NCBI GenBank assembly: GCA_029882995.1
Contig: JAOUJV010000004.1
Location: 1-63,715 of the forward strand
Direction: 5' to 3'
DNA: 63,715 nucleotides
From: Gammaproteobacteria bacterium
Lineage (GTDB): Bacteria > Pseudomonadota > Gammaproteobacteria > DAOVJZ01
The notes under the pieces: generated by a model
Told to the model about the DNA's origin: nothing
The model's database searches: none
Seen by the model: only the letters and a program-made list of their open reading frames with translations
Shown: in pieces, positions 1 to 63,715 of the stretch
How positions within the stretch are numbered: the stretch's first letter is position 1
Layout of the letters: the number at the start of each line of letters is the position of its first letter
Translations under genes and position numbers: made by a program

Positions 1-487
1 TGTGTTTTTCACGTATAAAACTGATAACCATATTCTGACGGGATTTAATATCCATCCATTCTGATTTTTCATAATCAAACCCCTGCTCTCTATGGCTATC
101 ACGCATACGTACAGACAAATGATGGCGCCCGGCAGAAACAATAAATTTTTCATTTACGACAGCCTCCCCATCTCCCGACAAGCCCGAAGGTTTAATCGAT
201 TTATTGTATACCTGCTTACCATCCAGCAGCATTTCGAGATAAACTGGTAACCTCTCACGCGGACAATCCATCGCCTGGCGCATGTTGGGTGGGGTATTGG
301 CAATTTCTTCAGCAGTAAACCTTCTGCATTTCTCTTTCAGATTGCCGACATGATTAAATGTCAGACGAATAACCGCCTGATCCGGAGTGGTATGAACATA
401 GACAGGTTCCGTTGAGAAATAACCCAATACTAATGCAAACAGCCCATAGAGTCCCAATTGACCTGTCAACTTAAATACCTTAATCAT
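1..487 (-). CDS. hypothetical membrane-anchored protein (C-terminus runs off the window)
   Basis: Minus-strand frame is open from ATG 487-485 to the window edge; it is not in the ORF track because it is truncated. My translation starts MIKVFKLTGQLGLYGLFALVLGYFSTEP..., giving one N-terminal hydrophobic helix. The ATG shares its A with the TGA stop of the upstream gene (TGATG), suggesting translational coupling. No family recognised. Confidence 0.5.
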   Translation of the reverse strand, partial: MIKVFKLTGQLGLYGLFALVLGYFSTEPVYVHTTPDQAVIRLTFNHVGNLKEKCRRFTAEEIANTPPNMRQAMDCPRERLPVYLEMLLDGKQVYNKSIKPSGLSGDGEAVVNEKFIVSAGRHHLSVRMRDSHREQGFDYEKSEWMDIKSRQNMVISFIREKH

Positions 488-2052
488 CACTCTTCACCTA
501 CTGAAGAAAGTGTTGTGCGCAAACCTGTTTTGATCGGTTCCATTGATTGCAGACGTTGGCGAAAATCCTTGATTGCCTTATCTAATTCCTTGTTGGGTGT
601 TTTTTCACCCCAGCTTTTTTCAATCCGCTCAACAGGGACACGTTTTCTAAGATAAGGATCTCTTTTCCCTGCCAGACGTTGATCCATCCAGGTCACGCCA
701 AATCGGTGAAAACAACTTTCTTCTGAGCAACCGGTTAAAAACACACCTTCAGCATGATGGCGACTGATGATGTAATCGATGAATGAAGGCGGTAGCATTG
801 AAATACAGGGCAGCTTGATAACGCCAACACCTTCTGACTTCAAACGATTCAAATCTGGACCATGTTCACATCCGAACACAACCACTCTATCCGAACCTTT
901 CAATGGCGCTGTTGCATTGAGCAAATCTTCACGTACTTTGCGTAAAGGAAGATCGGGCAAATCAATCCCGGGTATCAGCTCTGTTCTCTGACGGTAAGGT
1001 GTTGATGTCGGACAAGCCCCAACACAAATACCACAACCTGTACACAATGTGGGATCAACAATGGCCTCTTCCTTGTATTTCTGCCCATCGGTGCGTGGCT
1101 GCATCACTACAGCGGCATAGGGGCAATCATCAAAACACCGTGTACAGCCATTACAATTATCCAGACTGATTACGGCTGCTGATGGTTTCTTAACCGGCCA
1201 AATAAAGGGCAACAAACAGAAAAACACGGTTGGCACCAGCAATAATGACCAAACTGACCCCATAGACCAGTCACCAATGAGCGGATATACAAACAAATAA
1301 AACCAGTCCAACCCGACTTCACCGGTCACTGCTGAAAGATCGGTTCTGCCCTGACTGACCGCAGGCTTAACAAAAGAAAGTATCAGTAGCATTGCCATTG
1401 TCCCTATTGCCAATCCACGGGGTGGATTAACAATCGGGCGACTAATTCTCAATACATGAAACCAGATACCGAATATCAGAAAAATGGGCAGACCCAGCAC
1501 ATGAATGAAAGCCATCAATGTAAAGAATCTGTCGCTAATGCTTTCCTCTGAAATAAAATTACGTACCATCGGTTCGATAAAAATCGGTAGCCAGTCCATT
1601 AATTCAGAGCTGGCAACAGCGACATATTGCGCCAGTTGATCCCACACCAACCAGTAACCGGTAATACCTAACGGAAACACAAACCATATCAACAAAATAC
1701 CGGACAGCCAGGAATACCAGCGCACACCACTGAAGCGTCCTTTGAAAAACTCGCCTGCTAAATGAATTACCAGTGTGATGACTGCGCCATCAGATGCATA
1801 TCGATGCAGGCTACGCATCACACCGGCTATATACCATTGTTCATGGGTAATATATTCAACAGAATCATATGCGCCGAATATACTGGTTTCGAAAAAAATA
1901 AAGACATAAATACCGCTAACCAGCACAACCCAGAAAAAGAAAATGGTCAGTGCGCCAAGATAATGCAGTGGATTCAAAGCACTGCTAAAAACGCCATTAA
2001 ATCCTTTCTCAGCGTACTGGAACGCATCTTTGCCTAAAGATAATAATTTCAT
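487..2052 (-). CDS. fusion protein: di-haem cytochrome b domain + 2x[4Fe-4S] ferredoxin + MvhD/FlpD-like hydrogenase iron-sulfur domain
   Basis: 521-aa ORF. Two His pairs sit in hydrophobic helices (RSLHRYASDGAVITLVIH, 14 apart; FIHVLGLPIFLIFGIWFH, 15 apart). Two CxxCxxCxxxCP motifs (CNGCTRCFDDCP, CTGCGICVGACP). The C-terminus VVVFGCEHG...KLPCISMLPPSFIDYI...GVFLTGCSEESCFHRFG resembles the MvhD-type domain. Confidence 0.75.
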   Translation of the reverse strand: MKLLSLGKDAFQYAEKGFNGVFSSALNPLHYLGALTIFFFWVVLVSGIYVFIFFETSIFGAYDSVEYITHEQWYIAGVMRSLHRYASDGAVITLVIHLAGEFFKGRFSGVRWYSWLSGILLIWFVFPLGITGYWLVWDQLAQYVAVASSELMDWLPIFIEPMVRNFISEESISDRFFTLMAFIHVLGLPIFLIFGIWFHVLRISRPIVNPPRGLAIGTMAMLLILSFVKPAVSQGRTDLSAVTGEVGLDWFYLFVYPLIGDWSMGSVWSLLLVPTVFFCLLPFIWPVKKPSAAVISLDNCNGCTRCFDDCPYAAVVMQPRTDGQKYKEEAIVDPTLCTGCGICVGACPTSTPYRQRTELIPGIDLPDLPLRKVREDLLNATAPLKGSDRVVVFGCEHGPDLNRLKSEGVGVIKLPCISMLPPSFIDYIISRHHAEGVFLTGCSEESCFHRFGVTWMDQRLAGKRDPYLRKRVPVERIEKSWGEKTPNKELDKAIKDFRQRLQSMEPIKTGLRTTLSSVGEE

Positions 2053-2123
2053 ATGTAATTTAGAATATTAATAACTAAGTAGTTTGCTCAGGATAGCAGG
2101 CACACGATCTCAGCAGCCATGAT

Positions 2124-3026
2124 TTATGTCAAGTCAGAACCCGCACGTTTGTTGCGGAAATACTCTCTAATCAAATACCAGAAGCCACCACCGATAATGG
2201 TAAACCCGATAAATATACCGATGAATAATGAATAATCAAAATGGTAGGAATCCGTCGCCGGATCGTATGTGGTACAAAACAATTTAACCTTGTTTGTCAG
2301 CACTGTCACTGTACTGTCTTCCGGCTTCTCGCCAAAGACCAATTGCTTGAGTGGTTCAACAAAGGCTTGTGTCTTTATCTGTTCACCGTAAACCTGCACA
2401 TAGACCTTGCCGCCTGTTTTGATAATGGTAGCCTGCGTCATATGATCATATCCTTTAGGTGAACGCTGATAACTGAACCCTAAATCACGTGTCAGCCTTT
2501 GCATGGTCTCAGCATCAGTACTCAGGAAATCCCATTTCAGAAGATCAATTTTCTGCTGATTGGCAAACGATGCCATCGCCTCTGGCGTATCAACAGGGGT
2601 ATCAAAACCTATCGTGAGCACATTGAAGCTCACCTCCCCCAGTGCATTACGCGCTTTTGTTACTGCATCAGCCAGATTACGCGTGATGGTAGGGCAAACA
2701 TGATAGCAGCTGGTGTAGATCAAACTGATAACCAGTGGCTTGTCGAAATAATCTGATAGCTTGACTCCACGACCGTCACTGGTGTTAAAGCTATAGTTAT
2801 TTAACTGACGTCCTATTGCGGCCTGACTTAGTTCCAGTGCCTTTTTTTCGTCAAGAACCGGGCTTGAAGATGGTTCATGCTCATGCATATCATGCTGCAT
2901 GGTCATCGGCTGATGCATTGCATCATGTCCGACCCCTGTTTCTGCAATGGAAACGAAAGGCATGGACAAAAGCATTAGCCAAAAAACTGTTTTAAATGAG
3001 AAATAACCAGCTACTTGAACAACCAC
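2124..3026 (-). CDS. SCO1/SenC-family copper chaperone (thioredoxin fold)
   Basis: 300-aa ORF with the CxxxCP motif LIYTSCYHVCP, an N-terminal hydrophobic signal/anchor and a C-terminal TM helix. GTG start at 3026; ATG at 2975 is an alternative. Confidence 0.75.
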   Translation of the reverse strand: MVVQVAGYFSFKTVFWLMLLSMPFVSIAETGVGHDAMHQPMTMQHDMHEHEPSSSPVLDEKKALELSQAAIGRQLNNYSFNTSDGRGVKLSDYFDKPLVISLIYTSCYHVCPTITRNLADAVTKARNALGEVSFNVLTIGFDTPVDTPEAMASFANQQKIDLLKWDFLSTDAETMQRLTRDLGFSYQRSPKGYDHMTQATIIKTGGKVYVQVYGEQIKTQAFVEPLKQLVFGEKPEDSTVTVLTNKVKLFCTTYDPATDSYHFDYSLFIGIFIGFTIIGGGFWYLIREYFRNKRAGSDLT

Positions 3027-3106
3027 AATAAAATTCTTCCTGTTTAAAAAAATCGGTATTACGGGGAGGCCTATATTGCCTGAGTTTCAATCCTTTCTAC
3101 AACACA

Positions 3107-3140
3107 AATAAAAAAGGGGACATATGTCCCCTTTTTTATT
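3107..3140. terminator. rho-independent terminator (bidirectional hairpin) between oxidase subunit I and SCO1
   Basis: Perfect palindrome aaaaaaGGGGACATATGTCCCCtttttt, with an A-tract on one side and a T-tract on the other, 15-48 nt downstream of the subunit I stop. Confidence 0.7.
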
Positions 3141-3154
3141 TTCATCCCTGCCTT

Positions 3155-4861
3155 TTAGCCCATGGGCCAGATAGAGGCGAGATATTTCCAGTTTACTGCG
3201 TAGTAAACAACGAACAGCAGCAGGAAGACCAGAGCGAATACGAAGGTACCTGGAGCAACAAAGCCGCCGATACCGATATTGCCATGACCTGCAGGTGCTG
3301 CTGCCATCTGCAATGGTGCATTTGGTCCTGTGCTGTATTCATCTGTACCAGCCACTTTCTTGCCAAACAGGATAGAAAGCACGGTAATCAGAATATAGGC
3401 AGCACCACCCACAATGGCCACAATACCGCTAATACCGGTAATTGCCATCAAGGTATAAGCCACCGCCGGGAAGTCATAGCCAAAGACAGCGCCACTGAAG
3501 GCCATATCCCAATGACGTCGAGCCACACCCATGGTGCCCGCACCCATCATGGCGATTGAGAACACGGACATCCCCAAACCAAACAGGTAAGGCTGCCATT
3601 TGGCCAATCCCTTCATCACCAGTTCACGCTTAAACAGAACAGGGATCAGGAAATAGGTCAGCGACATAAAGGCCAGCGTAGTACCCACTACCACCGTGGC
3701 ATGGAAATGGCCTGGTACGTAGATAGTGTTATGCATTGTGATGTTGATTTGCTCGGTACCCAGTACAACACCTGAGATACCACCAATGAAACCAAAACCA
3801 ATCAGCGAGATAAACATACCGGAGAAGACCGGGTTACCCCATGGTGCTTTACGAATCCACTCGAACAGCCCCTTGTCAAATCCTTTCTCACGCTGAGCAA
3901 CCTCAATACTGCCTGGAACAGTCAGACCATGAATCATACTGGCCAGTACAGCAAGGTACATAGCGTAACTGGTATTGAAGATTTTCCACTCTGAACTGAT
4001 ACCCGGATCAGACAACAGATGGTGTGCTGAAGCCAGTTGCAGGAACAGGATATACAGCAGGAAGGCGCCACGACTGACTCTTTCTGACATTGGTCTTGCG
4101 CCAAATACAATCGCTGCAATCGCGTACCAGACCGCCACATGGGCAGATACGTTAATCTGTTGTGATGAGTGCCCCATCGCCCACCAGATAACGCGATACA
4201 TCAATGCGTCAATGTGACCGATGTAACCAATTGACCACAGGAAGGTAGGAATCAAAATGATTGCGCCAGATGCAATGGTAAATATGGCGATAATGGCTGC
4301 TGTTAACGCACCAAAGGTGACGAGAGGAATGGACCCTTCGTATGTCCCTTCCGCCTTGGCGACGACCAGCGTACCAAGGAATACAAAACAACCCAGTAAT
4401 GCACCCACAGCAAACAGAATCAAACCCAGATAGAACTTCGGATTTGCCGGCATTGGCACATAGGATGTCATCATTACACTGGAATCACCACCCATAATGG
4501 CCACATTGGTCACAATGGCGCCAATAAACATGAGTATGAATCCGAGCCATGCAATCCTCGGGGTTGCCAGTCTGCACTTCAACAATGTCGATGAAGCAAA
4601 ATACAGAATGGCCATCTCAAAGAAGATGATCCAGAAAATAAGCATGTTGATGCCGTGTGCGGTTAATGCCTGATAAAACTTGTCAGCTGGAAGAAGATGG
4701 AACTCCTGCCAACGAGTCAGTGTTACAAGTAAGGAAAGGACACCCCCGATAAGCAGGATAACGACTGCTACCACCGCATTTAATTTCATCAGCGTTTCTG
4801 CTGGTTTGTGAAATAAAAGACCAGTGTTAGGGCATGTTCTGAATAATTGATTATTTGCCAT
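3155..4861 (-). CDS. haem-copper oxidase superfamily subunit I, B-type (ba3-like) scaffold with atypical CuB-site motif
   Basis: 568 aa, many TM helices. All six canonical His ligands are in ba3-like contexts: ALTAHGINM, WWAMGH, ASAHH, VPGHFHATV. SD AAGGAG lies 8 nt upstream of the ATG. The residue at His+4 is Gln (GHSSQQ, nt 4157-4171) instead of the cross-link Tyr. Confidence 0.85.
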   Translation of the reverse strand: MANNQLFRTCPNTGLLFHKPAETLMKLNAVVAVVILLIGGVLSLLVTLTRWQEFHLLPADKFYQALTAHGINMLIFWIIFFEMAILYFASSTLLKCRLATPRIAWLGFILMFIGAIVTNVAIMGGDSSVMMTSYVPMPANPKFYLGLILFAVGALLGCFVFLGTLVVAKAEGTYEGSIPLVTFGALTAAIIAIFTIASGAIILIPTFLWSIGYIGHIDALMYRVIWWAMGHSSQQINVSAHVAVWYAIAAIVFGARPMSERVSRGAFLLYILFLQLASAHHLLSDPGISSEWKIFNTSYAMYLAVLASMIHGLTVPGSIEVAQREKGFDKGLFEWIRKAPWGNPVFSGMFISLIGFGFIGGISGVVLGTEQINITMHNTIYVPGHFHATVVVGTTLAFMSLTYFLIPVLFKRELVMKGLAKWQPYLFGLGMSVFSIAMMGAGTMGVARRHWDMAFSGAVFGYDFPAVAYTLMAITGISGIVAIVGGAAYILITVLSILFGKKVAGTDEYSTGPNAPLQMAAAPAGHGNIGIGGFVAPGTFVFALVFLLLFVVYYAVNWKYLASIWPMG

Positions 4862-4872
4862 TGTTAAGCTCC

Positions 4873-5415
4873 TTAGTCTTTCACGTAGATTTTACCGAGC
4901 ATGTTGTGATGTCCAATGCCGCAGTATTCGTTACAAACGATGGTAAATTCACCTGAAGAATCCGGTGTGATGCTGATTACCATGTCATAGCCTGGTACAA
5001 CCTGCAGATTAATATTCAGCGGTTGTAGTGAAAAACCATGGTTCCAATCCATTGAGGAAAGATGCAACCGATAGGTCTGATTCTTTTCAAGCTCATAAAT
5101 TGGCCACCATTCCCAAAGACGACCTATTAAATAAATATCACTGCCTGCCGGAGGAGCAACAACAGGATAATTACGATCCGTTTCATTTCTGACAGTGTAT
5201 TTATCTATTACTGCTTGTGCCTTGGCTGCATAATCAGCTGAGGAGATACGATAAGCCTCATTAGATAAATTTTGTTTTCCGGCCACATGCCAATACGGCA
5301 TCATGGCAAACATGATTAAACACCAGACTAATGCCAACACTATCCAGGTACCTTCGACTCGATCTATTGGCTGATTCCACCAGATACGCCGTGAGGGGGG
5401 CTGAATTGCACTCAT
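4873..5415 (-). CDS. haem-copper oxidase subunit II with CuA centre
   Basis: 180 aa; one N-terminal TM helix plus a cupredoxin part. CuA ligand pattern WNHGF ... CNEYCGIGHHNM (H, CxxxCxxxHxxM). Confidence 0.85.
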   Translation of the reverse strand: MSAIQPPSRRIWWNQPIDRVEGTWIVLALVWCLIMFAMMPYWHVAGKQNLSNEAYRISSADYAAKAQAVIDKYTVRNETDRNYPVVAPPAGSDIYLIGRLWEWWPIYELEKNQTYRLHLSSMDWNHGFSLQPLNINLQVVPGYDMVISITPDSSGEFTIVCNEYCGIGHHNMLGKIYVKD

Positions 5416-5458
5416 GAGCTTTTCCTCTTTATTTTGGGTTAGTTTTTATACGTTATTA

Positions 5459-5617
5459 TTATTTAGCTATTGGTATGGTTACGATTTCCATTATTCCCCA
5501 CAGAATATAAAAAACTGTAGGCATAACCACTCCTATAAACAATAACAGGAAGGGATTATCGAGAATTTTTTGCATCACTGGAATGGGTTCATTTTTTTCT
5601 TGTTCTTTGTCAGACAT
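5459..5617 (-). CDS. small (52 aa) single-TM protein, first gene of the oxidase operon (subunit IIa-like position)
   Basis: Hand translation: MSDKEQEKNEPIPVMQKILDNPFLLLFIGVVMPTVFYILWGIMEIVTIPIAK*. Strong SD GGAGG 7-8 nt upstream of the ATG; it ends 43 nt before the subunit II start. Below the ORF-track size cut-off. Confidence 0.6.
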   Translation of the reverse strand: MSDKEQEKNEPIPVMQKILDNPFLLLFIGVVMPTVFYILWGIMEIVTIPIAK

Positions 5618-5677
5618 AATCTTTCCTCCGTGGGACATAATGTCGCATATATTAAACGTTATTATAAAAACTGTGTC

Positions 5678-5691
5678 TTGATCTAGGTCAA
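5678..5691 (-). promoter_or_regulatory. FNR/Dnr/NnrR-type (CRP-family) box upstream of the oxidase operon
   Basis: TTGATCTAGGTCAA matches TTGAT-N4-ATCAA at 9 of 10 specified positions. Its centre is 33 nt from the centre of a minus-strand -10-like hexamer TAATAT (5654-5649), a class II-like geometry. Confidence 0.55.
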
Positions 5692-5917
5692 GCTGAAAAA
5701 CATTATAACTAACAAAAAGATAGAAAAACGAGTTTTTTGTTTTTGCAATTATATATTAGATTTGGCTAATATGAATCCTCTGCTTTTTTATAATTCTGTT
5801 TTTGTGAGCCCGGCACTGCTCACAAGCAATAAACTAGTCTATTTTTGTGCATTATTACAGTATAGAATGTGCAAAATCCGATATTTAACCTTGAATTCTA
5901 TATAAAAGAACAAAATC

Positions 5918-6568
5918 ATGCTAAAAAAAACCTGCTTTGCCTCTTTTTTACTTCTATTTCTTTCTGCTTGCAACAATGAAACACCTCAAGACATAACACC
6001 AGAACCTTTAAATAATGAGTTCAACCGCATTAATGCTGATGGAACTCCGTATACAGGAAGCGGTAATTATTCCTCAGACCCATGGTATTGCGTTTATGAC
6101 AAACGCACCAAACTTATCTGGGAAGTAAAAACAGGCGCTGATGACATACATAATAAATACCATACCTACACCTGGTTTAATCAGGATCTGGCTAAAAATA
6201 ACAAGCAACCCGGTGTTGCAGATGGTGGCAAATGCACAGGCTCAAAGTGTGATACCTATTCCTATGTGGATGCTGTGAATGAGAAAGGACTATGTGGTTT
6301 CAAAGATTGGCGTCTACCGAAGCGTGTTGAATTGGGCACGATTGTTAATCGCGCTTTTTCCAAAACCGGTGCCACAATTAATCCCGAGTTTTTCCCTAAT
6401 ACACATCCCAAGGAATACTGGACTGATGAATCCTATACTTATCACTATGTGGGAGCATGGGCATGGGATTTTTCATTCGGCTATGATCGTGTTGACTGGA
6501 AAAAAGAACCCAAGTACATCAGGCTGGTGCGCAGTGATCCTGAGCCAGCAGAACCGGAAAAACCATAA
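5918..6568 (+). CDS. lipoprotein with DUF1566 (Lcl C-terminal-like) domain
   Basis: 216 aa; signal peptide with lipobox LFLSAC; motif FKDWRLPKRVEL typical of DUF1566. Confidence 0.6.
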   Translation: MLKKTCFASFLLLFLSACNNETPQDITPEPLNNEFNRINADGTPYTGSGNYSSDPWYCVYDKRTKLIWEVKTGADDIHNKYHTYTWFNQDLAKNNKQPGVADGGKCTGSKCDTYSYVDAVNEKGLCGFKDWRLPKRVELGTIVNRAFSKTGATINPEFFPNTHPKEYWTDESYTYHYVGAWAWDFSFGYDRVDWKKEPKYIRLVRSDPEPAEPEKP

Positions 6569-6573
6569 TTGGT

Positions 6574-8166
6574 TTATCGCTGGACTGTTTTTTGATAAGT
6601 CCAGACAGCTGTCATCATATTTGCCCAAAGCAGTAACATGGAGGCGGCAAACAGCGTGACAGCAGGATAAAACAATAGCTCAGGATAAAATACTGTTCCT
6701 GCCAATCCCGTAATAGAACCAAGATGCAGCCAGTATTGAATCCACATTCTTCTGCCTCTAATAATCTCTTTCATATTAGGCAGCACGCCAGGGGTGGTTT
6801 GTTTTGCCTGCAAATGGAACCAGACAAGGAAAGGCATAATTTTATATAACATGCCATTAATAACCGATTGCATAACACCTGAGATAACTACAATTCCGAT
6901 AACCAGTTCAAGTAAATAATACTCCCCCGTTTCAGGTGAAATAATATTTACTGCCGTCAATACAATACCCAGAATTGCTGACACCATGGCTAGTTGCCAA
7001 AAGCTGACAGTGACATCAGGTATTTTCCTCCTTCTCTGTTTTTGTAATATCAAGGTATTAATCGAATATAACCCGGTCAGTAATAAAATCAGTAACCCAG
7101 AGAGATAATAAATCATATTTTTCCCATCGAGATATTGATGAAAATAAGTGACCAGCGACCAAAGCACTAATAGATATACCAATGATATGGGCAACCATTG
7201 CCGTATCCAGATTGGGTATTGCGGGGTTATCTGGAACATTGGTACAACCTGAAAAGAAACCCCGATTATTAACAATCCGGTCCATCCAACCAACCCCCAG
7301 CCCAGATGAATCGTGGCAAACAGGTGTTTGGCGACTCCTCCATGCGCGCCAAAAATAGCTACCATCACAACACCCATTGCAACAGTGACAGCAAGTGAAA
7401 TAACGGCCAGCTTTATTGCTCTGGAAGCGCTTGTCCTGACACCGGATGTAAACATGGTGTGCAGGACCACGACAATAAAGACTGAAAATGCCAGCCCCAG
7501 AAACGTAGCTGCACTATTAAATAAAATATCTTTTCTGAACAGAAAAGCACTGCCTAGAAAAACAACGCCCGGTACATATAGACCAAATACAATATTACTT
7601 ACAAGGCGTGACTTCGGAATGATTGTGCCAATTACTACAGGCAGGATTTGCATCATGGCACCTATCATTGTCATGGTAGAAAATCCCAATACCATAAAAT
7701 GAACAGCGGAGACTGCTTCAGGTGTCCAGCGAGAATCCATCGATTCCGGGCCAGCAAACAACAACACCATCGCAGCAACAAAACCAAATACCGGTGCCAT
7801 CAGAAAAAAACGAAATGGAATACTGATGGGGGGGGCCTGTTCAAAAGATAACTTGGGGGTATCCTTCGCCTCTGCCTTTTTCTTTTTTATGTCCCACGCC
7901 TGTTTTATCAAGGCCTGACAACGAGTATCTGCTTCCTGATCTGTTTTTTTCCAGATCAGAACTTCAAAGGCAGGTTCTTTAGTTCTGAATGTATGAAATG
8001 CATAACCGCGCTTTTCCAGTAGCGGATACAGAAGCTCCGGGTTGCGGCGATGAAGAAGACGAATATATTGCCCTGCCTGTAACTCATCCAGTGCAGACAA
8101 TGCTTTTTGCAATGGCTCCGGCGGTTCTAACTGGCTTACATCAAGAAGATACTCGTGCTCAGCCAT
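6574..8166 (-). CDS. DUF2249 domain fused to an NnrS-like polytopic membrane protein
   Basis: 530 aa. The N-terminal ~75 aa (LDVSQLEPPEPLQKALSALDELQAGQYIRLLHRRNPELLYPLLEKRGYAFH) reads as DUF2249. After a charged linker comes a ~400-aa multi-TM domain that begins PFRFFLMAP, reminiscent of the NnrS N-terminal FRPFFL motif. Confidence 0.55.
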   Translation of the reverse strand: MAEHEYLLDVSQLEPPEPLQKALSALDELQAGQYIRLLHRRNPELLYPLLEKRGYAFHTFRTKEPAFEVLIWKKTDQEADTRCQALIKQAWDIKKKKAEAKDTPKLSFEQAPPISIPFRFFLMAPVFGFVAAMVLLFAGPESMDSRWTPEAVSAVHFMVLGFSTMTMIGAMMQILPVVIGTIIPKSRLVSNIVFGLYVPGVVFLGSAFLFRKDILFNSAATFLGLAFSVFIVVVLHTMFTSGVRTSASRAIKLAVISLAVTVAMGVVMVAIFGAHGGVAKHLFATIHLGWGLVGWTGLLIIGVSFQVVPMFQITPQYPIWIRQWLPISLVYLLVLWSLVTYFHQYLDGKNMIYYLSGLLILLLTGLYSINTLILQKQRRRKIPDVTVSFWQLAMVSAILGIVLTAVNIISPETGEYYLLELVIGIVVISGVMQSVINGMLYKIMPFLVWFHLQAKQTTPGVLPNMKEIIRGRRMWIQYWLHLGSITGLAGTVFYPELLFYPAVTLFAASMLLLWANMMTAVWTYQKTVQR

Positions 8167-8181
8167 GGCCGTTTTTTTTGT

Positions 8182-8628
8182 TTAATCCAGACTGGTTACT
8201 TCGGAAACTAATGTGTCAGCGTTTGCATCAAGTGCCCTATCCATCATTGGATAAAGTATCTGTTCTTCTTTCATATTATGCTGCTGCATTAAAACCAGCA
8301 GTGTTTCGGAGTTTCCCAGATAGCCGTCCTTATCCCTTGCTGCACATGCTGATTTCAGGTTTTGGGTAAGGGCTTTCATTTGCTCATGTTCCATGCGCAT
8401 CATTTGTGTAGGACCACCTGTTTGACCTGTTTCAGTTTCAAATGCGGGGAAAAGGATGTCTTCTTCTCTGCGCAGATGCAGTATCAAGGCATTCTCAAAT
8501 TGATCAAACAACGCTGCTGCTTCGTCCCATTTTCCTTGTGCTACTGCATTTTCAGCAGAAGCAAAATAGCCGTCACATTCCTGATGATGTTGTGTCATTA
8601 ATTCACTGATTGCCACGGCCATATCCAT
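8182..8628 (-). CDS. hemerythrin HHE cation-binding domain protein
   Basis: Repeated H/E motifs (HHQECD, ILHLRREEDILFP, MRMEHEQM, MQQHNMKEEQILYP). Start chosen at ATG 8628 (MDMAVAISEL...) because of the SD GGAGAGG just upstream; the ORF track begins earlier, at 8700. Confidence 0.75.
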   Translation of the reverse strand: MDMAVAISELMTQHHQECDGYFASAENAVAQGKWDEAAALFDQFENALILHLRREEDILFPAFETETGQTGGPTQMMRMEHEQMKALTQNLKSACAARDKDGYLGNSETLLVLMQQHNMKEEQILYPMMDRALDANADTLVSEVTSLD

Positions 8629-8729
8629 ACCCTCTCCTTTAATATTTTTACCTGAATAAAGAAAATCCGCCCAGCTGATTACGAGCGGATAAAGAGACAC
8701 TATTTAGCAATACCTGACCTTGACAATCA

Positions 8730-8743
8730 TTGATCAATATCAA
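8730..8743 (-). promoter_or_regulatory. perfect FNR/Dnr/NnrR-type box upstream of the hemerythrin / DUF2249-NnrS genes
   Basis: TTGATCAATATCAA is an exact TTGAT-N4-ATCAA. Its centre is 33 nt from the centre of the -10-like TAAATA (8706-8701), the same geometry as the box at 5678. Confidence 0.65.
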
Positions 8744-8773
8744 GTCTGATCCCTTTCTGATAATGCGGATAAT

Positions 8774-9808
8774 TTATTTTCTTAGCTTATGGGTCAATAC
8801 CAGCGAAATTGTGAGCAAGAGAATCGCTCCCCCCTGATGTGCCACACCTAATGCAACAGGCACAACCAGCACAAGGGTGCTGATGCCGAGCGTTATCTGA
8901 ATCATCATCATCAAAAGCAATAAATGCGATGCAAGACGCAATCCCGGTGTCACTGCCTTGTTAAAAATGCGGAACCATAAAATCAGGATCAGCACAATCA
9001 CGGCATAGGCAATCATCCGGTGATTAAACTGAATAGTGGCCAGATTTTCAAACAAGTTCATATACCATGGCTCCATTGCAAACATACCCGGCGGTATGAA
9101 ATATTCATACATTAACGGGAACGTATTAAAGACGTAGCCTGCCCTTGTCCCTGCAACAAAACCACCACTTAATATCATGATGATAATAACAGTGGTAACA
9201 ACCAGTGCCAGTTTCCGGAAATGATCAACTTCATGTAGAGTCACTCGTCTGGCACTGTTTTCCAATAAGCCAAGTGCAACCCACAAAATATATCCATAGA
9301 TAAGAACTGCGGCACCAAGATGTGCAGTTAATCTGTATTGACTGACGCGCGGATTATCAACAAGGCCGCTCTTGACCATATACCAACCTAACAATCCTTG
9401 CAGACCACCGAGCAAAAACATGGTGATTAGTTTTGGTATGAGTTCACGTTTTATTTTTTTCAGTGCAAGAAAGATCAAAAACGGTATCAAAAAAACTATA
9501 CCAATGGTTCTACCCAATAGACGGTGACCATATTCATACCAGAAAATAGATTTGAATTCATCCAGACTCATTCCCTTGTTAACTTTCTTGTATTCCGGGA
9601 AATTTTTGTATTTTGAAAATGTCTCCTGCCAGCTTTCCTCTGTCAATGGAGGGATCGCACCCATGATCGGCTTCCAGTCAACCATAGAAAGTCCTGAACC
9701 GGTTAAGCGGGTAGCACCACCAAGAATCACCATGGAAAAAATCAGTCCACAGCAAACCAGCAGCCAGATGGCGAGTTGACGATTGTTTTTTTGTTCTTGT
9801 GTAATCAA
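8774..9808 (-). CDS. ctaA: haem A synthase (COX15/CtaA family)
   Basis: 344 aa, ~8 TM helices. N-terminal motif GGATRLTGSGLSMVDWKPIMG and conserved His residues in helices (YGHRLLG, LTAHLG, QFNHRM, VAHQGG). Confidence 0.85.
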   Translation of the reverse strand: MITQEQKNNRQLAIWLLVCCGLIFSMVILGGATRLTGSGLSMVDWKPIMGAIPPLTEESWQETFSKYKNFPEYKKVNKGMSLDEFKSIFWYEYGHRLLGRTIGIVFLIPFLIFLALKKIKRELIPKLITMFLLGGLQGLLGWYMVKSGLVDNPRVSQYRLTAHLGAAVLIYGYILWVALGLLENSARRVTLHEVDHFRKLALVVTTVIIIMILSGGFVAGTRAGYVFNTFPLMYEYFIPPGMFAMEPWYMNLFENLATIQFNHRMIAYAVIVLILILWFRIFNKAVTPGLRLASHLLLLMMMIQITLGISTLVLVVPVALGVAHQGGAILLLTISLVLTHKLRK

Positions 9809-9820
9809 TTCTTTAACCCT

Positions 9821-11500
9821 TTACTCTTTTTCCTCAAGCTTGGCCCATGTATCGCGCAATGTCACTGTCCGGTTAAATACCGCTTTCCCATCACGCAGGT
9901 GTTCAGTATCTACACAAAAATACCCTTCCCGTTCAAACTGGAACACCTCTCCTGATTTTGCCTCGCCTAAAGCAGGTTCAATCATGCATTGAGTCAATGT
10001 TAGTAGTGAATCCGGATTCAGATGATCATGGTAGTCACCCTCTGTACTGTCCGGGTTCGGGTGATTAAACAGGCGATCATATAAACGCACCTCGGCAGGA
10101 ATTGCATGTTCTACAGACACCCAGTGAATCACGCCCTTTACCTTGCGCCCTTCCGGATTGTGTCCCAATGTATCTGCATCATAACTGCAATGTAGTTCGA
10201 TGATTTCACCTTGTGCATCTTTAATTACTTCGTCACAACGGATCACATAGGCATTTCTCAATCGCACTTCCTTACCAAACACCAGTCGCTTGAATTTTTT
10301 ATTCGCCTCTTCCCGGAAATCTTCTCTATCAATATAGACTTCTCTTGTGAACAGCAATTTGCGTGAGCCCATGTCCGGGTTTTGCGGATGGTTGGCTGAC
10401 TCCACTTCTTCGCTCTGACCTTCCGGGTAATTGGTGATTACAATCTTGAGTGGATTTAACACTGCCATGCGGCGCGGCGCTGTTTCATTCAAGTCCTCAC
10501 GTATACAACTTTCCAGCACACCCATCTCGATACAGTTATCTGACTTGGTCACCCCGATACGATCACAAAACTCACGAATTGAAGCCGGTGAAAAACCACG
10601 GCGGCGCAGACCAGCAATTGTCGGCATACGTGGATCATCCCAGCCTTCCACATGACCTTCTTCGACTAATGCCGTTAATTTGCGTTTACTGGTAACCGTG
10701 TACTCCAGATTCAGGCGCGAGAATTCAATCTGCTGTGGATGATGTTCAGTTTGTAATTCATTCAGAAACCAGTCATACAACGGGCGATGATCTTCAAACT
10801 CCAGTGTACATATTGAATGGGTGATACCTTCAATCGCATCTGAAATACAATGAGTGAAATCATACATCGGATAAATACACCATGCCTCACCAGTCTGGTG
10901 ATGAATTACGCCATGACGAATACGATAAATAGTAGGATCACGTAAATTAATATTTGGTGAGGCCATGTCGATTTTGGCACGCAACACCTTTTCGCCGTCC
11001 TTGAATTCACCGGCACGCATACGTGCGAACAGATCCAGATTTTCATCGACTGAACGATCACGATAAGGACTGTCCTTGCCCGGCGCAGTCAATGTGCCAC
11101 GGTATTCCCGAATTTGCTCGGCATTCAGGTCGCAGACATAGGCCTTGCCTTTCTTTATCAGTTGTACTGCATAATCATTCAGTTGCTCAAAATAATCTGA
11201 CGCAAAATAGAGTCGCTCATCCCAATCAAAACCCAGCCACTTCACGTCTGTCTTGATGGCATCAACAAACTCCACGTTTTCCTTGTGCGGGTTGGTGTCA
11301 TCAAAACGTAAATTACAGGTACCTTTATAGTCTTTTGCAATACCAAAATTCAGACAAATTGACTTGGCATGGCCAATATGCAAATAGCCATTTGGCTCCG
11401 GTGGGAAACGGGTCGCCACCCTGCCCTTGTTTTTATTCGCTTTGAGATCGTCATCAATAATGTGACGAATAAAGTTGCTCGGTTTTTCTGTTTCGCTCAT
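9821..11500 (-). CDS. glnS: glutamine--tRNA ligase
   Basis: 559 aa. Class I HIGH motif ([10 protein letters not shown]), KMSKS-like VTSKRKL, and overall GlnRS-like sequence (TRFPPEPNG...). Confidence 0.93.
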
Positions 11501-11502
11501 TG

Positions 11503-12909
11503 TTATTGTTGTTCTCTAGCTTCTATATAGGCCAAGGCCATATCAATACGACGCAATGTTGCTTCTTTTCCTACCAGAAAAAGTGTCTCATCAATCCCCG
11601 GTGTAGCAGCACGGCCTGAAACAGCAACGCGTAAAGGCTGTGCGACTTTGCCCATTTTCAGATCCAGACTCTCGGCGACATCATCGACTGCCTGTTTTAA
11701 TCTTTCAGGCGACCAGTCATCCAACGCTTGCAAAGCTTCTTTTATCTTGAGCAAGGGTTCTTTAGCAACCGGGCGTAAATTCTTCTTGGCCGCATTCTCA
11801 TCGAATGCATCATAGTCTTTATAAAAGAACTCACTGATCTCGGCCATCTCAACCAGCGTCTTGGCACGTTCCTGTTGCACCCTTGCAACCTCCACCAGAT
11901 CAGGACCCGTTGCCGGATCAATGCCCCGGTTACCCATATGCGGACTCAGTAAATGCGCTATTCGATCCGGCTTGTCTTCCTTTATATAGTGCTGGTTTAA
12001 CCAAAGCAATTTTTCGGTGTTAAAACTCGACGCCGCCTTATTCACATCTTTAATATCAAAGAGCTCAATCATTTCATCTATAGAAAAGATTTCCTGATCG
12101 CCGTGTGACCAGCCCAAACGAACCAGATAATTCAGCAACGCTTCCGGCAACACACCTTGATTGTGATATTCCATTACGCTCACAGCACCATGACGTTTGG
12201 AAAGGCGTGAACCATCATCACCCAAAATCATCGGCAAGTGCGCATAGACAGGCAGATCCTTGCCGAGCGCACGCAGAATATTGATCTGGCGTGGTGTATT
12301 GTTAATGTGGTCATCACCACGGATTACATGGGTAATACCCATGTCAGCATCATCTACCACGACGGTAAGGTTATAGGTTGGTGAACCATCAGTACGACGA
12401 ATAATCAGGTCATCCAGCTCTTCATTATTAAAGGCAACGTTACCACGCACCATGTCATCAAACACGACGGTGCCGGTTGGAGGATTCAGAAAACGGATTA
12501 CATGCGGTTCATCGGGTGAAATAGCCTTACCACGACAATGACCATCATAGCGGGGCTTCACCTTGTTCTTCATCTGCTCTTCGCGTAGGGCATCCAGACG
12601 CTCCCTGGAGCAGTTACAGCGATAGGCCTTACCTTCGCCTAGAAGCTGGTCAATAATTTCATTATAACGATCAAAATGATGGGTCTGGTAAAACGGACCC
12701 TCGTCATATTCTAGTCCAAGCCAGGTCATGCCCTCAAGGATGGCGTTGATAGACTCCTCGGTCGAGCGCTCCAGGTCAGTGTCTTCAATACGCAGGACAA
12801 ACTTACCCCCGTGCTTGCGTGCATACAGCCAAGAAAACAGTGCCGTGCGGGCACCACCTACGTGGAGATAACCGGTTGGACTCGGGGCAAAACGGGTTTT
12901 TATAGTCAT
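11503..12909 (-). CDS. gltX: glutamate--tRNA ligase
   Basis: N-terminus [23 protein letters not shown] matches the GluRS N-terminus; KLSKRHG motif present. Start set at ATG 12909; the ORF track begins at an upstream GTG (12945). Confidence 0.92.
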
Positions 12910-13002
12910 TCTGTAATCATTGCCCTTCAGGGCTTCTGCTTTCACTAAAAGACCAGAATTTTAAAGCACTTGGGGGGAAAATGGCAGGTATTTTCTTGTC
13001 AT

Positions 13003-13030
13003 AAAAAACGGCGACCGAAGTCGCCGTTTT
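13003..13030 (-). terminator. rho-independent terminator after the first PEP-CTERM paralog
   Basis: Stem CGGCGAC / GTCGCCG with loop CGAA, flanked by an A-run and a T-run (aaaaaacggcgaccgaagtcgccgtttt). Confidence 0.7.
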
Positions 13031-13052
13031 ATTAGATTAGCCTGTAATTTAA

Positions 13053-13877
13053 TTATTTACGTCTAGCCAATCCTGCCAAACCAATCAAACCAGAACCAAA
13101 CAACCAGATCGCCGCCGGAACAGGCACAGGTGAAGCTGAAAGGATTTGAGTATTCCATGCCTCTACATAAGGGATGCCTTGAAAATCAGCCCATTCCGCC
13201 CCAAAAATATTAATAGAAACATATGTGGCAGTATAATCATCTATACCATCACCATTAATGTCCCCCACATTGGCAACTGGTGTTCCATTCATGTTGCCAA
13301 CAGAAAGATGAGAAACATTTCCTGTTGTAAAATTACCTGAAAAAGGCAGGTTTGCAGGAAAGGTGGGGATTCCTCCTAGACTGGCAAAACGTGTTGCCAA
13401 ATTTAAAGTTGTCTCAGAAGCATTTGTTGTACCATTGGAACCTGAAAAATCTGTCATGTCTTGACAAAGATCACCCATAATAGTGCCGCCAATACAATCT
13501 ACCTGGAAACTGGTAAAACCAATCTCTCCCCCAGCAACTGTCATACCAATTTCTCCAGAATTGCCATTGCCGTAATTGGCAGGTTCTATAATATGATCCC
13601 CTACAAGATCAAAAGCCCCGCCAGATAACAAATTAATATCATCCCACAACCCAAGAGACTGACCAACGCTTGGCAATTCATATGAAAATGAGGTGTTGTA
13701 TGCGCCATCGATCCCCACATCTGATATTAATGGATAACCCAAAAATTCAGGCGTGCTATTGATTGTCAAAATATAACTTCCATCCGCAATCGCGACCGCC
13801 GATGCTGTTGAAACCCAACCTGACGCTGAAAATGCAGTCAGCACACCCAAACCTAATAATGTTTTATTAAATTTCAT
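13053..13877 (-). CDS. secreted PEP-CTERM (VPLPA-like variant) sorting-domain protein, paralog A
   Basis: 274 aa; signal peptide ...STASA|VAIADGSY. Shared family motifs GEIGMTVAGGEIGFTSFQVD, FTTG, GTPVANVGDINGDGIDDYTATYVS. C-terminus SPVPVPAAIWLFGSGLIGLAGLARRK. SD GGGAGGGGAG. Confidence 0.85.
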   Translation of the reverse strand: MKFNKTLLGLGVLTAFSASGWVSTASAVAIADGSYILTINSTPEFLGYPLISDVGIDGAYNTSFSYELPSVGQSLGLWDDINLLSGGAFDLVGDHIIEPANYGNGNSGEIGMTVAGGEIGFTSFQVDCIGGTIMGDLCQDMTDFSGSNGTTNASETTLNLATRFASLGGIPTFPANLPFSGNFTTGNVSHLSVGNMNGTPVANVGDINGDGIDDYTATYVSINIFGAEWADFQGIPYVEAWNTQILSASPVPVPAAIWLFGSGLIGLAGLARRK

Positions 13878-13938
13878 AACTCCCCTCCCTTTATATTTAT
13901 ACTTGATTACTACTAAAATAAATTTCCGTTTGTATTTT

Positions 13939-14739
13939 TTAATTTTTATATCGCGCTAGCCCCAACAAACCCACAAGACCAGAACCGAATAACCAGACTG
14001 CGGCTGGAACAGGAACGGGTGAAGCTGAAAGAATTTGGGTATTCCAAACCTCAATAATTGGAGTCCCGTTAAAATCTCCCCATTCAGGAGTAAATGCACC
14101 CGCTGATACAAATGTTGCGGTGTAATCATCTATTCCATCGCCATCCAAATCTCCTGCATTGGCAACGGGCGTTCCGTTAACAGTACCCGCAATGTTTGTC
14201 GATGAGCCGGTTGTGAATGTATTAAACCCCCACTGTTTATCTGTAAACACAGGAAAAACAGACATCGCAGCCTGACGCCCACTGAAATCAAGGCTGGTCT
14301 CACCAAAGGTTGTTGTACCACTTAGTATGGAAGCATCGTATGCATACTGGGCAATAGTTCCGCAACATGTATTCCCAATGGAATCCACCTGGAAACTGGT
14401 CACGCTAATGTTGCCACCTGACACAACTATCCCGATCTCTCCTGCATTACCATTGCCAGCAATAGTCGTATGACCAAACACATCGGAAAGTGCTTCATCA
14501 AACATCCCATTAGACGTCCCTGTTGCTGGAAGAAGACCAACAGTTAAAGAGGTGTTCCACGCTCCATCAGTGCCGACATCTGCCACTGTTGGATAGCCTA
14601 AATCAGAAAGGTCCGGTGAAATATTAATTACCAATGTATAACTTCCATCTGCAATCGCTACTGCAGATGCTGTTGTCATTGCCCCAGATAATGCAAGCAA
14701 ACCCGCAACACCTAAAACCACTCCGGTTTTCTTTTCCAT
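13939..14739 (-). CDS. secreted PEP-CTERM (VPLPA-like variant) sorting-domain protein, paralog B
   Basis: Same architecture as A (ASAVAIADGSY, GEIGIVVSGGNISVTSFQVD, GTPVANAGDLDGDGIDDYTATFVS, SPVPVPAAVWLFGSGLVGLLGLARYKN). ATG 14739 (MEKKTGVV...) is preferred over GTG 14754 by comparison with the paralog N-termini. Confidence 0.85.
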   Translation of the reverse strand: MEKKTGVVLGVAGLLALSGAMTTASAVAIADGSYTLVINISPDLSDLGYPTVADVGTDGAWNTSLTVGLLPATGTSNGMFDEALSDVFGHTTIAGNGNAGEIGIVVSGGNISVTSFQVDSIGNTCCGTIAQYAYDASILSGTTTFGETSLDFSGRQAAMSVFPVFTDKQWGFNTFTTGSSTNIAGTVNGTPVANAGDLDGDGIDDYTATFVSAGAFTPEWGDFNGTPIIEVWNTQILSASPVPVPAAVWLFGSGLVGLLGLARYKN

Positions 14740-14880
14740 CTTCCTGCTCCCCACATTAGTTTATTATCAATAACTGATAACACATTTAGCCCAAGTCCAA
14801 ATCAGTCTATCAAAGATTTATTCATATATGTATGTTTTTTTGATTGCGCAAAATAAAAAAACAGTCATAGCTGTTTTCTA

Positions 14881-14930
14881 AACAACAAAAAGCCCTTCAA
14901 GGAACAGTGTTCTCTATTCCTTGAAGGGCT
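14881..14930 (-). terminator. rho-independent terminator after paralog C
   Basis: 14-bp stem AGCCCTTCAAGGAA / TTCCTTGAAGGGCT, followed on the minus strand by TTTTGTTGTT. Confidence 0.75.
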
Positions 14931-15001
14931 TTATTTTTTATTAGCTTTTTATTTCAAAATCAGAATGGCTATATTCGATACCTGGCTAACAATAATTATT
15001 T

Positions 15002-15778
15002 TTATGCTTTGCGGCGACGAGCAATACCGGCAAGACCTAACAGACCTGAACCAAACAACCATAAAGCGGCTGGTACGGGTACCGCAGATACAATCTCAAC
15101 ATTCCATACTTCAAAATATGGCATAGGATAAACATCCCCCCACTCAGGTCCAAACTCACCTGCCGACTTGAATACTGCCGTATAATCATCGACACCATCA
15201 CCATTAATATCACCAACATTAGCCACCGCTACACCTGTATCCGAACCAATTAAATTGCTCGCGGTAGTACCGGTAGTAAAAGGTGCATAATCCCATTTTT
15301 TATCTGTTATTCCATATGCACTCATTGATGCTACACGACCAGTTAAATCAAAACTTGTAGTGGATGCATTAGTAATCCCGCTCATCATGCTTGTATCATT
15401 CGTGCTCTGAGAAAAATCACCTCCAGCTGTATCTAAAACAGGATCTACCTGAAAACTGGTAAATGAGATGGTACCACCTGAAATAGTGAGACCAAGTTTG
15501 CCTGCCACACCATCACATGCGATATCTCCCGGCAAACAAATACCAACTTCCGCTTCTGTAAAATAATTTGAACCTGAACTTCCTGGAAGCGCATTAAAGG
15601 CAATCTGGCTATCGTTACTCGTATAATCAGGTAAAACCGGCAAACCTGGTGGCAGCACATAAGGCAGAATGTTCATTTGATAATTGCCATCAGCAATGGC
15701 CACTGCTGATGCGGTTGTTGTGATTGCCGAACTTGTAAATATGGAAAGTGCTATTAATCCTGTAATCCAGTTTTTCAT
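15002..15778 (-). CDS. secreted PEP-CTERM (VPLPA-like variant) sorting-domain protein, paralog C
   Basis: 258 aa; ASAVAIADGNY, GKLGLTISGGTISFTSFQVD, VAVANVGDINGDGVDDYTAVFKS, VPVPAALWLFGSGLLGLAGIARRRKA. SD AAGGAGAG. Confidence 0.85.
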   Translation of the reverse strand: MKNWITGLIALSIFTSSAITTTASAVAIADGNYQMNILPYVLPPGLPVLPDYTSNDSQIAFNALPGSSGSNYFTEAEVGICLPGDIACDGVAGKLGLTISGGTISFTSFQVDPVLDTAGGDFSQSTNDTSMMSGITNASTTSFDLTGRVASMSAYGITDKKWDYAPFTTGTTASNLIGSDTGVAVANVGDINGDGVDDYTAVFKSAGEFGPEWGDVYPMPYFEVWNVEIVSAVPVPAALWLFGSGLLGLAGIARRRKA

Positions 15779-15852
15779 TTAAAGCTCTCCTTATATTGCA
15801 TCCAAAACCTATAATTCATCAAGCCCAAACCAGAATTATTATTTTTATTTAT

Positions 15853-15890
15853 TATAAAAAACGGGGATACACATTAATGCGCATCCCCGT
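15853..15890 (-). terminator. rho-independent terminator after paralog D
   Basis: Stem ACGGGGAT / ATCCCCGT, followed on the minus strand by TTTTTT. Confidence 0.7.
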
Positions 15891-15951
15891 TCTATCCGTT
15901 TTAGTCTTTTAGTTCCACAAGAATCCTTACTTGTGATTGACTACATATTAC

Positions 15952-16746
15952 TTACGCTTTGCGGCGACGAGCAATACCAGCCAGACCTACTAGACCAGAA
16001 CCGAACAACCATACTGCAGCTGGAACTGGAACAGGTGAAGACATGATGTCAACTTTCAGTACTTCAACATAAGCAGCACCGTTGAAATCACCCCATTCTG
16101 CACCAACATTACCGCCTGAAACGAAAGTAGCAGTGTAGTCATCAAGGCCATCACCATTTACGTCACCAACGTTTGCAACAGCTGTACCGTTGTTAGTTAC
16201 ACCATTAGCAGTTGAAGCACCTGTGGTGAAGGTTCCATAATCCCAAGGATTATCAAACATTGGCATACCGCTGATTGCGCCCAAAAGACCAGTCAGAGTG
16301 AATGATGTTTCACCTGCAGTTGATGTACCAGACATCGCGCTTGTATCGCTTGCATACTTAATGAAAGTACCACCCGCTGTTGAATAAATAGCATCAAACT
16401 GTACGCTTGTGAATGCAATATCACCCATAGCATCAACAGTCATAGCAAGAGAGCCGGCCATACCGTCACCACCAATACCTACATTTATGCCTTGAACAGT
16501 AGTAGGACCAGTATCAGTCATGCGCTGTGAAACACCAGTTGTAGGTGTTGGGTCAAATGTGAAAGTTGAGTTCCAGTTACCATCTGTACCAGCATCAGCA
16601 ATAGTACAAAGACCAAGGTAACAAGGTGTTTCTTGAATTTCCATTGAGTAACTACCTGTAGCGATTTGTACCGCTGAAGCAGATGTTGCAAGCGCAGCAG
16701 CACCGAATGCTGTTGCCAAAGATAAAGCTATTTTAGACTTCTTCAT
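15952..16746 (-). CDS. secreted PEP-CTERM (VPLPA-like variant) sorting-domain protein, paralog D
   Basis: 264 aa; SASAVQIATGSY, GSLAMTVDAMGDIAFTSVQFD, GTAVANVGDVNGDGLDDYTATFVS, SPVPVPAAVWLFGSGLVGLAGIARRRKA. Strong SD GGAGGAG. Confidence 0.85.
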   Translation of the reverse strand: MKKSKIALSLATAFGAAALATSASAVQIATGSYSMEIQETPCYLGLCTIADAGTDGNWNSTFTFDPTPTTGVSQRMTDTGPTTVQGINVGIGGDGMAGSLAMTVDAMGDIAFTSVQFDAIYSTAGGTFIKYASDTSAMSGTSTAGETSFTLTGLLGAISGMPMFDNPWDYGTFTTGASTANGVTNNGTAVANVGDVNGDGLDDYTATFVSGGNVGAEWGDFNGAAYVEVLKVDIMSSPVPVPAAVWLFGSGLVGLAGIARRRKA

Positions 16747-16884
16747 ATATCTTACTCCTCCAAAATTTAACTTCTTTCATTATTTCTTGAATATATTCAA
16801 GAATCATCCAGGTTCATTTAGATACCCTAAACTCCCCCTAACTAAATGATCCACTAATCCTCATGAATTAGTACTTAACCTTTT

Positions 16885-16900
16885 AGCAAGACTCGTGCCA
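16885..16900 (-). promoter_or_regulatory. sigma-54 (-24/-12) promoter for paralog D
   Basis: The minus strand reads TGGCACGAGTCTTGCT, an exact TGGCAC-N5-TTGCW. It lies about 140 nt upstream of ATG 16746. Confidence 0.75.
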
Positions 16901-16972
16901 TCAATGATTTTTTATCATTTTTCATAGGGTTATGATTGAGTATTGGTGAACTCAGTTTAAATTATCTCAAAA

Positions 16973-16990
16973 GTGTAAAATTTATTGACA
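16973..16990 (-). promoter_or_regulatory. candidate enhancer-binding-protein site (TGT-N11-ACA dyad), proximal copy
   Basis: Plus strand GTGTAAAATTTATTGACA (minus strand TGTCAATAAATTTTACAC). It starts 73 nt beyond the -24 element. Three related copies occur in the window. Confidence 0.5.
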
Positions 16991-17156
16991 AAATCAGGTT
17001 GTGAAACAGCACTTATATATTATTTGTCAATAAAAACAATAAGTTATGCAGGCCAGACTCTATAAATATATACGTCTATTGATTAACCTACTCTCTGCCT
17101 CAATGTCACAAAAATCAATTAATTCATTATTAATCAATACGTTACAAAAGGATTGG

Positions 17157-17174
17157 GTGTAAAAATTTCTGACA
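17157..17174 (-). promoter_or_regulatory. candidate enhancer-binding-protein site (TGT-N11-ACA dyad), distal copy
   Basis: GTGTAAAAATTTCTGACA matches the 16973 copy at 15 of 18 positions. Its 5' flank (gttacaaaaggattgg) also resembles the flank of the 23847 copy. Confidence 0.45.
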
Positions 17175-17602
17175 CCTATATAAGTTTTTTATAATAAGCT
17201 TATCGTTATTTAAGCTATCGAGGTTGGTATTTTTCTCCCATATTATTCAGAGATTGTGGGAAACACAGAAAACTTAAAATAAATTTAGAGCATATTGATA
17301 TTGTTCAGACAATATAAAGGTCTTGATTGGATTTCTTAGGGGGTAACGATATTAAACACGCCTTTTGCCATGCTTGCAAAAATCAGGTATCCAGTTACGT
17401 AGACAAATAATACATTGTATATTCATATTGGATTCTGCGATAATGCACGGCACTGCGGAGTTCTATAAAAACAATATTTTGCAATACATAATTTAACAGA
17501 AAAAAATAACTGGCTTTTAAGCTTCCACAGTAAAACAACAAATTTTTAGTCTGGGGTCTGTTCTCAAATCATACTGGGGACATTAAGGGGGAAATAAATA
17601 TC

Positions 17603-19072
17603 ATGAGATCCACTCATCGTTCTTATCTGACAAACATATTATTGTCATTCGTTTTGCTATTTACTGCATCTGTCCATGCATCAAATGGTATGTTTCAAAT
17701 AGGCTTTGGCCATAAATCCAAATCTATGGGTGGCACAGCTGTTGCTCAAGCTCTGGATTCACTCGCTGCTGGTGCTAACCCAGCCGCCATGGTGCATGTT
17801 GGCAATCGTTATGATATCGGTGTCGAACTTTTCGTGCCTAAACGATCGGTTTATATGAAAGATGCGGCACCTGACGCTTTGACCACTGGCCCAAATAATG
17901 ATCCAAGAAATGGAACATGGGATAGCCGTCATAATTTATTTCCAGTCCCTAACATGGGTTTTAATGTGATGTTGAGTGACAGACTGTCATTTGGTGCGTC
18001 AGTCATTGGGGCCGGGATGGGCACAGCATACGGTTACAACTTTTTTGACGTAGGTCCTGCGGAAGGCGATGAGAATAGTACTGTTGGTATAGAGCTATTT
18101 CAAGTGCAAATATTACCCACATTTGCATATAAATATAATGATACCCATTCTTTCGGCATTTCACCGATTTTTGGAATGCAACGATTCTCTGCTCGCGGAC
18201 TGGGTGAGTTTGGAGATTTCTTTTTCTCGGAAACGCCTAGCCAAATGACTGATCGCGGTCAAGACTGGGCGTTTGGTTATGGTATTAAATTAGGCTGGCA
18301 AGGTCGATTTCTTGAAAATGATGCTTTGACTCTTGGAGCCACTGTAAATTCTGAAGTCTACATGGAAAAATTCAGAAAATACCAAGGGCTTATTGCAAAT
18401 GGGGGTGAATTAAATATCCCTGCACATTATGCTATTGGTATTGCTTATAATGTAAATAAAAAATTCATGGCCACAATGGATGTACAAAGGGTTTTATATA
18501 GCACTGTCCCTGCCATTAGCAACCCACACCCTGGTAATAATTGTTGGGGGGGCACTGGTATTGGTGCCACATGTACCTTGGTGGCCCCAACAGGCGAGGA
18601 CAGAATAGGTGGAGAAACAGGTTTAGGTTTTGGCTGGACCGATCAAACCATTTATAAGTTGGGATTTGCCTTCAAGGCAAATAGCAAGTGGACATATCGT
18701 TTCGGACTTAATTATGGAGAATCGCCTATTCCGGACCATCAAATCCTGTTTAATACCATTGCTCCTGCTGTAGTTGAAAAACACGTTACATTAGGCTTTA
18801 CCTATACCCCTGACAAGGATACCGAGATTAACTTTATGTTTATGCATGCTTTAGAAAACCGACAGGAATGCCGGGCTACTGACAGGGATGATATCCCCGC
18901 TGATGTAGTGGCAGGCGGATTGGGCGCTGAGCTTGCTTATCTTCAAGCTAATCCAGGATGTAGAACTTATTTCACGCCTAACTCGTTTACCAATGGAGAA
19001 TCAGGTTCTGTCGCCGCCGAGATGGTTCAATATTCAATGGGTATAAGCTACTCAAAGAAATTTAATTGGTAA
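17603..19072 (+). CDS. outer-membrane beta-barrel protein, FadL/TodX (long-chain fatty acid / hydrophobic compound transport) family
   Basis: 489 aa; signal peptide ...SVHA|SNG. N-terminal hatch-like motif GMFQIGFGHKSKSMGGTAVAQALDSLAAGANPAAM resembles the FadL N-terminus. Alternating beta-strand pattern; aromatic C-terminal residue (KKFNW). Confidence 0.6.
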   Translation: MRSTHRSYLTNILLSFVLLFTASVHASNGMFQIGFGHKSKSMGGTAVAQALDSLAAGANPAAMVHVGNRYDIGVELFVPKRSVYMKDAAPDALTTGPNNDPRNGTWDSRHNLFPVPNMGFNVMLSDRLSFGASVIGAGMGTAYGYNFFDVGPAEGDENSTVGIELFQVQILPTFAYKYNDTHSFGISPIFGMQRFSARGLGEFGDFFFSETPSQMTDRGQDWAFGYGIKLGWQGRFLENDALTLGATVNSEVYMEKFRKYQGLIANGGELNIPAHYAIGIAYNVNKKFMATMDVQRVLYSTVPAISNPHPGNNCWGGTGIGATCTLVAPTGEDRIGGETGLGFGWTDQTIYKLGFAFKANSKWTYRFGLNYGESPIPDHQILFNTIAPAVVEKHVTLGFTYTPDKDTEINFMFMHALENRQECRATDRDDIPADVVAGGLGAELAYLQANPGCRTYFTPNSFTNGESGSVAAEMVQYSMGISYSKKFNW

Positions 19073-19084
19073 TATAATTTGTAT

Positions 19085-19120
19085 ATTCCTCGGCGAAAGC
19101 CGGGGAATATAATATTTTGC
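19085..19120 (+). terminator. rho-independent terminator after the FadL-like gene
   Basis: 10-bp stem ATTCCTCGGC / GCCGGGGAAT (one G-U pair), GAAA loop, then ATAATATTTT. Confidence 0.6.
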
Positions 19121-19304
19121 TACTGAATTGAATTCGACCCCTTCCGGATAAACTCCCAAACATGGGATACCCTCTGGCATTTTAAAATACTTACTTCTCA
19201 CGAATAAATATTTACACCCATTATTGATTACAAAATAAATACGGATTTTTATGTATGTGTGTCTGGGAAGGAGTAATTGCTCAGAGGCTCCATACATTCA
19301 GGTT

Positions 19305-21950
19305 CTACTGCTGAAGCTCAGACAAAGCCTCTTTAGCATCCTTTATATTGGCAAACTTTCCGATTTCTATCGCTTTTTTCAGGTGTTTCTTTGCTAGTTC
19401 TGATTTTCCCAACTTGAAATAGGACATGCCTAAATGATAGCGAAATATGGCAACATCCGGCATCTTGCCAACGACAGGTGCTAATATTTTAACTGCCTCC
19501 TCATATTTACCCAGTTTATAGTTAACCCATCCAAACGTATCAATAAACATTGGATCTTTTGAAGAACCTAATCTTGAAGCCAACTTGAATGCGCGCTTTA
19601 AATTCTCATCGTCAACCCTGTGTTCAACCAACAATGATGCCAGATTATTTGTTGCCAGCACATTAGATGGCGCAACCTTCAGGATTTGCTCGTAATACCC
19701 TATTGCATTATCAAACTCCTGTTGCCCCTCATGTAGCATGGCCAAACGGTGCAAAAGACGAACATCTTTGGGTAAATGCTTGAGAGCCAGTTTATATGTG
19801 CTTATAGCGCCTTCAATATTGTTCTGTGCAATGCGCACATTTACCAGCTGTATATAGGCATCTGCAGTTTTGGGGGTCAATTTAACCTGCTTATCAAACT
19901 CCATCTCTGCTTTATTCAGTTTGTTTTGATTCTGGTAAAGCACTCCTAATAAACTGTGAGCGGTCGGGTGATTGGGGGACTCTTTAATAATGCCCTCAAG
20001 CTTCGCTTGAGCACCTGATATATCTTTGGCAGCAATATATGCACTTACTAATTGCGCAAGCAAATTTATGTTTTCTGATCGCGTGTAGGCTTCATTAAAA
20101 GCATCTATGGCAGATGTGTAATCCTTTTTTGCCAAAAAAACCATCCCCAAAAATCGATGGGCCATTTTTGTCTCAGGGTTGTTTTCTATTATCTTTCTTA
20201 ATATGGCCTCAGCTTTAGGTGTATCTCCCGTTTTGAGTTGCAGATCTATAAGCTCAGCCAATAAATCTTTAGACTCGGGGTTGCGTTTAAAAGCCTCTTC
20301 AAATTCTGACTTTGCTCTGTTTTGTTTTTTTTGTGCTTTATAAATACGCCCCATTCTAAAATAAGGATCACTACTTTTCGGATCAACTTTTTTTAGCCTA
20401 TTCAAAACCTGTATTGCTTGCGGAATTTTGTTATCCCTTGCCAGCATGCTTGACTTCATCGTCAAAGCATCAATATTATCAGGCTCAATTTTCAAAGCCT
20501 TATCAATATATTTGTATATATTTTCTTTTTCCCTTGTGACAATAAAATAGCGTGCCAGCCGCAATAATGCATCAACATTTTTTGGTGTAAGATCTGCAAC
20601 CTTTATGAGGTTTTCATAAGCCAACTTCATCTCGTCTTCTGCAAGATATGCTTCCGCGATCAAATTTAACACATCAATTCTTTCTGGCTGCGTTTTTAAT
20701 ATTGTGCGAAAAGCTGCAATTGCTTCTGTATTATTTTTATTCTGCAATGCCATTTTACCTTTTAAAGTCAGCGCGTCATGATCGTTGGGGCTTTCATCAA
20801 GAACTTCGGATATAAGGCGGCTAGCTTCTTGGGCTTGAGAACGAGCCATATATATCCTGGCTGCCTCAATGCGCGCCTTGAGTCCGGCAGGACTAAACTT
20901 CCACTTCTCAATAACACCCTCAAAGAGGTCTAGAGCATTATCTTCACGGTTTTCTCTAGCATATACATTTGCCAATACAAATATTAATTTCGGCTCTTCT
21001 GGCAACTTTGAGATTGATAACTTTAATCTTTTAATTCCTTCTTCTCCCCCTTTATGAGTACCAATATAATCAGCCAAAACAAGATGCCTCTCTACATCTA
21101 GCGGTTCTGCTACGACCGCATCCTGCAACACCTTTATCGCCTCATCTTTTTTATCTATTTGAGTATAATGCTTTGATAAAATCACTCGGTAATCAAACAC
21201 ATCCGACTTTATCTCTATTACTTTTTCCAATGTTTTAATTGCGTTATCCATTTGATTATAACGCTGATAAAAATGCACTAACGCCAAACGAATTGAAATG
21301 TTTTCAGGGGATAATAAAACTCCTTTTTTCAATACCTGCTCTTCTTTTTTAACCAGTTTTTGCTGAGCATAAATCTCTGAAAGCAAAATCACGGCGTTTT
21401 CATTACCCCCTTTTGAAAGAACTTCCTCCAGAATTTTAATTGCTTCTTTTGTTTTTTCATTACGAAAATTGAAGGCAGCCTTCAGAACTAGTCCACCAAC
21501 ATAACTTGGATCTCGTTGAAGAATTTCATCCACCTGTTTTTGAACTTCTTTCAGGGTTTCTTTTGCCCTTTCAGCATCTCCGGCTTTTTTTTGCTCATCT
21601 GCAACTAAATAAAAATACCAGCCCAGGCTTTCACGCGTTTTCAGCAACCCTGGATCAAGTTCTAATGCGCTATTGTAACTGCCGAGCGCCTTTCCCCAAT
21701 CCCGCTTATACTCAGCAATCTCACCCAGATAGTGATATGCCTCTGCAGTTTTGGGATCAATTTGTAATACATTTTTGAATTCAATTTGTGCTTTATCATA
21801 GTTTTCTTCGGCAAGGTACTGTTTCCCTTTTCCAAGATACTCCTTAACGGTCTTTTCCGTATTACCACAGGCGGAAACAACCAGCATTATTACTAAAACG
21901 AAGGATGTTCTCATTAATAAAGATTTAACTAAAACCATATTTTTGCCCAC
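19305..21950 (-). CDS. prsT: PEP-CTERM system TPR-repeat lipoprotein (PrsT-like), copy 1
   Basis: 881 aa, TPR repeats throughout, lipoprotein signal with lipobox VVSAC. The size and architecture match the PrsT family as I recall it (about 900 aa). Start uncertain: GTG 21950, ATG 21938 or ATG 21914. Confidence 0.7.
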   Translation of the reverse strand: MGKNMVLVKSLLMRTSFVLVIMLVVSACGNTEKTVKEYLGKGKQYLAEENYDKAQIEFKNVLQIDPKTAEAYHYLGEIAEYKRDWGKALGSYNSALELDPGLLKTRESLGWYFYLVADEQKKAGDAERAKETLKEVQKQVDEILQRDPSYVGGLVLKAAFNFRNEKTKEAIKILEEVLSKGGNENAVILLSEIYAQQKLVKKEEQVLKKGVLLSPENISIRLALVHFYQRYNQMDNAIKTLEKVIEIKSDVFDYRVILSKHYTQIDKKDEAIKVLQDAVVAEPLDVERHLVLADYIGTHKGGEEGIKRLKLSISKLPEEPKLIFVLANVYARENREDNALDLFEGVIEKWKFSPAGLKARIEAARIYMARSQAQEASRLISEVLDESPNDHDALTLKGKMALQNKNNTEAIAAFRTILKTQPERIDVLNLIAEAYLAEDEMKLAYENLIKVADLTPKNVDALLRLARYFIVTREKENIYKYIDKALKIEPDNIDALTMKSSMLARDNKIPQAIQVLNRLKKVDPKSSDPYFRMGRIYKAQKKQNRAKSEFEEAFKRNPESKDLLAELIDLQLKTGDTPKAEAILRKIIENNPETKMAHRFLGMVFLAKKDYTSAIDAFNEAYTRSENINLLAQLVSAYIAAKDISGAQAKLEGIIKESPNHPTAHSLLGVLYQNQNKLNKAEMEFDKQVKLTPKTADAYIQLVNVRIAQNNIEGAISTYKLALKHLPKDVRLLHRLAMLHEGQQEFDNAIGYYEQILKVAPSNVLATNNLASLLVEHRVDDENLKRAFKLASRLGSSKDPMFIDTFGWVNYKLGKYEEAVKILAPVVGKMPDVAIFRYHLGMSYFKLGKSELAKKHLKKAIEIGKFANIKDAKEALSELQQ

Positions 21951-22243
21951 AATAGATTCTGGAGTGACTGCTTGTGCGTCAGAAGCATATTATATAGCAC
22001 AATCATAGCAAATGAATGCGCTGGACCTGACACTAAAAGCAGGTATTTTAGACGAGTAGCGGGGGATTAATGAAGTGCTCGCATGTGGACTAAAGAACAA
22101 CATAGCATGCCAACATTTTTATTTTAATCTACTGGACACACGACACACTTACTATTAATCCAGTCCACAGGTTATTTGTTTTTTGTTGTAAGTTGGCAAG
22201 ATGTTCCCCCCTTACTGATAGTCGAGACAAGGACATATTTAAT

Positions 22244-22272
22244 TAAAAAAGGGAGCTAATAAATTAGCTCCC
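22244..22272 (-). terminator. rho-independent terminator after the 421-aa PEP-CTERM gene
   Basis: Inverted repeat GGGAGCTAAT / ATTAGCTCCC, with a T-run on the minus strand (aaaaaagggagctaataaattagctccc). Confidence 0.65.
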
Positions 22273-22304
22273 TTTCTTTTCGCCTGGAAAAAACCAGTCT
22301 CGTC

Positions 22305-23570
22305 TTAGGCGGCTTTTCTTCTACCAGCCCACACAAGGCCTATCAAGCCCGAACCAAATAACCATACAGCTGCAGGCACAGGAACTGGAACTGGAGCAAG
22401 GCTAGTATACTGAACTTCATGCTCAGAAAAGTCTTCAGCTGTGAAGGTAACTATACGCTCACCATCCGCACGCATCATGAATCCTTTTCCACCGAAGCTG
22501 TTAACCTTCCAGACTGCACCTGGGGTGCCTTCTGGAACGACAGTTGCCAACCATTTCTTGGTTATGGGGTCACGAACCGGGTTACCAAATTCATCATAGG
22601 AATCGGCAGATAACCATACACCCAGAGGGATAACGTCTGCGCCTAAAAACGACACCCTATTATTATATGCATGATCCAATGCCGGGTTATCATTAACAAT
22701 GACTTCACCATTTTCATCCAGTGGATTGGCTAAAGGGTTTGTGTTATTGATAGTAGCATGACCTTCAAAGGTGTCTCTTGTTAATCCATTCAGCTCAGTT
22801 TCCATGTAGTAACTTCCATAACTTCGCATAATAAGACCAGGAACAATCTGAGAGACGGGTTCAGCTGTACTTGCATCCCCATCGACATAATAAACATCAA
22901 AAACAACATCGAATGTTATTTGCCCTGCCATGATTGCTGTACCACTCGCATCATCAGCTAAAACTGAGCCACACCAGCCTTTACCATCAGAAATACCGTA
23001 AGGGCTGAAATTAATCGAAGTGTCGTAGACACCATCTTGCGGAAAAACTGAGGGAGGAAGCCCTGCATTAGCTCCATCACCATCATAAGAAAACATATCA
23101 ACGAAGCCGAAATCCATACCAGACATGGGTACATGGTAATTACCGGCTTTATCAATCTGCATATTGTAAAAATGGCTCTCTGGCATGTCATACCCCCAAT
23201 CACCAAACTTGATGATGCCATCCTGAGAGGCATTTCTATACAAATCAGGGGAGCCAAACTCGACCGATAAGTCGGTTCGTAGATCCTTGGTTAATCCATC
23301 TGCCGGCAACGTATGTACATTTTGCTCTTGCCCAATTCGGGTTGCATCAAATCCAGTGATACCAGTCACTGTGGAAGTCACTGCAAAATCATTAGCTCCA
23401 ACCCCGTTTGGGCCTTTGTAACCCCAATCGTTAAATCTCAGGAAACTATTATTGACCGTTCCATAAGTCGCTTCATCATAATATTTATAATGATCTGTAG
23501 GTGTCGCAGCAAAAGCTGGCTGAGATATGGCACCTAGTAGTGCTACGGTAATTATTTTTCGATGATTCAT
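22305..23570 (-). CDS. secreted PEP-CTERM (VPLPA-like variant) sorting-domain protein, unrelated to paralogs A-D
   Basis: Start at ATG 23570 (MNHRKIITVALLGAISQPAFA|ATP, SD GGGGAG). C-terminus APVPVPVPAAVWLFGSGLIGLVWAGRRKAA. No domain recognised in the ~380-aa mature part. Confidence 0.8.
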   Translation of the reverse strand: MNHRKIITVALLGAISQPAFAATPTDHYKYYDEATYGTVNNSFLRFNDWGYKGPNGVGANDFAVTSTVTGITGFDATRIGQEQNVHTLPADGLTKDLRTDLSVEFGSPDLYRNASQDGIIKFGDWGYDMPESHFYNMQIDKAGNYHVPMSGMDFGFVDMFSYDGDGANAGLPPSVFPQDGVYDTSINFSPYGISDGKGWCGSVLADDASGTAIMAGQITFDVVFDVYYVDGDASTAEPVSQIVPGLIMRSYGSYYMETELNGLTRDTFEGHATINNTNPLANPLDENGEVIVNDNPALDHAYNNRVSFLGADVIPLGVWLSADSYDEFGNPVRDPITKKWLATVVPEGTPGAVWKVNSFGGKGFMMRADGERIVTFTAEDFSEHEVQYTSLAPVPVPVPAAVWLFGSGLIGLVWAGRRKAA

Positions 23571-23679
23571 TACTACTCCCCTCAAATCCTCAAAATTAAA
23601 CAACTAGTTTGCAGATAATTATTTTTGTCTGCATGCTTAACAAGTAATAGTATTTCCCCATATATTCTCTAAAGATATA

Positions 23680-23695
23680 AGCAATATTTATACCA
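23680..23695 (-). promoter_or_regulatory. sigma-54 (-24/-12) promoter for the 421-aa PEP-CTERM gene
   Basis: The minus strand reads TGGTATAAATATTGCT. GG and GC are at the exact consensus spacing (TGGYAY-N5-TTGCT), about 110 nt upstream of ATG 23570. Confidence 0.6.
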
Positions 23696-23767
23696 AATAA
23701 TATTAATCCATAAAAAACAATATGTTACACCAAAAGAGATTTATTATAATCATTTGTTTTTAATCAA

Positions 23768-23785
23768 TTGTAAAAAATATTGACG
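23768..23785 (-). promoter_or_regulatory. candidate enhancer-binding-protein site, proximal degenerate copy
   Basis: TTGTAAAAAATATTGACG matches the 16973 copy at 14 of 18 positions. It starts 73 nt beyond the -24 element, the same offset as at paralog D. Confidence 0.45.
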
Positions 23786-23846
23786 CCTCATACAAAACAA
23801 AAATCATACTTTCCTTTAAGTATCAATGAGTTAACAAATAATGGGG

Positions 23847-23864
23847 GTGTAAAATTTACTGACA
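23847..23864 (-). promoter_or_regulatory. candidate enhancer-binding-protein site (TGT-N11-ACA dyad), distal copy
   Basis: GTGTAAAATTTACTGACA matches the 16973 copy at 17 of 18 positions. Confidence 0.5.
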
Positions 23865-23952
23865 GTCTTTTGAGAGAGCAAGCAGACTATAATCTGATTG
23901 TCACATCCTGAATTTTTCTTTTACCACCCGTTATTCAACTGAATAGTCTGAC

Positions 23953-26325
23953 TTATTTCAAATCATTATAAGCTTTAATCGCTTCATCTTTCTCACTATA
24001 TTTCTGCTCAGACTCTACCGCCAACTTCAGATGTTTTTTAGCCAAGTCTTTCTCGCCCATTTTTTTATATATAGCACCGATATGATATTGGAATATCGGA
24101 ATATCCGGAGACTTCTCGATAACTTTTTTCATATATGAAAGCGCATCATCATTATTCCCCGCTTTATAATAAACCCAGGCCAATGTATCCAGATAAACTG
24201 CTTCTTTGCTGTCTTTTAATTTTGTTGCCAAAGACAAAGCTTCATTAATATCAGTATCAGACAATAGAACTGCAAGGTTATTAACAATAGTTAACATATC
24301 TGGATTTGACTCGAGTATTTCTCTATAGGTTTGTATAGCATTTTTTGTTTTTCCATTTTTCTCATATAACGTAGCAAGCTGGAATTTTAATGTTTTCTTA
24401 TTGGTTACTTTTTCTATCCCATTTGCCAGTGCCTTTTCAGCCATATCTGACTGTCCTGTTAACACATATATTTGTGACAAGCGGGAATGCAAAATCTCTA
24501 TATCATCAGATATAGACAATGCCTTATTAATCGTTTTCTTTGCTGCATCATAATTTTTTTCCACTATATATACTTGCGACAATAATTCTAAAGGCACAGG
24601 GTTATCTGGAAACTGACTAATTACTTTATTAATCCTGGCAACTGCTTTCCCTGGCTCTTTGTTTGATACATAGATTCTTACTATTTGCTTAAGGAAAGTT
24701 AGTTTGTCTTTTGTTTTATCGTAGCCCAGTTCAAACTCAGCGATAGCTTTTTCATATTTCTTCTGCCCTAAATAAAGCCCAGCAAGCTGTTCATACCCGG
24801 TAGGTTTTTCCGGGTAATACTCCTTGATTTTTTCCAATAAGGACTCCACCTCTCCAAACTCCTGTTTTGACGCCAGAATCCTGGCCTTGAGCAACAACGC
24901 ATCAAGCTCCTTTGAATCAAGTTCAAGCGCTATATCTATTTCTTTTAAACCTTTCTCAACATCCTTTTCAGACAAATAGCTTTGTGCCAACAACACATGT
25001 GCCTTGGCATTTTTGGGGTTCAAGTCAACCGCTCTTTGAATGGTTTCCTTTACGAGTTGAAAATCTTTATTTATTGCATGCGCCTGCGCCAATAACACAT
25101 ACACATCAATTGCTCCAGGCTGTTCTTTTAAATAAGTCCTTAATGAATTGACAGCTGTCACAGCATCATTTTTGCTTAACGCGATTTTTCCTTTCGTTAA
25201 GTGTGCGCCGAGATCCTGCGGACTCTCTGATAATATTTCGCCAATATATTTTTCTGCCTTATCAATATCCCCTTTGCCCATATGAATGACTGCAAGCAAA
25301 TTCATTGCAGCAAGACCATCTGGTGAATACTTATCCCCTTCCAAGATGGATGAATAAGTATTGATCGCCTTATCATTTTGCCCGACTTTCTCATAAAGCC
25401 TGCCTAAAACAAGCCTCAACTTATCTCTGTATTTATGTGTTTCAATTGAGCCAATAAGAAACTCTTCCGCCTCCTTTACACTCTTTTTTGTGGCTAGAAA
25501 TTCTGCATAAGCATAGTATCTTTCTGTTTCATCAGGTTCTGCATCAATAGCATCACGTAATATCCTTACCGCCTTATCCAAACTATTCGTGCTGGCATAA
25601 AATTTTGCCACATTAACAATGTATTGATATTCTCCTTCCTTGATATTCATAATCTCAAGGAGAGTTTTTTCAGCATCATCCAATTCATTTCTGGAAATGT
25701 ATATTTTTGCCAACAATCCATGCAATTTAATATTTTTAGGATTGGCTTTTGCAGCTGATTTTAAAACATTTATAGCCTCGCCACTATTTTCAAGCCTTAA
25801 ATATATGCTGGCAAGCATTGCTGCTGCCTCATCAAACTCGGGCTGTTCATTAATAATATCTCTGAGTAAGTTTTCTGCTTCTTTATCCTTTTTTTGCCTG
25901 CTGAATATAGTAGCCTCAAGAAACCTTACTTTATAATGCTCCCTGTTTTTCTCTTTTATCTGTGCCAATATTTCTTTTGCTTTATCCTCTTTCTGCTGCA
26001 GAAGATAAAAACCACCTAATTTAACTGAAGCATCAATGTTTTCAGGATCAAGTTCAACTGCTTTGGAATAATTGCCAAATGCCTTACTCCAATTCTGCCC
26101 CCTTTCTTCAATGACCCCTACGAGATAATATGCCTTTGAGAATTTAGGATCTATTTGAAGAACATTTTTCAACTCGATTTTTGCCTTTTCATAATTCTCC
26201 TCCTCCATGTACTGCTCAGCTTTCTCATAATACTTTTGTTTTCGCTCTTCCTTTCCGCCACATGATGCAAGCATTGCAATCAATACAATTAATAAAAAAC
26301 GACCCATAATATTTTGTACACACAT
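23953..26325 (-). CDS. prsT: PEP-CTERM system TPR-repeat lipoprotein (PrsT-like), copy 2
   Basis: 790 aa, TPR repeats, lipobox MLASC. The N- and C-terminal segments are clearly paralogous to copy 1 (KNVLQIDPK..., ...LAKKHLK...). SD AGGAGA 7 nt upstream of ATG 26325. Confidence 0.7.
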   Translation of the reverse strand: MCVQNIMGRFLLIVLIAMLASCGGKEERKQKYYEKAEQYMEEENYEKAKIELKNVLQIDPKFSKAYYLVGVIEERGQNWSKAFGNYSKAVELDPENIDASVKLGGFYLLQQKEDKAKEILAQIKEKNREHYKVRFLEATIFSRQKKDKEAENLLRDIINEQPEFDEAAAMLASIYLRLENSGEAINVLKSAAKANPKNIKLHGLLAKIYISRNELDDAEKTLLEIMNIKEGEYQYIVNVAKFYASTNSLDKAVRILRDAIDAEPDETERYYAYAEFLATKKSVKEAEEFLIGSIETHKYRDKLRLVLGRLYEKVGQNDKAINTYSSILEGDKYSPDGLAAMNLLAVIHMGKGDIDKAEKYIGEILSESPQDLGAHLTKGKIALSKNDAVTAVNSLRTYLKEQPGAIDVYVLLAQAHAINKDFQLVKETIQRAVDLNPKNAKAHVLLAQSYLSEKDVEKGLKEIDIALELDSKELDALLLKARILASKQEFGEVESLLEKIKEYYPEKPTGYEQLAGLYLGQKKYEKAIAEFELGYDKTKDKLTFLKQIVRIYVSNKEPGKAVARINKVISQFPDNPVPLELLSQVYIVEKNYDAAKKTINKALSISDDIEILHSRLSQIYVLTGQSDMAEKALANGIEKVTNKKTLKFQLATLYEKNGKTKNAIQTYREILESNPDMLTIVNNLAVLLSDTDINEALSLATKLKDSKEAVYLDTLAWVYYKAGNNDDALSYMKKVIEKSPDIPIFQYHIGAIYKKMGEKDLAKKHLKLAVESEQKYSEKDEAIKAYNDLK

Positions 26326-26342
26326 ACCAGTATCTCCTGATG

Positions 26343-27983
26343 TCAGCCAAACAAGACAGACATACCTTTATAAATTAATATCCCGTGAGTAATAATAATC
26401 GAAACGCCTATTTCACTAATAAGTTTTCGTGATTTATTTAAAATAATTTCGCTGGCATAAAATACGATCAATAATTTTACCAGCAAAACAGCGTATTCAT
26501 GCATTGCCTCTTCGAGGTTCAGAATTATAGCAGAAACCCCTATGGCAGCGACCATAAGATAGTCCATTGGCGTCGTCCTGAAACCATCTTCTCCACTATA
26601 TTTGATCACCAGCCCCACACATAGGGCAATCATCCCAAATAGAGCCATATCGAGGGTCTCTGTAGAATTGAGTATATTGATTAAATATTTGTCCTCAAAA
26701 TAAATAACAAATGCGGCTGTAACATAAACAATTACTTTATAGATTGCATTAGCAAGGGGTTTCTGCTTTATAGTCAGGGCAACCCCAAACAAACACAACA
26801 ACAAAACTGATGTTATTGATATGTCAGGTGTAACGTTTTTCGCAGAAAGGCTGGATAAAATAAATACAAAAGGTATCGCTAAATTAAGTAACCGATAGGG
26901 TACAGTGGACAGCGCCTTATGCTGGCTTACCAGACCTATGATTTTCGACAATACTCCATCTGCACTTGTTTTATGCGCATGCCACCCTCTGCGTTCAGAT
27001 ACAAGGAGAAAAGCAAATAATGAACCACATACAAGAACATACAATCCAGAGATCAAATAATCTGACTCATATATTAAAAAGACACCACATGTAACAAGGA
27101 AGATTTGTATTAAATAGATAATAACTACTGATTCCTGGTGATGAAAACCCAGCTCCAGCAACCGATGATGTATATGATTTTTTGATGCTTTAAACCAATT
27201 CATCTTATGGTATATGCGTTGTGCAAACACGGCCAGAATATCAACCACCGGCAAACCCAATAACAACAATGGTATAGCAGCACTTAATGCTGGATTAACA
27301 CTTTGAGTTAACATCACAACTATTGCGCCAAGCGTGAATCCAAGAAACTGGCTTCCACCATCGCCCATAAAGACAATTGCAGGATGCGTATTAAATCTTA
27401 AAAATCCAAATATACCACCCAAGGCAGCCAGAACGATTATTGTTGCCGGATGATCACCCGTTTGAAAAATCAAATATGCTATCGCAATAAAACTGGTAAG
27501 AGAAAGTCCACCTGCCAAACCATCCAGACCATCAGAATGATTCGTCGCATTCATCATGCCCATTAAGGCAAAGACAGTAAAAGGCTTCCCTATGTCCTCA
27601 GACAGGTGCTCAACTCCCATAAAGGGGAAGTGATAAACATACAGATCCCCATAATAGACCAGTGTTATAGCAGCAATAAACTGGCCTATAAATTTTGTAT
27701 AGTGCCCAAGCTCCTTAATATCATCCAATACACCAAATGCGAGCAAAACAAGGCATCCAATAATATAAGCGATATAAACATCTTCAAAAGGCAACCATAA
27801 GATCGCTGGAAGCATTGCTCCCAGAACAATGCCCACTCCCCCAACCCGAGGAATAGGCTTCACATGCACCTTTCTCTCTTCGGGTATATCGATCATACCT
27901 ATTCTGGGGGCAAGACGTATCATTATGGGGATGATCACCATACACAATGCCATGCTCAACAAGAATGAGAACAAATATGTCAT
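26343..27983 (-). CDS. polyprenyl-phosphate N-acetylhexosamine-1-phosphate transferase (MraY/WecA family) with C-terminal membrane extension
   Basis: 546 aa; motifs NATNHSDGLDGLAGG and VFMGDGGSQFLGF typical of WecA/MraY, followed by ~200 extra hydrophobic residues. Confidence 0.8.
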   Translation of the reverse strand: MTYLFSFLLSMALCMVIIPIMIRLAPRIGMIDIPEERKVHVKPIPRVGGVGIVLGAMLPAILWLPFEDVYIAYIIGCLVLLAFGVLDDIKELGHYTKFIGQFIAAITLVYYGDLYVYHFPFMGVEHLSEDIGKPFTVFALMGMMNATNHSDGLDGLAGGLSLTSFIAIAYLIFQTGDHPATIIVLAALGGIFGFLRFNTHPAIVFMGDGGSQFLGFTLGAIVVMLTQSVNPALSAAIPLLLLGLPVVDILAVFAQRIYHKMNWFKASKNHIHHRLLELGFHHQESVVIIYLIQIFLVTCGVFLIYESDYLISGLYVLVCGSLFAFLLVSERRGWHAHKTSADGVLSKIIGLVSQHKALSTVPYRLLNLAIPFVFILSSLSAKNVTPDISITSVLLLCLFGVALTIKQKPLANAIYKVIVYVTAAFVIYFEDKYLINILNSTETLDMALFGMIALCVGLVIKYSGEDGFRTTPMDYLMVAAIGVSAIILNLEEAMHEYAVLLVKLLIVFYASEIILNKSRKLISEIGVSIIITHGILIYKGMSVLFG

Positions 27984-27995
27984 TAATCAGCAACT

Positions 27996-29627
27996 TTAGT
28001 CTGGAATATAATCATGAAGTTGTGGATAAGAGGCTTTGATAAAATCTATTATTCTTTTATCGGCCAAGTCGACATCTTCACCAGGGTTCACCAGGGTTGT
28101 TATCCTTACAAGAGCTCCATCAGTACGATTTAGAGTTAACGCATCCGAAAACAAATACCATTTGACAAGATATTCATTAGTCATACTTCGACCACGCTGC
28201 TGAAACCAGTAATAGGCAACTTGCTTATAATCACCTTTTATTATGACAAGCCTGTTTATATTTAAAGCATTCCCATCGACAGTAATGCCATCAAGTTTTT
28301 TCTGGCTAAGATCTTTTATGCGCCATCCTCCACCCGGGATGCATGCCCGTGGTGAGTGAATAGATTCACCAGTCTTTTGTGATTGATAGTATGCTGAATA
28401 AAAATTAATTGTTTTATTATTACTATTCACATAATCAGCCATAATATAATCATCTAATTTCAACGAATCCAGATAGATTTGTTCTAGTCTGTCTTTTTTA
28501 CCTTTCCATTCACCAATGGTTGTTGGGAAATCATCAAAAGTTACCCGGTCCGGATAATTTTCCTCTCGAGTATCTAGCGCTATTATTCCTGCAAAAGAAA
28601 TAGTAAGAAGAATGATAACAACAGAAAATGAAGTTGGTATATTTCTATGTCTGATTGATGCACTTTCTGGCGTATGTGCTGGCAAATCGACCACAAAAGC
28701 ATCCTGAAAAGAATCGATACGATCACGACCAATTTTTGACAACGCCCACATTTCGAGCATCAATATAGCCATACATGCCATGAAGATTACCCAGCCCTCA
28801 AAATCATGCAAAAAACCCTCCGCCTGTGATTGCCCCCAATATTCAACTAAAACACCAATAACACCTATACGAAAACTATTCATAAAAATAGTAATAGGAA
28901 TGCTAGACAAGACCAGAATGATTTTTTTCCAGGTTGCCCCCTTGAAAAAATATGCGGCTATAAAAGAAAGGCTCACTAATGGAAATAGATATCGCAGACC
29001 ATTACATGCCTCAACAACCTGTAGTTTGAATGAGCCTAAATCAATCACATTACCTTCAAGGTAAACACTTATATCAAACAGGCGGATTACTGCTACGCCT
29101 ATAGAAGAAGAGATTAATTGCAATTCAGATGATAAGTTTGCAAAAATAAAATACGGAATTGGGACCATAAATGCCAGAAAACATAACGGAACCAATACCA
29201 ACTTAAGTCCTTGCCAACCCATCAAAGACAAAAACGTTCCAATAATAACTATTAATAAAGCATATTGAATAATAGTGACAATTACACTAAACGTACCAAG
29301 ATAGAGCAGAACAATACCCATTACTACTAACAATAAACCGACCCATGAGCCACTGAAGGAAACCCTTTCAATCTGATCTTTTTTCTGCCAAATAAGAAAT
29401 AAGGTAAGGAATGGAATCATATACCCATAGCTATATTCCTCCTGAGTATCCCAGGAGCGTATCATAGCCTCTATACCCGTATAAAATGAACCAACCATGA
29501 CGGCAATAGCCACAATAATACAAACCCACAGGAGGCTACTAACTCTCCATACAAGATCATGTATTGCATTTACATCTTTCACTATATCTATCCTATCTAC
29601 TTGGCATTTATAACAAATGCCAGCCAT
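27996..29627 (-). CDS. exosortase fused to a C-terminal EpsI-family domain
   Basis: 543 aa. The polytopic N-terminal half carries the exosortase Cys/Arg/His motifs (VVEACNGLRYLFPL, MNSFRIGVIG, GFLHDFEGW). The C-terminal ~200 aa follow a final TM helix (IGEWKGKKDRLEQIYLDSLKLDDYIMADYV...) and look EpsI-like. Confidence 0.8.
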   Translation of the reverse strand: MAGICYKCQVDRIDIVKDVNAIHDLVWRVSSLLWVCIIVAIAVMVGSFYTGIEAMIRSWDTQEEYSYGYMIPFLTLFLIWQKKDQIERVSFSGSWVGLLLVVMGIVLLYLGTFSVIVTIIQYALLIVIIGTFLSLMGWQGLKLVLVPLCFLAFMVPIPYFIFANLSSELQLISSSIGVAVIRLFDISVYLEGNVIDLGSFKLQVVEACNGLRYLFPLVSLSFIAAYFFKGATWKKIILVLSSIPITIFMNSFRIGVIGVLVEYWGQSQAEGFLHDFEGWVIFMACMAILMLEMWALSKIGRDRIDSFQDAFVVDLPAHTPESASIRHRNIPTSFSVVIILLTISFAGIIALDTREENYPDRVTFDDFPTTIGEWKGKKDRLEQIYLDSLKLDDYIMADYVNSNNKTINFYSAYYQSQKTGESIHSPRACIPGGGWRIKDLSQKKLDGITVDGNALNINRLVIIKGDYKQVAYYWFQQRGRSMTNEYLVKWYLFSDALTLNRTDGALVRITTLVNPGEDVDLADKRIIDFIKASYPQLHDYIPD

Positions 29628-29760
29628 TCTAGTCGAATACCCAGAATACTCAAAGTAGTCATTAATCTATTCTATGAAGCATGAATTAACACGATGATAG
29701 ACGTCATATATAATTTCGTTTAAAATCAATTAGTAATGAGCGATCACTGACTATACGTAT

Positions 29761-30987
29761 ATGAATATACTTTCAATTAACAAATTTTACTGGTTAAAAG
29801 GCGGTAGCGAGACTGTCTATTTTGGTGAGAAAAATCTTTTGGAAAAGCACGGCCATACAGTCATCCCTTTTTCCATGCAAGATAAGAGTAATTTTCCATC
29901 AGAATACTCTAAATTTTTTGTTAGAAATATAGATTATGAAAATGCTGGTTTAAGGGAAAAAATTATCTCTGCCGGAAGAATTATCTATTCTTTTGAAGCT
30001 CGAAAAAAAATGACCGAGCTACTCCAGAATGTGCAAATTGATATTGCTCATTTCCATATATTCCAGCATCAAATTTCACCGTCTGTTTTTGACCCACTTC
30101 GTAAGGCGGGCATCCCTATTGTTTTATCATTACACGATTTAAAACCGATATGTCCTAATTATAAAATGTATACCCAAGGCCATATTTGTGAAAAATGTAT
30201 GGGTGGGAAATTCTATAATTGCACCTTAAATAAATGTACGAAAAATTCTACTGGAAAGAGTCTTGTTAATACCATAGAAATGTATTTTCACCATATCGCT
30301 GGTTATTACGATATGGTTGATCGTTTTATCGCAATTAGTTCATTCCATAAACAAAAAATGATTGAGTTTGGTTTTCCATCTGAAAAATTTTCATACATAC
30401 CTAATTTCATTGATCTTCAAGAATATCCTGTTCCCAATTTAGATAAAGAATATATATTATACTTTGGCCGTCTCTCTGATGACAAAGGGCTTGATACATT
30501 ACTTGAAGCATCTACACATAGAAAAGATATTCCACTTGTGATTGCAGGGACCGGACCTCATGAAAAACACCTGAAACAAAAAGCACAGGATCTAGGTTTG
30601 TCTAACGTGAAATTTGTTGGATACAAAAGTGGGGGAGAACTAACTAACTTGATTGGGAATACCAGCTTTACAATATTACCATCAGAATTATATGAAAATT
30701 GCCCTATGACAATACTGGAATCAATGGCAATGGGAAAGCCAGTAATTGGAGCTCGCCTGGGAGGAATACCAGAATTAATTAATGAGGGAATAGATGGTTA
30801 TACCTTTGAAAAAGGTAATTCTGAAGAACTTGCCAGGAAAATTGAATACCTGTGGTCCAACAAAGAAAAGCGAATTGAACTAGGACAAGCTGGCAGAAAA
30901 AAAATTGAAGAAAGACATACTCCTGAACATCATTATGACTTACTTATGAAAACATATTCCAATGTTATCTCTGCAAAAAACAATTAA
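29761..30987 (+). CDS. glycosyltransferase, GT4 family (GT-B fold)
   Basis: 408 aa; C-terminal E-x7-E region ENCPMTILESMAMGKPVIGARLGGIPELINEGIDGYTF. The only plus-strand gene in the glycan block. Confidence 0.8.
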   Translation: MNILSINKFYWLKGGSETVYFGEKNLLEKHGHTVIPFSMQDKSNFPSEYSKFFVRNIDYENAGLREKIISAGRIIYSFEARKKMTELLQNVQIDIAHFHIFQHQISPSVFDPLRKAGIPIVLSLHDLKPICPNYKMYTQGHICEKCMGGKFYNCTLNKCTKNSTGKSLVNTIEMYFHHIAGYYDMVDRFIAISSFHKQKMIEFGFPSEKFSYIPNFIDLQEYPVPNLDKEYILYFGRLSDDKGLDTLLEASTHRKDIPLVIAGTGPHEKHLKQKAQDLGLSNVKFVGYKSGGELTNLIGNTSFTILPSELYENCPMTILESMAMGKPVIGARLGGIPELINEGIDGYTFEKGNSEELARKIEYLWSNKEKRIELGQAGRKKIEERHTPEHHYDLLMKTYSNVISAKNN

Positions 30988-30988
30988 T

Positions 30989-32491
30989 CTACCCCTGTTT
31001 TTTCACCAAAAAACTTTCAGCATTATTAGGTAATTGAGGGTCAATACCAAACAAACCGAGAATTGTGGCATACATATTGGTAATCTTGCATTTGGAACTA
31101 GCAAGCTCCCAACGCTCTACATTATTAACAAAGAAGACACCATTTGCTTTATGCCCTCCACTTACTTTCTTATGGGTTGGGTTTACTGTCACCAAATCAG
31201 TGTGTAGCGAAAATCCAGTTCCTAATTGAGGAACCATTTCATAGAGAATATCCGGATATCGATCTATATGGCGACCTGAATACAATGCCTCTCTTGGTTT
31301 TAACCACTTAAATATTTTTTTCCCTTCATGGCACAATTCGCTTAATTCAGAAATTAATTTTTCTCTAACTAATTCATAATTATCAACGCGTTCTTTATTA
31401 ATGCAGATACCACCAAAAGGATTAGTTCCTGCAAAATCTGATGCATACGCGATACTCTCTGAATAACTTGTAATATGGCTTCCCTTCTTTAACGCCTTTG
31501 CATTAGGAACCAACTTAGCAACTTTACTAATATAATCCTCAAGGTCATGGTCATTCATAAATTTTAATACTTTGTTTTTCAACTTCTCCAACAATACTTT
31601 TCTGGAAAATTTTTTCCCTTTTGAAGCACTAACAAGATAATCATTCCTCATGAGATATTCATTTATATTAAAACAATGTGTGCAACGCATACCATGCCCA
31701 TGATCACTCATAACTAACAATGTATCGTCCGGCTCCAGCTCCTGTATGAAATCACCAACAACAGAATCTACCAGTTTGAAAAATTCTTCTAGCCCACCTT
31801 CAACATTGGTTTTTCCTGGGTATGTCGGATCAGATTGATCACAATATCTCCATAGATGATGCTGTATACGATCAGAGGTTAGAAAGGTTTGAAAAAACAA
31901 TCCCGGTTTTTGAGAGCGCAACATTTTTAAACCAAATTCTGCCTGCTCACGGGTGTCACTCAATGTGTTATGGTAAAAGCTCTCTATGTTTGATCTATTA
32001 GGTAATCCAACGATCCCCCCTAAACTTCCAGGAACTTTGATCCCTTCCGTACGTGTGCTATCAGAAACTTGAATACTGCCATCTATAAAAACTGGCCCAC
32101 TGATCATAACTCCTTTTACTGGCCAAACTGGATACGCCATGAAAGGATTAATAATGCAGACTTCAGATTCGGATTCATTACTAACTCTGTCCCAAAATGT
32201 TTTAGTATGAAAAACCGAAGTATCAACTTCATCAATATCATCACCTGGCAATAAATAATTAACATGATCCAATACTCCGTGTTCAGAGGGGTCAAGACCA
32301 GTATAAGTAGTGATCCATGATGGTATTGAATCTGCAGGGAATACAGAAAGCAACGGTAAAAAACCACCCGGCTTTGCCAGTTTCTCAAGATGAGGCATTA
32401 ACCCCCTATCGATCATATCTCTTGTAAGATCATAATCCATTCCATCAAAACCAAGAATAACTACACGCCCTTTTTCTATACTATCACTCAT
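30989..32491 (-). CDS. alkaline-phosphatase-superfamily enzyme, type I phosphodiesterase / nucleotide pyrophosphatase (NPP) family
   Basis: VVILGFDGMDYD metal site, nucleophile region DSIPSWITTYTGLDPSEHGV (NPP-like TxPxxxxxxTGxxPxxHG with Ser), and MSDHGHG. ATG 32491 overlaps the upstream stop by 8 nt. Confidence 0.65.
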   Translation of the reverse strand: MSDSIEKGRVVILGFDGMDYDLTRDMIDRGLMPHLEKLAKPGGFLPLLSVFPADSIPSWITTYTGLDPSEHGVLDHVNYLLPGDDIDEVDTSVFHTKTFWDRVSNESESEVCIINPFMAYPVWPVKGVMISGPVFIDGSIQVSDSTRTEGIKVPGSLGGIVGLPNRSNIESFYHNTLSDTREQAEFGLKMLRSQKPGLFFQTFLTSDRIQHHLWRYCDQSDPTYPGKTNVEGGLEEFFKLVDSVVGDFIQELEPDDTLLVMSDHGHGMRCTHCFNINEYLMRNDYLVSASKGKKFSRKVLLEKLKNKVLKFMNDHDLEDYISKVAKLVPNAKALKKGSHITSYSESIAYASDFAGTNPFGGICINKERVDNYELVREKLISELSELCHEGKKIFKWLKPREALYSGRHIDRYPDILYEMVPQLGTGFSLHTDLVTVNPTHKKVSGGHKANGVFFVNNVERWELASSKCKITNMYATILGLFGIDPQLPNNAESFLVKKQG

Positions 32492-33173
32492 ATCCCACAC
32501 CAAGTTTATCTGTTAACCATTTACATATCGTATTATTTATTTCTTCAATACTTTTAGTACCATCAACGTGCAGTATCTCATCTGAAATCCTGCATTTTCC
32601 ATAAAACCCTTCTCTCTGCTTTAAATAGGATAAAGAAGTACCATCCATTTTTCTCTCATAACCCACTTTTGCAGGCAGGTCGATAATAATAGCATAGTCA
32701 GATTGATCCATTTTAGATATACATGTTCGCTTTAATCTTTCTTTTAATACCTCAGGATCAACCCCAAGATTTATTGCCTGATCAACTGTAAAGTCAAATA
32801 AATATCTATCCATAACTACATAATCTGACTTCCATGTATATCTGGCTTTTTTAAATGCCCTATAATAATCTTGAGTTGCATAAACAAGCCAAATCCTCTT
32901 TACAAAGGAGTTTGACAGTATTTTCTTTTTCAGGTTATCCCACATCATTTGTCCTGCATCTTCTCGCACAGACAATTTATCATTATTTACAAGCTCTCCT
33001 TTTTTGGTAGCAAGCAAATCTCGAATAGCTCTTATCGCGGATATTACTGATGGCTCCCATCTCAACCATTGATATTCAGCTGACAAACCATTACTTCTTA
33101 ACCAGTCAACAACACGTTTTGACTGTGTGGTTTTTCCGCAACCATCTATGCCTGAAATATATATAATTTTCAT
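32484..33173 (-). CDS. thymidylate-kinase-like P-loop kinase
   Basis: MKIIYISGIDGCGKTTQSK (TMK-type P-loop) and a VVMDRYLFD (DRY) motif. ATG 33173 forms an ATGA overlap with the upstream stop. Confidence 0.6.
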   Translation of the reverse strand: MKIIYISGIDGCGKTTQSKRVVDWLRSNGLSAEYQWLRWEPSVISAIRAIRDLLATKKGELVNNDKLSVREDAGQMMWDNLKKKILSNSFVKRIWLVYATQDYYRAFKKARYTWKSDYVVMDRYLFDFTVDQAINLGVDPEVLKERLKRTCISKMDQSDYAIIIDLPAKVGYERKMDGTSLSYLKQREGFYGKCRISDEILHVDGTKSIEEINNTICKWLTDKLGVGYE

Positions 33174-34171
33174 CGAGGATATATGCCAATAAGTTGTTCT
33201 ACCGTCGCCTGCCATGTGAAAGGCTCTGTTTTTTTTCTATTGTTGCATATCCCAACAAACTCCTGATTCAGCTCTTGCAACATTTCATCTACTGAATCTA
33301 CATATCTAAAATATGGATCTTCATCAAATATCTCTGGCAACAAACCAAACCTTGTTGTGATTACTGGAAGATTAGCCGCCATCGCTTCAAATATTGACAA
33401 AGGTGTTTCCATGGCAGCATCTTTCTTCAAGATAGGAAAGCAATAACAGTCAGCAAGTTGATATAACTCCTGTATTTCATCTATTGACTCTCTGTAAATA
33501 ATAACCCCCGCATTCCTTAAATCATCAAACACATTGTCATCTTGTTCTGTGGTGGTACTACCAATCAACACAACTTGTATGTCGCTAACATGCTGCTGAA
33601 TCTGCTTTAACCAACCAACATTGCGAGACTCCCTTACATGTCCAACATGCAAAACAACACGTTTATCTTTTGGAATAGAATATTTAACACGAAGCTCTTT
33701 TTTATTTCCGGTTGGTGCAAAACGTTTTCTGTCAATCCCAGATATTATAACTGATGATCGTACCCCGAGATTTGCAAGATCATTTACCATAGGACTAGAC
33801 ATGGAAAAAACTCTGGCTAATTTCATTTTTCTAGCTAAATATTGTTGCCAACCAGAAAGCTCCCTTCTCTGAACATCAATAATTGACAATGTGCTCCCAT
33901 ATGTTATGGATAATACCCATGCCTTCACCCATGCAGTAAAAGTAAGCGCTCCTTTAGGGACAAAAACAATCCGTTCAGCACTAAACCCAGCAATCAAAAA
34001 AATTCTTGGTAACAATAGAATACTGTTTAAGATGCGGGGTAGTATCTTGATATCTCTTACTAAAGAAACATTGTGATTTTCACATAGCGTCTTATGTACC
34101 ATATACGCAAAATTTTTAACCCCTTCATCAAATGGGGCAGAAAAATCTTCATATATAAATACTATATTCAT
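33170..34171 (-). CDS. glycosyltransferase, GT4-like
   Basis: 333 aa; C-terminal motif METPLSIFEAMAANLPVITTRFGLLPEIF. Confidence 0.65.
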   Translation of the reverse strand: MNIVFIYEDFSAPFDEGVKNFAYMVHKTLCENHNVSLVRDIKILPRILNSILLLPRIFLIAGFSAERIVFVPKGALTFTAWVKAWVLSITYGSTLSIIDVQRRELSGWQQYLARKMKLARVFSMSSPMVNDLANLGVRSSVIISGIDRKRFAPTGNKKELRVKYSIPKDKRVVLHVGHVRESRNVGWLKQIQQHVSDIQVVLIGSTTTEQDDNVFDDLRNAGVIIYRESIDEIQELYQLADCYCFPILKKDAAMETPLSIFEAMAANLPVITTRFGLLPEIFDEDPYFRYVDSVDEMLQELNQEFVGICNNRKKTEPFTWQATVEQLIGIYPR

Positions 34172-34203
34172 TGATTAGTAATGCTAAATATTTTCCGCTA
34201 CTA

Positions 34204-35145
34204 TTATCGAGTGGCAGCTAAAATCACACTATGATTAACCAAGTCATTGTGTGCACACTTGAATTTCCCAGGAAGAACAGGAAGAACACGCCCCACGTAT
34301 GAATTATCAAGAACTCTTCGAGGTATAATTTTTACATTCCTCCATCCTAAATCCTCAAGAATAGTTTTATACTCAGAAGGCAACATTCGATTTGGTGAAC
34401 CACGAAACTTTGTCAAATTGTAGTACCATGATGAATATCTATATATATTCAGTGGATCTACATCTCTTAACCAACGAGTGTGTGTAGATAGATCAATTTC
34501 AGCTAATAATACTGCACCTGGTTTAACCACCTCCGTCATCTGCTCAAAGGTTTTTGGTATGTCATCAAAATGCTCAAAAGCAGCCTGACTAAACACCAAG
34601 TCGACACCTTCTTCCTTAAAATTTCCCAGATTGAACTCTGGATCGCAAACGTAATTTATTTTGTCGTTTTTTCCACTGCTTGTTAAGCTTAGCTGCTCAC
34701 GCAAAACATCAATTGAAATATTTGAAATTTTGTTTTTTTCAATTCTTTCAAGCAACGCCTCATAAAATTTATCTTCCACATTTTCAACAAGATTATGGAC
34801 ATCAAGAGCGCAGTATTTTCTTACTCCTAAGGCAACAAGAATTGTTCCTATCCCCAAATCAGCTCCAGGCCCCAACTCCATAACAGTCCGTTCCTCTAAT
34901 GAAACTGATTCTCCTACATAACTATTTAGATAATATCGCCATGAATTAACAACTGAAAAATCATATTCAATAGCCTTGTTTACATCATCAATAGAGAACG
35001 TACGCGGAGTAACGTAACCTTGAAAATCGTGACGTAATTTATTAAGCAACATAAAAATACCGCCAGCAGCCCAGTATTGCCAATTCGCACGAACAGGCAT
35101 ATTTAATGTCTCAGTATCAACAGGTATAATTTTATTACTAGTCAT
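34204..35145 (-). CDS. class I SAM-dependent methyltransferase
   Basis: 313 aa; motif I VMELGPGADLGIG and motif post-II VDLVFSQAAFEHF. Confidence 0.7.
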   Translation of the reverse strand: MTSNKIIPVDTETLNMPVRANWQYWAAGGIFMLLNKLRHDFQGYVTPRTFSIDDVNKAIEYDFSVVNSWRYYLNSYVGESVSLEERTVMELGPGADLGIGTILVALGVRKYCALDVHNLVENVEDKFYEALLERIEKNKISNISIDVLREQLSLTSSGKNDKINYVCDPEFNLGNFKEEGVDLVFSQAAFEHFDDIPKTFEQMTEVVKPGAVLLAEIDLSTHTRWLRDVDPLNIYRYSSWYYNLTKFRGSPNRMLPSEYKTILEDLGWRNVKIIPRRVLDNSYVGRVLPVLPGKFKCAHNDLVNHSVILAATR

Positions 35146-35146
35146 A

Positions 35147-36247
35147 TTAGCCCATTAGTTTAAAATAAGAAGAAAATGTTTGTTTTGCGACCAAATCCCA
35201 ATTATATTTTTTCTTGATTAAATCAGAATATTCAGGAAGCGTATTACTTTCCAGCTTGGAGATTAGTTTGCCCCTTAATTGTTGAACGTTACCAACTTCA
35301 AAATAATCATCATCTTCCAGCTCGACTTCCTTATTTGCAGGAATATTGCTTACTAAAACAGGGAGATTGTAACTCATCGCCTCTAATAGCGCTATCGGCA
35401 AACCTTCATGATAAGAAGGCATAACAAAGAGTCGAGCATGACTAAATATCTGTTGCAACTTCTGCCCTTTAATAAAGCCTGTAAGCACCACATTACCCTC
35501 TCTTGCTTGTTTTTTTAATGAAAGACTGTAGGTTGATTCGTGATCCGCATCACCAACCAACACCAACTTAACATCTGAAGAAAGCAATCCTTTATATGCA
35601 TCAACAAGATCATGAAACCCTTTTTCTTCTACAAATCTTCCTACTGCAATCATGTAGTTATCAGGCTCCAGCCCTAATGAGTTTATGTAGTCATCATTAT
35701 CATTTTTGATTGCCGGGTTAACTCCATTATGAATAAGGATGTAATTATTGCGACCATATTTTACTTCCAATATTTTCCCTATTACTTTTGAAATAACAAT
35801 TACACTATTCGCAAATTTTGCACCTGCATACTCACCACAAAGCAAAATTAATTTCGCAATATGCCCCCATTTATGACGGTCATAATCAGGCCCATGATGG
35901 GTCATTATCACCCTTAGCCCAAGCAATCGAGCAAAGGGAATTAATAAGGAAGGGCCAATAGCATGGATATGTAGAATATCCGGTGATTTTAATCTGGCAT
36001 ACAGAATACCAAGAAAGGTATGAATAATTGCCTCTATAGACTTTTTTCTAGGTGCATATATATGTTTTAGTTTAACCCCAGCATATTCAGATTTTCTATC
36101 TTCTTTTAAGATATAGGGAGTTCGAGTAATCACAGTCACATCACAACCCTGTTTGACAAGTCTAGGGTAAAGTTCTTGGCAATGTGTCTCCACACCTCCT
36201 TGTACATCAGGTATTCCTCTTGTGCCAAGGACGATAATTTTAATCAC
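35147..36247 (-). CDS. glycosyltransferase, GT4 family with DUF1972-like N-terminus
   Basis: 366 aa; N-terminus IIVLGTRGIPDVQGGVETH; C-terminal MPSYHEGLPIALLEAMSYNLPVLVSNIP. GTG start. Confidence 0.75.
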   Translation of the reverse strand: MIKIIVLGTRGIPDVQGGVETHCQELYPRLVKQGCDVTVITRTPYILKEDRKSEYAGVKLKHIYAPRKKSIEAIIHTFLGILYARLKSPDILHIHAIGPSLLIPFARLLGLRVIMTHHGPDYDRHKWGHIAKLILLCGEYAGAKFANSVIVISKVIGKILEVKYGRNNYILIHNGVNPAIKNDNDDYINSLGLEPDNYMIAVGRFVEEKGFHDLVDAYKGLLSSDVKLVLVGDADHESTYSLSLKKQAREGNVVLTGFIKGQKLQQIFSHARLFVMPSYHEGLPIALLEAMSYNLPVLVSNIPANKEVELEDDDYFEVGNVQQLRGKLISKLESNTLPEYSDLIKKKYNWDLVAKQTFSSYFKLMG

Positions 36248-36279
36248 GGCATTAACTTTATACAGTAAAATGGTTAGCT

Positions 36280-37389
36280 TTATTTTTCATCAAACCCAAT
36301 ATTTAAATCAGATGCGTTATCCTCTCGTAAATCACCCTGCTGAGGGTCTTGCCCCACATCATATCGTGGAATTTCTTCAATACAAATTGGGCGTCCCAAC
36401 ATGCTTTTTATTTTGTTCTTGGCTACCCATTTAACTGGATGTTTAATATATTTTTTCATTACTGGAGCTGCGGTACCAACCATCCAGCAATTTTTTGGGC
36501 ACTTTCTAACTTTTTCACGAACCTGATTTGCCTTATCACTAAACCAAATTTCTTCAAAACTATTTGCATTATGGATATTACCCATACTTTCTTTCCAATA
36601 CCTTTCTTCAAGGCCATTACAAGGATACACATCCCCATATGGCTCAATAAAGAAATTTGCTGTCCCAGCTTCGCAGGGAAGCATACGCTTTCCATTTTTG
36701 ATATAGTTAATCAATCCCAAATTAAAGAACGCCCTAAACCAACTTTTGGGAGAATTCTCTTTCATTAATCTTTCAATTAATTCATGAAAGTTACCAACCA
36801 CCTCGTCCTGGTTAGTAATAACATTATCATCTTTATGAAAGTAATATGAATTATGAAATGCTGCTGTCGCAAATTCCATCCCAAGCTCTTGTGATAAAGC
36901 ATGCAATTGAAGCATATCAGCAGAGTTCTTGTTAGATACAGTAATACCAAACCCTATATCTTTAACGCCCATCTCTTTTAATGTTAAAAGCACTTTTAAT
37001 GCTCTATCAAACCCACCATTACGTCCTCTGAGAAAATCATTTTTCTGTGATAACCCCTCGATACTTACACGAATGCCAATATCAGGAAACCTTTCTGCCA
37101 TCTTGATTATGCGTTCAACATGCCAGCCTGAAGTTGATATCACAATTCTAGATGCCTTTGTATAAGCAACTTCAACAATCTCTTCCAGATCTCTACGAAG
37201 AAATGGCTCACCTCCTGTAACATTAACAAACTTAAGGTTTGGCAAAATCTCCAAATCTTTTGCAGTAATCTCACTTTTACGATCGCTGGGGTTTTCCCAA
37301 ATATCACACATCTTACAACGCATCTGACATCTGTATGTTGTAATAATTGATACATCTGTGGGCATTAATGATTGATCAAATTCCGACAT
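36280..37389 (-). CDS. radical SAM protein with SPASM/twitch-like C-terminal Cys cluster
   Basis: 369 aa; CxxxCxxC near the N-terminus (YRCQMRCKMCDIW). C-terminal CEAGTANFFIEPYGDVYPC (Cx13Gx4C) and CPKNC. Confidence 0.75.
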   Translation of the reverse strand: MSEFDQSLMPTDVSIITTYRCQMRCKMCDIWENPSDRKSEITAKDLEILPNLKFVNVTGGEPFLRRDLEEIVEVAYTKASRIVISTSGWHVERIIKMAERFPDIGIRVSIEGLSQKNDFLRGRNGGFDRALKVLLTLKEMGVKDIGFGITVSNKNSADMLQLHALSQELGMEFATAAFHNSYYFHKDDNVITNQDEVVGNFHELIERLMKENSPKSWFRAFFNLGLINYIKNGKRMLPCEAGTANFFIEPYGDVYPCNGLEERYWKESMGNIHNANSFEEIWFSDKANQVREKVRKCPKNCWMVGTAAPVMKKYIKHPVKWVAKNKIKSMLGRPICIEEIPRYDVGQDPQQGDLREDNASDLNIGFDEK

Positions 37390-37463
37390 AAAAACTCCTC
37401 AATTATTACCACTTTGCATTGTTGACTTTATCTTTAAAGTACCGCATTCACTTATTGTAATAA

Positions 37464-37754
37464 TTAACTTTCTATATCTGCATTAATTGCCTGAATATCA
37501 TCGCGATTAATTAATATTGTATTATCACTATCTATATTCATATTTTTCAGCTTTTTACACACTGCCTCTTCAATTTTTGAACGCCCAGTCATAAAAGCAA
37601 ATAATGGATCACAATAATCAGCATCAAAAAATTCTGACAATACACCGTATGAGACAGAGCAGTGGATAGTAACACCATTCACTATAGCCTCAAAATGAAC
37701 AACTTCTTCTGAATCATCTTCTTCCTCTAAAGGTGGGAATATTACTTTAGACAT
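37464..37754 (-). CDS. small acidic hypothetical protein (96 aa)
   Basis: ORF with flanking spacing consistent with the operon. No confident family; it faintly resembles DUF1488-type small proteins. Confidence 0.4.
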   Translation of the reverse strand: MSKVIFPPLEEEDDSEEVVHFEAIVNGVTIHCSVSYGVLSEFFDADYCDPLFAFMTGRSKIEEAVCKKLKNMNIDSDNTILINRDDIQAINADIES

Positions 37755-37884
37755 CTATTACTCCTTACAAATAATAATATATCGTAGCTTCTTACTGCCA
37801 ACTAAGGCAATACTATCAAGAGTAACCTAGCTAGCTATTCTGGCAAAACAAGTATTGGAATTTGATTCCCATATAATCTGTCTA

Positions 37885-39024
37885 TCAATTGCTAATATTG
37901 ATTATTTTTTCATAGTTATCTGCCATATGTTCTGAGGAAAATCTTTCTTCCACTATCCTTTTAGCATTCAGTGCCATGGATTCTCTCAGGCGATCATCCA
38001 TCAATTTAGCCAAACAATTAACTAAACTATCGACATCACCCGGTGGGTATGTAAATCCATTTATGCCTTCATCCACCATTTCTCTTGCGCCAGCCAAATC
38101 TGACAGAATGACTGGCAAACCCATTGACATTGCCTCTAATGCTGCATTGGAAAATGTTTCTACAGCCCTTGAAGTTAATACAAACACATCCATAGCTGCA
38201 AGTGCAGGACGCACATCCTCCATCATCCCGGAAAAAACAACACGATCTTCAATTCCACTTTCTTTTACTATTGTTTTTATTTCTTCCTGCGTCCCGCCAT
38301 CTCCTACCAAAACAACACTAATATTATTGCCAGCATCCATTATTCTTTTAACAGCCTCAATCAAATCAGGGTGTGCCTTTTCAACACGAAACTGCGCAAC
38401 CATTCCAACTACCAAGCTATCTTCGGGCAAGCCTAGAGTTTTTTTTGCATGAGATGATTTTGAAAAAAGACCTTGTTTAGTAAACTTTTCAATATCAACC
38501 CCGTTATGAATAACAATATAATTTCCATTACCTAAAGGATACTTGCGCATCCATTCTTGCATTTGATTAACACTTCCAAAAACAAACCCGTTGAGCCGCC
38601 TAATAACCGGGATATAAACAAGCATTTTCAATCTTTCATAAATGTTTCTAAAAACAGAGACATTAGATGAGCCATATACTCGAATACTTTTAATATTCCT
38701 GGTTGACAAATAAGCATAAAGCATTGGGTATAAATTCACCGCCCATATGACATCAATCTTATTATGCTCAATATACTCTTTAATTATTCTTAAAGAGTTT
38801 CGATCCACTTTGCTTTTCCTTTGCAAATTAACTATGTTAATAATTGGATTTATAGTATTAGCAATATCATAATTCAGGTTAAGAAATGCCAAATGTACCT
38901 GATATCCTCTTTTGGCAAGCAAATTGGCTGCAACAATCGTCTTGCGCTCTGAACCGCCAACACCAAGGTTATCCAGCAGGAAAAGGCAATTAATTTTCTT
39001 TCCCTTTTTAACCATTATATCCAC
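37885..39024 (-). CDS. glycosyltransferase, GT4 family
   Basis: 379 aa; LDNLGVGGSE N-terminal motif and VETFSNAALEAMSMGLPVILSDLAGAREMVDEGINGFTY. GTG 39024 or ATG 39015 as start. Confidence 0.8.
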   Translation of the reverse strand: MDIMVKKGKKINCLFLLDNLGVGGSERKTIVAANLLAKRGYQVHLAFLNLNYDIANTINPIINIVNLQRKSKVDRNSLRIIKEYIEHNKIDVIWAVNLYPMLYAYLSTRNIKSIRVYGSSNVSVFRNIYERLKMLVYIPVIRRLNGFVFGSVNQMQEWMRKYPLGNGNYIVIHNGVDIEKFTKQGLFSKSSHAKKTLGLPEDSLVVGMVAQFRVEKAHPDLIEAVKRIMDAGNNISVVLVGDGGTQEEIKTIVKESGIEDRVVFSGMMEDVRPALAAMDVFVLTSRAVETFSNAALEAMSMGLPVILSDLAGAREMVDEGINGFTYPPGDVDSLVNCLAKLMDDRLRESMALNAKRIVEERFSSEHMADNYEKIINISN

Positions 39025-39072
39025 GCTAATATCAATTTTAAATTTATGTGAAATGTATTATGTTTGAGTAAA

Positions 39073-39624
39073 TTAATTTACTCCATCATCCACGCTTCTT
39101 AATATTTCTTTAATTCTTCTTTGTTTGTCTGTGGTTGTAATTCTAACACCTTTATTCTTCGCTTTAATCTTATAATCTTCAATATCACCCAAAACTCTAG
39201 CAGGAACTCCCGCTGCGACAACCTCTGCAGGTATATTTCTTGTGACGAGAGAACCCGCTCCAATTACAGTATTTGGACCAATCTCTACCCCGGGCAAGAT
39301 AACTGTATTTATTCCAATAAATGTATTGTCTCGTATATCTATCCTTCCAAACAAATTAATGCCAGGCATCTCATCCCTAAAAATCCCAACACCACCATCA
39401 TGAGTTATCAAACTAACATTTTTAGAAAGAGTTACATTTTCCCCTAATGTTATTAAATACGGTTCCGTTCCAAACAAATCGATTCTTCTATCTACAATCC
39501 TACATCGATCTCCTATTTTAACGCCAAATCTCTTTCTATAGAATTCGGCCACCGTAATGTCCGTAAATGTTTTTATATATATACGATCCCATATGCGTCG
39601 AAATTTATTTATATATTTAAACAT
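39073..39624 (-). CDS. hexapeptide-repeat (LbH) O-acetyltransferase
   Basis: 183 aa; hexapeptide repeats IGINTVILPGVEIGPNTVIGAGSLVTRNIPAEVVAAGVPARV. Confidence 0.75.
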   Translation of the reverse strand: MFKYINKFRRIWDRIYIKTFTDITVAEFYRKRFGVKIGDRCRIVDRRIDLFGTEPYLITLGENVTLSKNVSLITHDGGVGIFRDEMPGINLFGRIDIRDNTFIGINTVILPGVEIGPNTVIGAGSLVTRNIPAEVVAAGVPARVLGDIEDYKIKAKNKGVRITTTDKQRRIKEILRSVDDGVN

Positions 39625-39632
39625 GCAGACAC

Positions 39633-40553
39633 CTAAACACTATCACGGTTAAATTTTTTTGCGAAAAAATCATGAGGAAGTATTGTTTTAAAAAAAACGA
39701 GGCCGCATAGCACAACTGATTTTTTAATAAATAACACCCATGCGACATAGAACGGCCTGTGCATAAAGGCCCAATTCCATATGCGACCAAATCCATATGT
39801 ATATTTATGGTTGTCAAAAATATTTTTCAAGTACTGTATGCGGCTTGACTCAACAAGATAACGATTATGATAGTTAGGATTATCTCCATCGACATATATC
39901 TTTGCCTTTGTTGCAACCAAACACTGAAATCCTGCCTGACTTGCTCTCAAAGTAAATTCCAAATCTCCCCAATTATGAGGAAATCGCTTTTCGTCTAGCT
40001 TCCCTATTTTACGATATACTTTTACAGGAGTCAGGAGTGCTGCTCCTGTCAATATATCAGCCGAGAGATAATTATCATTGCTAAGAACGTCGTATAACAT
40101 ACCAGAATAAGGATCAACAATCTCCTTAAGCCAACCAACCCTCCTAAAGACAGATGCTACTATCTTTTCCTTATCAGAGTTTTGCTTTAATAATTTCACT
40201 CCACTAACCAATGCATCGGGAAATATTCTGGCAACGGAAACGATCTCCATTAAAAAATTCATATCCAGTTCAAGATCATCATTAAGAAAAAGTGTGTAGT
40301 CAAAATCATGCCCAAGCGCATAATTCACGCCTGCATTTATGCCTCCTGTCCACCAAAGATCCCCTCCACCATCGATAATAACAACATCCGGATACTCTGA
40401 TGATATTGCTTCTTTTGTGCCATCTGTAGAAGCATCATCAACAACAACCGTCGTTAAATCAATGCCAGCGTGTTCCACCACCTGTAATTGACGAAGGCAA
40501 TTTAAAGTGGTCACCCTCCTGTTAAAAACAGGAATAATAATTATAATTTTCAT
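39633..40553 (-). CDS. glycosyltransferase family 2
   Basis: 306 aa; IIIIPVFNR...VVVDDASTDGT...FLNDDLEL (GT-A DxD region). Confidence 0.8.
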   Translation of the reverse strand: MKIIIIIPVFNRRVTTLNCLRQLQVVEHAGIDLTTVVVDDASTDGTKEAISSEYPDVVIIDGGGDLWWTGGINAGVNYALGHDFDYTLFLNDDLELDMNFLMEIVSVARIFPDALVSGVKLLKQNSDKEKIVASVFRRVGWLKEIVDPYSGMLYDVLSNDNYLSADILTGAALLTPVKVYRKIGKLDEKRFPHNWGDLEFTLRASQAGFQCLVATKAKIYVDGDNPNYHNRYLVESSRIQYLKNIFDNHKYTYGFGRIWNWAFMHRPFYVAWVLFIKKSVVLCGLVFFKTILPHDFFAKKFNRDSV

Positions 40554-40565
40554 TGTTTTTTATTT

Positions 40566-41171
40566 TCATGAAGGTAGTTTCTTAATCACTTTTGCTGGGT
40601 TACCTGCAGCAATACAATCTGATGGTATAGATTTAGATACGACCGACATAGCCCCAATGACTGAATTATCGCCAATTGAAACCCCTTTGCATATAAATAC
40701 ATCTGCACCAATCCATACGTTCTTCCCAATGCAAATTTCCCTTGCAGGGATATCTAAATCATTATTATTATATCGCCTATTTTCAGATTTCACTGCATGC
40801 ATATCATTATCTGCTATAACCACATTAGCACCTACTAATGTATAATCTCCAATGTTTATGCGTTTTCTACAGCATATTGAACCCCCACTAATACCAACAT
40901 GGTCACCAATCTCAATATGAGCGTGTGAGGTATGGGTTGTAAGGATAATTCGATGATTAATGCCAATAGCATTCCCTCTTGATATCGAGCGTAATACAAC
41001 ATTATTACCTATTTTTATTTTGCTTCCTTTTTTGATCGACAACAAAGGCATTCCATAGCACTTTATATTTTTTTTAAGCGTTACTCCTGCATGCCGTAAA
41101 AAATATAAAACAAAATAATTACTAAATAAATCCCAATAAAACAGAATTTTATTCATTATCTTAAATAACAT
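40566..41171 (-). CDS. hexapeptide-repeat (LbH) acyl/acetyltransferase
   Basis: 201 aa; IGADVFICKGVSIGDNSVIGAMSVVSKSIPSDCIAAGNPAKVI. Confidence 0.75.
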   Translation of the reverse strand: MLFKIMNKILFYWDLFSNYFVLYFLRHAGVTLKKNIKCYGMPLLSIKKGSKIKIGNNVVLRSISRGNAIGINHRIILTTHTSHAHIEIGDHVGISGGSICCRKRINIGDYTLVGANVVIADNDMHAVKSENRRYNNNDLDIPAREICIGKNVWIGADVFICKGVSIGDNSVIGAMSVVSKSIPSDCIAAGNPAKVIKKLPS

Positions 41172-42475
41172 TAGTTATGCCCTGCGTCATCAATGCTGGC
41201 GCGATCAATAATATCCTGATATGCCAACAAAGTTTCATTAACAACATTATCTTTATTAAAGCGAGCCATACCTCTTATTCGAGCAGTATTGGATAGCTTT
41301 TTAGCCAAATTGTCATCATCAAAAATTTTACGAATATTCATCGCCAGCATTGCACTATCTCCTTTATGAAACAAAAGTCCGGTTTCATTATCTATAATTG
41401 TAGAAGGAATACCTCCCACATAAGCGGCAACACATGGCACCCCAACCAATTGAGCTTCAATTAGGCTATTACATTCATTTTCAATGTATGAAGAAAGAAC
41501 ATAGACATGAGTGTTCAATAGTTCATTTATAATTTCACTTTCACTTACTGGCCCCATAAATGTTACACAATCATTTAGACCGAGCCTGGACACAAGTTTT
41601 TTTAGATATTTTCCATAGCCAGAATTAATAATATGCCCTCCTATTCTTAACTGTATATCGGGGACATATTTGCGAACTATACTTATTGCTTTTATCAAAC
41701 AATCATTGCCTTTCAAAGGCTGACTTCTTGCTGTTATATATATGGTATGTCTATTTATATTATTAATAGACCATTCTGATTGATAAAAAGAAGCCCGCAT
41801 TAATACAGGGATATCATAATAAATACCGGTAGCATTCATCTCTCTAAGGTGGCTATGATCCCATAAAGTTCTTCCTTCAAAATACCTATTCTGCTTGATG
41901 ATCTTAACTTCATTTTTTGCTCTATTTCGCATATTGATATAATACAATGCTTCATTAAACATTGATAACCTCTCCTGAATTCTCACCCCTCCCCAGTAGT
42001 CCTTGATTATCACGCTCAATAGTCCCTGAAACCTTATCAATATAGGTATGTTTGTTTTCTGACTCATTAACCCATAGTAGTTTTCTGTCCCCCATATATG
42101 AATAAGATCGGGTTTGAAATCATTGACGGCTTGGATGCAATAATCTATTTCGCGTTTATAACTTAAATTCCTAACGGAATTAATCATGCGTTGAAAACGT
42201 GCGAGTATTCGATGTTTTTGTCTGCTCACCACAGGGTATTGAGGGATTAAATAATATACCATTTTGTCATCATTAAATTTTTCGTAATTGTGAATATCAT
42301 CTGATGCCCATACGATGCCAATTTCAATGTTTTCACACTTCACCATTTCTGACACTGTTGCCTTCAACCATGATCCAGTACCAATATATTCAGTTCTGCC
42401 TAAATAGCTATCCACCGCAGGAAAAGATGCATTAACAAACCAAAGAACTCTGATAGTACTATGTGATAAAGACAT
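41171..42475 (-). CDS. glycosyltransferase, GT4-like
   Basis: 434 aa; C-terminal ENECNSLIEAQLVGVPCVAAYVGGIPSTIIDNETGLLF. 1-nt overlap with the downstream gene. Confidence 0.7.
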   Translation of the reverse strand: MSLSHSTIRVLWFVNASFPAVDSYLGRTEYIGTGSWLKATVSEMVKCENIEIGIVWASDDIHNYEKFNDDKMVYYLIPQYPVVSRQKHRILARFQRMINSVRNLSYKREIDYCIQAVNDFKPDLIHIWGTENYYGLMSQKTNIPILIRFQGLLSVIIKDYWGGVRIQERLSMFNEALYYINMRNRAKNEVKIIKQNRYFEGRTLWDHSHLREMNATGIYYDIPVLMRASFYQSEWSINNINRHTIYITARSQPLKGNDCLIKAISIVRKYVPDIQLRIGGHIINSGYGKYLKKLVSRLGLNDCVTFMGPVSESEIINELLNTHVYVLSSYIENECNSLIEAQLVGVPCVAAYVGGIPSTIIDNETGLLFHKGDSAMLAMNIRKIFDDDNLAKKLSNTARIRGMARFNKDNVVNETLLAYQDIIDRASIDDAGHN

Positions 42476-42577
42476 ATTATGTCTATCTCCTGATTTAATG
42501 TGTTATATCCTATATAGCACTATATTGCCGAATATTAGAAATATTGTTTTGCATATAATTCATATATCAAGCATTGT

Positions 42578-44101
42578 TTATATTATTTTTTGAGCCAACC
42601 TGGCAAGACGATTCTTCGTCGATTTCTGAACGAGGTTGCTATACTTTATAATAAAATAATTTAGAGACAACCCTGTAAAAAATACACATCCCAAATATAT
42701 AATTATTCCCGTACGCGTTAATGGAACATTTATGATAAATGCTTTACAAAGTGAAAGCATTGAAAATATTCCAATATTTATCAGCAATACTATTATTCTA
42801 TCTCTGAGCCAAAATGTGATGGCTGATGCTTTAATATATTTTACTGTTATTATTATGCCCGTCAAAATGCTTGCCATCTCAAAAACAATTAAATTAATTC
42901 CTGCGCCAGCAATCCCATAATTATTTAGCAGGTAAGGTAAGAAAATAACAACAATGATGGTTTGCGTTATACTAGTAAATGCAAGTATCTTTGAATTACC
43001 AATACCAAGTGCAAAATTAGACGGGATCATAGAGCTACTGCTCAGATAATAACCGACAAAAAACAACGCCATTAACGCCCAGCAATTATTGGCAACATCT
43101 GCCCCAAGCCAGATGTATAATATATCCCATGAGTAAATTGCCCCAAAACAATATAATGGACAACTAATGATGCTTAATATCCTGTTTGACTCCATATAAA
43201 ATAAATTTATTTTCTCGGCATTCTTTAGTGCTTTTAATTCACTAACAAATGGGAATATTACACTGATTGAACTTGCTAGTAAGTTAGTAAGACTAAGTGT
43301 GATTTTAGTAGCAATATTAAAGAATGCGATTCCTGATGGGCCAATATACATACCAATCATAATTGGAGGAAGAGCATTAAGTGCTAAACGATTTATTCTT
43401 CCAACCACTATCCATGATGCATAATCATATATTTCCTTAAGCAAGCCCATAGAAATATTTAACCCCAATCGGAAAGTTGAGACTATTTTTCTTGCCATAA
43501 AATGCAACAGTGCAATGCTCAATAAGTTAAGAATCAATCTGACAACAATCATTCCAACAATCCCGTAACCTAACCAGAGAGAGAGCAAACCTATCAATGA
43601 AGCTAATAAATTAAAAATTGATTCATATACGCTTGATACATCATAGCGTTGCAATCCTTTGTAAAAAGAGAGGTATACATTTTTACACATTAATACGACT
43701 ATATTAATAGCTGCGTAGTAAAGCGCTATTCTTGTTTCATTAAGAAAGTTTGTTTCATTTTTAACAATAAAGGATGCCAAATAATCAGCAAACACAAACA
43801 CCAGTAGCCCGATTGAGCCTGCTATAATGACTTGAAACATCAATGATGCTGTAATTAAAGGGTTAATGTTTATATGTTTTTTTTCAGCAACATATTTTGC
43901 GGTCATTCTGATTACGGCTGGATCTACTCCTGCTTGGAGAATTGTTATCCAACCAAAGAACAACATAAGAAAGCTATAAATCCCATAACCCTCGATTTTT
44001 AAAAAATATATATATGCGGGCACAAACACTATGCTAATAGCAACATTAGCAAACTGGCTGGCTGCACTAAAGCTTGCGTTTTTTAAAATTCTTTTGGTCA
44101 C
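42578..44101 (-). CDS. Wzx-type oligosaccharide flippase (MOP superfamily polysaccharide biosynthesis protein)
   Basis: 507 aa, hydrophobic throughout (about 14 TM helices by eye). Its position next to the Wzy-like gene fits. GTG start. Confidence 0.6.
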   Translation of the reverse strand: MTKRILKNASFSAASQFANVAISIVFVPAYIYFLKIEGYGIYSFLMLFFGWITILQAGVDPAVIRMTAKYVAEKKHININPLITASLMFQVIIAGSIGLLVFVFADYLASFIVKNETNFLNETRIALYYAAINIVVLMCKNVYLSFYKGLQRYDVSSVYESIFNLLASLIGLLSLWLGYGIVGMIVVRLILNLLSIALLHFMARKIVSTFRLGLNISMGLLKEIYDYASWIVVGRINRLALNALPPIMIGMYIGPSGIAFFNIATKITLSLTNLLASSISVIFPFVSELKALKNAEKINLFYMESNRILSIISCPLYCFGAIYSWDILYIWLGADVANNCWALMALFFVGYYLSSSSMIPSNFALGIGNSKILAFTSITQTIIVVIFLPYLLNNYGIAGAGINLIVFEMASILTGIIITVKYIKASAITFWLRDRIIVLLINIGIFSMLSLCKAFIINVPLTRTGIIIYLGCVFFTGLSLNYFIIKYSNLVQKSTKNRLARLAQKII

Positions 44102-44128
44102 AGGAAATAATCAGTATAATTTGAACAG

Positions 44129-45391
44129 CTATTCGTAATAACTTTCTTCTTTTCTACTTATTACAACCAACATAACAAGCGGCAAATACAAAAAGAAGGT
44201 TGCAAAAACAGACATAGAGGTAACATTCGTCAAAGCAAAAAATAAATTATGTATCATGCAACAGATCAACGATATGCCAATGCGGCGAGATTGGCTATCT
44301 TCCCTATGTTTTCGAAGAAAACCTTTAATAAATCGAATAGTTAAAAAAATCATTGCCAAACCAAGTAATACACCTATAGCTCCATAGTAATACAACCATT
44401 CGAAGAACAAATTGTGAGGAGTAACGACAACTCGTATTTTTGATGCTGTTATGCCTCCCTGCGATTCCTGTATTAGCTTTGCTTCTCTACTTTCATTTGT
44501 TACTAATGGTTTACCTATTATTGGGTGTTCTGCAGAAACCTCAATCACTCTGAATAAATTATTATATCGCCCCTGATAAGTGGCTTGTTTAGTATCAAAC
44601 GTTGTCGCCGCTCTTTCTGCAATCTTTGATAATATGTCTGGGGAAATTATCATTGATGCTCCTGCGCCAACAACAATGAGTGCCATCAGGAGGCTAGCTT
44701 CTCTAATGGCTGTTTTTTTATAGAAAAAAGAAAGCATCAGAATCCCTAATAGCAATGCTATCAAACCACTTCTATGCCCAACCATGAAATATGTCGCAAT
44801 AACAAGCGTTTTTATAAATAATGAGGCTAATGGCTTTGCTTTTAAAAAATTGCTTTCCCCAATATTAAGAAAGTAGAGCAAACCTAGCATAGTCAAAAAA
44901 CCACCTGACAAAATATGCATTTTAAAACCCTCTGTCGAAAACGCATATATATGCAATACAAAAATATAGACTTGAAATAAAATAATTAGAAAAATAAAGT
45001 TATTTAGTGCTTTTCTGCTTGATATATACAGGGGTAAAAAATATAGGAACAAATAAGCGCTAGAAAATGAAGCCATCATCCTGATACTAGATACATCATG
45101 CTCGCTTTGTAGCAACCATTTAAAACAACTAATAACAAAAAACAAACCCAGAATTTTTTGTATATTCTTTCCTGAACTTCTATTCGCCACATGGGTATCA
45201 GGTTGCTTTGTAAGGAAATGAATGGCCACATAAACACATAAAAAAATAAAACTAATATCAGCGATATAAAGACTTATAGAGCCTAATTCTATAGATGGTC
45301 TCTCCTTTCCATAAAAGGAAGGAAAATACTCCACAAAAACACCAATCACAAGAAGGGTGTATGGGTTAAATATATTAATCACCATGTTCAT
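44129..45391 (-). CDS. O-antigen ligase / Wzy-like polymerase family membrane protein
   Basis: 420 aa, polytopic, with one larger hydrophilic loop (ATTFDTKQATYQGRYNNLFRVIEV...) as in Wzy/WaaL-type proteins. Confidence 0.5.
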   Translation of the reverse strand: MNMVINIFNPYTLLVIGVFVEYFPSFYGKERPSIELGSISLYIADISFIFLCVYVAIHFLTKQPDTHVANRSSGKNIQKILGLFFVISCFKWLLQSEHDVSSIRMMASFSSAYLFLYFLPLYISSRKALNNFIFLIILFQVYIFVLHIYAFSTEGFKMHILSGGFLTMLGLLYFLNIGESNFLKAKPLASLFIKTLVIATYFMVGHRSGLIALLLGILMLSFFYKKTAIREASLLMALIVVGAGASMIISPDILSKIAERAATTFDTKQATYQGRYNNLFRVIEVSAEHPIIGKPLVTNESREAKLIQESQGGITASKIRVVVTPHNLFFEWLYYYGAIGVLLGLAMIFLTIRFIKGFLRKHREDSQSRRIGISLICCMIHNLFFALTNVTSMSVFATFFLYLPLVMLVVISRKEESYYE

Positions 45392-45470
45392 ACCGCAGAC
45401 AGCGCATAACTAAATTTCCTACGCCTTGTGAATTTGTTCTCTCTATCATACCCATAATGACTTTAATAGC

Positions 45471-47033
45471 TTATTGATTAACGCTAATTTTATATTCAAA
45501 CGCACCTATGTCTGGCTTGCCACCTTCTCTTTTTCTATTGTTAATATCAGTCATCACTCCTACATTACATCCTTTATTTATTGCTGGACTGCCTGCCTTT
45601 AGATTATAGTTATTATTGTATAAATCAATAAATCGTGGCTCATTAATTGCTTTATTTACATCGACAATTGAGTCTGTTTCTGCATGAACGCTACTATATC
45701 CACAGTACCCTTTCGGTATAACATTATCATAAATACTATCAATAGATAACTCGGAAACAACCTTGTTTCTTGGGTCTCTGGTCTGACAAAATGGTATTTT
45801 CCTCACACTGACATAGTAATTACAATTCGAATCAATAATTTTTGTTTTTTTATTATAAAAAACAAAAACAGGTCTATTCCCTTTTGAATATATGAGATTA
45901 TTGAACATATATAAATATGGTGTTCCCATTTCAAATGGAGTTGGCGCTGGATTGGAGTCCGCCGTCATGACCTCAACACCTTTCCCTTCTGTCTCATTCC
46001 CAACAAATGTATTGTGAAGCATGAATATATTAGCATCGCTAATATTCTTTATTACAAGCGCTGGGTAAGCATTATTAAAAACCAAGTTATTTACAAGCCA
46101 GATATTATCTCCATTTTTTACTCCGCCCCAAACCTTGAATCCTACTCCCTGTCGCCCCCTATTATTATATGACTGGCATCGAAGAAAAACATTTTCTCCA
46201 CCTGCTCCTATGTCAAACCCATCGCCAGCATTGTTATATGCCTTGCTATCAATAAAAAAAAGATTTTTGGTGGGGCTAAGAGATTCTGAAGGATTCGTTC
46301 TGCCTGCAAATCCATCCTCAGTTAACGAGTCCCTAGAAGTAACGTGGTCAAAAACAATATTTTCTGTGCCATTTTCAATATATATACCATATTTAACGGT
46401 ATGATGAACTGTAACATTTTTTAAATATCCGTGTTTTACTCCATATTCGTCAATAATATCTGTTCCAAATTGTAAACCATGTCTAGCCCTGCTTTTACCA
46501 TCTATTATGGTATCTTTAATATAAAAATTATTTACACCTCTCTTTAAATAAACACCAACAGTTTTGGGAGTAAGTTTAAAGTTACTCAAATGAATAAAGT
46601 TTGTATCGTTTCCCATGATAAAACCATCTAGCACTGGCGCACGCCCCTCAGCCCCTTTAATAGTTGTCCATTTGTCTAATGAACCTGTTATATCTATTTT
46701 TACCTGCTCACTATATGGTGAGTCGGCCCCTGATATAATGAGAATATCTCCTGGACCAATCGCTGAAACACCTCTTTGAATTGATGCCCAAGGGGTTAAA
46801 TTGTTTTTTGCCTCTTCTAATGTATATGAGTCTCTACCAATATCTTTATTTACAAAATACGTTGAACCATTAGAAATCACATCAGGGACAGATGGGATAT
46901 CTGGGAACGGTGGAATATTTATATTTTGACTTGCCTCAGATATTTTAAATAACAATAAAAATAATAAAAATAATAAAAATATTTTATGGGGGAAATACAC
47001 CGTTAAGCTTAAACTTTTTTTTGTTATGCCCAT
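45471..47033 (-). CDS. secreted right-handed parallel beta-helix (pectate-lyase-fold) protein
   Basis: 520 aa; signal peptide; repetitive N/G/V-rich beta-helix-like turns. C-terminal KPDIGAFEY motif, common at the end of beta-helix repeat domains. Confidence 0.5.
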   Translation of the reverse strand: MGITKKSLSLTVYFPHKIFLLFLLFLLLFKISEASQNINIPPFPDIPSVPDVISNGSTYFVNKDIGRDSYTLEEAKNNLTPWASIQRGVSAIGPGDILIISGADSPYSEQVKIDITGSLDKWTTIKGAEGRAPVLDGFIMGNDTNFIHLSNFKLTPKTVGVYLKRGVNNFYIKDTIIDGKSRARHGLQFGTDIIDEYGVKHGYLKNVTVHHTVKYGIYIENGTENIVFDHVTSRDSLTEDGFAGRTNPSESLSPTKNLFFIDSKAYNNAGDGFDIGAGGENVFLRCQSYNNRGRQGVGFKVWGGVKNGDNIWLVNNLVFNNAYPALVIKNISDANIFMLHNTFVGNETEGKGVEVMTADSNPAPTPFEMGTPYLYMFNNLIYSKGNRPVFVFYNKKTKIIDSNCNYYVSVRKIPFCQTRDPRNKVVSELSIDSIYDNVIPKGYCGYSSVHAETDSIVDVNKAINEPRFIDLYNNNYNLKAGSPAINKGCNVGVMTDINNRKREGGKPDIGAFEYKISVNQ

Positions 47034-47066
47034 AATAAATCCAAGACTCCGTATTTTTTAATTTTT

Positions 47067-48785
47067 TTAGCCAATGTATTTATTGCGAAATAAATATGAA
47101 ATTATTTCTTGAGCAGCCTGCAGAGGATTTGTTTCTGATGTATTAATATTGATTTCCGCATTCTCAGGCTCTTCATAGGGATCACTGATTCCGGTGAATT
47201 CAGGAATAATACCTTTACGAGCCTTTTCATATAAGCCTTTCCTGTCACGCTCTTCACATACTTCTAATGGGGTAGATACATATATTTCGATAAATGATCC
47301 ATACTGCTCTATCATATCTCGTGCTTCTCGGCGCATTTCTGTATATGGTGCTATCGGTGCACAAATTGCGATACCACCATTTTTTGTAATCTCACTGGCT
47401 ACATACCCAATTCGCCTTACATTAATATTGCGATGATCTTTTGAAAAACCTAGTTCACTGGAAAGGTTCTGTCTAACAACATCACCATCAAGCAATGTCA
47501 CGGGCCTGGAGCCATCCTCAATGAACTTGGCATAAATAATCTTTGCCAATGTGGATTTACCAGAGCCTGACAATCCGGTAAAAAACAATGTTATCCCTTG
47601 TTTATTTCGTGGTGGGTATACCTTTTTCAGCGCTTCAATCACATCAGGATAGGTAACCCAATCAGGAATTGTTTGACCATGCGCTAAATGTTCCTTGATT
47701 TCTCTATCTGTAAATAAAACCCCTTCCTGTCCTGATTTTTTCAATTCGATAATTTCTATAAATTGATCCTGTTCTTCCATATAACGCATTTCATGGATGG
47801 GAACTATTTGAATATCTAATTCATTCTGATGCTTTTTCAATATCTCCTGTGCTGCATAAGAGGGATAAAACCTTGTTTTATTCTCACGAATTCCTGGCGG
47901 GGCTGCATGTTCAGGGCCGATTATGATATGGGAACACCCGTAGTTCTGACGAATGATTGCATTCATTATGGCTTCACGTGGGCCTGCCATACGTACAGAA
48001 ACAGGCAGTAGTGATAACAAAGCCATATCATGAGAATAATGTTTGCGAATAGCCTGGTAACAATGAACGCGCGCATAATAATGCAAGTCACCGGGCTTGG
48101 TCTGACCAACAGCGGGATGAAGCAAAATATTAGCCCCAACATCCTTTGCTGCTTTTAGTGTTATCTCACGATGAATACGGTGCATTGGCTTACAAGTATG
48201 GAAAGCAACAACCTTGTTCCAACCTTTCTTGTTAAATAAATTTCTTAATTCTAGAGGAGTATCTCTCAGGGTTTCAAAATCATTATGGAAAGGTAACTGT
48301 ACTCCTTCAATAGTACCTCCTACATAAGTATTATGCGTATTCTCATATAAATACTTAACGCCTGGATGCGAATCATTGCTCACACCAAATACTTGCTTCG
48401 CTTCCTTCTTTTTATCTGGCTGCCATTTTGATTCAATATTAAGCACAGCCAACATAAAGCCTTCCTCATCCAGCAAGGCTAACTTGCTATTCAACTCTAA
48501 TTTGCTTGCTACATTCTCTGGAATATCAAGTATTATCGGGATGGGCCATAATTGCCGATCTGGGAGTCGCATGTCACCAACAACACTATTATAAACACCT
48601 TCTGTCATGAACCCTGTTAATGGAGAAAAGCCGCCATTCATTAAAAGCTCAAGATCACATAATTGTCTTTGAGTAAGAGTATGGGATGGGAAATGCTGTG
48701 ATTCTTTTTTCAGATGCTCCGCTTTGTCGGAGTCAAGAACAAGATCTACGAGTATGCCGCCGTATGGCTTGATAAGGTTGTCCAT
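47067..48785 (-). CDS. adenylylsulfate (APS) kinase with N-terminal ATP-sulfurylase-like domain whose signature loops are substituted
   Basis: 572 aa. The C-terminal domain is canonical APS kinase (FTGLSGSGKSTLA, LLDGDVVRQNL..LGFS). The N-terminal ~390 aa align closely by eye with ATP sulfurylase, but read FHTCKPMHRIH and GPEHAA where QTRNPMHRAH and GRDHAG are expected. Confidence 0.8.
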   Translation of the reverse strand: MDNLIKPYGGILVDLVLDSDKAEHLKKESQHFPSHTLTQRQLCDLELLMNGGFSPLTGFMTEGVYNSVVGDMRLPDRQLWPIPIILDIPENVASKLELNSKLALLDEEGFMLAVLNIESKWQPDKKKEAKQVFGVSNDSHPGVKYLYENTHNTYVGGTIEGVQLPFHNDFETLRDTPLELRNLFNKKGWNKVVAFHTCKPMHRIHREITLKAAKDVGANILLHPAVGQTKPGDLHYYARVHCYQAIRKHYSHDMALLSLLPVSVRMAGPREAIMNAIIRQNYGCSHIIIGPEHAAPPGIRENKTRFYPSYAAQEILKKHQNELDIQIVPIHEMRYMEEQDQFIEIIELKKSGQEGVLFTDREIKEHLAHGQTIPDWVTYPDVIEALKKVYPPRNKQGITLFFTGLSGSGKSTLAKIIYAKFIEDGSRPVTLLDGDVVRQNLSSELGFSKDHRNINVRRIGYVASEITKNGGIAICAPIAPYTEMRREARDMIEQYGSFIEIYVSTPLEVCEERDRKGLYEKARKGIIPEFTGISDPYEEPENAEININTSETNPLQAAQEIISYLFRNKYIG

Positions 48786-48788
48786 AAA

Positions 48789-49358
48789 TTATTTGTCTGA
48801 AACACTGGCTGGTTGTTTCTTAAAAATATACATCAGAGTTAATACCGTAAATGCGCCTAAAAAATCTGCTAATGCATCTGATACACTCGGTACCCTTCCC
48901 GGAGAAAAAGACTGATAGTATTCATCTAAAATTGCATTACAAGTAACAAAAATTAAAACACATACGATTTTCCAATACGTCATTTGCCCATCTGGAATAA
49001 AGGCACGTGCAACTAAATATCCAAAAACACCATATAAGATGAAGTGCCAAATCAAATCATTTTCTGACACAAAAGCTGGAATTAACGTATTTGGCTGTGA
49101 AGATAAAGCTATCAATACTCCAAGCCAAATAATACTTACCCCCGCAAATACTTTGCGACTTCTCATATGTTTCATCATTTTATCACTAATACTATTTGAT
49201 TTTATTAATTTTTTTGCTGAAATGGCCTGGCCAAAGGCCCTCCAATAAAGATTCCCTGGCTGGGCGACGCTCTTCCAAAAAGCCTCTATCAAGGCATCAC
49301 CCTCTAGATATCGGTCAATCACTCTCTCTGGATGAGAATTTTGCCAGAATAATACCAA
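48789..49358 (-). CDS. VanZ-like family membrane protein
   Basis: C-terminal motif DEYYQSFSPGRVPSVSDALADFLG typical of VanZ-like proteins; 3-4 TM helices. Start uncertain: TTG 49358 in the ORF track, ATG at 49178/49175 would remove 60 aa. Confidence 0.6.
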   Translation of the reverse strand: MVLFWQNSHPERVIDRYLEGDALIEAFWKSVAQPGNLYWRAFGQAISAKKLIKSNSISDKMMKHMRSRKVFAGVSIIWLGVLIALSSQPNTLIPAFVSENDLIWHFILYGVFGYLVARAFIPDGQMTYWKIVCVLIFVTCNAILDEYYQSFSPGRVPSVSDALADFLGAFTVLTLMYIFKKQPASVSDK

Positions 49359-49969
49359 GGTCCCACTGTAGCACCACAGCCCACTTTCCCTAATTCTCCT
49401 TCGATTAGGCCTAAAATTAGGTGCTTCTTTAATGTATTCTCACATTTCTTGACTAATAGACTTGGTTATAACCAGTTATCAGGATCAGTAGCATCCATGC
49501 TAAACATATGCCTAAACATTCTGTAATGCCCTCTTGCCTACTTTTACCTAAAGGAGAGTCTACCCCTCCTTTCTCCCCCATCAATTGAGATTGTGCTATG
49601 ACCAAGAAAAATGAAATGTGGAATATATTCTTCTCGGGTTCTTTGTACTCTTTACATGCTGGGAAAAGTACTGAGAAAGCCAGAGGCTATCAACACGGAA
49701 GACAAATAATAAAAGGTTTGATGTGAATACAGCAATCTACATTAGTTTATTAGCTTTCTCTAATGTTCTAAATATGCCATTTACTAATAAAAATGTTTGT
49801 TATCTCAGAACCATAATTGTTAATATGTCCGTATTGTAGTGCAGTAGAGAGATACTAGGTTATCTACACTGCCAGATATATGATTCCATGCAAAACACCG
49901 CGAGAGAGTCTGAATTTAACACTTGCTCATTGATTGAGCTGGATTGTAACAAACCGGGGGAATAAACGA

Positions 49970-50593
49970 ATGTCAACCACTGCAGAAAATGTTGAGAGTA
50001 TCCAAATGGACAGTAAACAACTTGAAAGTATTAAGAATCTGATTGATTCAAGAATTGAAAATAAACTGAAAGAGATTGAGGAAAATAAAACTCTTAGCAT
50101 GTCTCTGATAGCGACCAAGGGAACACTGGATTGGGCTTACCCTCCTTTTATTCTGGGTTCAACTGCAGCTGCACTGGGTTGGGATGTAAAAATCTTTTTC
50201 ACATTCTATGGCCTGTTACTACTGAAAAAAGACATTTCACTGGATGTTAGTCCTCTGGGTAACCCAGCCATGCCAATGAAAATGCCATTTGGTCCGCAAT
50301 GGTTCCAGAATATTGAATGGCCTATGCCTAATCTGATTATGGCCAGTATTCCTGGTTTTGAAAAAGTGGCAACCGGCTTAATGAAAAAGACATTCAGCAA
50401 CAAGGGTGTTGCCTCAATTGAGGAATTGCGTGATCTTTGTGTTGAAGCTGAAGTTGAATTTATCGCATGTCAGATGACTGTGGATGTGTTCGGATTTGAC
50501 CATAGTGACTTCATTGATGATGTGGCCGACTATGTTGGCGCAGCATCATTCTTGCCAATCGCAGCTCAATCTGATGTAAGTATGTTTATGTAA
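49970..50593 (+). CDS. DsrE/DsrF-like (DrsE_2 / peroxiredoxin-like) family protein
   Basis: SLIATKGTLDWAYPPFILGSTAAALGWDVKIFFTFYGLLLLKK is typical of the DsrE-like family. Start set at ATG 49970 (SD GGGGGA); the ORF track begins at TTG 49934. Confidence 0.6.
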   Translation: MSTTAENVESIQMDSKQLESIKNLIDSRIENKLKEIEENKTLSMSLIATKGTLDWAYPPFILGSTAAALGWDVKIFFTFYGLLLLKKDISLDVSPLGNPAMPMKMPFGPQWFQNIEWPMPNLIMASIPGFEKVATGLMKKTFSNKGVASIEELRDLCVEAEVEFIACQMTVDVFGFDHSDFIDDVADYVGAASFLPIAAQSDVSMFM

Positions 50594-50615
50594 ATTAATG
50601 AACTGCTAAAAATAT

Positions 50616-50642
50616 AAAAAGGCACCTATAGGTGCCTTTTTT
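50616..50642. terminator. bidirectional rho-independent terminator between convergent genes
   Basis: aaaaAGGCACCtataGGTGCCTttttt, with an A-run and a T-run on either side. Confidence 0.75.
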
Positions 50643-50672
50643 ATTACATTCGCAAAATAACCTAAGCATTTA

Positions 50673-51959
50673 TTAGTTCAACTTTCTTGTTGCAAATTGA
50701 CCTATGTTAGAAAAAACCTGATCTGTCTTAACTTCCTCAGCCACATTTTCTTTTTCAAATGCACGTGAAATATTTTTAATATTACGTTCAATATCATCAC
50801 TGTTGGAACCATCGTTGAAAAAGACCGGCAGGCTGCAATTCTCCATGATTTTATCCAAAATAGACTCGAAATCTTGTACATCCTTAAATGCTTCTTCATC
50901 CAGATCCACTAGCAACATATCAGCAAATCCTTCATCTAGTGCATTGATCAGTTTTTCGTTAAATGGCAATACCGCGACAACTTCCATTCCAGCATGCTTT
51001 ATTGATGATAACAGAACATCACTATGATCCTGTGACTCTGTAACAACAGCAACCCGGGTTTGTTGGTTTTTTGATTTCTGTTGTGTACCTGATGCTGCTT
51101 TTTTGTTTGCCTGATCAATCCTTTTATTTTTTACTACTCCCCTTGTTGGTAAAATACCCCCCTTCTGCCTTTCAGATGCAACATCATTAATAATATCTAC
51201 ATCGATAGTTAATGCCTGTTCTGCAAAACCATAAACAAGTGCGGTATCACAAATTTGATTAATCAATCTGGGTACACCACCTGTGTGTTCAAAAACCATA
51301 TCGCATGCCTGCTTGGTAAAAGTGTTCTCATCACCACCTGCCGTTAAAATCCTGTGACGAATATAGGCTTCGGTTTCTTCTTCAGTAAGTGCTTCAAGAT
51401 GATAATCAACACCAATGCGCTGAGCAAACTGTTCAAGTGCAGGATCCTGCAACATGTCTCTAAGATTTGGCTGCCCAACCAAGATCATTTGTATTAGTTG
51501 GTCTCTTTCAGAATTAATATTGGACAACATTCTAAGTTCTTCCAATGTCTCCTGCCCCATATTCTGTGCTTCATCAATAATCAATACGGTCCGTCTTCCC
51601 TTGGAATACTCACCAATCAAAAAGTCGGAAAAGGTGCGAAACATGCTGACTTTTGATTTATCAGTCACTTCCAGGCCAAATGCCATTAATACCCACTCAA
51701 GCAATTCACCAAACGATGAGTGCGTATTAGTCAACATGCCAACCGTGATATCTTTGTCTATCTTTTGCAGTAAATGACGCAACAATGTTGTCTTGCCGGT
51801 TCCTATCCCTCCGGTAACCACACAAAAACTAACCTGATTCATTAATCCGTATTCAAGTAATGTTTCGGCAATACGGTGTTTCTTGCTAGGGAACAAAAAA
51901 CCCGGATCTGGTAACATAGAGAATGGTTTTAATTTAAAACCATAGAATGATTCATACAT
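50673..51959 (-). CDS. ExeA/GspA-like AAA ATPase of PEP-CTERM/EPS loci, with extra C-terminal receiver-like domain
   Basis: N-terminus MYESFYGFKLKPFSMLPDPGFLFPSKKHRIA...VVTGGIGTGKTTLL, then LIIDEAQN (Walker B). About 130 extra C-terminal residues. Confidence 0.7.
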   Translation of the reverse strand: MYESFYGFKLKPFSMLPDPGFLFPSKKHRIAETLLEYGLMNQVSFCVVTGGIGTGKTTLLRHLLQKIDKDITVGMLTNTHSSFGELLEWVLMAFGLEVTDKSKVSMFRTFSDFLIGEYSKGRRTVLIIDEAQNMGQETLEELRMLSNINSERDQLIQMILVGQPNLRDMLQDPALEQFAQRIGVDYHLEALTEEETEAYIRHRILTAGGDENTFTKQACDMVFEHTGGVPRLINQICDTALVYGFAEQALTIDVDIINDVASERQKGGILPTRGVVKNKRIDQANKKAASGTQQKSKNQQTRVAVVTESQDHSDVLLSSIKHAGMEVVAVLPFNEKLINALDEGFADMLLVDLDEEAFKDVQDFESILDKIMENCSLPVFFNDGSNSDDIERNIKNISRAFEKENVAEEVKTDQVFSNIGQFATRKLN

Positions 51960-51971
51960 GCAGGATATATC

Positions 51972-52862
51972 CTATTTTCGCAATAAACGCTTATTACTGA
52001 AACCAGATTTAAACAGGTCAGTTATAATTGAGAACCAACCAGGTATCTTCTTTCTGTCATCCTGATTCAATCCCGCATTATTCAACACGGTACCTATTAC
52101 ATTTGTTGACTCAAGTAATGACAAGGATTTATTTAATTCATCCTGTGTTGTTCTACCATCTTCTACTACCAACAAGGTAGCATCCACATAAGGAGAAAAT
52201 GCAATTGTGTCTGCAACGGACAATAGTGGTGGCAAATCAAACAATACAATTCTTGATGGATATCTGGTTTTCAAGTCTTCAACCAATGCTGACATTTTGG
52301 GTGACCCCAGCATTTCTGAAGAATTAGACAAAGGCTTACCCCCAGGGAGGATAACAAAATGTGGGATATCCTGCGGGTTGATTAACAATTTTGAAACGGG
52401 CACATCATTAATCAAGTAGTCACTTAATCCGTATTCGGGGTGAAGATTAAAACTGGAGTGTACACGTGGATGTCTAAGATCTGCATCAACTAATAGCACA
52501 GTGCAATCCAGCTCTTTTGCCAGACTGATAGCCAGATTGATTGCTGTTAAGGTCTTACCCTCACCGCTATTCGGGCTTGTAATACCCAGTACGTTCCAGT
52601 TGTTTTCACGCATACGCTGAAGAACCTGTGTGCGAAGTATTTTATAGGCTTCAACGTAGGCGCTGTTATTCTCATCAGCAATAATATGCTTGTTTTTTAA
52701 AAAACTCTTGGGCGTAGGGATTGACTTGGTCTCTTGATAAGTAATTTCATCCACTGAGACAACTTTAGGCCGGGTAGAAGCAGTAATACTTCCGCCATTT
52801 TCCTGAGCCTTCTTTTCCCGTTCCTGACGGGCAAGTTCTAATGCCTGTTTAATTCTTTCCAT
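51972..52862 (-). CDS. EpsG-like chain-length-determinant P-loop ATPase (BY-kinase / MinD-ParA fold)
   Basis: ITSPNSGEGKTLTAINLA (Walker A), VLLVDADLRHP (A'), IVLFDLPPL (Walker B). Confidence 0.75.
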   Translation of the reverse strand: MERIKQALELARQEREKKAQENGGSITASTRPKVVSVDEITYQETKSIPTPKSFLKNKHIIADENNSAYVEAYKILRTQVLQRMRENNWNVLGITSPNSGEGKTLTAINLAISLAKELDCTVLLVDADLRHPRVHSSFNLHPEYGLSDYLINDVPVSKLLINPQDIPHFVILPGGKPLSNSSEMLGSPKMSALVEDLKTRYPSRIVLFDLPPLLSVADTIAFSPYVDATLLVVEDGRTTQDELNKSLSLLESTNVIGTVLNNAGLNQDDRKKIPGWFSIITDLFKSGFSNKRLLRK

Positions 52863-52890
52863 TCTCTATATCCTGCTTAAATCAAATAAC

Positions 52891-54513
52891 CTACAGCCCC
52901 AATACACTATCAACCTTTCTCATGCCTCTAAACCACAACACATCCAGTGGGCTGAATGCAAAATGAACCATCAACACAAGAAATACAAAGCCTGTCACTG
53001 CTACTACAATTGATATTTTTCTTACTTGTATAGTCCGTTCAAAATCATATTCATTCATCATATGAGGAATAACAGATAATGGAGCAGCCCCGACGGTAGC
53101 AATGATTTGTTTTGTTCCCCTGACTGCTGAACTTAAGCTTTCCAGAATAATTGCGGAACCAAATCCACCTGCCAGTGACAATATAAAGCCCAGGAATATA
53201 ATAGCCGGTCGATTAGGGCTAATCGGTTTTTCCGGGAATTGAGCGGGCTCAATCAAAGAGAAACGCTCTCCTTTGCGCTCTTTTTCCAGCTCCTGCCCTA
53301 TTTCTGCTGACATTTGTTTGGCTTGTAATTCGCTGTATCTGTCTGTAGCTGAATTATAATCTCTCAACAATAATCTGTATTCTTTTTCAACCATCGGAGC
53401 TTTTGCCATACGCTGCTCATATTCAATCAGTTTTTTGTTCATTTCATCTTGTTGAGTACGTAAAGACTTTATTTCAGCATTCGTCGTAGCCAATTGTGAC
53501 TGAATGGCAATATACGTGGGATTTTGAGGAATAATTTCAGTTACTTCTCCTGTTTCACCTTCCTCTCTTTTTTCCGCAATTAACTTTTTCAGATCTTCAA
53601 TCTCACGTTTTTTCGCAATGAATGTCGGATGTTCAAGCGTATACTCGCTTCGTAGTTGTTCCAGATTACGCTCCAGATACTTAAGACGTACTACAGGTTC
53701 CAGGTTACGATATCCTGACTCTGTGGTAATTGAACCTATAGGGTCTGTCTGGGCAAGTTGGTTTTCAAGATAGAATTTCCGTTCTTCCAGTGAATCCAGT
53801 TTACTGGAGATTTCAACCAGTTGGTCTTCTCCCCTTTCGATAACTCTTAGGTTATTTACCTGCATATCCGGCATAAGGTCGGCGTTCTTTTCCTTGAATT
53901 CAGCTAACTTGCTTTCGTAAGCACTGATCTTTTTGCTTAACTTATTTGTTTCAGCTGTCAAAAATGACAGGGCTTCTTCAGATTTTTCCGTACGCTCACG
54001 TAAATTTTCACTCAAATACAATGTTGTTAGCTCATTGGCCACTTTTTGTGTTGCGCCAGGAGAATCTCCATCATATGCCAAAGTAAAAGCAATAGTAGCT
54101 TCACCGGGACGACCGCTGACCGGATCAATGACTTCAGCATTGAGGGTATTAACAGCAATATCATCCCTCATATTTTCGAGCACTTCTTCTGTTGTCTTGT
54201 ATCGACGATCTTTTTCATACAGATTGTATTTTTCAATAATCTCCATCAGATTTTTGCGCGTCATGACACGTGCCTTGATGGTCTGTATTCTCTGATTGGC
54301 AAAACTGGTAATCGTTGAACGAACCAAATCGGATGGAATTTCCTGTTCTTCGATAAGAATCGTCGCTGCAGAACGGTATGTCGGTGGCCATACCAACGCA
54401 ACAACAAGGGCAATCAGAAAAATGGTCAATGAAACCACTGCAATTGACACTTTTCTACGACGAAATGCATCAATGTAATCACTTAAGTCTTTTGATGAGT
54501 ATTCTTCTTCCAT
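52891..54513 (-). CDS. EpsF-like polysaccharide chain-length determinant (Wzz/GumC family, PCP-2)
   Basis: N-terminal Wzz motif + TM helix (IAVVSLTIFLIALVVALVWPPTYRSAATILIE), a long coiled-coil periplasmic region, and C-terminal EPAQFPEKPISPNRPAII + TM helix. ATG 54513 is preferred over GTG 54516. Confidence 0.75.
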   Translation of the reverse strand: MEEEYSSKDLSDYIDAFRRRKVSIAVVSLTIFLIALVVALVWPPTYRSAATILIEEQEIPSDLVRSTITSFANQRIQTIKARVMTRKNLMEIIEKYNLYEKDRRYKTTEEVLENMRDDIAVNTLNAEVIDPVSGRPGEATIAFTLAYDGDSPGATQKVANELTTLYLSENLRERTEKSEEALSFLTAETNKLSKKISAYESKLAEFKEKNADLMPDMQVNNLRVIERGEDQLVEISSKLDSLEERKFYLENQLAQTDPIGSITTESGYRNLEPVVRLKYLERNLEQLRSEYTLEHPTFIAKKREIEDLKKLIAEKREEGETGEVTEIIPQNPTYIAIQSQLATTNAEIKSLRTQQDEMNKKLIEYEQRMAKAPMVEKEYRLLLRDYNSATDRYSELQAKQMSAEIGQELEKERKGERFSLIEPAQFPEKPISPNRPAIIFLGFILSLAGGFGSAIILESLSSAVRGTKQIIATVGAAPLSVIPHMMNEYDFERTIQVRKISIVVAVTGFVFLVLMVHFAFSPLDVLWFRGMRKVDSVLGL

Positions 54514-55042
54514 CACTGTTCTACTTCACTCCATAATTACCTACAAAACAGGGTGTTGGATTATATAGCCTTTAAAATACATTTAATATGTTTTTTATAT
54601 GACATAAATCCTATTTATGCCTTAATAAAACATTAATTTATAACCCTATCCTATTGTTTTTATTGCTTTTTTATGTTTCTATATTTGTTTTTAATTAAAA
54701 CCGCTATGTACTGTGTTATCGGCAAGATATGGCGTAACTAAATGAAAACATATAAATAACTGGATTCTTCCGCGCATAGCTCAAATCCTAAATTTCATTC
54801 AGATTTTCACTCATCTTCATTGTCTAATTTCACCCATCAATTAATAGATTATTATTTTCCTTATATTTCATTATGTTATAGTTTAAATACTCAGGAAAAC
54901 TGTATACATTTTGGCATTAATCCTTTATTTTAATATTGAATATATTTTTAATGGTTATACTCATTGCATTGGTGCATTATTCGGCCAAACTTATGCTATT
55001 CAAAGACTCAACTCGATAATCTCAAATATAAGGTAAACAAAA

Positions 55043-55768
55043 TTGAATATTGCCCTGCTCGAAGATGACATACATGTTGGAGAGCTGATACAGCTTTGGC
55101 TCAAGGAAGCAGGCCATGACTGCACACACTATACCGAAGGTGAAAAATTCATCAGTGAAGCCCATGATCAAGCCTTTGATATGGTCATTCTCGACTGGAT
55201 GTTGCCTGATATAAACGGCGATAAGGTCCTTGAGTGGATAAGAAGTAACATCAAATGGAGTATTCCTGTCCTGTTTGTCACCATGCGTGATAGCGAAAGA
55301 GACATCGTCTATGCACTGGAACACGGTGCGGATGATTATATGACAAAGCCGGTCAAGCAAATGGAAATGCTGGCACGCATTAATGCCTTATCCAGAAGAT
55401 CAGACCTGCATCCGGTCGGACACAATAAAATCGAGATCGGTAGCTATTCCATCGATATAACATCAAGAAATGTGACGCATAATGACAAACCAGTTCAGTT
55501 GACCCAGAAAGAATTTGAGCTGATTGCTTTCCTGTTTAAAAACATCAACACTGTGATGTCCAGAAAATATATATTGGAAAGTGTATGGGGTCGGTCAGGT
55601 GAGCTTAATACCCGAACCGTTGATACTCACATTAGCCGTATTCGTAACAAGCTTGAATTGGGGAAAGAAAAGGACTGGCGCCTAAGCGCAATTTATCACC
55701 ATGGATACAGACTTGAGTTTCTTGGTGAAGAATTAAAACAGGTTGAGAAAAATCCTTCGCTTCTATGA
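55043..55768 (+). CDS. OmpR/PhoB-family response regulator (receiver + winged-helix)
   Basis: 241 aa; LEDD acidic pocket, MVILDWMLPD phospho-acceptor, YMTKP. C-terminal winged helix (LTQKEFELIAFL...RTVDTHISRIRNKL). TTG start. Confidence 0.85.
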   Translation: MNIALLEDDIHVGELIQLWLKEAGHDCTHYTEGEKFISEAHDQAFDMVILDWMLPDINGDKVLEWIRSNIKWSIPVLFVTMRDSERDIVYALEHGADDYMTKPVKQMEMLARINALSRRSDLHPVGHNKIEIGSYSIDITSRNVTHNDKPVQLTQKEFELIAFLFKNINTVMSRKYILESVWGRSGELNTRTVDTHISRIRNKLELGKEKDWRLSAIYHHGYRLEFLGEELKQVEKNPSLL

Positions 55769-57514
55769 TTCCCAGAAGTAAACTGCCTTTATCCCATTAC
55801 CTGATTCATTATATTTAAGTTCTGAGCAAAGTGATTTTACCAGAGCAATACCACGCCCGGAAAAAACATTGCTTTTCTTCTGTTCCTGATAAGAACCAAA
55901 ATCAAAACCTTTTCCGCTATCAAGATATTCAATAGAGAGTTTTCCGCCACCATCGACTGGCTCATGCGTAAGATTAATCCTTATAAAGCCATTATCCAGT
56001 GTTTCAAGTCGTTTTTGTCTGGTTTCATAGTATTCTGCAAAGCCTTCGGGACTTGTCTTTAATGTGCTGTCCATACCAAGCACACCATGCTCCAGTGCAT
56101 TGGAATATAATTCAGCAAGTATTGTGTATAACCGCCCTCGATGACTATACAACCCCTGTACCTCAAGAAGCACATGTAAAATTGCAGGCAATGGATCCAT
56201 GTCTTTCAGAATTTCTGGTCCTAGTTCAAATGAAACACTCCATTTGCAGGGCTCCTTGACATCACTGTTCTTCTTATATGACGATTTATTACTGACCAGA
56301 TTATTATCAAATGATACTTCTATAAGCGTTGTGTCATCATCCTGCTTTTTATTGCCTCGGAAATTATTTAGGCTATTGCTTATATCCTCAAACATAACAG
56401 CAGGATCAGTATTGTTAGCGAAACAAAGATCCAGCCTGTCTTCACCAAACATCACACCATTCTCATCAGTAGCTTCAATCAGGCCATCTGAATACAAATA
56501 AATCCTGTCTCCAGGTTCCGCATCCATAATCTGAATATCATTTTTAAATGAATTGCTGGAAACAACACCGAACGGAAGATGTATCGATTTAAATATCTTT
56601 TTGATTTCTTTTTTTGCTGAATAGGCGATCGCTTCAGGCACACCGCCATTCCATACGGAAATTTTATTGTTTTCGATATCCACATCAACAATACATGCAG
56701 CACAGAACAAACCTGTTGGTAAGGTTTTGTGAAGTTTAGCATTGATCTCGGTTGCTATATCCTGAATTGAATATCCCTTTTCAGTCATGCTATAGAATAT
56801 TTCAGCAACAGGCATGGCACCAATAGCTGCAGACAATCCATGCCCGGTAAAATCCCCCAGCATGATATGCTGTCCGCCCTTTGGTTTTGGTGATACCAGC
56901 AATATATCACCGTTAAATAGCGCCACGGGTGAAAGAAGATATTTGATATTGCTGACATTCAGGGTGTCAGACCTGATTATCCTCTTGAAAATACGCTCCG
57001 CAATTTCATGCTCGCGTTCTATATATTGTTGGTGATAAACCAGCTCGGCATGCTGTTCCTGCAATGTTGTATATATTTTTTTTACACGAAGTAATGCATC
57101 AATTTTTGATCTGAGGATTGTCCTGCTAAATGGTTTGGTAAGAAAATCATCACCGCCACTTTCAATACATTTAGCAAGCGCCTTCTCATCTGTCATTGCG
57201 GTTAGAAAAAAGATTGGTACAAACCGATCACCGACCAATGACTTGATGGATCGGGTCGCTTCATAGCCATCCATGACCGGCATCATGACGTCCATCAAAA
57301 TCAAATCAGGATTTTCCTTGTTAAATACCTCGATAGCTTGCTTGCCGTTTTCTGCCATCAAGACTGTGAATCCGTCCTTTTTCAGCATGGCATTCAAAAC
57401 CATACGATTCGTGACTTCATCATCAACGATGAGTATTTTCAGTCGTGCAATATCTACACTGACATCATCTAATACTTCATCACTTTCAGGTATGTTATTT
57501 TTTTCCGGCAACAT
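55763..57514 (-). CDS. three-domain response regulator: receiver + PP2C (SpoIIE/RsbU) phosphatase + RsbW-like HATPase kinase domain (HsbR/CrsR-like)
   Basis: 583 aa; REC (ILIVDDE...LILMDVMMPVMDG...FLTKPF), PP2C (GDFTGHGLSAAIGA...LYSDGLIEA...DDTTLIEV), HATPase (LYSNALEHG...DSGKGFDF...GRGIALV). Confidence 0.85.
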   Translation of the reverse strand: MLPEKNNIPESDEVLDDVSVDIARLKILIVDDEVTNRMVLNAMLKKDGFTVLMAENGKQAIEVFNKENPDLILMDVMMPVMDGYEATRSIKSLVGDRFVPIFFLTAMTDEKALAKCIESGGDDFLTKPFSRTILRSKIDALLRVKKIYTTLQEQHAELVYHQQYIEREHEIAERIFKRIIRSDTLNVSNIKYLLSPVALFNGDILLVSPKPKGGQHIMLGDFTGHGLSAAIGAMPVAEIFYSMTEKGYSIQDIATEINAKLHKTLPTGLFCAACIVDVDIENNKISVWNGGVPEAIAYSAKKEIKKIFKSIHLPFGVVSSNSFKNDIQIMDAEPGDRIYLYSDGLIEATDENGVMFGEDRLDLCFANNTDPAVMFEDISNSLNNFRGNKKQDDDTTLIEVSFDNNLVSNKSSYKKNSDVKEPCKWSVSFELGPEILKDMDPLPAILHVLLEVQGLYSHRGRLYTILAELYSNALEHGVLGMDSTLKTSPEGFAEYYETRQKRLETLDNGFIRINLTHEPVDGGGKLSIEYLDSGKGFDFGSYQEQKKSNVFSGRGIALVKSLCSELKYNESGNGIKAVYFWES

Positions 57515-57526
57515 TTTTTAAAATGA

Positions 57527-57832
57527 CTAACTGATATCAAAGAGCCTTTCAAAATTTGAAATAGAGAATATTTTCTTTATTTCACTATTGCATCCAGTTA
57601 TTGAAATGTTGGATTTATCTCCGCCTGCTCGCTCTCTTAGCAAAAGCAACATGCCTAACGCAGAACTGTCCATATAGTCAGTGCCTGACATATCAATTAA
57701 AAACGTGGTTCCCGTAGGGTTTTCCACCTGTTTATAGGCAGCACGAAATTCCTGATACAGATTAAAATCAAACCTGCCGTTTATATTGATGTTAACAACA
57801 CCGTTACCATCAATGCTTGTATCTAATGACAT
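57527..57832 (-). CDS. STAS-domain anti-sigma-factor antagonist (HsbA/CrsA/SpoIIAA-like)
   Basis: 101 aa; MSGTDYMDSSALGMLLLL contains the conserved phosphorylatable Ser context. Confidence 0.8.
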   Translation of the reverse strand: MSLDTSIDGNGVVNININGRFDFNLYQEFRAAYKQVENPTGTTFLIDMSGTDYMDSSALGMLLLLRERAGGDKSNISITGCNSEIKKIFSISNFERLFDIS

Positions 57833-57856
57833 TTTATTCTCCCTCTGAAGATTAAA

Positions 57857-59068
57857 CTAGAATAATTCAACATCCCCTTCATCCATTGAAGCCTGTTCCA
57901 CTGGCTTGTGGAACAATGGTTCCCATTTATTCCTTACTGTTACAACACAAACACGCAAGTCCTGAAGTTTCTCCTCAAGTTGTTTTGCATCCATATCTGT
58001 CGAGCTTGACAAGCTTTCAATGCAGTTACTAAACAACTCTTCAATTCGATCAATATGAGGGAAAGTATAATCAATAGTTTGTCTGACAATATCCTCAAAC
58101 TGGAGTGCACGCACAGCCACACCAACATCAGTATGAATCTTGTCTGCAACATCTGAAACCCTGCCCAGACTTGTTGCAATATGTTCATTCATGTCACGCA
58201 CACCTCCAAGCATGACATCAACACTGCCTTTGGCGCTAATGGCAACATTCAAATCCTTTGAGGCAACAGCACCAATAAGCGTGTGTGCACTGTCAATTGA
58301 TGACTTGGCGGCTTCAATACGTTCTCTTATTTCTTCATTGAATTTGGTTGAATGATGTGACAGCTTTCTTACTTCATCTGCCACTACCGCAAATCCACGC
58401 CCTGCTTCACCAGCACGAGCCGCTTCAATTGCTGCATTCAATGCCAGCAGGTTGGTTTGATCTGCGATTGCTTTCACATCTGTTAGCAAGGCAAAAATGC
58501 CGTCCATTTGTTCACCCATTTCATCCATGCGTTCTACTGCTTCAATACTTTGCTTGCTCATATCAACCATGATATTGACAAAGCTTTCCAGCACACCGCT
58601 GGTTTCATAAATAAATTCCTGAATTGAAACCTGTTTGCCGCTTTGATCTTCACCTACTTCACCTGATACTTTCTCAATCAGCGTGATCATTGAATCATGT
58701 AATTCTTCTGTCATGGAATTCAGTCCATGAAAACTGTTCGACAGATTTCCCACTGCATCGTGTATCACTTCTTTTGTGCGACTCAGTTCCTTGCGAATCG
58801 TCTTACCATCATCAATAACAACATCTTTAATATCACTAAACGCCTCAAAGACCTGAGTATCAATATCAATATGTTCATTTACATCATCTGATTTTTCATC
58901 CGTACTTGCCGACTTCAACGATTTCATTGAAAAGACTATCCAGACAACAATCGCAAAGGTCATTGGGACAATTTCATAGCCGCGAGCCATGCCGCCACCA
59001 ACCAGTGCCAGCGCAACCAGACTCACTGCAAGCGGTACCCAAATTTGTTTTATGATGTTTCGGAACAT
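57857..59068 (-). CDS. methyl-accepting chemotaxis protein, two N-terminal TM helices and no periplasmic sensor domain
   Basis: 403 aa; signalling hairpin [31 protein letters not shown]. Only a few residues separate the two TM helices. C-terminus ...EGDVELF. Confidence 0.85.
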
Positions 59069-59167
59069 GTTGTAATTTTTAGTAAATTTGCCTATTTAAA
59101 GAGGTATCGGTCGGTTTTTTCAAAGATTGAGCCATCTCTGGCCTAATTATCCATTTGATTAGAGATA

Positions 59168-60262
59168 CTATTTCTTTTTGTCGATTTCTTTAGATAAGCT
59201 TATGATTTTACTAGCTATTTTATCGAGTGGCAGTGCGATATCTGTTGCCCCGATTTTATATGCCTCCCCCGGCATTCCCCATACGACACTTGTCTTCTCA
59301 TCCTGCACCAGAGTTGGCCCTCCAGCCTCCTTGATTTCCTTCAGGCCTCGGGCACCGTCATCCCCCATCCCGGTCAGGACAACACCGACAGCATTTTTTC
59401 CCACATTCTGGGCTACTGAGCGGAACATGACATCAACAGCAGGGCGGTGTCGGTTAACAGGTGGGCCATCACTTAATTTGCAGACATACCGTGCACCACT
59501 ACGTTCAACTATTAAATGCTTGTCGCCCGGTGCAATATAGACATGCCCCGGTACAATTTGCTGTCCGTCTTTTGCTTCATAGACTGTCATTGCTGAACAA
59601 CGATCCATACGGCTGGCAAAAGGCCCGCTGAAAGCTTCCGGAATATGTTGTGTAATAACCGTGCCGGGACTGTCAGCCGGTAACGCCATTAACACTTCCT
59701 TGATAGCTTCAGTACCACCGGTCGATGCCCCAATTGCAATAATTTTATCCGTTGTTTTGAAATTACGGATAGTCCCTTTTTTCTCCAGAACAGCATCAGC
59801 AGAATATTTTGGTACTGTCTGAATTGATTCCTTTATCTTGGCCGGATCAATTGCCCTTACTTTTGCCTTTGAAGCGGTTTTTACCTTTTCAATAATTTCG
59901 TCAGCATAATTTTGAAGTGTATGAGCAAGATCAACTTTTGGTTTGGATACAAAATCAATCGCGCCCAGATCAAGCGCATCCAGCGTAACATCGGCACCTT
60001 TTTCGGTCAGACTGGAAACCATCACTACCGGCATGGGACGCAAGCGCATCAGGTTGCTCAAAAAAGTCAGGCCATCCATGCGCGGCATTTCTACATCAAG
60101 CGTCAACACATCAGGATTCAGTGTTTTTATTTTTTCTCTGGCCATATAAGGATCAGCCGCTGAGCCCACCACTTCAATATCGCGATCAGATGACAATATT
60201 TCTGTCAGCATTTTCCGAACCAGTGATGAATCATCAACTATTAATACTTTAATTTTACTCAT
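59168..60262 (-). CDS. cheB: protein-glutamate methylesterase CheB (receiver + methylesterase)
   Basis: 364 aa; REC (VLIVDDS...[13 protein letters not shown]) and CheB domain ([20 protein letters not shown]). Confidence 0.9.
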
Positions 60263-60365
60263 ATGCTTCCATGTTAACCACGTAGTCTTTTTTGTAATTA
60301 TGATGTGTCAGCTGTACATCGATCTCTGCTTTTATGACAATCTTATAATGTAGTACTTCCCTCTT

Positions 60366-61022
60366 CTAGAAAAGTTCAACATTGCCCTCAACCGGCTTGT
60401 CTTCCAGATCATGCATGTAGGCACTTTCGCGTTGAATAATCGTATCGTTGTGCAGTGAGCGAAGTTTCTTGACCTTGACCTTGCCGGTTTCCGGAAAATA
60501 AATTACTTTTCTCGGATAAATATCACCCAGATCCGCAGTTACAAGCTTCAGTCCTTCCGTATTGATATAGTCTTTTACAAAATTAATATTACGCATACCT
60601 ACATCGGTCATTTGCGCCAGAATCCGGCCTCCGCCAAACACTTTAACTTCCAGATTTTCTCTTCTGCCACCATTTTTGAGAATATCGTTAATCATGTGTT
60701 CCATAGCATAATTGCCATAGCGAGTTGCCGCATTCAGACCGGTGCTCTTCCATGCGCCTGTACTAGTTGAATGTTCGACTGGCAACATAAAGTGATTCAT
60801 ACCACCCACTTTGGTTACGATATCTCTAATACAGGCTGACACACATGAACCTAGCACTGTTGCAATGGCCTCATTATTCATAGTTACATAATATTCACCC
60901 GGCAATATCTTGGCTGTATAGATGACATGCAACCTGTCCCAGTACCGATTGATATGCTCGAACCCACGTAAAGCACGCGGCATCTTTATGGTCGGGTGTT
61001 CCTTGCTATTCAGGAGTGACAT
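60366..61022 (-). CDS. cheD: chemoreceptor glutamine deamidase CheD
   Basis: 218 aa; GEYYV...ATVLGSCVSACIRD (catalytic Cys context), MNHFMLP, KVFGGG. C-terminus ...KPVEGNVELF. Confidence 0.85.
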   Translation of the reverse strand: MSLLNSKEHPTIKMPRALRGFEHINRYWDRLHVIYTAKILPGEYYVTMNNEAIATVLGSCVSACIRDIVTKVGGMNHFMLPVEHSTSTGAWKSTGLNAATRYGNYAMEHMINDILKNGGRRENLEVKVFGGGRILAQMTDVGMRNINFVKDYINTEGLKLVTADLGDIYPRKVIYFPETGKVKVKKLRSLHNDTIIQRESAYMHDLEDKPVEGNVELF

Positions 61023-61026
61023 AATG

Positions 61027-61866
61027 CTAGTCTGCCTTCCTCTGGTAAATCGTATTTCCGATCAATGAAAACTTGTCTGAAACACGATACAGGGATTCAG
61101 AATGACCAATAAACAAATGCCCGTCTGGCGCCATCAGTGAATGATAGCGATCAAATAATTGCCTCTGGGTCGGCTTATCAAAATAAATGACAACATTCCT
61201 GCAGAAAATAATGTCGAATGGACCTTTCATTGGCCACTCATGCATCAGGTTCAGTTTTTTGAAAGTAATCAGATTTTTTAAGTCATCTGCAACACGCACT
61301 TTATCAGCGTTATCACCACTCCCCTTCCTGAACCATTTGTTTAAACGTGGCTTGCTGATGCCATTTACACGTTCCTGTGTATAGATACCATTGCTCGCCG
61401 TTGCAACCACATTTGAATCCAGATCAGTTGCCAGTATCTTGATATCCCAGCCTCTGAATCCACTCATGTTTTCAAGCAACGTCATTGCAATGGTGTAAGG
61501 CTCTTCACCAGTAGAACACCCTGCTGACCAGATACGTATTTTTTTTGAATGGGCATTTTTCTGTGCAAGCGCGGGTAATACTTTTTGCGCCAGATATTCG
61601 AAATGATGTGGTTCCCTGAAAAAGGAAGTCAGATTTGTGGTAATGGCATTTGTGAACTGGATAAGCTCATCTTCGTGCTCATCTTCCAGTAAATTGCAGT
61701 AGTCCTGAAATTTATCTATATCCAGTGCACGCAGTCGTCTGGAAAGACGGCTATATACCATGTCCTTTTTAGCGTCTGACAGGTTTATGCCTGTGTGCTC
61801 GCTAACCAGTCCCTGGATCCGTTTGAAATCCTGATCCGTAAAATGAAAATCGCGCTCTTTAACCAA
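61027..61866 (-). CDS. cheR: chemotaxis protein methyltransferase CheR
   Basis: 279 aa; TNLTSFFREPHHF, IWSAGCSTGEEPY, IFCRNVVIYFD. GTG start. Confidence 0.9.
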   Translation of the reverse strand: MVKERDFHFTDQDFKRIQGLVSEHTGINLSDAKKDMVYSRLSRRLRALDIDKFQDYCNLLEDEHEDELIQFTNAITTNLTSFFREPHHFEYLAQKVLPALAQKNAHSKKIRIWSAGCSTGEEPYTIAMTLLENMSGFRGWDIKILATDLDSNVVATASNGIYTQERVNGISKPRLNKWFRKGSGDNADKVRVADDLKNLITFKKLNLMHEWPMKGPFDIIFCRNVVIYFDKPTQRQLFDRYHSLMAPDGHLFIGHSESLYRVSDKFSLIGNTIYQRKAD

Positions 61867-62253
61867 GTGTTCATCTCCAATCCCGGCCTGACAGGGTAGA
61901 AATTATTATTCTTCCCTCGACCTCACCTGGTCCCTGACCAGCGGCTTGTCTTTCTGTTTAGTGATTCCTGTTAACTTCCTGACTACTGAAAAACTCTCCA
62001 GCATGTCCCTAAAAACTCATCTATATAAGTCTAGCCGTATCTTTTGCCTTCTCAATATTTTTCAAGTCAAATCAGTCACTTTCTTGCATCGAATCAGACT
62101 TGCTATCTGAACTACCTTACTCTGAAGGTGTGACTGCCTTCCCTGAAACACGAGTCACCTTAATGAAATTATCGGAAATTTCCCCTGTATATTTACCACT
62201 GACTTTTTACGGAAACACGCTTTCGACCCGTGTTTTCATTCTATCAAAACAAC

Positions 62254-62278
62254 AAATCCCCCAGAATATGGGGGATTT
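62254..62278 (-). terminator. rho-independent terminator after the second MCP gene
   Basis: 9-bp stem AAATCCCCC / GGGGGATTT, 19 nt downstream of the stop, followed on the minus strand by GTTGTTTTG. Confidence 0.6.
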
Positions 62279-62296
62279 GCATCTATTTAGGCTAAT

Positions 62297-63562
62297 TTAG
62301 AATTCTGCCCATTCTTCGTCATGTGTTCCGGTTCGAGTAGCCGGACGTTTAGGTTCAGGCCGTTGTTCTGGCTCACTGTCATGCGATATGTCTTCTGATG
62401 CCTTCTTCCCGGTCTGGGGTCTTTTCATTAACCCACTCTGATTCGCTGCAGAATCATCAACCCTGAAGAACGAGATCTGCTGATTCAATTTCTGTGCCTG
62501 TTCTTCCATGGATTTACTGGCTGATGCGGCCTCCTCAACCAACGCCGCATTCTGCTGGGTCACTTCATCCATTTGCATCACTGCCTTGTTGACCTGATCA
62601 ATCCCGGTTGCCTGCTCTCTGCTTGAGGCAGTAATTTCTGCAATAATGTCTGTTACCTTCTTAACACTATTTACAATTTCTTCCAGTGTCTTGCCTGATT
62701 TATCAACCAGCTCACTTCCGTTCTTGACCTTGCTAACGCTGTCTTCAATCAGAACCTTGATCTCCTTGGATGACTCGGAGCTGCGTTGTGCCAGACTGCG
62801 TACCTCACTTGCCACAACAGCAAATCCGCGCCCCTGCTCACCTGCACGTGCTGCTTCAACTGCCGCATTCAGCGCCAATAAGTTAGTCTGGAAAGCAATT
62901 TCTTCAACGACACTGATAATGTCTGCAATCTTTGAGCTGGAGGTATTGATTTCACCCATTGCCGAGATTGCTTCACCCAGGACTTTACCACCTGACTCTG
63001 CCTGCTCACGCGTAGTAATGGCCAGCTGATTCGCCTGTGCTGCATTATCTGCGTTCTGTTTTACCGTCGATGTCATTTCTTCCATGCTGGATGCTGTTTC
63101 TTCCAGACTGGATGCCTGCTCTTCTGTACGTTGACTCAGATCCAGATTACCTTTTGAAATTTCAGTTGCCGCCAGTGTAACTTCGTTCGTGCTATCACGT
63201 ACAACACTGACTGTCTCCAGTAACTTTATTTTCATGTTATTTAATGCGCCAAGTAACATGCCGGTTTCATCTCTTGCGGTGATTTCAATACTTCCTGTTA
63301 AATCACCTTTGGAAATCTTGTCTGCCTCTTTAACAGCGACGTTAATTGGTTTAGTAATACGTGATGCCATATATAGTGACAGCGAAATCAGGATAAATGC
63401 TGAAATAAGCGTAATAATAATGATTGTGTTATCAGCAAAAACCACAGCAGCATCACCTGTTGCCTGCGATTCAGATTCACTCGTCTCAAAAAGCTCACTC
63501 AAGGCTTCCATTTCATCAGCTAGTGCATCGAAACTGGATTTGAAATCACCCATTTTAGCCAA
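62297..63562 (-). CDS. methyl-accepting chemotaxis protein (TM2-HAMP-signalling part; probably the 3' portion of a frameshifted longer gene)
   Basis: 421-aa ORF: TM helix ([20 protein letters not shown]), HAMP, hairpin [32 protein letters not shown]-terminal EEWAEF (xWxxF pentapeptide type). The ORF-track start is a TTG only ~45 aa before the TM helix. Confidence 0.8.
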
Positions 63563-63714
63563 TGCGCTCGCTCTGTCCTTAAATGCCAGCTCAACAATAT
63601 TTTCTGATGCTTTAATAAAAGCGGATAGCGCCGGTTTGGTACTGGCAAGTCGTTGCTTGATTGTATCATTCAGTGGGAGCTCTTCATTTTCCTTTAGCTT
63701 GTCCCTGAATAATG
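63523..63714 (-). pseudogene. reading frame open to the window edge; probable periplasmic sensor part of the MCP in a different frame
   Basis: My translation: ...[38 protein letters not shown]..., with no stop from the window edge down to TAG 63522-63520. It overlaps the 5' end of the MCP ORF in another frame. Confidence 0.4.
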
Positions 63715-63715
63715 T

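Follow-up and report, generated by a model that had tools for sequence, protein, structure and literature searches.

The question raised by this locus is what task is performed by a single 521-aa polypeptide that joins a cytochrome b, a ferredoxin module and a MvhD-like domain and is encoded beside an oxidase of the eNOR type. Genes for eNOR are numerous (2,709 in IMG metagenomes vs 4,824 for cNOR and 7,680 for qNOR; Murali et al. 2024, Table 1). A five-cofactor membrane protein inherited together with eNOR in all sampled genomes is an obvious missing piece of its wiring. Such a protein may decide whether NO is reduced by eNOR with electrons from respiratory quinol or from cytoplasmic reductant, whether energy is conserved by eNOR, and whether the enzyme is assembled at all. 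Judged by sequence comparison, the gene appears to belong to a known and widespread kind of cytochrome b, and its product is probably an electron wire of eNOR.

The window (the whole stretch of DNA analysed, 63,715 nt) carries the gene near its start. The following features were assigned:

2..487, minus strand: anchored ORF, split-off fifth module (N-terminal TM helix and periplasmic beta-sandwich)
487..2052, minus strand: whole gene of the 521-aa cytochrome b / 2x[4Fe-4S] / MvhD-like protein (PDWF-FeS clade)
541..885, minus strand: MvhD/FlpD-like domain, residues 390-504 (PF02662; Cys 395, 416, 442, 447)
1003..1176, minus strand: 2x[4Fe-4S] ferredoxin domain, predicted cytoplasmic, residues 293-350 (several Fer4 dicluster Pfam models)
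1183..1437, minus strand: helices E and F with ef loop, subunit-IV-like, residues 206-290 (Foldseek, HMM alignment)
1438..1986, minus strand: cytochrome b6-like four-helix core, residues 23-205 (PF00033; b6 profile match)
2124..3026, minus strand: SCO1/SenC copper chaperone with an additional C-terminal TM helix (Pfam SCO1-SenC)
3155..4861, minus strand: eNOR subunit I, motif GHSSQQ with Gln where the Tyr would be (Pfam and motif)
4873..5415, minus strand: eNOR subunit II with complete CuA motif (H126, C161, C165, H169 and M172 invariant)
5678..5691, plus strand: TTGATCTAGGTCAA, an FNR/Dnr-like box ahead of the operon (pattern match, context only)
5775-5748, minus strand: promoter-like site upstream of the operon

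The reading frame of the fusion gene is open from 487 to 2052 (minus strand) and yields 521 aa. SCO1 had been placed directly before it by the earlier note, and the SCO1-SenC gene was indeed found 71 nt upstream. The same note had reported a stop/start overlap with the anchored ORF (TGATG, 485-489). Positions 490..485 of the minus strand read GTGATG, in which the TGA of the fusion (489-487) and the ATG of the anchored ORF (487-485) are contained, so that stop and start share one A. The final 5 codons of the anchored ORF are found on contig C95; this contig and the start of the window share an identical overlap of 127 bases. Genes for a hemerythrin and nirS come next in the source genome, and likewise in a sister genome. 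No terminator-like sites were found between the genes of the operon. FNR-type boxes occurred three times in the window (1.1 expected), a number reached in 10 of 100 shuffles and hence not above chance.

For the N-terminal part, Pfam Cytochrome_B was matched by residues 23-203 (60 bits, cut-off 27), and in a profile comparison the core matched cytochrome b6 of PDB 6rqf (E 8.8e-26). The b6-like His spacing of "14 and 15" residues claimed before was recovered as H83/H97 (H-x13-H) and H184/H199 (H-x14-H). All four His are invariant in a 24-sequence alignment; the x14 spacing of helix D is not general, many relatives having x13. The claim of a cytochrome b module thus held, but the module is bigger than described and consists of six helices (A-F) with a Qo motif in the ef loop. 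By Foldseek, approximately 290 columns spanning helices A-F were aligned to bc1 cytochrome b. NCBIfam models stayed below cut-off (cytochrome b6, 83 vs 325 bits; ExtP, 95 vs 290 bits); in a Polaromonas paralogue the region of helices E/F is matched by NCBIfam memb_ExtQ. H83/H184 would ligate the p-side haem and H97/H199 the n-side haem, the side of each pair being presumably the same as in b6f/bc1 structures. In the profile alignment to b6, H30-Y31 lie over Y-C of b6, and the Cys ligand of haem ci/cn (Cys35 of b6) was not found, its place being taken by Tyr31.

The Qo motif L248-D-W-F (248-251) lies in the ef loop, with D249, W250 and Y252 invariant. The source genome encodes a separate canonical bc1 cytochrome b on contig C114, and in an HMM alignment with it LDWF falls over PVWY. 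The first motif position varies between L, F and P among relatives (Leu here); both this motif and the WD motif of the cd loop are kept in every clade and paralogue. The protein resembles the cytochrome b of b6f/bc1 complexes in its four haem His with b6-like x13/x14 spacing, its cd-loop WDQ and its ef-loop Qo motif. It differs from them in having only six helices, an n-side extension by an Fe-S chain and an operon with neither Rieske nor cytochrome c1/f partner, and from b6 in the Tyr that replaces the haem-ci Cys. A Pfam scan of the five operon proteins gave no match to Rieske PF00355. As far as the alignments tell, the family would represent a bc-type cytochrome b that is complete down to its Qo motif and yet works without a Rieske protein, and as such would bear on the evolution of the Q cycle.

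For the ferredoxin module, Fer4 models scored above gathering and two CxxCxxCxxxCP motifs were identified (300-310 and 337-347; Cys 300, 303, 306, 310 and Cys 337, 340, 343, 347). The domain is predicted to be cytoplasmic, from six helices that start N-in in cytochrome b fashion. For the C-terminal domain, FlpD PF02662 was matched by residues 407-504 (37.8 bits, gathering cut-off 22.3). The family profile aligned with residues 18-137 of the 140-residue MvhD chain 5odc_D (E 8.5e-11) and also matched MvhD chain 9sw2_D. Three Cys of the FlpD part aligned directly with cluster Cys of 5odc_D; by analogy with solved MvhD, the domain presumably carries a [2Fe-2S] site. All eight ferredoxin Cys and the four FlpD Cys are invariant in the 24-sequence alignment. 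The two iron-sulfur assignments of the earlier note, including the MvhD-like nature of the C-terminal domain, were thereby confirmed.

The C-terminal 230 residues also align with the ferredoxin and MvhD tail of HdrA2 (NF040770 model positions 569-775), although the score, 54 bits, lies far below the family cut-off of 1100. Unlike in MvhD/HdrA2 systems, the cluster is without hydrogenase, HdrA, HdrB and HdrC, and a membrane cytochrome carries the domain; the annotated portions of the window cluster and the syntenic loci showed no Hdr/Mvh genes.

The anchored ORF had been proposed to belong with the fusion, and homologues bear this out: its periplasmic module usually resides inside the cytochrome b chain (67 fusions among the 150 top-ranking cluster representatives). 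An AF2 model of the module had a pLDDT of 95.6. A fold search of it against the PDB returned nothing at E <= 0.001, only generic beta-sandwiches. A conserved metal motif was not found in the module, one His and three Arg alone being general. A Cys pair is invariant in the source clade and missing in distant clades. Complex prediction of eNOR subunits I and II with the anchored protein scored 0.58, an unrelated control 0.60.

The earlier note knew of no characterised enzyme with this architecture; the architecture itself is not new. A 'PDWF-FeS' clade of cytochrome b that already has such an architecture was described by Kao & Hunte 2014 (PMC4122944), with Magnetospirillum magneticum and Turneriella parva as examples and, from Alicycliphilus, a sister form whose fusion partners are ferredoxin and a flavin oxidoreductase. 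The window protein is almost certainly an eNOR-linked member of this clade. Shared features, as given in the passages of that paper that deal with the clade, are a bc-type cytochrome b with four His, the xDWF motif, the fusion to 4Fe-4S and MvhD parts, and a gene cluster without Rieske protein (here the scanned operon proteins). In departure from the clade name given there, the window motif reads LDWF, with Leu for Pro in the first position. The eNOR link, the periplasmic fifth module and a diflavin variant are absent from those same passages.

The family is not rare (510 clusters at 50% identity, E <= 1e-30). A FastTree tree of it served only for choosing clades. Within eNOR clusters, paralogues were found in which the same cytochrome b carries a BenC-like Fer2-FAD-NAD module (Polaromonas, locus L066) or, at L170 and P0157, a diflavin flavodoxin-FAD-NAD module. 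These paralogues retain DWFY along with all four His, and the presence of such NAD(P)H-flavin reductase forms in eNOR clusters is new here.

The coupling to a Tyr-less oxidase, which had been suggested from the source locus, was extended far beyond this genome by neighbourhood surveys. The neighbouring oxidase reads GHSSQQ with Gln replacing the cross-link Tyr, which is diagnostic of eNOR (PMC8756737), and all 120 subunit I sequences adjoining homologues (120/120) read GHxxQQ with Gln at this place. The sNOR cluster of ammonia oxidisers (norSY-senC-orf1) was considered as an identity for the locus and rejected, because Gln (eNOR) and not Asn replaces the Tyr.

Among 80 species genomes the order subII-subI-(UbiA)-SCO1-fusion-anchored ORF is found in nearly all. 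HCO subunit I lies in the flanks of 73/80 loci, and most of the others are cut by contig ends. An identical gene order was found in 80 metagenome loci, many from a clade 28-35% identical to the window protein. For the co-occurrence test, genomes were selected by eNOR alone from even samples of two classes. In the own class (400 genomes), eNOR subunit I was detected in 21 genomes and the fusion in 21/21. Among the 378 scored genomes without an eNOR hit, four contained the fusion. Each of these four is fragmented and has the fusion gene within ~1.1 kb of a contig end. In the second class, the fusion was present in 25/25 eNOR genomes, in 24 of them on the same contig, 1-3.6 kb downstream; in the unlinked exception, Magnetococcus, eNOR is encoded elsewhere in the genome. 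Pooled, the fusion occurs in 46/46 eNOR genomes, in ~43 of them 1-3.6 kb downstream of subunit I. This coupling, together with the fusion of the periplasmic module, is new here.

Alternatively, a general respiratory cytochrome b might merely travel with eNOR on a mobile denitrification island and have no functional tie to it. Two homologues would fit: next to a Chloroflexota member lie a Rieske/cytochrome b complex and an oxidase that contains the Tyr, and for a Nitrospinota member no oxidase was found within its 8.4-kb contig. The eNOR link is therefore not absolute across the family. Nevertheless, such hitch-hiking is already disfavoured and very improbable in view of the 46/46 co-occurrence across two classes, of a conserved order on the same strand at 1-3.6 kb spacing, and of a linkage that persists down to 27-35% identity of the fusion; in one distant representative on a short contig, eNOR subunit I lies directly upstream.

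A dedicated conduit is the most economical reading because of the MvhD-like domain, the wide eNOR link and the anchored ORF being part of the unit. The protein is thus best read as probably an eNOR-dedicated transmembrane electron relay. We assign a probability of roughly 45% to the reading as a whole, in which a relay accompanies eNOR and a cytoplasmic donor feeds the periplasmic side. Its membrane part would be a six-helix cytochrome b of the bc type that has no Rieske partner, with two bis-His haems and a conserved p-side pocket containing LDWF, to which the anchored ORF would add a seventh helix and the periplasmic beta-sandwich. A cytoplasmic donor would pass electrons to the MvhD-type cluster, from which they would cross the membrane via the 2x[4Fe-4S] module, haem bH (n side) and haem bL (p side) to the p-side pocket. 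On the periplasmic side they may leave to a quinone in the Qo-like pocket or pass straight to the CuA domain of eNOR, whose electron supply would thereby be independent of bc1 and cytochrome c. We infer that the cofactor sites are occupied and that the protein contacts eNOR.

Flow from cytoplasm to periplasm is put forward tentatively, at slightly less than even odds. In all characterised systems, BenC-like and diflavin-type modules act as NAD(P)H oxidisers, and their presence on paralogues of the fusion supports a cytoplasmic donor. Flow from quinol to NAD+ would be expected to oppose both redox and membrane potential, the quinone pocket lying at the p side and the centres of low potential at the n side. 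Several observations speak against a relay. A plain NOX-like conduit would not need a strongly conserved Qo-like pocket; among the conserved core genes there is none for a cytoplasmic donor to the MvhD-type cluster; the periplasmic module lacks a conserved metal motif; and the constant place beside SCO1 and haem O synthase equally fits an assembly role.

The last point leads to a maturation factor, by which the wire would bring reducing power, either to the periplasmic side or to enzymes of the membrane, for building eNOR and not for feeding its catalysis. Possible targets are SCO1, the cysteines and copper of CuA, which would be kept reduced, and the synthesis of haem O/A(s), which would be fed. 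CtaA requires electrons and O2, and mitochondrial Cox15 operates with ferredoxin and ferredoxin reductase, a partnership that would fit such a factor. The gene order agrees with it: the fusion directly follows SCO1 in 78/80 species loci, a UbiA-type haem O synthase is present in 45/80 and CtaA in 15/80, and in the window CtaA is located 3.3 kb upstream. The invariant Cys pair of the periplasmic module in the source clade also fits, and so does the activity of eNOR purified as two subunits. However, this pair is lost in distant clades, and we know of no copper or thiol relay that uses haems and three Fe-S clusters. Moreover, organisms with aa3 oxidase need SCO1, CtaA and CtaB too, yet the fusion tracks eNOR only (46/46 eNOR genomes vs 4 fragmented ones among 378 without eNOR hit). 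A maturation factor is accordingly considered unlikely, and the protein, as far as its sequence and neighbours indicate, likely serves eNOR as an electron relay rather than as a pure assembly factor. Purified, active eNOR of Rhodothermus marinus shows two bands only, subunits I and II. The relay is therefore unneeded for catalysis with artificial donors and may bind loosely.

Two stacked b haems that link a quinone site to cytoplasmic Fe-S clusters are shared with NarI-NarH, HdrE-HdrD and DsrM-DsrK. The window protein differs from these in its fold, which is of the bc type and unrelated to the NarI type, and in being one polypeptide instead of separate ones; each of those systems has a catalytic cytoplasmic subunit, and none is known for the window protein. 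NarGHI, HdrED and DsrMK run from cytochrome b through Fe-S to a cytoplasmic acceptor, and by the same layout a redox loop can be drawn up in which quinol is oxidised at the conserved p-side pocket and both electrons go inward to a cytoplasmic high-potential acceptor. The candidate acceptor would be the conserved hemerythrin-like di-iron protein (NO/O2 scavenging or repair of nitrosylated Fe-S), whose gene follows the anchored ORF in 65/80 species loci and in the source and sister genomes. Against this, hemerythrin was detected in only 16/80 metagenome loci, none of these 16 in the distant (28-35%) clade. The loop would also leave unexplained the paralogues with NAD(P)H modules, the fusion of the periplasmic module and the tracking of eNOR rather than of general NO stress genes, and is regarded as improbable compared with the relay for eNOR.

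For Ferrigenium straubiae, an eNOR operon with two cytochrome b genes (2878407319 and 2878407323) was described, one encoding a cytochrome b-FeS-FAD-NADH and the other a cytochrome b-FeS protein, both detected in the proteome (bioRxiv 10.64898/2026.01.22.701106). The genes are called 'rather unusual' in this preprint, and an eNOR supercomplex is proposed. A matching layout is found in Polaromonas L066 and at metagenome locus L165. In contrast to 'rather unusual', the Fer4-MvhD form was found here in every sampled eNOR genome; the MvhD domain is unnamed in the preprint, and the window has the Fer4-MvhD form only.

The idea put forward for Ferrigenium in the same preprint is a Qo-type bifurcation. 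Quinol would be split on the p side, one electron going to eNOR and the other via bL, bH and the Fe-S chain to a low-potential cytoplasmic carrier (NAD+ in the flavin paralogues), so that NO reduction pays for reverse flow. This accords with the Qo and cd-loop WD motifs retained throughout clades and paralogues, with an operon that lacks a Rieske gene, with the strict linkage to an acceptor system of very high potential, and with many lithoautotroph hosts that need reverse flow (e.g. Sulfuricaulis, Acidiferrobacterales, Gallionellaceae). On the other hand, no redox cofactor able to replace the Rieske cluster at the pocket is encoded. By our own estimate from standard potentials, with ubiquinone, a ubisemiquinone that has to reach ~-320 mV at the n side, working against the membrane potential, would call for a first acceptor well above typical CuA potentials. 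To our knowledge, BenC-like and diflavin modules have no role other than the oxidation of NAD(P)H. Bifurcation is given a low probability.

In a bolder variant, fusion, periplasmic module and eNOR would form a supercomplex in which the CuA domain replaces the Rieske head at the Qo site and quinol is bifurcated; this is held to be distinctly improbable. If true, it would be a Q-cycle-like machine in which the NO/N2O potential pushes electrons to cytoplasmic low-potential carriers. As a side observation on the distribution of the locus, the eNOR/fusion cluster is also carried by Bradyrhizobium strains.

For the 521-aa fusion protein and its surroundings, five closely packed minus-strand genes were found in the window:

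4873-5415 (-), subunit II of a haem-copper oxidase (HCO), with full CuA motif
3155-4861 (-), HCO subunit I
2124-3026 (-), SCO1
487-2052 (-), fusion ORF, 521 aa
2-487 (-), membrane-anchored ORF, its ATG sharing one base with the preceding TGA of the fusion

The earlier note had described a cytochrome b joined to a 2x[4Fe-4S] module and an MvhD-like C-terminal domain, following SCO1 and coupled to the anchored ORF. Each element was recovered, the three domains all above the Pfam gathering score:

residues 23-203, Cytochrome_B
residues 293-350, 2x[4Fe-4S] dicluster domain
residues 407-504, FlpD/MvhD

The haem ligands H83/H97 (x13) and H184/H199 (x14), eight Cys of the ferredoxin domain and four of the MvhD-like part were invariant in an alignment of 24 homologues (51-86% identity), i.e. 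all sixteen ligand residues.

The same note knew of no characterised enzyme with this architecture. To our knowledge the whole family is uncharacterised, but the architecture itself had already been described. Available sections of Kao & Hunte 2014 (PMC4122944) name it the PDWF-FeS clade, report no Rieske protein with it and mention an Alicycliphilus form fused to ferredoxin and flavin oxidoreductase. An appendix table of PMC8756737 contains, uncommented, a protein with cytochrome b6, DMSOR-beta-like and FlpD matches; no discussion of the gene appears in the available main text of the principal eNOR paper. For the Ferrigenium straubiae eNOR operon, a 2026 preprint (bioRxiv 10.64898/2026.01.22.701106) describes two such genes as 'rather unusual', reports that both proteins were detected in a proteome and puts forward a supercomplex in which NO reduction would be coupled to that of NAD+. 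The gene is real and correctly described in the earlier note, and it belongs to a described, uncharacterised family.

Structure prediction was performed with AlphaFold2 (pLDDT 78.9, pTM 0.72). About 290 residues of the model were aligned by Foldseek with bc1 cytochrome b (helices A to F and ef loop), and bovine cytochrome b aligned to the family profile over residues 12-302. By model and profile, the cytochrome part exceeds the four-helix b6 core. Tyr occupies the position of the b6 haem-ci Cys in the profile alignment. The Qo motif LDWF of the family aligns with PVWY of the canonical bc1 cytochrome b from the same genome (contig C114); down to clades of only ~30% identity, neither its Asp and Trp nor the cd-loop WD varies in the family. 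PVWY, not PEWY, is the Qo motif of that canonical protein (L002, G000:C114:30405-33974). Since the N-terminus lies inside in all cytochromes b known to us and six helices follow, the Fe-S domains would be cytoplasmic.

For family comparison, 510 clusters (50% identity) were collected at E <= 1e-30 and the best 150 representatives inspected. Cytochrome b, Fer4 and FlpD were combined in 113 of these 150; an anchored-ORF homologue was fused to the same chain in 67/113, and a further 10 carried an unassigned C-terminal extension. Among the best 150 of 510 representatives, the family most commonly takes the form of a single chain with all five modules, which is new here. The anchored ORF belongs to the same unit as the fusion. 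Its product was modelled at pLDDT 95.6, with a TM helix leading into a beta-sandwich that is predicted by topology to be periplasmic. A fold search with this model gave no informative structural neighbour, and family comparison showed no metal motif to be conserved. The residues general across the family are one His and three Arg; invariance of a Cys pair is confined to the window protein's own clade.

Subunit I of the window contains GHSSQQ, with Gln replacing the cross-link Tyr. Gln at this position is diagnostic of eNOR (PMC8756737), and Asn is found in sNOR and bNOR. The cluster was also considered as sNOR (norSY-senC-orf1), which is ruled out by Gln instead of Asn. The neighbouring oxidase is classed by sequence as an eNOR.

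The order subII-subI-(UbiA haem O synthase)-SCO1-fusion-anchored ORF was kept across 80 species genomes wherever the contig permits (subunit I 73/80, SCO1 78/80, anchored ORF 78/80), with hemerythrin after the anchored ORF in 65/80. The sole unlinked locus was Magnetococcus, with its eNOR on another contig. A further 80 metagenome loci were collected with a distant-clade query, many of their fusions being only 28-35% identical to the window protein; the subunit I encoded upstream was again eNOR-like (about 50-56% identity). All adjacent subunit I sequences (120/120) had Gln at the Tyr position. For the converse survey, 400 genomes of the window's class were evenly sampled and searched for eNOR subunit I at E <= 1e-80. 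It was present in 21 genomes, each of which also contained the fusion; in about 19 of them the two shared contig and strand, with the fusion 1-3.5 kb downstream. Only four sampled genomes had the fusion without an eNOR match; all were fragmented, and in each the fusion lay no more than about 1.1 kb from the end of its contig. In a second class (sample centred on a Rhodospirillaceae-labelled genome) the fusion was present in 25/25 eNOR genomes and adjacent in 24, which gives 46/46 for both classes, a result new here.

The co-occurrence with Tyr-less HCOs raised in the earlier note was thus observed, with exceptions in Chloroflexota and Nitrospinota. A Methylomirabilota member had the full eNOR cluster; a Nitrospinota member had no oxidase on its 8.4-kb contig. 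On the Chloroflexota contig (L171:1-11139), COX2, UbiA, a Tyr-containing COX1 (GHPLVY) and cytochrome c are followed by a 665-aa GltD-like Fe-S/NAD(P)H flavoprotein, split cytochrome b, Rieske protein, multihaem cytochrome c and the fusion. This context differs from eNOR and is a new exception. NAD(P)-linked bc complexes have been proposed for anammox bacteria, which this gene set recalls.

Some eNOR clusters contain, beside the Fer4-MvhD form, a second gene with the same cytochrome b (four His and DWFY motif retained) and a different cytoplasmic tail. The tail is a BenC-like [2Fe-2S]-FAD-NAD reductase in Polaromonas (L066, 3720-5657 (+)) and metagenome locus L165, and a diflavin flavodoxin-FAD-NAD(P)H reductase of cytochrome P450 reductase/CysJ type in L170 (1672-4212 (-)) and P0157. 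No mention of the diflavin form was found in the available parts of the literature on the family, relative to which it is new here. Because both tail types draw electrons from NAD(P)H in every characterised system known to us, the analogy suggests that the cytochrome b of the family is built for reduction from the cytoplasmic side. A quinone-type pocket on the p side and low-potential centres on the n side would favour the same direction: unless bifurcation paid for it, the opposite transfer, out of quinol into the Fe-S chain, would have to climb both redox and membrane potential. Paralogue tails and geometry therefore lead us to prefer a cytoplasm-to-periplasm path, at a probability of roughly 0.45. 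Electrons would pass from a cytoplasmic donor to the MvhD-type cluster, then via 2x[4Fe-4S] to haem bH and haem bL, and finally to the p-side pocket (quinone) or eNOR CuA. The fusion would then draw the electrons for NO reduction from an NAD(P)H- or ferredoxin-linked source, similar in logic to NorVW, Hmp and P450nor, but around a membrane enzyme.

Several points call for caution. The conserved core of the eNOR cluster encodes no cytoplasmic donor. Purified R. marinus eNOR consisted of two subunits and showed activity with TMPD/ascorbate. A plain conduit also leaves the conserved Qo-like pocket unexplained. Among rival readings, that the fusion instead serves eNOR maturation is judged unlikely, and Qo-type bifurcation at the fusion is considered quite improbable. 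A NarI-like redox loop onto the hemerythrin is an equally improbable reading. The cytoplasm-to-periplasm path is retained as the preferred reading.

The anchored ORF lacks its last 5 codons at the window start. Contig C95 (2632 bp) of the same genome ends with 127 bases identical to window 1-127 (L175:2506-2632), and the assembly is therefore joinable there. The join completes the ORF (…REKHSFVFK), followed on C95 by hemerythrin and part of nirS, the remainder of which lies on contig C13 together with a NirT-type cytochrome. The succession of eNOR cluster, hemerythrin and nirS is new here. Sister genome G133 keeps the same order, followed by NirT/NapC-type cytochrome, cupredoxin and tetrapyrrole methylase. 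Upstream of the operon were found:

5918-6568 (+), Lcl C-terminal domain protein (PF07603, 91 bits), between eNOR operon and DUF2249 gene, on the opposite strand
6574-8166 (-), DUF2249 domain fused to a polytopic membrane protein without family match
8182-8700 (-), hemerythrin
8730-8743, exact palindrome TTGAT-N4-ATCAA, between ctaA and hemerythrin gene
8774-9808 (-), haem A synthase CtaA

A COX1-like protein, divergent and about 455 aa long (Pfam COX1 just 35-51 bits), is also encoded in many eNOR clusters, with the metal-site His motif GGGHVLQF or GGGHVLQY:

L014:10670-12037 (+), COX1-like gene
L066:6227-7594, COX1-like gene
L007:10679-12034, COX1-like gene
L172:5815-7242, COX1-like gene

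This gene comes after the anchored ORF and hemerythrin or, in Methylomirabilota, directly after subunit I, and it lacks its own subunit II. The 530-aa DUF2249 protein is unrelated to this family (BLASTP E 0.3). The COX1-like protein is a candidate for what the Ferrigenium preprint calls the 'eNOR scaffold protein of unknown function'. Locus L012 (CAWKAE010000009.1), titled 'uncultured Halobacteria archaeon', contains a typical proteobacterial eNOR cluster. Its label looks wrong, because the class sample around its genome consisted of the same genomes as the window's class, with the same contig coordinates.

Follow-up and report, generated by a model that had tools for sequence, protein, structure and literature searches.

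A gammaproteobacterial operon that very probably encodes an eNOR-family nitric oxide reductase related to ba3-type oxygen reductases

Background

A haem-copper enzyme that has all the histidine ligands of a ba3-type oxygen reductase and a glutamine in place of the cross-linked tyrosine raises the question of whether it reduces oxygen or nitric oxide. We examined such an enzyme in the genome of a Gammaproteobacteria bacterium (GCA_029882995.1, contig JAOUJV010000004.1, positions 1-63,715; this whole 63,715-nt stretch is referred to as the window). An earlier note on this DNA proposed a B-related enzyme of NO-reductase type without choosing among the eNOR, sNOR, bNOR and gNOR families. Our analysis supports that proposal and points to eNOR: the region is very probably an operon for an eNOR-family haem-copper NO reductase whose ancestry lies in the B-type (ba3-like) oxygen reductases.

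The eNOR family has been named since 2008 (Hemp & Gennis 2008), and a member was characterized biochemically in 2024 (Murali et al. 2024, PMC11214002). Its diagnostic feature is the replacement of the cross-linked Tyr by Gln (PMC8756737, Table A4, Fig. 6 legend), while sNOR and bNOR have Asn at this position and gNOR has Asp for a CuB His (PMC8756737; PMC11214002). The enzyme of Rhodothermus marinus contains haem As, reduces NO at 0.68 per s and does not reduce O2. It is the sole NOR of that organism, in which N2O builds up when NosZ is blocked, and CtaA is encoded in many eNOR operons (PMC11214002). Enzymes of the eNOR type represent a large N2O-forming capacity that is mislabelled by routine annotation, and correct naming shifts the metabolic reading of an organism from an extra oxidase to a NO reductase.

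Results and discussion

Subunit I and the glutamine at the cross-link position

Three genes on the minus strand between positions 3155 and 5617 encode a 52-aa single-helix protein, a CuA-containing subunit II and subunit I, the catalytic component of a haem-copper oxidoreductase of the eNOR type. Subunit I (4861-3155, minus strand; 568 aa) matches PF00115 with an E value of 2.9e-66, and its top PDB match is subunit I of the T. thermophilus ba3 oxidase (phmmer, E 3.5e-47). The best PDB sequence matches are from the B family, and NOR chains are absent from those found by phmmer at E values up to 0.001. In a MAFFT alignment of 31 sequences the ligands H72, H233, H282, H283, H384 and H386 of ba3 (ba3 numbering) correspond to H69, H231, H280, H281, H385 and H387 of the window protein, which confirms the earlier statement that all six His ligands occur in ba3-like contexts.

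The codons CAC TCA TCA CAA CAG at the CuB histidine are read at 4171-4157 on the minus strand, just as the note had given them. The last of these (CAG, 4159-4157) encodes Gln235, which both the 31-sequence alignment and an ungapped stretch of the phmmer pairwise alignment (wwamGHssqQ compared with fwwtGHpivY in ba3) place at the position of ba3 Y237, the cross-linked Tyr of oxygen reductases. The claim that His+4 is Gln thus stands. Gln235 is invariant in all 11 Gln-type sequences aligned, and the position is occupied by Tyr in the four sequences of a Tyr-retaining sister group and in all 16 B-family sequences. The motif GH[SA]SQQI or GH[SA]SQQIN is not due to chance, because it is found in 119 of 120 close homologues among the matches listed.

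The note had also seen no Tyr near the HH pair, and we agree. In the sequence and the alignment the C-family position, six residues ahead of the pair, is not a Tyr; the closest Tyr, Y270, lies ten residues before the pair and is shared with the Tyr-retaining sister group. Tyr299, in predicted helix VIII, is restricted to the Gln-type clade among the 31 aligned sequences; it could have a role in catalysis, and its confinement to this clade may be seen as a counterpoint to the eNOR reading. Several K-channel-like residues are kept in subunit I (Y246, S259, T314 and S308, the equivalent of Ser309), and two positions in this region are changed relative to ba3 (T312 to His311 and Y244 to Val242). 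The S308 position is Ser in every Gln-type sequence compared.

An AlphaFold2 model of subunit I (pLDDT 72.5) was used for helix boundaries and fold matches only. The first match of the predicted fold is the B-type oxidase of Aquifex aeolicus (7DEG) and the second is T. thermophilus ba3, with a TM score of about 0.73-0.75; NOR structures are absent from the top 50 fold matches.

Subunit II and the small open reading frame

Subunit II (5415-4873, minus strand; 180 aa; PF00116) consists of one N-terminal helix and a cupredoxin domain in which the CuA site is complete. The top PDB match is subunit II of T. thermophilus ba3 (E 1e-14), and in the alignment CNEYCGIGHHNM is paired with CNQYCGLGHQNM of ba3. 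Across 50 homologues, conservation reaches 95% or more at H126, C161, C165, H169, M172 and E21. We take E21 to be the equivalent of Glu15 in ba3 subunit II.

The first gene of the operon encodes the single-helix protein (5617-5459, minus strand). Its ATG at 5617 is preceded at a distance of 8-12 nt by GGAGG, and the 52-aa length is also that called on an ENA contig, while the open reading frame taken mechanically from 5638 would encode 59 aa. The complete CuA site and the 52-aa single-helix protein ahead of subunit II were both described in the note, and both descriptions proved accurate. With tblastn the small open reading frame was located in all but three of the 80 related loci (77), and its core, PVMQKxLDNPFLLLFxGVVxPTVFYxxWGxMEI, is strongly conserved. 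It has no match in Pfam or NCBIfam, and its position in the operon is that of subunit IIa in ba3 operons.

Downstream genes of the operon

Conservation of gene order was assessed in the best 80 of at least 590 relatives' loci, in which subunit I is 69-80% identical to the window protein, with neighbours counted within 10 kb. A SCO1/SenC-type copper chaperone (2124-3026, minus strand; PF02630, E 6.5e-12), with hydrophobic segments at its N- and C-terminus by hydropathy, is encoded downstream of subunit I here and in 74 of these loci. The next gene (487-2052, minus strand), present in 72 loci, encodes a fusion of a dihaem, b6-like cytochrome b (PF00033; His83/His97 and His184/His199), two [4Fe-4S] motifs (Fer4 families; CxxCxxCxxxC at 300 and 337) and an FlpD/MvhD-like domain (PF02662). 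The sixth gene (1-487, minus strand), which runs off the left edge of the window, begins with an ATG at 487-485 that overlaps the TGA of the preceding gene (TGATG). It encodes a conserved protein of about 163 aa, the length called on another contig, with no Pfam match; in 31 of the 80 loci a homologue with 36-45% identity is encoded downstream of the gene for the cytochrome b fusion.

These three genes belong with the eNOR operon, because they are translationally coupled in the window and syntenic across loci. Their products are not discussed in the main text of the family paper (PMC11214002), and we found no description in the literature of an electron route through such a cytochrome b/Fe-S module for any haem-copper enzyme. 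One possibility is that they provide the reductase with a module of its own for electron input or for electron transfer across the membrane; alternatively, they might be a maturation or repair system. The combined proposal that they act as such a module and that Tyr299 takes part in catalysis is speculative, and we consider it rather unlikely.

Regulation and genomic context

An FNR/Dnr/NnrR-type box, TTGACCTAGATCAA, can be read directly upstream of the small open reading frame (5678-5691, minus strand). The pattern TTGAT-N4-ATCAA, with at most one mismatch, occurs within 250 nt upstream of this reading frame in 43 of 74 related loci, and the expectation is 0.03 occurrences per 280 nt. A scan for promoter and terminator consensus sequences gave results at background level, and Rfam and tRNA scans of the window yielded nothing informative on taxonomy. 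On the operon's strand and some 4 kb upstream of it is a gene for a CtaA/COX15 haem A synthase (8774-9808, minus strand; PF02628, E 1.3e-114). Within 10 kb, ctaA is found in 32 and cyoE in 19 of the 80 related loci, nirS in 11, nirD/L-like genes (haem d1) in 7 and Crp/Fnr regulators in 8. There are no nir or nos genes within the 63,715-nt window, a counterpoint to the eNOR reading. The FNR boxes and ctaA are, for their part, also compatible with a micro-aerobic oxidase.

Divergent from the operon is a gene for an Lcl_C-domain, lipoprotein-like protein (5918-6568, plus strand; PF07603, E 1e-25), which has an equal divergent position in 39 of the 80 loci. A hemerythrin-domain protein with weak similarity to YtfE/RIC (8182-8700, minus strand; PF01814, E 5.7e-22) is possibly linked to the operon through O2/NO sensing or repair, and another hemerythrin family adjoins the operon in 25 loci.

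Distribution and phylogeny

Relatives of subunit I were counted in at least 590 species genomes of GTDB, a number similar to the 547 eNORs published for that database (PMC11214002, Table 1). Cultured carriers include Noviherbaspirillum sp. ST 5-3 and Elongatibacter sediminis CH-27. In a neighbor-joining tree (516 columns, 200 bootstraps) the window protein falls in a Gln-type clade (169/200 bootstraps, 85%) with proteins from a Thermus plasmid, Thermomicrobium and the haloarchaeal Natrarchaeobius. This clade joins the Tyr-retaining sister group in 200/200 bootstraps, leaving ba3 and other B-family sequences outside. A Tyr at the cross-link position or a place among proven O2-reducing ba3 enzymes with the same motif would, according to the earlier note, have spoken against its proposal; the alignment has Gln there and no Tyr, and the tree sets the protein apart from ba3. 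Since the closest relatives outside the clade, which are archaeal sequences, keep the Tyr, the functional change hangs on few residues, a further counterpoint to the eNOR reading. The Thermus plasmid clade-mates have GHFK, which would give His/Lys ligation of the low-spin haem, and such ligation has been described for some eNORs (Murali et al., PMC11214002).

A tblastn search of plasmids returned Tyr-containing B-family genes from Deinococcus, Geobacillus, Mesorhizobium and Caballeronia and Gln-type genes from Thermus, Thermomicrobium and Defluviimonas; sNOR and Rhodothermus sequences were not among the matches. Among the full-length 50%-identity representatives nearest to the protein, those examined include no Asn-type sequence. 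The matches listed for a Magnetospirillaceae homologue searched against a 5.8-billion-protein set are unnamed proteins or proteins from metagenome-assembled genomes and do not include the purified protein of M. magnetotacticum.

Assignment to the eNOR family

We favor eNOR because of the Gln at the Tyr position, S308, the placement in a Gln-type clade apart from ba3 and the nearby ctaA. The protein has Gln at His+4 in helix VI, all three histidines that hold the second metal and both axial haem sites, together with a subunit II that carries CuA, residues of K-channel type among which is the equivalent of Ser309, and the association with ctaA. Membership is thus suggested by the diagnostic residue, by features described in the literature and by clade-mates, with the R. 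marinus and M. magnetotacticum proteins compared by description only. Defining features of the other families are lacking. The GHPxVY signature of B-family (ba3-type) O2 reductases is replaced by GHSSQQ, with no Tyr at His+4; gNOR, in which Asp replaces a CuB His and subunit II has no CuA ligands, does not fit a protein with all His ligands and a complete CuA site; and cNOR or qNOR, which pair a catalytic subunit related to the C family with a cytochrome c subunit or a fused quinol domain, do not fit one whose partner is a CuA cupredoxin and whose best sequence and fold matches are from the B family.

That the enzyme is a NO reductase is inferred from the activity published for its R. marinus counterpart. 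The turnover of that counterpart, the sole eNOR measured, is low, which is a counterpoint to the eNOR reading. The operon is one more example of a known and widespread family and introduces no new principle. The NO reductase probably serves the organism in denitrification under micro-oxic conditions or in detoxifying NO.

Electrons would pass from a periplasmic one-electron carrier, the presumed donor, to CuA of subunit II, from there to the low-spin haem (H69/H387), and on to a binuclear site formed by a high-spin haem (H385) and a second metal on H231, H280 and H281. At this site 2 NO, 2 electrons and 2 protons would yield N2O and H2O, a two-electron reduction that should have no need for the His-Tyr radical cofactor, whose Tyr is Gln235 here. 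Protons are probably taken up from the cytoplasm through the retained K-channel analogue (E21 of subunit II, T314, H311, S308, Y246 and S259), and the enzyme could therefore be electrogenic. The SCO1/SenC protein would load copper and CtaA would supply haem A. The FNR/Dnr-type box points to an operon that is switched on by NO or when O2 is low, and the cytochrome b/Fe-S fusion may have the role in electron transfer considered above.

Alternative readings

The protein might still be an oxygen reductase, a micro-aerobic terminal oxidase in which the missing Tyr is offset by, for example, Tyr299 or a Trp radical donor. The ba3-like fold and ligands, the CuA site, the K-channel analogue and a nearby haem A synthase that depends on O2 all fit this reading, as do FNR-type boxes, which control high-affinity oxidases too. 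Moreover, the sister group retains the Tyr, Tyr299 is specific to the Gln-type clade, and homologues in Accumulibacter carry a ba3 oxidase annotation (PMC6446978). However, the His-Tyr cofactor is regarded as necessary for O2 reduction in the superfamily, and the purified R. marinus eNOR did not reduce O2 with several donors (PMC11214002). The Magnetospirillum eNOR is called a "hemoprotein" without cytochrome c oxidase activity in the title of a paper cited by PMC11214002, and a migrated Tyr is absent from the models of Murali et al. (PMC11214002). We therefore consider an oxygen reductase very unlikely. An equally slim chance attaches to an enzyme of the eNOR clade whose physiological substrate is another small N- or O-oxide, or which serves mainly in NO detoxification and not in respiration. 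The low NO turnover of the sole characterized member and the window without nir or nos genes are compatible with this, neighbouring hemerythrin and DUF2249 genes would fit a function in sensing or repair, and the conserved cytochrome b/Fe-S fusion could be a sign that electrons take an unusual path. Against another substrate stand the linkage to nirS and haem d1 genes in related loci, the N2O accumulation in R. marinus, and the finding that enor was the top-transcribed nor type in one estuarine-coastal metagenome/metatranscriptome survey (PMC13592168).

Least probable of all, and in our view highly improbable, is that the enzyme is an sNOR of the norSY-senC-orf1 type found in ammonia oxidizers. 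The order of subunit II, subunit I, senC and a further open reading frame recalls the coxBA-senC and norSY-senC-orf1 clusters, and sNOR likewise has a CuA subunit and a B-family origin (PMC11214002). However, the Tyr position, Gln235 in the window protein, is Asn in sNOR (PMC8756737, Table A4), and sNOR has a conserved Glu elsewhere in the channel and no equivalent of Ser309 (PMC11214002), a residue present here as S308. The absence of Asn-type sequences among the nearest representatives also argues against sNOR, which was compared by its published description. The eNOR reading is thus preferred.

Comparison with known systems

The window protein shares with the eNOR family, characterized in R. 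marinus DSM 4252, the Gln, the three His ligands of the second metal, the CuA subunit II, the K-channel-like residues including the Ser309 equivalent, and the nearby ctaA. No defining feature differs, the R. marinus enzyme being compared by description, and the family is likewise spread over Proteobacteria, Thermus, Chloroflexi-related bacteria, Rhodothermales and haloarchaea. Also assigned to eNOR (PMC11214002) is a protein of Magnetospirillum magnetotacticum, the 'cytochrome a1-like' haemoprotein, for which that paper notes that no function was ever established.

The ba3 oxidase of T. thermophilus (PDB 1EHK, 1XME) has the same six His ligands, W229, R449/R450, a CuA subunit II and the same gene order of small helix protein, subunit II and subunit I. 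However, Tyr237 is replaced by Gln235, Val236 by Gln234, Trp239 by Asn237, Thr312 by His311 and Tyr244 by Val242, and the two proteins fall in separate clades in 200/200 bootstraps. The sNOR systems (norSY-senC-orf1 or coxBA-senC) are similar to the window operon in their derivation from the B family, CuA, the missing Tyr and a senC/SCO gene after the structural genes. The bNOR or qCuANOR of Bacillus azotoformans is also a B-family-derived NO reductase with CuA and a K-type proton channel, but it has Asn at the Tyr position, is confined to Bacillales and is absent among the relatives found here.

The accessory genes and the Tyr-retaining sister group should be useful for learning how few changes convert an O2 reductase into a NO reductase. 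The sister group (GH-T-x-Q-Y-[IV]-N; Hodarchaeales and Thermoproteota) is 35-44% identical to the window protein and shares with it, and not with the B family, W77, E82, Q234, N237, Y270 and H311; it differs in having Tyr at His+4 and in lacking Tyr299. It is probably an O2 reductase and probably corresponds to the 'K family' of O2 reductases, which cluster with eNOR (FIND preprint, 10.1101/592808).

Gene content and conservation of the operon

The operon, on the minus strand, begins with a small ORF (5617-5459; 52 aa counted from an ATG preceded by GGAGG), followed by subunit II (5415-4873, 180 aa; Pfam COX2) and subunit I (4861-3155, 568 aa; Pfam COX1, E 2.9e-66). A mechanical ORF for the small protein starts at 5638 (59 aa), and the protein is 52 aa long in an ENA contig with an identical locus. 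Because the only NCBIfam matches to subunit I are to aa3, bo3 and SoxB-type models, all far sub-threshold, this protein lies outside every NCBI-curated family.

Scanning GTDB with each species represented by a single genome, we identified at least 590 loci encoding relatives. The 80 best of these, to which all counts out of 80 below refer, are 69-80% identical and come from Woeseiaceae, many gamma- and betaproteobacterial MAGs, Magnetospirillaceae, Rhodocyclaceae, Rhodothermales and Bacteroidota, and from Noviherbaspirillum sp. ST 5-3 and Elongatibacter sediminis CH-27. Subunit I is present in all 80, subunit II in 79, the small ORF in 77 and SCO1/SenC in 74, with cyoE between subunit I and SCO in a subset.

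In 72 of the 80 loci SCO is followed by a fusion protein (487-2052, minus strand, 521 aa) that joins a b6-like dihaem cytochrome b (ligand spacing H83/H97 and H184/H199), two [4Fe-4S] motifs (CxxCxxCxxxC) and an FlpD/MvhD-like domain. It may be a dedicated electron-transfer partner, and the paper on the eNOR family (PMC11214002) does not discuss it in its main text. The last gene (1-487, minus strand), for a protein of about 163 aa, is truncated by the left edge of the window. It starts with an ATG at 487 that shares bases with the fusion's stop codon (TGATG), indicating translational coupling. It has no Pfam match, and a protein of about 163-165 aa is conserved in 31/80 loci. This conserved accessory gene set is the part of the system on which we found little; eNOR itself is an already known family.

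An FNR-type box, TTGACCTAGATCAA, lies upstream of the small ORF (5691-5678). Allowing up to one mismatch, a TTGAT-N4-ATCAA box is found in the 250 nt before the small ORF in 43 of 74 related loci, compared with an expectation of 0.03 (per 280 nt) derived from its density in the loci themselves.

Active site

The top match to subunit I among all PDB chains is subunit I of the Thermus thermophilus ba3 oxidase (phmmer, E 3.5e-47). Across the first CuB histidine the pairwise alignment runs without gaps, placing wwamGHssqQinv of the window opposite fwwtGHpivYfwl of ba3. The ba3 segment 58-484 was taken from the phmmer output, which reproduces the H233 and Y237 numbering, and aligned with 30 relatives. 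All six histidine ligands are kept, with ba3 H72, H233, H282, H283, H384 and H386 corresponding to H69, H231, H280, H281, H385 and H387, and ba3 W229, R449 and R450 are also conserved.

The earlier note had read GHSSQQ at the CuB histidine and proposed that the cross-linked tyrosine is lost. The codons CAC TCA TCA CAA CAG are indeed found at 4171-4157, and both the pairwise alignment and that with the relatives place Gln235 opposite ba3 Y237. Its observation that no tyrosine stands near the HH pair also holds, as there is none at the C-family position six residues before it. Y270, ten residues before the pair, is not a replacement, since relatives that keep the His+4 tyrosine carry it too. GH[SA]SQQI is found in 119 of the 120 close homologues listed; the glutamine is therefore fixed in the family rather than the product of a sequencing error.

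Subunit II has the complete CuA site that the note described. The whole motif aligns to ba3 subunit II (E 1e-14), and each of H126, C161, C165, H169 and M172 is conserved in at least 95% of 50 homologues. In the channel, S308 (ba3 Ser309), Y246 (Y248), S259 (S261) and T314 (T315) are kept, and ba3 T312 and Y244 are changed to His311 and Val242.

Placement among relatives

We scanned 1.84 billion 50%-identity representatives with HMMER and compared the full-length sequences among the 1456 hits. The nearest are of the GH-x-x-Q-Q-[IV]-N type: P0121 (55% identity), P0126, and P0128 from the haloarchaeon Natrarchaeobius. Next are P0131, P0132, P0133 and P0151, which keep the tyrosine (GH-T-x-Q-Y-[IV]-N) and have E82, Q234, N237, Y270 and H311 in common with the eNOR type; P0132 and P0133 are from Hodarchaeales and Thermoproteota. 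Ordinary B-family sequences with GHPxVY rank after this group. The four Tyr-retaining proteins are the natural comparison for the switch from O2 to NO.

In a neighbour-joining tree (516 columns, Kimura distances, 200 bootstraps) the Gln-type sequences form a clade in 169/200 bootstraps and group with the Tyr-retaining sequences in 200/200, the latter being basal and paraphyletic. Every other B-family sequence, ba3 included, is placed outside this combined clade. The tree agrees with a preprint (10.1101/592808) that reports eNOR and a 'K family' of O2 reductases clustering together. An AlphaFold2 model of subunit I (pLDDT 72.5, pTM 0.79) best matches the B-family structures 7DEG and Thermus ba3 (TM about 0.72-0.75), and the fold search found no closer solved structure.

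The scan also returned P0199, P0204, P0215 and P0250, haem-copper-like proteins of about 550 aa (30-33% identity) with F-H-x-x-H-Y for GHxxxY, Y-H for the HH pair and altered GHFH motifs. This looks like a divergent family whose set of ligands is incomplete.

Further Gln-type genes were found by plasmid tblastn in Defluviimonas (60% identity), on several Thermus thermophilus plasmids (48-49%) and on the Thermomicrobium roseum megaplasmid (48%). In the Thermus protein GHFK replaces GHFH, which would give His/Lys ligation of the low-spin haem, as described for some eNORs (Murali et al., PMC11214002). On pTthSNM6-6b the gene has GHGAQQVN and this GHFK; its neighbourhood (L082, 6182-15052) also encodes cytochrome P460, a multicopper oxidase, cytochrome c, an Rrf2 regulator and a DUF542 protein, and looks like nitrosative-stress or N-oxide metabolism.

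Proposed mechanism

By homology with ba3 and the characterised eNOR, CuA would be reduced by a periplasmic carrier and hand the electrons on, via the low-spin haem, to the high-spin haem and three-His metal site. There two NO would be reduced to N2O, and protons could be taken up from the cytoplasm by way of the retained channel residues. In purified Rhodothermus marinus eNOR both sites hold haem As, NO is reduced at 0.68 per s and O2 is not reduced (PMC11214002).

It is conceivable that the enzyme is a cryptic O2 reductase despite the missing His+4 tyrosine. Y299 (3965-3967, minus strand), invariant in the Gln-type clade and within helix VIII of the model (helix 293-325), could speak for this; the Tyr-retaining sister group has Leu, Ile or Val instead, and the B family also lacks this tyrosine. 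However, the published enzyme data speak against oxidase activity, and we consider this very unlikely. Given the low measured turnover, a substrate other than NO is conceivable, which we likewise consider very unlikely. NO reduction is the preferred reading.

Neighbouring genes

All neighbouring ORFs of the 80 loci were clustered and representatives scanned with Pfam. Hemerythrin lies near the eNOR genes in 25 loci, CyoE in 19, HemN in 14, NirS (cytochrome cd1) in 11, a Crp/Fnr regulator in 8 and a NirD/L-type sirohaem decarboxylase in 7. CtaA occurs in 32/80. Between ctaA and the operon of the window are genes for a hemerythrin-domain protein (8182-8700, minus strand) and a fusion of DUF2249 with a polytopic membrane domain (6574-8166, minus strand, 530 aa, about 11-13 hydrophobic segments), the latter recurring in only 4/80 loci. 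A B-type oxidase cluster on a Mesorhizobium plasmid (L086) has one NnrS gene and one stand-alone DUF2249 gene beside it. Divergent from the operon is a lipoprotein-like gene with an Lcl_C (DUF1566-like) domain (5918-6568, plus strand, 216 aa), found at the same position in 39/80 loci.

The rest of the window contains glnS and gltX, and no nir or nos genes. Four tandem paralogues (13053-16746, minus strand; 258-274 aa, 42-55% identical) have signal peptides, no Pfam match and a PEP-CTERM-like sorting tail, VPVPAAxWLFGSGLxGLxGxARRK, shared with a fifth gene (22305-23603, minus strand). These adjoin an exosortase EpsH/DUF3485 gene (27996-29627), a GT4 glycosyltransferase and two large TPR proteins, in what looks like a PEP-CTERM/exosortase exopolysaccharide locus.

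Family assignment and comparison with known systems

The eNOR family was named in 2008 and biochemically validated in 2024 (Hemp & Gennis 2008; Murali et al. 2024, PMC11214002). The number of loci found here, at least 590, is comparable with the 547 eNORs counted in GTDB (PMC11214002). An estuarine-coastal survey recovered 860 enor genes, the most abundant and most transcribed nor type (PMC13592168), and eNOR is now a routine count in metagenome surveys. The names on plasmid regions L081, L082 and L083 and in NCBI reveal systematic misannotation of eNOR genes. eNORs are reported in many Accumulibacter strains (Murali et al., PMC11214002), and an earlier study cited there annotated a 'ba3' oxidase (cbaAB) in every Accumulibacter genome and predicted that FNR motifs precede it (PMC6446978); we infer that these are the same genes.

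Tyr-less families derived from the B family comprise eNOR, sNOR, gNOR and nNOR, plus bNOR (Murali et al. 2024, PMC11214002). At the tyrosine position, Gln characterises eNOR and Asn both sNOR and CuANOR/bNOR, and gNOR has an Asp in place of a His (PMC8756737, Table A4, after Hemp & Gennis 2008); putative eNORs have been flagged in a tree by this Gln (PMC8756737, Fig. 6 legend). The Ser309 equivalent is missing in sNOR and kept in eNOR, bNOR and the B family (PMC11214002). The sNOR gene order (coxBA-senC) resembles that of the window. Assignment to sNOR (norSY/coxBA-senC type) was rejected on its two published defining residues, Asn at the tyrosine position and no Ser309 equivalent.

The NO-reductase-type, B-family-derived reading of the earlier note, which left the named family undecided, is correct and can be narrowed to eNOR by Gln235, the Ser309 equivalent and the Gln-type clade. 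Membership is thus supported by diagnostic sequence features and clade-mates, with R. marinus, M. magnetotacticum and sNOR compared by description only. Published eNORs have Gln at the tyrosine position, the Ser309 equivalent and, in many operons, CtaA (PMC11214002); the window has Gln235, S308 and ctaA (8774-9808).

What the first reader, a model, noticed from the sequence alone, without database searches (positions are those of the whole stretch)
13053..16746. Tandem array of four diverged paralogs of an uncharacterised secreted protein family carrying a VPLPA-like PEP-CTERM signal
Four consecutive genes (258-274 aa) share four elements: a signal peptide cleaved before V(A/Q)IA(D/T)G(S/N)Y, a central block G(E/K/S)(I/L)(G/A)(M/I/L)(T/V)V..G.I.(F/V)TS(F/V)Q(V/F)D, an FTTG motif, and an FG-GAP/EF-hand-like Ca-binding loop GD(I/L/V)(N/D)GDG(I/V/L)DDYTA. 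The sorting tail is (S/A)VPVPAAxWLFGSGLxGLxGxARRK. Between these islands they are strongly diverged, which looks like diversifying paralogs rather than a recent duplication. Three are individually terminated, and D has its own sigma-54 promoter and the strongest SD. I recognise no characterised domain in the mature part. As abundant exosortase substrates they are candidates for matrix or surface-layer structural proteins.
Basis: partly seen in the sequence, partly recalled or inferred. Interest (0 to 1): 0.7.

Follow-up and report, generated by a model that had tools for sequence, protein, structure and literature searches.

The report
Exosortase-sorted matrix protein gene array
Four neighbouring genes in an uncultured sediment gammaproteobacterium encode old, diverged copies of a small, previously undescribed secreted beta-protein that carries the address tag of the exosortase XrtD; it is a new cargo family for a known but poorly understood sorting system linked to slime and biofilm formation.

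Summary
Four minus-strand ORFs (A 13053-13877, B 13939-14739, C 15002-15778, D 15952-16746) are homologous (BLASTP 2e-55 and 4e-56). Each has a signal peptide, a very acidic ~22 kDa mature domain and a VPVPAA-TM-basic tail. TIGR03370 VPLPA-CTERM passes its cutoff in A, C and D; B is degenerate.

The cognate exosortase XrtD (590 bits, cutoff 400) lies 11 kb away in an EPS locus with two PrsT genes. D has the full "PEP-CTERM box": an enhancer motif ending in TTTACA, a 73-nt spacer, then TGGCAC-N5-TTGCT. This is conserved in four other loci. Terminators follow D, C and A.

The mature domain matches nothing in Pfam, NCBIfam or PDB. AlphaFold gives pLDDT 96.5, but the best Foldseek TM is below 0.4. 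A weak floc_PepA hit vanished once the signal peptide and tail were removed.

The family is small: 161 clusters among 1.84 billion representatives. Copy number at this site is 1, 3 or 4, and each paralog groups with orthologs from other organisms, so the duplications are old. Longer members put the domain at the tip of Ig/cadherin stalks.

It is best read as an EPS-associated binding or structural protein. This is a new member of a known kind, of moderate interest.

The parts
15952..16746 (-). Gene D (264 aa): first and ancestral-type copy. Signal peptide, 213-aa acidic all-beta domain, VPVPAA-TM-RRRKA tail.
   Evidence: ORF. TIGR03370 28.8 bits, cutoff 25.35. AlphaFold pLDDT 96.5, pTM 0.92 for the mature domain. 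Nc 38.4, the lowest of 16 genes. Orthologs P0002 81% and L005 68%.
15002..15778 (-). Gene C (258 aa): paralog with its own terminator.
   Evidence: TIGR03370 28.5 bits. Groups with P0013 at 52%.
13939..14739 (-). Gene B (266 aa from the ATG; alternative GTG start at 14754 gives 271 aa). Tail has a degenerate basic cluster, ARYKN. No terminator before A.
   Evidence: TIGR03370 16.1 bits, below cutoff. Groups with L006_3 at 56%.
13053..13877 (-). Gene A (274 aa): last copy, followed by a terminator and then gltX.
   Evidence: TIGR03370 29.3 bits. Groups with L006_2 and P0020 at 61-62%.
16885..16900 (-). Sigma-54 -24/-12 promoter of D (TGGCACGAGTCTTGCT), which is motif 2 of the PEP-CTERM box.
   Evidence: Exact consensus match. 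Conserved upstream of the first family gene in L006, L007 and L008 (exact) and in L005 and L091 (1 mismatch).
16974..16990 (-). Proximal enhancer site TGTCAATAAATTTTACA (motif 1 of the PEP-CTERM box; presumed PrsR-type activator site), 73 nt upstream of the -24 element.
   Evidence: The same motif lies 73-86 nt upstream in L005, L006, L008 and L091. It matches the description in PMC1569441, section 7.
17158..17174 (-). Distal second copy of motif 1 (TGTCAGAAATTTTTACA) in the D / Toluene_X intergenic region.
   Evidence: Only three full copies occur in the 63.7-kb window.
16754..16765 (-). Ribosome-binding region TTTTGGAGGAGT of D, invariant across four loci.
15854..15891 (-). Intrinsic terminator after D.
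   Evidence: Hairpin -22.8 kcal/mol, z = -6.0, followed by a T-run.
14879..14932 (-). Intrinsic terminator after C.
   Evidence: 19-bp stem. -31.2 kcal/mol, z = -8.1.
13001..13030 (-). Intrinsic terminator after A.
   Evidence: -18.0 kcal/mol, z = -6.0, T-run.
27996..29627 (-). XrtD, the VPLPA-CTERM-specific exosortase with a fused EpsI domain: the predicted processing enzyme.
   Evidence: TIGR04152 590.4 bits (cutoff 400). TIGR02914 EpsI 139 bits.
17603..19072 (+). Toluene_X/FadL-type outer-membrane protein, divergently transcribed from D. A conserved partner of the family.
   Evidence: Pfam PF03349 87.8 bits. Present beside family genes in L005, L006/L007, L089, L090 and L091. Orthologous at 75%, 61% and 37-38% identity.
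19305..21950 (-). PrsT-type TPR protein (first of two).
   Evidence: TIGR02917 434 bits, cutoff 312.
23953..26325 (-). PrsT-type TPR protein (second).
   Evidence: TIGR02917 336 bits, cutoff 312.
22305..23603 (-). Fifth VPLPA-tailed protein (432-aa ORF; likely start ATG 23570). An unrelated mature domain, in the same regulon.
   Evidence: Tail. PEP-CTERM Pfam 21.1 bits. No family-HMM hit. Own box: TGGTATAAATATTGCT at 23680-23695(-) and motif 1 at 23848-23864(-). Orthologs 72-73% identical in L005 and L006.

Best explanation
The four genes encode cargo proteins of the XrtD exosortase system.

Each product would be exported by Sec through a cleavable signal peptide ending in AxA. It would be held transiently in the inner membrane by its C-terminal VPVPAA / transmembrane helix / Arg-Lys tail. 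XrtD, encoded 11 kb away in the same exopolysaccharide locus, would then process it, releasing or transferring the ~22 kDa mature domain to the cell surface or the polysaccharide matrix.

The mature part is a compact, very acidic (pI ~4), all-beta domain of a previously undescribed family. Most likely it is a non-enzymatic binding or structural module that ties cells or proteins to the (possibly sulfated) exopolysaccharide. In these four copies a DxNxDGxxD calcium-type loop may help. This would be functionally analogous to the floc protein PepA, which converts soluble EPS into cell-bound EPS.

Gene D is the ancestral, probably highly expressed copy. It is switched on by a PrsR-type enhancer-binding protein and sigma-54. 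C and the B-A pair are older duplicates with divergent surfaces and unidentified promoters.

Shown: homology of the four genes, the tail, XrtD in cis, the promoter box and its conservation, the terminators, the confident fold model, the lack of known homologs, and the age of the duplications.
Inferred: export, cleavage by XrtD, calcium binding, matrix binding and abundance.
For: - Tail and sortase: TIGR03370 passes its cutoff in A, C and D and hits 62 of 62 family members at E <= 0.01. XrtD scores 590 bits against a cutoff of 400. Two PrsT genes, the XrtA-type ATPase, the tyrosine kinase, the chain-length determinant and a large glycosyltransferase/Wzx/Wzy cluster share the locus.
- Regulation: a complete PEP-CTERM box lies upstream of D, and it is conserved in L005, L006, L008 and L091. 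Only three motif-1 copies exist in the window, and all are upstream of VPLPA genes. This matches Haft et al. 2006 (PMC1569441). It also parallels the RpoN-dependent pepA, whose overexpression shifts EPS from soluble to bound (PMC9850573).
- Expression hints: D has the lowest Nc (38.4) of 16 genes and an invariant GGAGGAG SD.
- Extracytoplasmic character: pI ~4.05, only 1-5 Lys+Arg, and exactly two Cys per paralog at non-homologous positions.
- Binding-module role: longer family members place the domain N-terminal to Big_9/cadherin, PKD, MopE, dockerin/TSP3 and choice-of-anchor U modules with a different C-terminal anchor. Short and long forms coexist in single loci.
- Family context: it recurs with Poly_export, Wzz and kinase genes, and with TPR-sulfotransferase and TPR-GT41 genes. 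The window encodes a PAPS synthase.
- No enzyme-like homology at all.
Against: - No expression, localisation or processing data exist. The organism is uncultured: the best reference GlnS is only 74% identical.
- PrsK and PrsR are not in the window.
- No promoter was found for C or for B-A.
- B's tail is sub-threshold.
- The Ca-type loop is missing in about half of the family, and even in D's 68%-identical ortholog in L005. Calcium cannot be central to the family's function.
- The mature domain shows no sequence relationship to PepA, so the functional analogy rests on context only.
- The weak fold resemblance is to small ligand-binding barrels, and the conserved FadL-type neighbour is equally compatible with a small-molecule role.
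Confidence: 0.6

Rival explanations
1. The domain is a small-molecule or lipid-binding beta-barrel (lipocalin, YceI or avidin-like). It would work with the conserved FadL/Toluene_X outer-membrane channel, capturing hydrophobic compounds outside the cell and handing them over for uptake. The exosortase tail would only place it at the surface.
For: A Toluene_X gene lies beside family genes in 6 of 7 independent loci and co-diverges with them. The only Foldseek neighbours, all weak, are soluble 8-stranded barrels that bind ligands: BcnB/YceI-like, avidins, TbpB and PsbO.
Against: The Foldseek matches are at noise level (TM 0.25-0.39, RMSD ~10 A, E >= 0.0098). The family is equally tied to EPS export, sulfotransferase and GT41 genes and to the PEP-CTERM box. 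L008 has no Toluene_X within 10 kb. Fusion to Ig/cadherin stalks is typical of adhesins rather than substrate shuttles.
Confidence: 0.15
2. The paralogs are interchangeable surface-coat variants. They would be maintained for antigenic or receptor variation, for example to evade phages or grazers, with different copies expressed under different conditions.
For: Copy number at one syntenic site is 1, 3 or 4 in related organisms. Variability is concentrated in the N-terminal half while the framework and tail are conserved. The copies have separate terminators.
Against: The paralog lineages are old and each has orthologs elsewhere. That points to stable subfunctions, not rapid turnover. No invertible elements, recombination sites or repeats were seen. 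Only D has a recognisable regulated promoter.
Confidence: 0.1
3. The proteins are secreted enzymes acting on the exopolysaccharide (a lyase, hydrolase or modifying enzyme).
For: They are located in an EPS locus. Family-wide conserved residues include D53, R129 and E203 as well as aromatic residues.
Against: There is no similarity to any enzyme family by sequence or fold. The domain is small, and it is fused to adhesin stalks. The invariant positions are mostly Gly and Trp, which is typical of a structural core.
Confidence: 0.05
4. They are divergent members of the characterised floc protein family PepA (NF033554).
For: The full-length proteins hit floc_PepA weakly: D scores 26.9 bits over 8-263, C scores 32.6 bits, and 41 of 62 family members hit at E <= 0.01.
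Against: All scores are far below the cutoff of 80. With the signal peptide and tail removed, 0 of 36 members hit floc_PepA at E <= 1. The exhaustive search with a tail-free profile returned a closed set of only 161 clusters.
Confidence: 0.03

Closest known systems
PEP-CTERM/exosortase system cargo proteins with the PrsK-PrsR-sigma-54 'PEP-CTERM box' (Haft et al. 2006, PMC1569441)
   Same: Signal peptide plus a C-terminal motif/TM/basic tail. Little homology to known proteins. For D, a single-gene operon with a large upstream region (856 bp). An enhancer motif ending in TTTACA, followed ~70 nt later by a sigma-54 -24/-12 element. PrsT and EPS genes nearby. Paralogous expansion.
   Different: The tail is the VPLPA variant, served by XrtD rather than XrtA. 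The cargo domain is a discrete family of its own that also occurs with a different C-terminal anchor. Three of the four copies lack the box. PrsK and PrsR were not seen in the window.
PepA, the flocculation-associated PEP-CTERM protein of Aquincola and Zoogloea (NF033554; PMC9850573)
   Same: Similar size (~260 aa). Signal peptide and sorting tail. RpoN-dependent TGGCAC-type promoter with a leader. Terminator after the gene. Next to prsT. Proposed role of binding EPS to cells.
   Different: No detectable sequence similarity in the mature domain (0 of 36 members after tail removal). PepA has a canonical PEP tail and an XrtA system, in Betaproteobacteria. Here there are four copies and a conserved FadL-type neighbour.
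VPLPA-CTERM sorting domain proteins (TIGR03370) with exosortase XrtD (TIGR04152)
   Same: The tail passes the curated cutoff in three copies. XrtD with a fused EpsI domain is in the same locus.
   Different: TIGR03370 defines only the 25-residue tail. Nothing is known experimentally about any XrtD substrate: the literature search found one incidental mention.
'Choice-of-anchor' domains (Haft's NCBIfam classes), N-terminal cargo domains found with alternative C-terminal sorting signals
   Same: The domain occurs with a VPxPA tail in short proteins. In long proteins it occurs with a different '...RADWWLxxGFLAWLG..RRK' tail, together with choice-of-anchor U and tandem-95 repeats.
   Different: No curated NCBIfam model covers the domain.
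Integrin FG-GAP / DxDxDG-type calcium-binding loops
   Same: The loop GD(V/I/L)(N/D)GDG(I/L/V)DDY fits D-x-[DN]-x-D-G-x-x-D. In the model it connects two long beta-strands as a hairpin loop.
   Different: There is no FG-GAP domain or propeller (Pfam E = 0.75). It is a single loop, absent from about half the family.

Membership tests
VPLPA-CTERM sorting-domain proteins (TIGR03370), XrtD substrates | C-terminal VPLPA-like motif, then a hydrophobic helix, then a basic cluster at the extreme C-terminus, scoring above the curated cutoff. | tested here: met
   A 29.3, C 28.5 and D 28.8 bits against a cutoff of 25.35. B scores 16.1, below cutoff, with tail ARYKN.
VPLPA-CTERM sorting-domain proteins (TIGR03370), XrtD substrates | N-terminal Sec signal peptide. 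| tested here: inconclusive
   A basic n-region, a hydrophobic core and an ASA|V AxA site are visible in all four, and the N-terminus has low pLDDT. No signal-peptide predictor was available.
VPLPA-CTERM sorting-domain proteins (TIGR03370), XrtD substrates | Cognate XrtD exosortase encoded in the genome. | tested here: met
   TIGR04152 590.4 bits, cutoff 400, at 27996-29627(-).
VPLPA-CTERM sorting-domain proteins (TIGR03370), XrtD substrates | Actual cleavage or transfer of the tail by XrtD. | not testable with these tools
   Needs mass spectrometry of the mature C-terminus with and without XrtD.
PrsR/sigma-54 PEP-CTERM regulon (Haft 2006) | A 17-nt motif 1 ending in TTTACA, a spacer of ~63 +/- 11 nt (range 32-92), a sigma-54 -24/-12 motif 2, then an average of ~71 nt (range 23-221) to the start codon. 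| tested here: met
   For D: TGTCAATAAATTTTACA, 73 nt, TGGCACGAGTCTTGCT, then 138 nt to the ATG. The box is conserved in four other loci. It is not present upstream of C, B or A.
PrsR/sigma-54 PEP-CTERM regulon (Haft 2006) | PrsK, PrsR and PrsT encoded in the genome. | tested here: inconclusive
   Two PrsT genes pass the cutoff (434 and 336 bits against 312). No PrsK or PrsR is present in the 63.7-kb window. The rest of the genome is not available.
floc_PepA (NF033554) | Full-length match above the curated cutoff (80 bits), with similarity in the mature domain. | tested here: not met
   Best scores are 32.6 (C) and 26.9 (D) bits. 0 of 36 tail-free domains hit at E <= 1.
FG-GAP / integrin-type calcium-binding repeat | An FG-GAP repeat domain, not merely the DxDxDGxxD loop. 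| tested here: not met
   PF13517 scores 10.9 bits against a cutoff of 26.9, E = 0.75, in A only. The loop motif itself is present in all four. Calcium binding cannot be tested here.
Soluble 8-stranded beta-barrels (PsbO, avidin, YceI/BcnB, TbpB barrel) | Structural superposition at a TM-score of about 0.5 or more, or a significant Foldseek E-value. | tested here: not met
   With a model of pLDDT 96.5, the best TMq is 0.36-0.39, RMSD ~10 A and E >= 9.8e-3. The full-length model gave the same result. AFDB was not available.
Choice-of-anchor type cargo domain (concept) | The same N-terminal domain found with more than one class of C-terminal sorting signal. | tested here: met
   35 of 48 short members have the VPxPA tail. 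0 of 32 long members have it; many of those end in a distinct TM-plus-basic tail, and several carry choice_anch_U above its cutoff.

The most novel reading that the evidence does not exclude
The conserved, co-diverging pairing of this domain family with a dedicated FadL/Toluene_X-type outer-membrane protein could mark the missing outer-membrane step of an exosortase pathway. After XrtD processing, possibly onto a lipid or glycan acceptor, the cargo would be passed through or anchored by the laterally gated FadL-type barrel. The novel beta-domain would be the module that this device recognises. Short (anchor-only) and long (Ig-stalked) forms would use the same route.
Probability: 0.15. Interest if true: 0.8.

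Novelty: new member of a known kind. Interest (0 to 1): 0.45.

Why it matters
Exosortase/PEP-CTERM systems are widespread in sediment, soil and wastewater bacteria and are tied to biofilm and floc formation. Almost nothing is known about what their cargo proteins do or how they cross the outer membrane. No XrtD/VPLPA-CTERM substrate has been studied.

This locus offers a well-defined test case:
- a small cargo domain that is confidently modelled and has no solved analogue
- a complete regulatory box
- its sortase in cis
- natural copy-number variation (1, 3 or 4 copies)
- fused adhesin-like relatives
- a conserved outer-membrane partner

The gain is incremental. Haft et al. already noted that PEP-CTERM cargos are diverse and unlike known proteins, so one more such family is expected rather than surprising.

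Tried and rejected
- **PepA homology.** Weak near-full-length NCBIfam hits looked promising. They vanished completely when the signal peptide and tail were trimmed, so this was rejected. A real PepA sequence for profile-profile comparison could not be obtained: the supplement has none, and the 20-aa published peptide is below the minimum query length.
- **Known domains.** Pfam and NCBIfam on the mature parts found nothing. A PDB sequence-profile search gave 0 hits at E <= 10.
- **Fold search.** Two models were searched against the PDB and one against BFVD. Nothing scored E < 1e-3.
- **Riboswitches.** c-di-GMP riboswitches precede VPLPA/PEP-CTERM genes in Methylophaga (PMC12530212). Here, Rfam at gathering threshold found none in the whole window, and only sub-threshold noise in 12.9-17.7 kb. 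D's leader folds no better than shuffles would suggest (z = -1.9).
- **Reference genomes.**
  - A scan with the full family profile failed because it is too diverse.
  - A scan with the Ca-loop subfamily found no relative in 185,579 species genomes.
  - None of 80 glnS-anchored reference loci carries the domain.
- **Promoters for C and B-A.** No sigma-70-like or sigma-54-like site was found upstream on the correct strand.
- **Second exact sigma-54 consensus** at 17731-17746(+). It lies inside the Toluene_X ORF, has no motif 1, and is not conserved in L006, so it was judged a coding coincidence.
- **Literature.** Searches for XrtD and for FadL together with PEP-CTERM returned nothing.

Full report
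**1. The observation**

The window has four consecutive minus-strand ORFs at exactly the reported coordinates:
- A: 13053-13877, 274 aa
- B: 13939-14754 from a GTG, or more plausibly 13939-14739 from an ATG preceded by GGGGAG, 266 aa
- C: 15002-15778, 258 aa
- D: 15952-16746, 264 aa

They align end to end. Identity to A is 56, 44 and 47%, with 79 invariant columns. The most distant pairs give BLASTP E-values of 2e-55 (A-D) and 4e-56 (A-C), so homology is not in doubt.

Invariant columns cluster at four places:
- the first strand of the mature protein (AVxIAxGxY)
- the TSFQVD block and FTTG
- the GD(I/V/L)(N/D)GDGxDDYTA loop, where 0.73 of columns are invariant
- the tail, at 0.60-0.67

The N-terminal half of the mature domain is almost free to vary (0-0.13).

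The mature parts are 21-23 kDa and extremely acidic: pI about 4.05, 22-24 Asp+Glu against 1-5 Lys+Arg. Each contains exactly two cysteines, at positions that differ between paralogs. That fits independently acquired disulfides in an extracytoplasmic protein.

**2. Sorting signal and sortase**

NCBIfam TIGR03370 (VPLPA-CTERM) passes its curated cutoff of 25.35 bits in A (29.3), C (28.5) and D (28.8). B scores 16.1 because its basic cluster is degenerate (ARYKN).

The 543-aa protein at 27996-29627(-) scores 590 bits (cutoff 400) on TIGR04152, the VPLPA-CTERM-specific exosortase XrtD. It carries a fused EpsI domain.

The same locus holds:
- two PrsT-type TPR proteins (434 and 336 bits against a cutoff of 312)
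- a WecA-like initiating transferase
- a long block of glycosyltransferases, Wzx, Wzy, acetyl- and methyltransferases, and a radical-SAM/SPASM protein
- a bifunctional ATP-sulfurylase/APS kinase
- the XrtA-type ATPase, tyrosine kinase and chain-length determinant

A fifth VPLPA-tailed protein (22305-23603) with an unrelated mature region sits between the two PrsT genes.

**3. Transcription signals**

D is preceded by an 856-bp intergenic region. An exact TGGCAC-N5-TTGCT lies at 16885-16900(-), 138 nt before the ATG. Seventy-three nucleotides upstream of it is TGTCAATAAATTTTACA (16974-16990), and a second copy lies at 17158-17174.

This is the "PEP-CTERM box" of Haft et al. 2006. They describe a 17-nt motif 1 ending in TTTACA, a spacer of about 63 nt, a sigma-54 motif 2, and then an average of 71 nt to the start. 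They proposed it as the target of the PrsK/PrsR two-component system (PMC1569441, section 7).

The whole arrangement recurs upstream of the first family gene in four other, independent loci:
- L005: spacer 73 nt
- L006: spacer 86 nt
- L008: spacer 74 nt, although its protein is only ~37% identical
- L091: spacer 75 nt

An invariant TTTTGGAGGAGT ribosome-binding region accompanies the box in the window, L005, L006 and L008.

Only three full motif-1 copies occur in the 63.7-kb window. The third is upstream of the 432-aa VPLPA gene, which also has TGGTAT-N5-TTGCT at 23680-23695.

Strong hairpin plus T-run terminators follow D, C and A (z = -6.0, -8.1, -6.0). The 61-nt B-A spacer has no structure. 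The transcription units are therefore D, C and B-A. I could not find promoters for C or B-A.

D has the strongest codon bias of the 16 genes measured: Nc 38.4, against 42.9 (A), 44.3 (C), 51.8 (B) and 45-54 for the neighbours.

**4. The mature domain is a discrete, undescribed family**

Pfam and NCBIfam find nothing in it. A family profile finds no PDB sequence.

A word-indexed search returned about 70 full-length homologs. Nearly all are metagenomic, and the only names given are [quoted passage not shown].

An exhaustive HMMER search used a profile without signal peptide or tail against 1.84 billion cluster representatives. It found only 161 clusters at E <= 1e-3, of which 151 were at E <= 1e-10. 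The family is therefore small and sharply bounded.

AlphaFold models are very confident: pLDDT 90.4 and pTM 0.83 for the full length, and 96.5 and 0.92 for the mature domain. They show about 19 strands and one short helix.

Foldseek finds no solved structure at E < 1e-3. The best matches are small soluble meander barrels (PsbO, BcnB/YceI-like, avidins, the TbpB barrel) at TM 0.25-0.39 and about 10 A RMSD. Nothing was found in BFVD. AlphaFold DB was not available, so I cannot call the fold new, only without a solved close analogue.

**5. The PepA lead**

The full-length proteins hit NF033554 (floc_PepA) weakly. D scores 26.9 bits across almost the whole model, and 41 of 62 family members hit at E <= 0.01.

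PepA is the only functionally studied PEP-CTERM cargo. It is RpoN-dependent and lies next to prsT, and its overexpression converts soluble EPS into cell-bound EPS and restores flocculation (PMC9850573).

When I removed the signal peptide and tail, 0 of 36 members hit floc_PepA even at E <= 1. The resemblance is therefore carried by the ends of the protein. The family works in a PepA-like setting but is not a PepA family member at the sensitivity available here.

**6. Evolution of the array**

The exact D protein occurs on six contigs of the same population. At the same syntenic site (PrsT - 426/428/432-aa VPLPA protein - PrsT - Toluene_X - [family genes] - gltX), copy number varies:
- L005 has one copy, D-type.
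- L006 has three copies: D-type, A-type and B-type.
- The window has four copies.

In a neighbour-joining tree each window paralog groups with proteins from other organisms rather than with its neighbours:
- D with P0002 (81%) and L005 (68%)
- A with L006_2 and P0020 (61-62%)
- B with L006_3 (56%)
- C with P0013 (52%)

The duplications therefore predate these lineages. This is an old, differentially retained array, not a recent amplification.

The Ca-type loop is labile. It is absent from D's ortholog in L005 and from about half of all family representatives.

**7. Clues to function from relatives**

Thirty-two of 80 full-domain representatives are long proteins (>330 aa, up to 1374 aa). In nearly all of them the domain is N-terminal. 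In those scanned it is followed by Big_9/cadherin-like Ig repeats, PKD domains, MopE-type metal motifs, dockerin/TSP3-like calcium repeats, tandem-95 repeats and choice-of-anchor U.

None of the long forms has the VPxPA tail. Many end in a distinct "...RADWWLxxGFLAWLG..RRK" transmembrane-plus-basic tail, with at best a sub-threshold JDVT-CTERM resemblance.

A distal N-terminal domain on an Ig-like stalk with a C-terminal anchor is the architecture of adhesins. The short forms, including A-D, look like stalk-less versions. Short and long forms coexist in single loci (L090, L091).

Around members that are only 30-45% identical, the neighbourhood repeatedly contains:
- a Toluene_X/FadL-type outer-membrane protein
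- TPR-sulfotransferase fusions
- TPR-GT41 fusions
- Poly_export, Wzz and tyrosine-kinase genes

The Toluene_X proteins are orthologous and co-diverge with the family: 75, 61 and 37-38% identity to the window's copy.

**8. Most likely mechanism**

Shown:
- four homologous genes
- a sorting tail that matches the curated model
- the cognate sortase in cis
- a conserved enhancer plus sigma-54 box on D
- terminators
- a confidently folded beta-domain without known relatives
- old duplications
- adhesin-type fusions
- an EPS and sulfation context

Inferred:
- Sec export
- retention by the C-terminal helix
- XrtD cleavage or transfer at VPVPAA
- delivery to the surface or matrix
- a non-enzymatic binding or cross-linking role towards an acidic, possibly sulfated, polysaccharide, with Ca2+ possibly bridging in the loop-bearing copies
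- high, PrsR-gated expression of D

I put this at about 0.6 overall. The "XrtD cargo" part is about 0.85 and the "matrix-binding" part about 0.5.

The main rival (0.15) is a ligand-binding barrel working with the FadL-type channel. Surface variation (0.1), an enzyme (0.05) and PepA membership (0.03) follow.

**9. Novelty and verdict**

The system type is known and curated: PEP-CTERM/exosortase, the VPLPA/XrtD variant, and the PrsR/sigma-54 box.

What is new is the cargo domain family, its apparent lack of a solved structural analogue, its use with two anchor types, and its conserved pairing with a FadL-type outer-membrane protein. No paper in the searched library treats XrtD substrates.

This is a new member of a known kind. 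It is a solid, well-anchored candidate for studying exosortase cargo, but not a surprise to a specialist, since PEP-CTERM cargos are known to be diverse and unlike known proteins. Interest: 0.45.

The most novel reading not excluded is that the FadL-type partner provides the unknown outer-membrane step for exosortase cargo. I give that p about 0.15.

Noticed in passing
window 22305-23603(-), with 23680-23695(-) and 23848-23864(-): A fifth VPLPA-tailed protein (432-aa ORF; the likely true start is the ATG at 23570, MNHRK...) has an unrelated mature domain with no Pfam or NCBIfam hit. It has its own PEP-CTERM box: motif 1 TGTCAGTAAATTTTACA and TGGTATAAATATTGCT. It is 72-73% identical in L005 and L006, so it is better conserved than the array genes.
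   Followed up: partly
window 17603-19072(+); L005 7781-9229; L006 7833-9248; L090 3881-5500; L091 7736-9154; L089 1-746: A Toluene_X/FadL-type outer-membrane protein lies beside family genes in 6 of 7 independent loci, usually divergently transcribed. It co-diverges with them (75, 61 and 37-38% identity). No literature links FadL-type proteins to exosortase systems.
   Followed up: partly
family members P0048, P0049, P0148, P0172 (also P0022, P0034, P0036); for example L090 10001-10918: In several short members the central block 'SFxVDTIFxTAGGxFAQY' (profile positions ~85-106) is missing from its usual place. It appears instead at the extreme C-terminus of the domain, just before the VPVPAA tail. 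This looks like a strand-hairpin relocation or a circular-permutation-like variant.
   Followed up: partly
long family members, for example P0129, P0145, P0147, P0175; L090 1757-3799(-); L091 5092-7659(-): Proteins of 640-710 aa carry the domain N-terminally, followed by Big_9/cadherin and choice-of-anchor U modules. They end in a distinct tail, '...RADWWLxxGFLAWLG..RRK', that is not VPxPA. It shows only a sub-threshold JDVT-CTERM resemblance (16.4 bits against a cutoff of 27) and may be an undescribed sorting signal.
   Followed up: partly
L005 10001-10789: D's 68%-identical single-copy ortholog lacks the GDVNGDGLDDY calcium-type loop; it reads ...VAGNAVDGYTATF... instead. The loop is therefore gained or lost on short evolutionary timescales.
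   Followed up: yes
window 16784-16803: A perfect 20-nt palindrome, TTCTTGAATATATTCAAGAA, lies in D's 5' leader. It is unique in the window and conserved in L006, but absent from L005 and L008. It could be an operator or a leader hairpin. The leader as a whole does not fold significantly better than shuffled sequence (z = -1.9).
   Followed up: partly
window 17731-17746(+): A second exact TGGCAC-N5-TTGCT lies inside the Toluene_X ORF, where it encodes GTAVA. It has no motif 1 upstream and is not conserved in L006, so it was judged a coincidence of coding sequence.
   Followed up: yes
window 47067-48785(-); L006 5899-7689; L008 15898-16716; L089 7822-9473; L090 7821-9617; L091 11164-12843: The EPS cluster encodes a bifunctional ATP-sulfurylase/APS kinase (PAPS synthase). 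Related loci carry TPR-sulfotransferase and TPR-GT41 fusion proteins next to family genes. This hints at a sulfated polysaccharide or at modification of the cargo proteins themselves. No sulfotransferase was identified among the window ORFs I scanned.
   Followed up: partly
window 13053-16746 (proteins A-D): Each paralog has exactly two cysteines, but at non-homologous positions: D has CYLGLC, A has VDC...LCQ, B has a vicinal CC, and C has C...C around GDIAC. This suggests independently evolved disulfides.
   Followed up: no
window 55043-57514: An OmpR-type response regulator (55043-55768, +) and a receiver-PP2C-type regulator (55763-57514, -) sit at the edge of the EPS export genes. A chemotaxis cluster (MCPs, CheB, CheD, CheR) follows. 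PrsK and PrsR themselves are not in the window.
   Followed up: no

Follow-up and report, generated by a model that had tools for sequence, protein, structure and literature searches.

A candidate sigma-54-dependent promoter of the PEP-CTERM-box type upstream of a VPLPA-CTERM protein gene in a gammaproteobacterial contig

The gene for paralog D, a secreted VPLPA-CTERM (XrtD-sorted) protein, is preceded on the minus strand by a sigma-54 -24/-12 element and, further upstream, by two copies of a conserved 17-nt motif. The best-supported reading, with a probability of roughly 0.8, is that these elements would form an enhancer-dependent sigma-54 promoter of the PEP-CTERM-box type, which drives a monocistronic gene for a VPLPA-CTERM matrix protein. 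A sigma-54 promoter with sites for a PrsK/PrsR-type activator had already been suggested in the initial annotation of this DNA, and the suggestion has gained from closer analysis: the elements behave as footprints in an alignment of orthologous loci, and their order and spacing match the published box (PMC1569441). From this likeness we infer that the activator is probably PrsR itself. The stretch analysed, referred to as the window, is one whole contig of 63.7 kb.

According to Haft et al. 2006 (BMC Biol 4:29, PMC1569441), proteobacterial PEP-CTERM genes mostly form single-gene operons with long upstream regions. Motif 1 of the box is 17 nt long, ends in TTTACA, is at times repeated, and is separated from motif 2 by a mean of 62.8 nt (range 32-92). 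Motif 2, also of 17 nt, carries the GG and GC of the sigma-54 -24 and -12 positions and has its place 23-221 nt ahead of the start codon. In phylogenetic profile, this DNA site matches PrsR (TIGR02915, an NtrC-type activator), PrsK (TIGR02916) and PrsT (TIGR02917); PrsR was proposed to bind motif 1, and the PrsKR pair is defined for XrtA-type systems (PMC1569441). In NCBIfam, TIGR02915 bears the name "PEP-CTERM-box response regulator" (PMC9850573).

The paralog D transcription unit contains the following features, given in the direction of transcription:

17158..17174, minus strand: distal motif 1, candidate upstream activator site, TGTCAGAAATTTTTACA, centred at about -292 relative to the predicted transcription start
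17132..17144, minus strand: putative IHF-like site TAACGTATTGATT, 13 nt 3' of the distal motif 1 and matching WATCAANNNNTTR in reverse complement
16974..16990, minus strand: proximal motif 1, candidate upstream activator site, TGTCAATAAATTTTACA, centred at about -108
16885..16900, minus strand: sigma-54 -24/-12 promoter element TGGCACGAGTCTTGCT, with GG at 16899-16898 and GC at 16887-16886
16747..16874, minus strand: predicted 5' untranslated region of about 128 nt, from promoter geometry
15952..16746, minus strand: paralog D, 264-aa VPLPA-CTERM (XrtD-sorted) secreted protein, TIGR03370 at 28.8 bits against a cut-off of 25.35
15853..15893, minus strand: intrinsic terminator 3' of paralog D, with a 16-bp stem, a UAAU loop and a T-run

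The -24/-12 element at 16900-16885 reads on the minus strand as first annotated. It matches 11 of 11 consensus positions in the correct orientation, its GG and GC are exactly 10 nt apart, and 138 nt separate it from the ATG within an intergenic region of 856 bp. Exact TGGCAC-N5-TTGC occurs twice in the 63.7-kb window, as compared to 0.13 expected occurrences. The two upstream repeats are likewise present at 16990 and 17174 on the minus strand, where they had been described as 18-mers (TGTCAATAAATTTTACAC at 16990-16973 and TGTCAGAAATTTTTACAC at 17174-17157). The conserved unit is 17 nt, TGTCAGwAAwTTTTACA, and not 18, because the 18th base carries zero information in a matrix of 28 sites. The proposed offset of 73 nt holds whether it is taken as 16973 minus 16900 or as the number of nucleotides between the 17-mer and the T of TGG. 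TGTCA-N6-TTTACA is found exactly three times in the window (16990, 17174 and 23864), against about 0.07 expected by our own estimate from base composition; all three copies are intergenic, co-oriented and located 5' of VPLPA-CTERM genes. The next-best matches to the 18-mer in the 63.7 kb have at least four mismatches. The repeat had also been described as a dyad, which is true of its outer TGT...ACA triplets and of one inner A/T pair, but not of the half-sites as a whole, since TGTCAG and TGTAAA are unlike.

With the C of the -12 GC at 16886, transcription is predicted to start near 16874, which gives a leader of 128 nt. A single metatranscriptome contig of 157 nt spans 16645-16801 and thereby the leader and the 5' end of paralog D; it fits a start upstream of 16801, as weak evidence, being the sole RNA contig over 11 kb of the region, from one metatranscriptome run only and with DNA carry-over possible. 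The predicted leader also contains a perfect 20-nt palindrome, TTCTTGAATATATTCAAGAA (16784-16803, minus strand), about 38 nt 5' of the ATG; the 81% and 54% orthologues of paralog D have the very same palindrome, and the 70% one lacks it. An RNA hairpin and a protein operator are both conceivable readings. The idea of a conserved RNA structure in the leader was rejected, as there is zero covariation and the z-score is only -1.56.

At the other end of the gene, the hairpin at 15893-15853, which had been missed by a consensus terminator scan, folds with -24.8 kcal/mol (z-score -5.66), and paralog D is therefore monocistronic. Strong intrinsic terminators follow both paralog D (15853-15893) and paralog C (14889-14932) on the minus strand; thus, the four tandem paralogs do not constitute one operon. 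Box-type promoters were also sought upstream of paralogs C, B and A, and neither element was found there.

A parallel arrangement at 23680-23785, noted in the initial annotation, precedes the gene for a 421-aa VPLPA-CTERM protein and was confirmed, including the 73-nt spacer between 23785 and 23695:

23848..23864, minus strand: second promoter, distal motif 1, TGTCAGTAAATTTTACA
23821..23833, minus strand: putative IHF-like site TAACTCATTGATA, 14 nt 3' of the distal motif 1
23769..23785, minus strand: proximal, weaker motif 1, CGTCAATATTTTTTACA, 73 nt 5' of the -24 element
23680..23695, minus strand: second sigma-54 element TGGTATAAATATTGCT, 109 nt 5' of the ATG at 23570

The proximal copy at 23785 is a fourth TGTCA-N6-TTTACA with one mismatch. 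At the orthologous site of this promoter in locus L004, TGTCAGTATTCTTTACA is followed after 73 nt by TGGTATAGATATTGCT. The open reading frame downstream, 22305-23603, is listed with a TTG start that gives 432 aa, while the ATG at 23570, with GAGGGGAG before it, gives 421 aa and a normal signal peptide; the ATG is the likelier start of this gene.

Homologues of paralog D were retrieved from metagenomes together with their contigs, and three of these proved to be syntenic orthologous loci, encoding proteins 81, 70 and 54% identical to paralog D with a divergent FadL-like gene in each. The four intergenic regions (the window and the three orthologous loci) were aligned over 921 columns and inspected with an unbiased sliding window at a threshold of at least 10 invariant columns in 15. 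This yielded five peaks of invariance, at the start of the FadL-like gene, at a block around 17423, at the distal motif, at the proximal motif and at the -24/-12 element; from 17200 down to the ATG, no four-way peak lies outside the -24/-12 element and the two copies of motif 1. Of the columns inside the annotated elements, 67% are invariant, compared with 18% in the surrounding DNA (Fisher p = 1e-20). Across the four loci, 14 of 17 columns are invariant in the distal motif 1 and 15 of 17 in the proximal one, and 13 of 16 are invariant in the -24/-12 element, which reads TGGCA(C/T)G(A/G)GT(A/C)TTGCT in the three orthologues. The 73-nt proximal spacer is kept in L002, in L004 and in the second promoter. 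Judged by this alignment, the motif-1 copies and the -24/-12 element are phylogenetic footprints.

Next to the distal motif, the degenerate IHF consensus YAA-N4-TTGATW (the reverse complement of WATCAANNNNTTR) is matched exactly at 17144-17132 and again at 23833-23821. An IHF-like site at 13-14 nt from the distal copy is present at both window promoters, in L002 and in L004, and with one mismatch in the 54% locus, L005; at 17132..17144, 9 of 13 columns are invariant. Its position suggests that a bend at the IHF-like site may bring the distal site closer to both the proximal one and the promoter.

The intergenic region has further elements on the side of the FadL-like gene. No sigma-54 promoter toward this gene was found on the plus strand in 17175-17602. 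A second perfect TGGCAC-N5-TTGCT at 17731-17746 (plus strand) lies inside the FadL-like coding sequence, 128 nt past the start codon and without a motif 1 upstream in that orientation, and is most likely due to chance or driven by the coding sequence. The four-way conserved block at 17404-17423, AATATACAATGTATTATTTG in the minus-strand reading with the palindrome TACAATGTA inside, is located some 180-200 nt 5' of the divergent FadL/TodX-like gene and is probably this gene's own regulatory site, unrelated to the box. In L005 (7493-7374, minus strand), and also in L006, a relaxed motif-1 match, TGTCGCCTTCTATTACG, stands 87 nt ahead of TGGGATAATCTCTGCA, the pair being aimed at the FadL-like gene; this match has no counterpart in the window and may be due to chance.

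The arrangement extends beyond the orthologous loci. Four more distant homologues (48-37% identity; L008, L010, L011 and L012) have GG-N10-GC at a distance of 84-112 nt from their start codons, preceded by motif variants of the form (T/C)GTC(A/G)-N6-(T/C)T(T/A)AC(A/G). A relaxed motif-1 scan of the window and 12 related loci (191 kb) gave 32 matches, 28 of which precede a GG-N10-GC element and face a VPLPA- or PEP-CTERM gene. Proximal spacers measure 73 nt in five promoters and 74, 75 or 86 nt in others, with values of 74-86 in the more distant ones. L008 also contains an unrelated classical PEP-CTERM gene (197 aa, TIGR02595), upstream of which TGTCAGTATTTTTTACA is followed after 75 nt by TGGCCTGAAATTTGCT. 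A profile search of genome contigs with the paralog alignment returned one match only, in an unrelated Verrucomicrobiales locus.

When JGI metagenome contigs were scanned with TGTCARNAANTTTTACA, 123 matches were obtained, most of which are chance matches, because the pattern has 15 fixed bases and the database is very large. A sigma-54-like element is located 30-100 nt downstream of 15 of the 123, compared with 3 in a mirrored control window, and is missing from about 88%. Nine matches precede PEP-CTERM-type ORFs (eight with a PEP-type tail and one with VPVPAA), and seven of these nine have the sigma-54-like element (odds ratio 46, p = 3e-6). The identical 17-mer is thus found 5' of classical PEP-CTERM genes in unrelated metagenome contigs, with spacers of 61-64, 73 and 95 nt. 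Spacer lengths from 13 independent promoters cluster at a period of 10.5-11 bp (R = 0.81-0.86); this phasing of about 11 bp is suggestive of an activator bound on one face of the helix, in a small sample for which the period itself was scanned.

Besides paralog D, the window encodes three tandem paralogs, the 421-aa VPLPA-CTERM protein and a large EPS locus with several XrtA-system markers. The exosortase is XrtD-EpsI (TIGR04152, 590 bits), and two PrsT lipoproteins, encoded at 19305-21950 and 23953-26325, exceed the TIGR02917 cut-off of 312.2 with 434 and 336 bits. The absence of an enhancer-binding protein from the window, stated in the initial annotation, is borne out by a six-frame search, which gave zero GAFTGA or related signatures, and by domain searches, which gave zero NtrC-family matches; PrsR, PrsK and rpoN are likewise absent from the genes of the 63.7-kb window, and the GAFTGA signature of sigma-54 activators has zero occurrences across all fetched loci. 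The regulators that the window does contain are an OmpR-type response regulator and a REC-PP2C-HATPase protein. Both lie at 55043-57514 (the latter with a REC-PP2C(SpoIIE)-HATPase_c_2 domain order), between EPS chain-length genes and a che-like cluster with MCP, CheB, CheD and CheR, and this region may represent a chemosensory-type pathway that controls matrix production.

Some of these observations would also suit matches that arose by chance or from a non-regulatory repeat of a generic, dispersed kind: AT content is high in the region, one perfect sigma-54 match (17731) is located inside a coding sequence, and about 88% of the bare 17-mer matches in metagenomes are not associated with a sigma-54-like element. 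Such an origin is effectively refuted by the footprinting and carries a negligible probability, because the elements have held their orthologous positions in loci with as little as 54% protein identity, although their flanks have diverged, and because all three exact copies of the window share location, orientation and type of downstream gene. The 17-mers might instead be operators for a sigma-54-independent regulator, such as a LysR-type protein or a repressor, that merely lie near the promoter. The motif formally holds the LysR T-N11-A signature, but many independent promoters keep it at a fixed, helically phased distance from the -24 element, it co-occurs with GG-N10-GC across unrelated contigs, and a position between -100 and -300 is typical of enhancer sites rather than operators, all of which makes an operator function very improbable.

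The remaining alternative concerns the identity of the activator, in that the sigma-54 promoter and its activator sites could be served by an NtrC-family protein other than PrsR, recruited by the XrtD-type system. The exosortase of the window is an XrtD, whereas PrsKR is defined for XrtA-type systems; PrsR is absent from the window and all fetched loci; and XrtD loci of Rhodobacterales use neither the box nor a true PrsT. The presence of XrtD here, together with the lack of the box from the Rhodobacterales XrtD loci, thus leaves some room for a different activator. It is nevertheless unlikely: classical PEP-CTERM genes are preceded by the same 17-mer, letter for letter, and by sigma-54 elements 61-95 nt 3' of it; the 17-mer fits motif 1 of Haft et al. 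(PMC1569441); and the window encodes several EPS markers of XrtA systems and two proteins above the equivalog cut-off for PrsT. The preferred reading therefore remains a PEP-CTERM-box promoter, with PrsR as the probable activator.

For such a PrsR-activated promoter, the following sequence of events can be proposed. RNA polymerase with sigma-54 would bind TGGCAC-N5-TTGCT at 16900-16885 and form a closed complex. An NtrC-family activator, most likely PrsR phosphorylated by PrsK in response to a presumed signal, would then occupy the two 17-mers near -108 and -292. The DNA between the 17-mer sites would loop, probably with the help of IHF bound to the conserved site next to the distal motif, allowing the activator to touch sigma-54, spend ATP and open the promoter. 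Transcription would proceed from near 16874 through the 128-nt leader and the gene and stop at the hairpin at 15893-15853. The 421-aa VPLPA-CTERM gene (ATG at 23570) would be under the same control module.

The independent phylogenetic footprinting confirms the PEP-CTERM box of 2006 as a real and strongly constrained enhancer-promoter module, and the box is now extended to an XrtD/VPLPA-CTERM system. The consensus TGTCAGwAAwTTTTACA, the spacing rules (about 63, 73, 85 and 95 nt) and the candidate IHF site are useful for annotating exosortase regulons in metagenomes and for designing PrsR binding experiments. There is an even chance that this sediment gammaproteobacterial lineage has joined a PrsK/PrsR-sigma-54 box regulon to XrtD/VPLPA-CTERM, with a fixed bipartite enhancer in which the two sites are about 182 bp apart, the IHF-like site follows the distal one at 13 nt and the proximal one is phased at 73 nt. 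If true, the lineage would be a natural case for studying the assembly of PrsR on DNA and the exchange of regulatory modules among exosortase subtypes. The paralog D promoter as such opens no new biological question.

Among known systems, the upstream activator sequence of NifA is TGT-N10-ACA, and the initial annotation had read the repeat as a NifA-like dyad. The two share the outer TGT/ACA triplets, a sigma-54 promoter 80-150 bp or more downstream and IHF-assisted looping, which for paralog D is a prediction. The motif examined here differs in its asymmetric, strongly conserved inner sequence (TGTCAG...TTTTACA) and in the function of the genes, which are not nitrogen-fixation genes. Its triplets are spaced by N11 in 28 of 28 sites examined, so that the likeness to NifA sites is a resemblance and not membership. 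The NifA-like reading is replaced by the published motif 1, since the N11 spacing falls outside the NifA definition.

A second comparison involves XrtD plasmid loci of Rhodobacterales (about 123 kb), from Roseobacter denitrificans pTB2, Jannaschia sp. CCS1 p1 and Thioclava sp. FTW29 (L013, L137 and L138). Their XrtD proteins are 34-37% identical to that of the window, and they share VPLPA-CTERM substrates and EPS genes including a TPR protein. The latter is only 22-27% identical to the PrsT of the window, and the records do not name it PrsT. Scanning of the approximately 123 kb revealed zero copies of motif 1 and zero sigma-54 elements 5' of VPLPA-CTERM genes, and a tblastn search for PrsR or a true PrsT on plasmids, performed via XrtD and PrsT, returned only Rhodobacterales XrtD loci without PrsR. 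The Rhodobacterales VPLPA-CTERM loci must be regulated differently. As XrtD occurs here together with PrsT and the PEP-CTERM box, which is absent from the Rhodobacterales XrtD loci, the gammaproteobacterial lineage thus combines XrtD sorting with the regulatory layer of XrtA systems.

The closest promoter with experimental proof is that of pepA in Aquincola tertiaricarbonis RN12, a PEP-CTERM gene beside prsT that depends on RpoN1 and whose start was mapped by primer extension (BMC Microbiol 2023, PMC9850573). It likewise has a TGGCAC...CTGCTT -24/-12 element and a predicted enhancer sequence upstream, but belongs to a betaproteobacterium and a classical PEP-CTERM system, whereas the window promoter is a predicted one.

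In comparison with the published description of the PEP-CTERM box (PMC1569441), the window has the 17-nt motif ending in TTTACA, here duplicated, a 73-nt spacer within the range of 32-92, a motif 2 with -24 GG and -12 GC, and distances of 138 and 109 nt from motif 2 to the ATG, both inside 23-221. The box likewise stands before monocistronic PEP-CTERM-type genes, in large intergenic regions and never within coding sequence, in a locus that encodes PrsT. It differs in the presence of VPLPA-CTERM substrates and XrtD instead of XrtA, in a spacer one helical turn above the published mean of 62.8 nt, and in the pairing of the distal copy with a conserved IHF-like site. What is new is modest and confined to the XrtD/VPLPA-CTERM combination, the IHF-like site and the phased spacing. 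Every feature of the published box that could be tested was found here, and the paralog D promoter is therefore an instance of the published regulatory module, a member of the known PEP-CTERM-box class and not a new entity.
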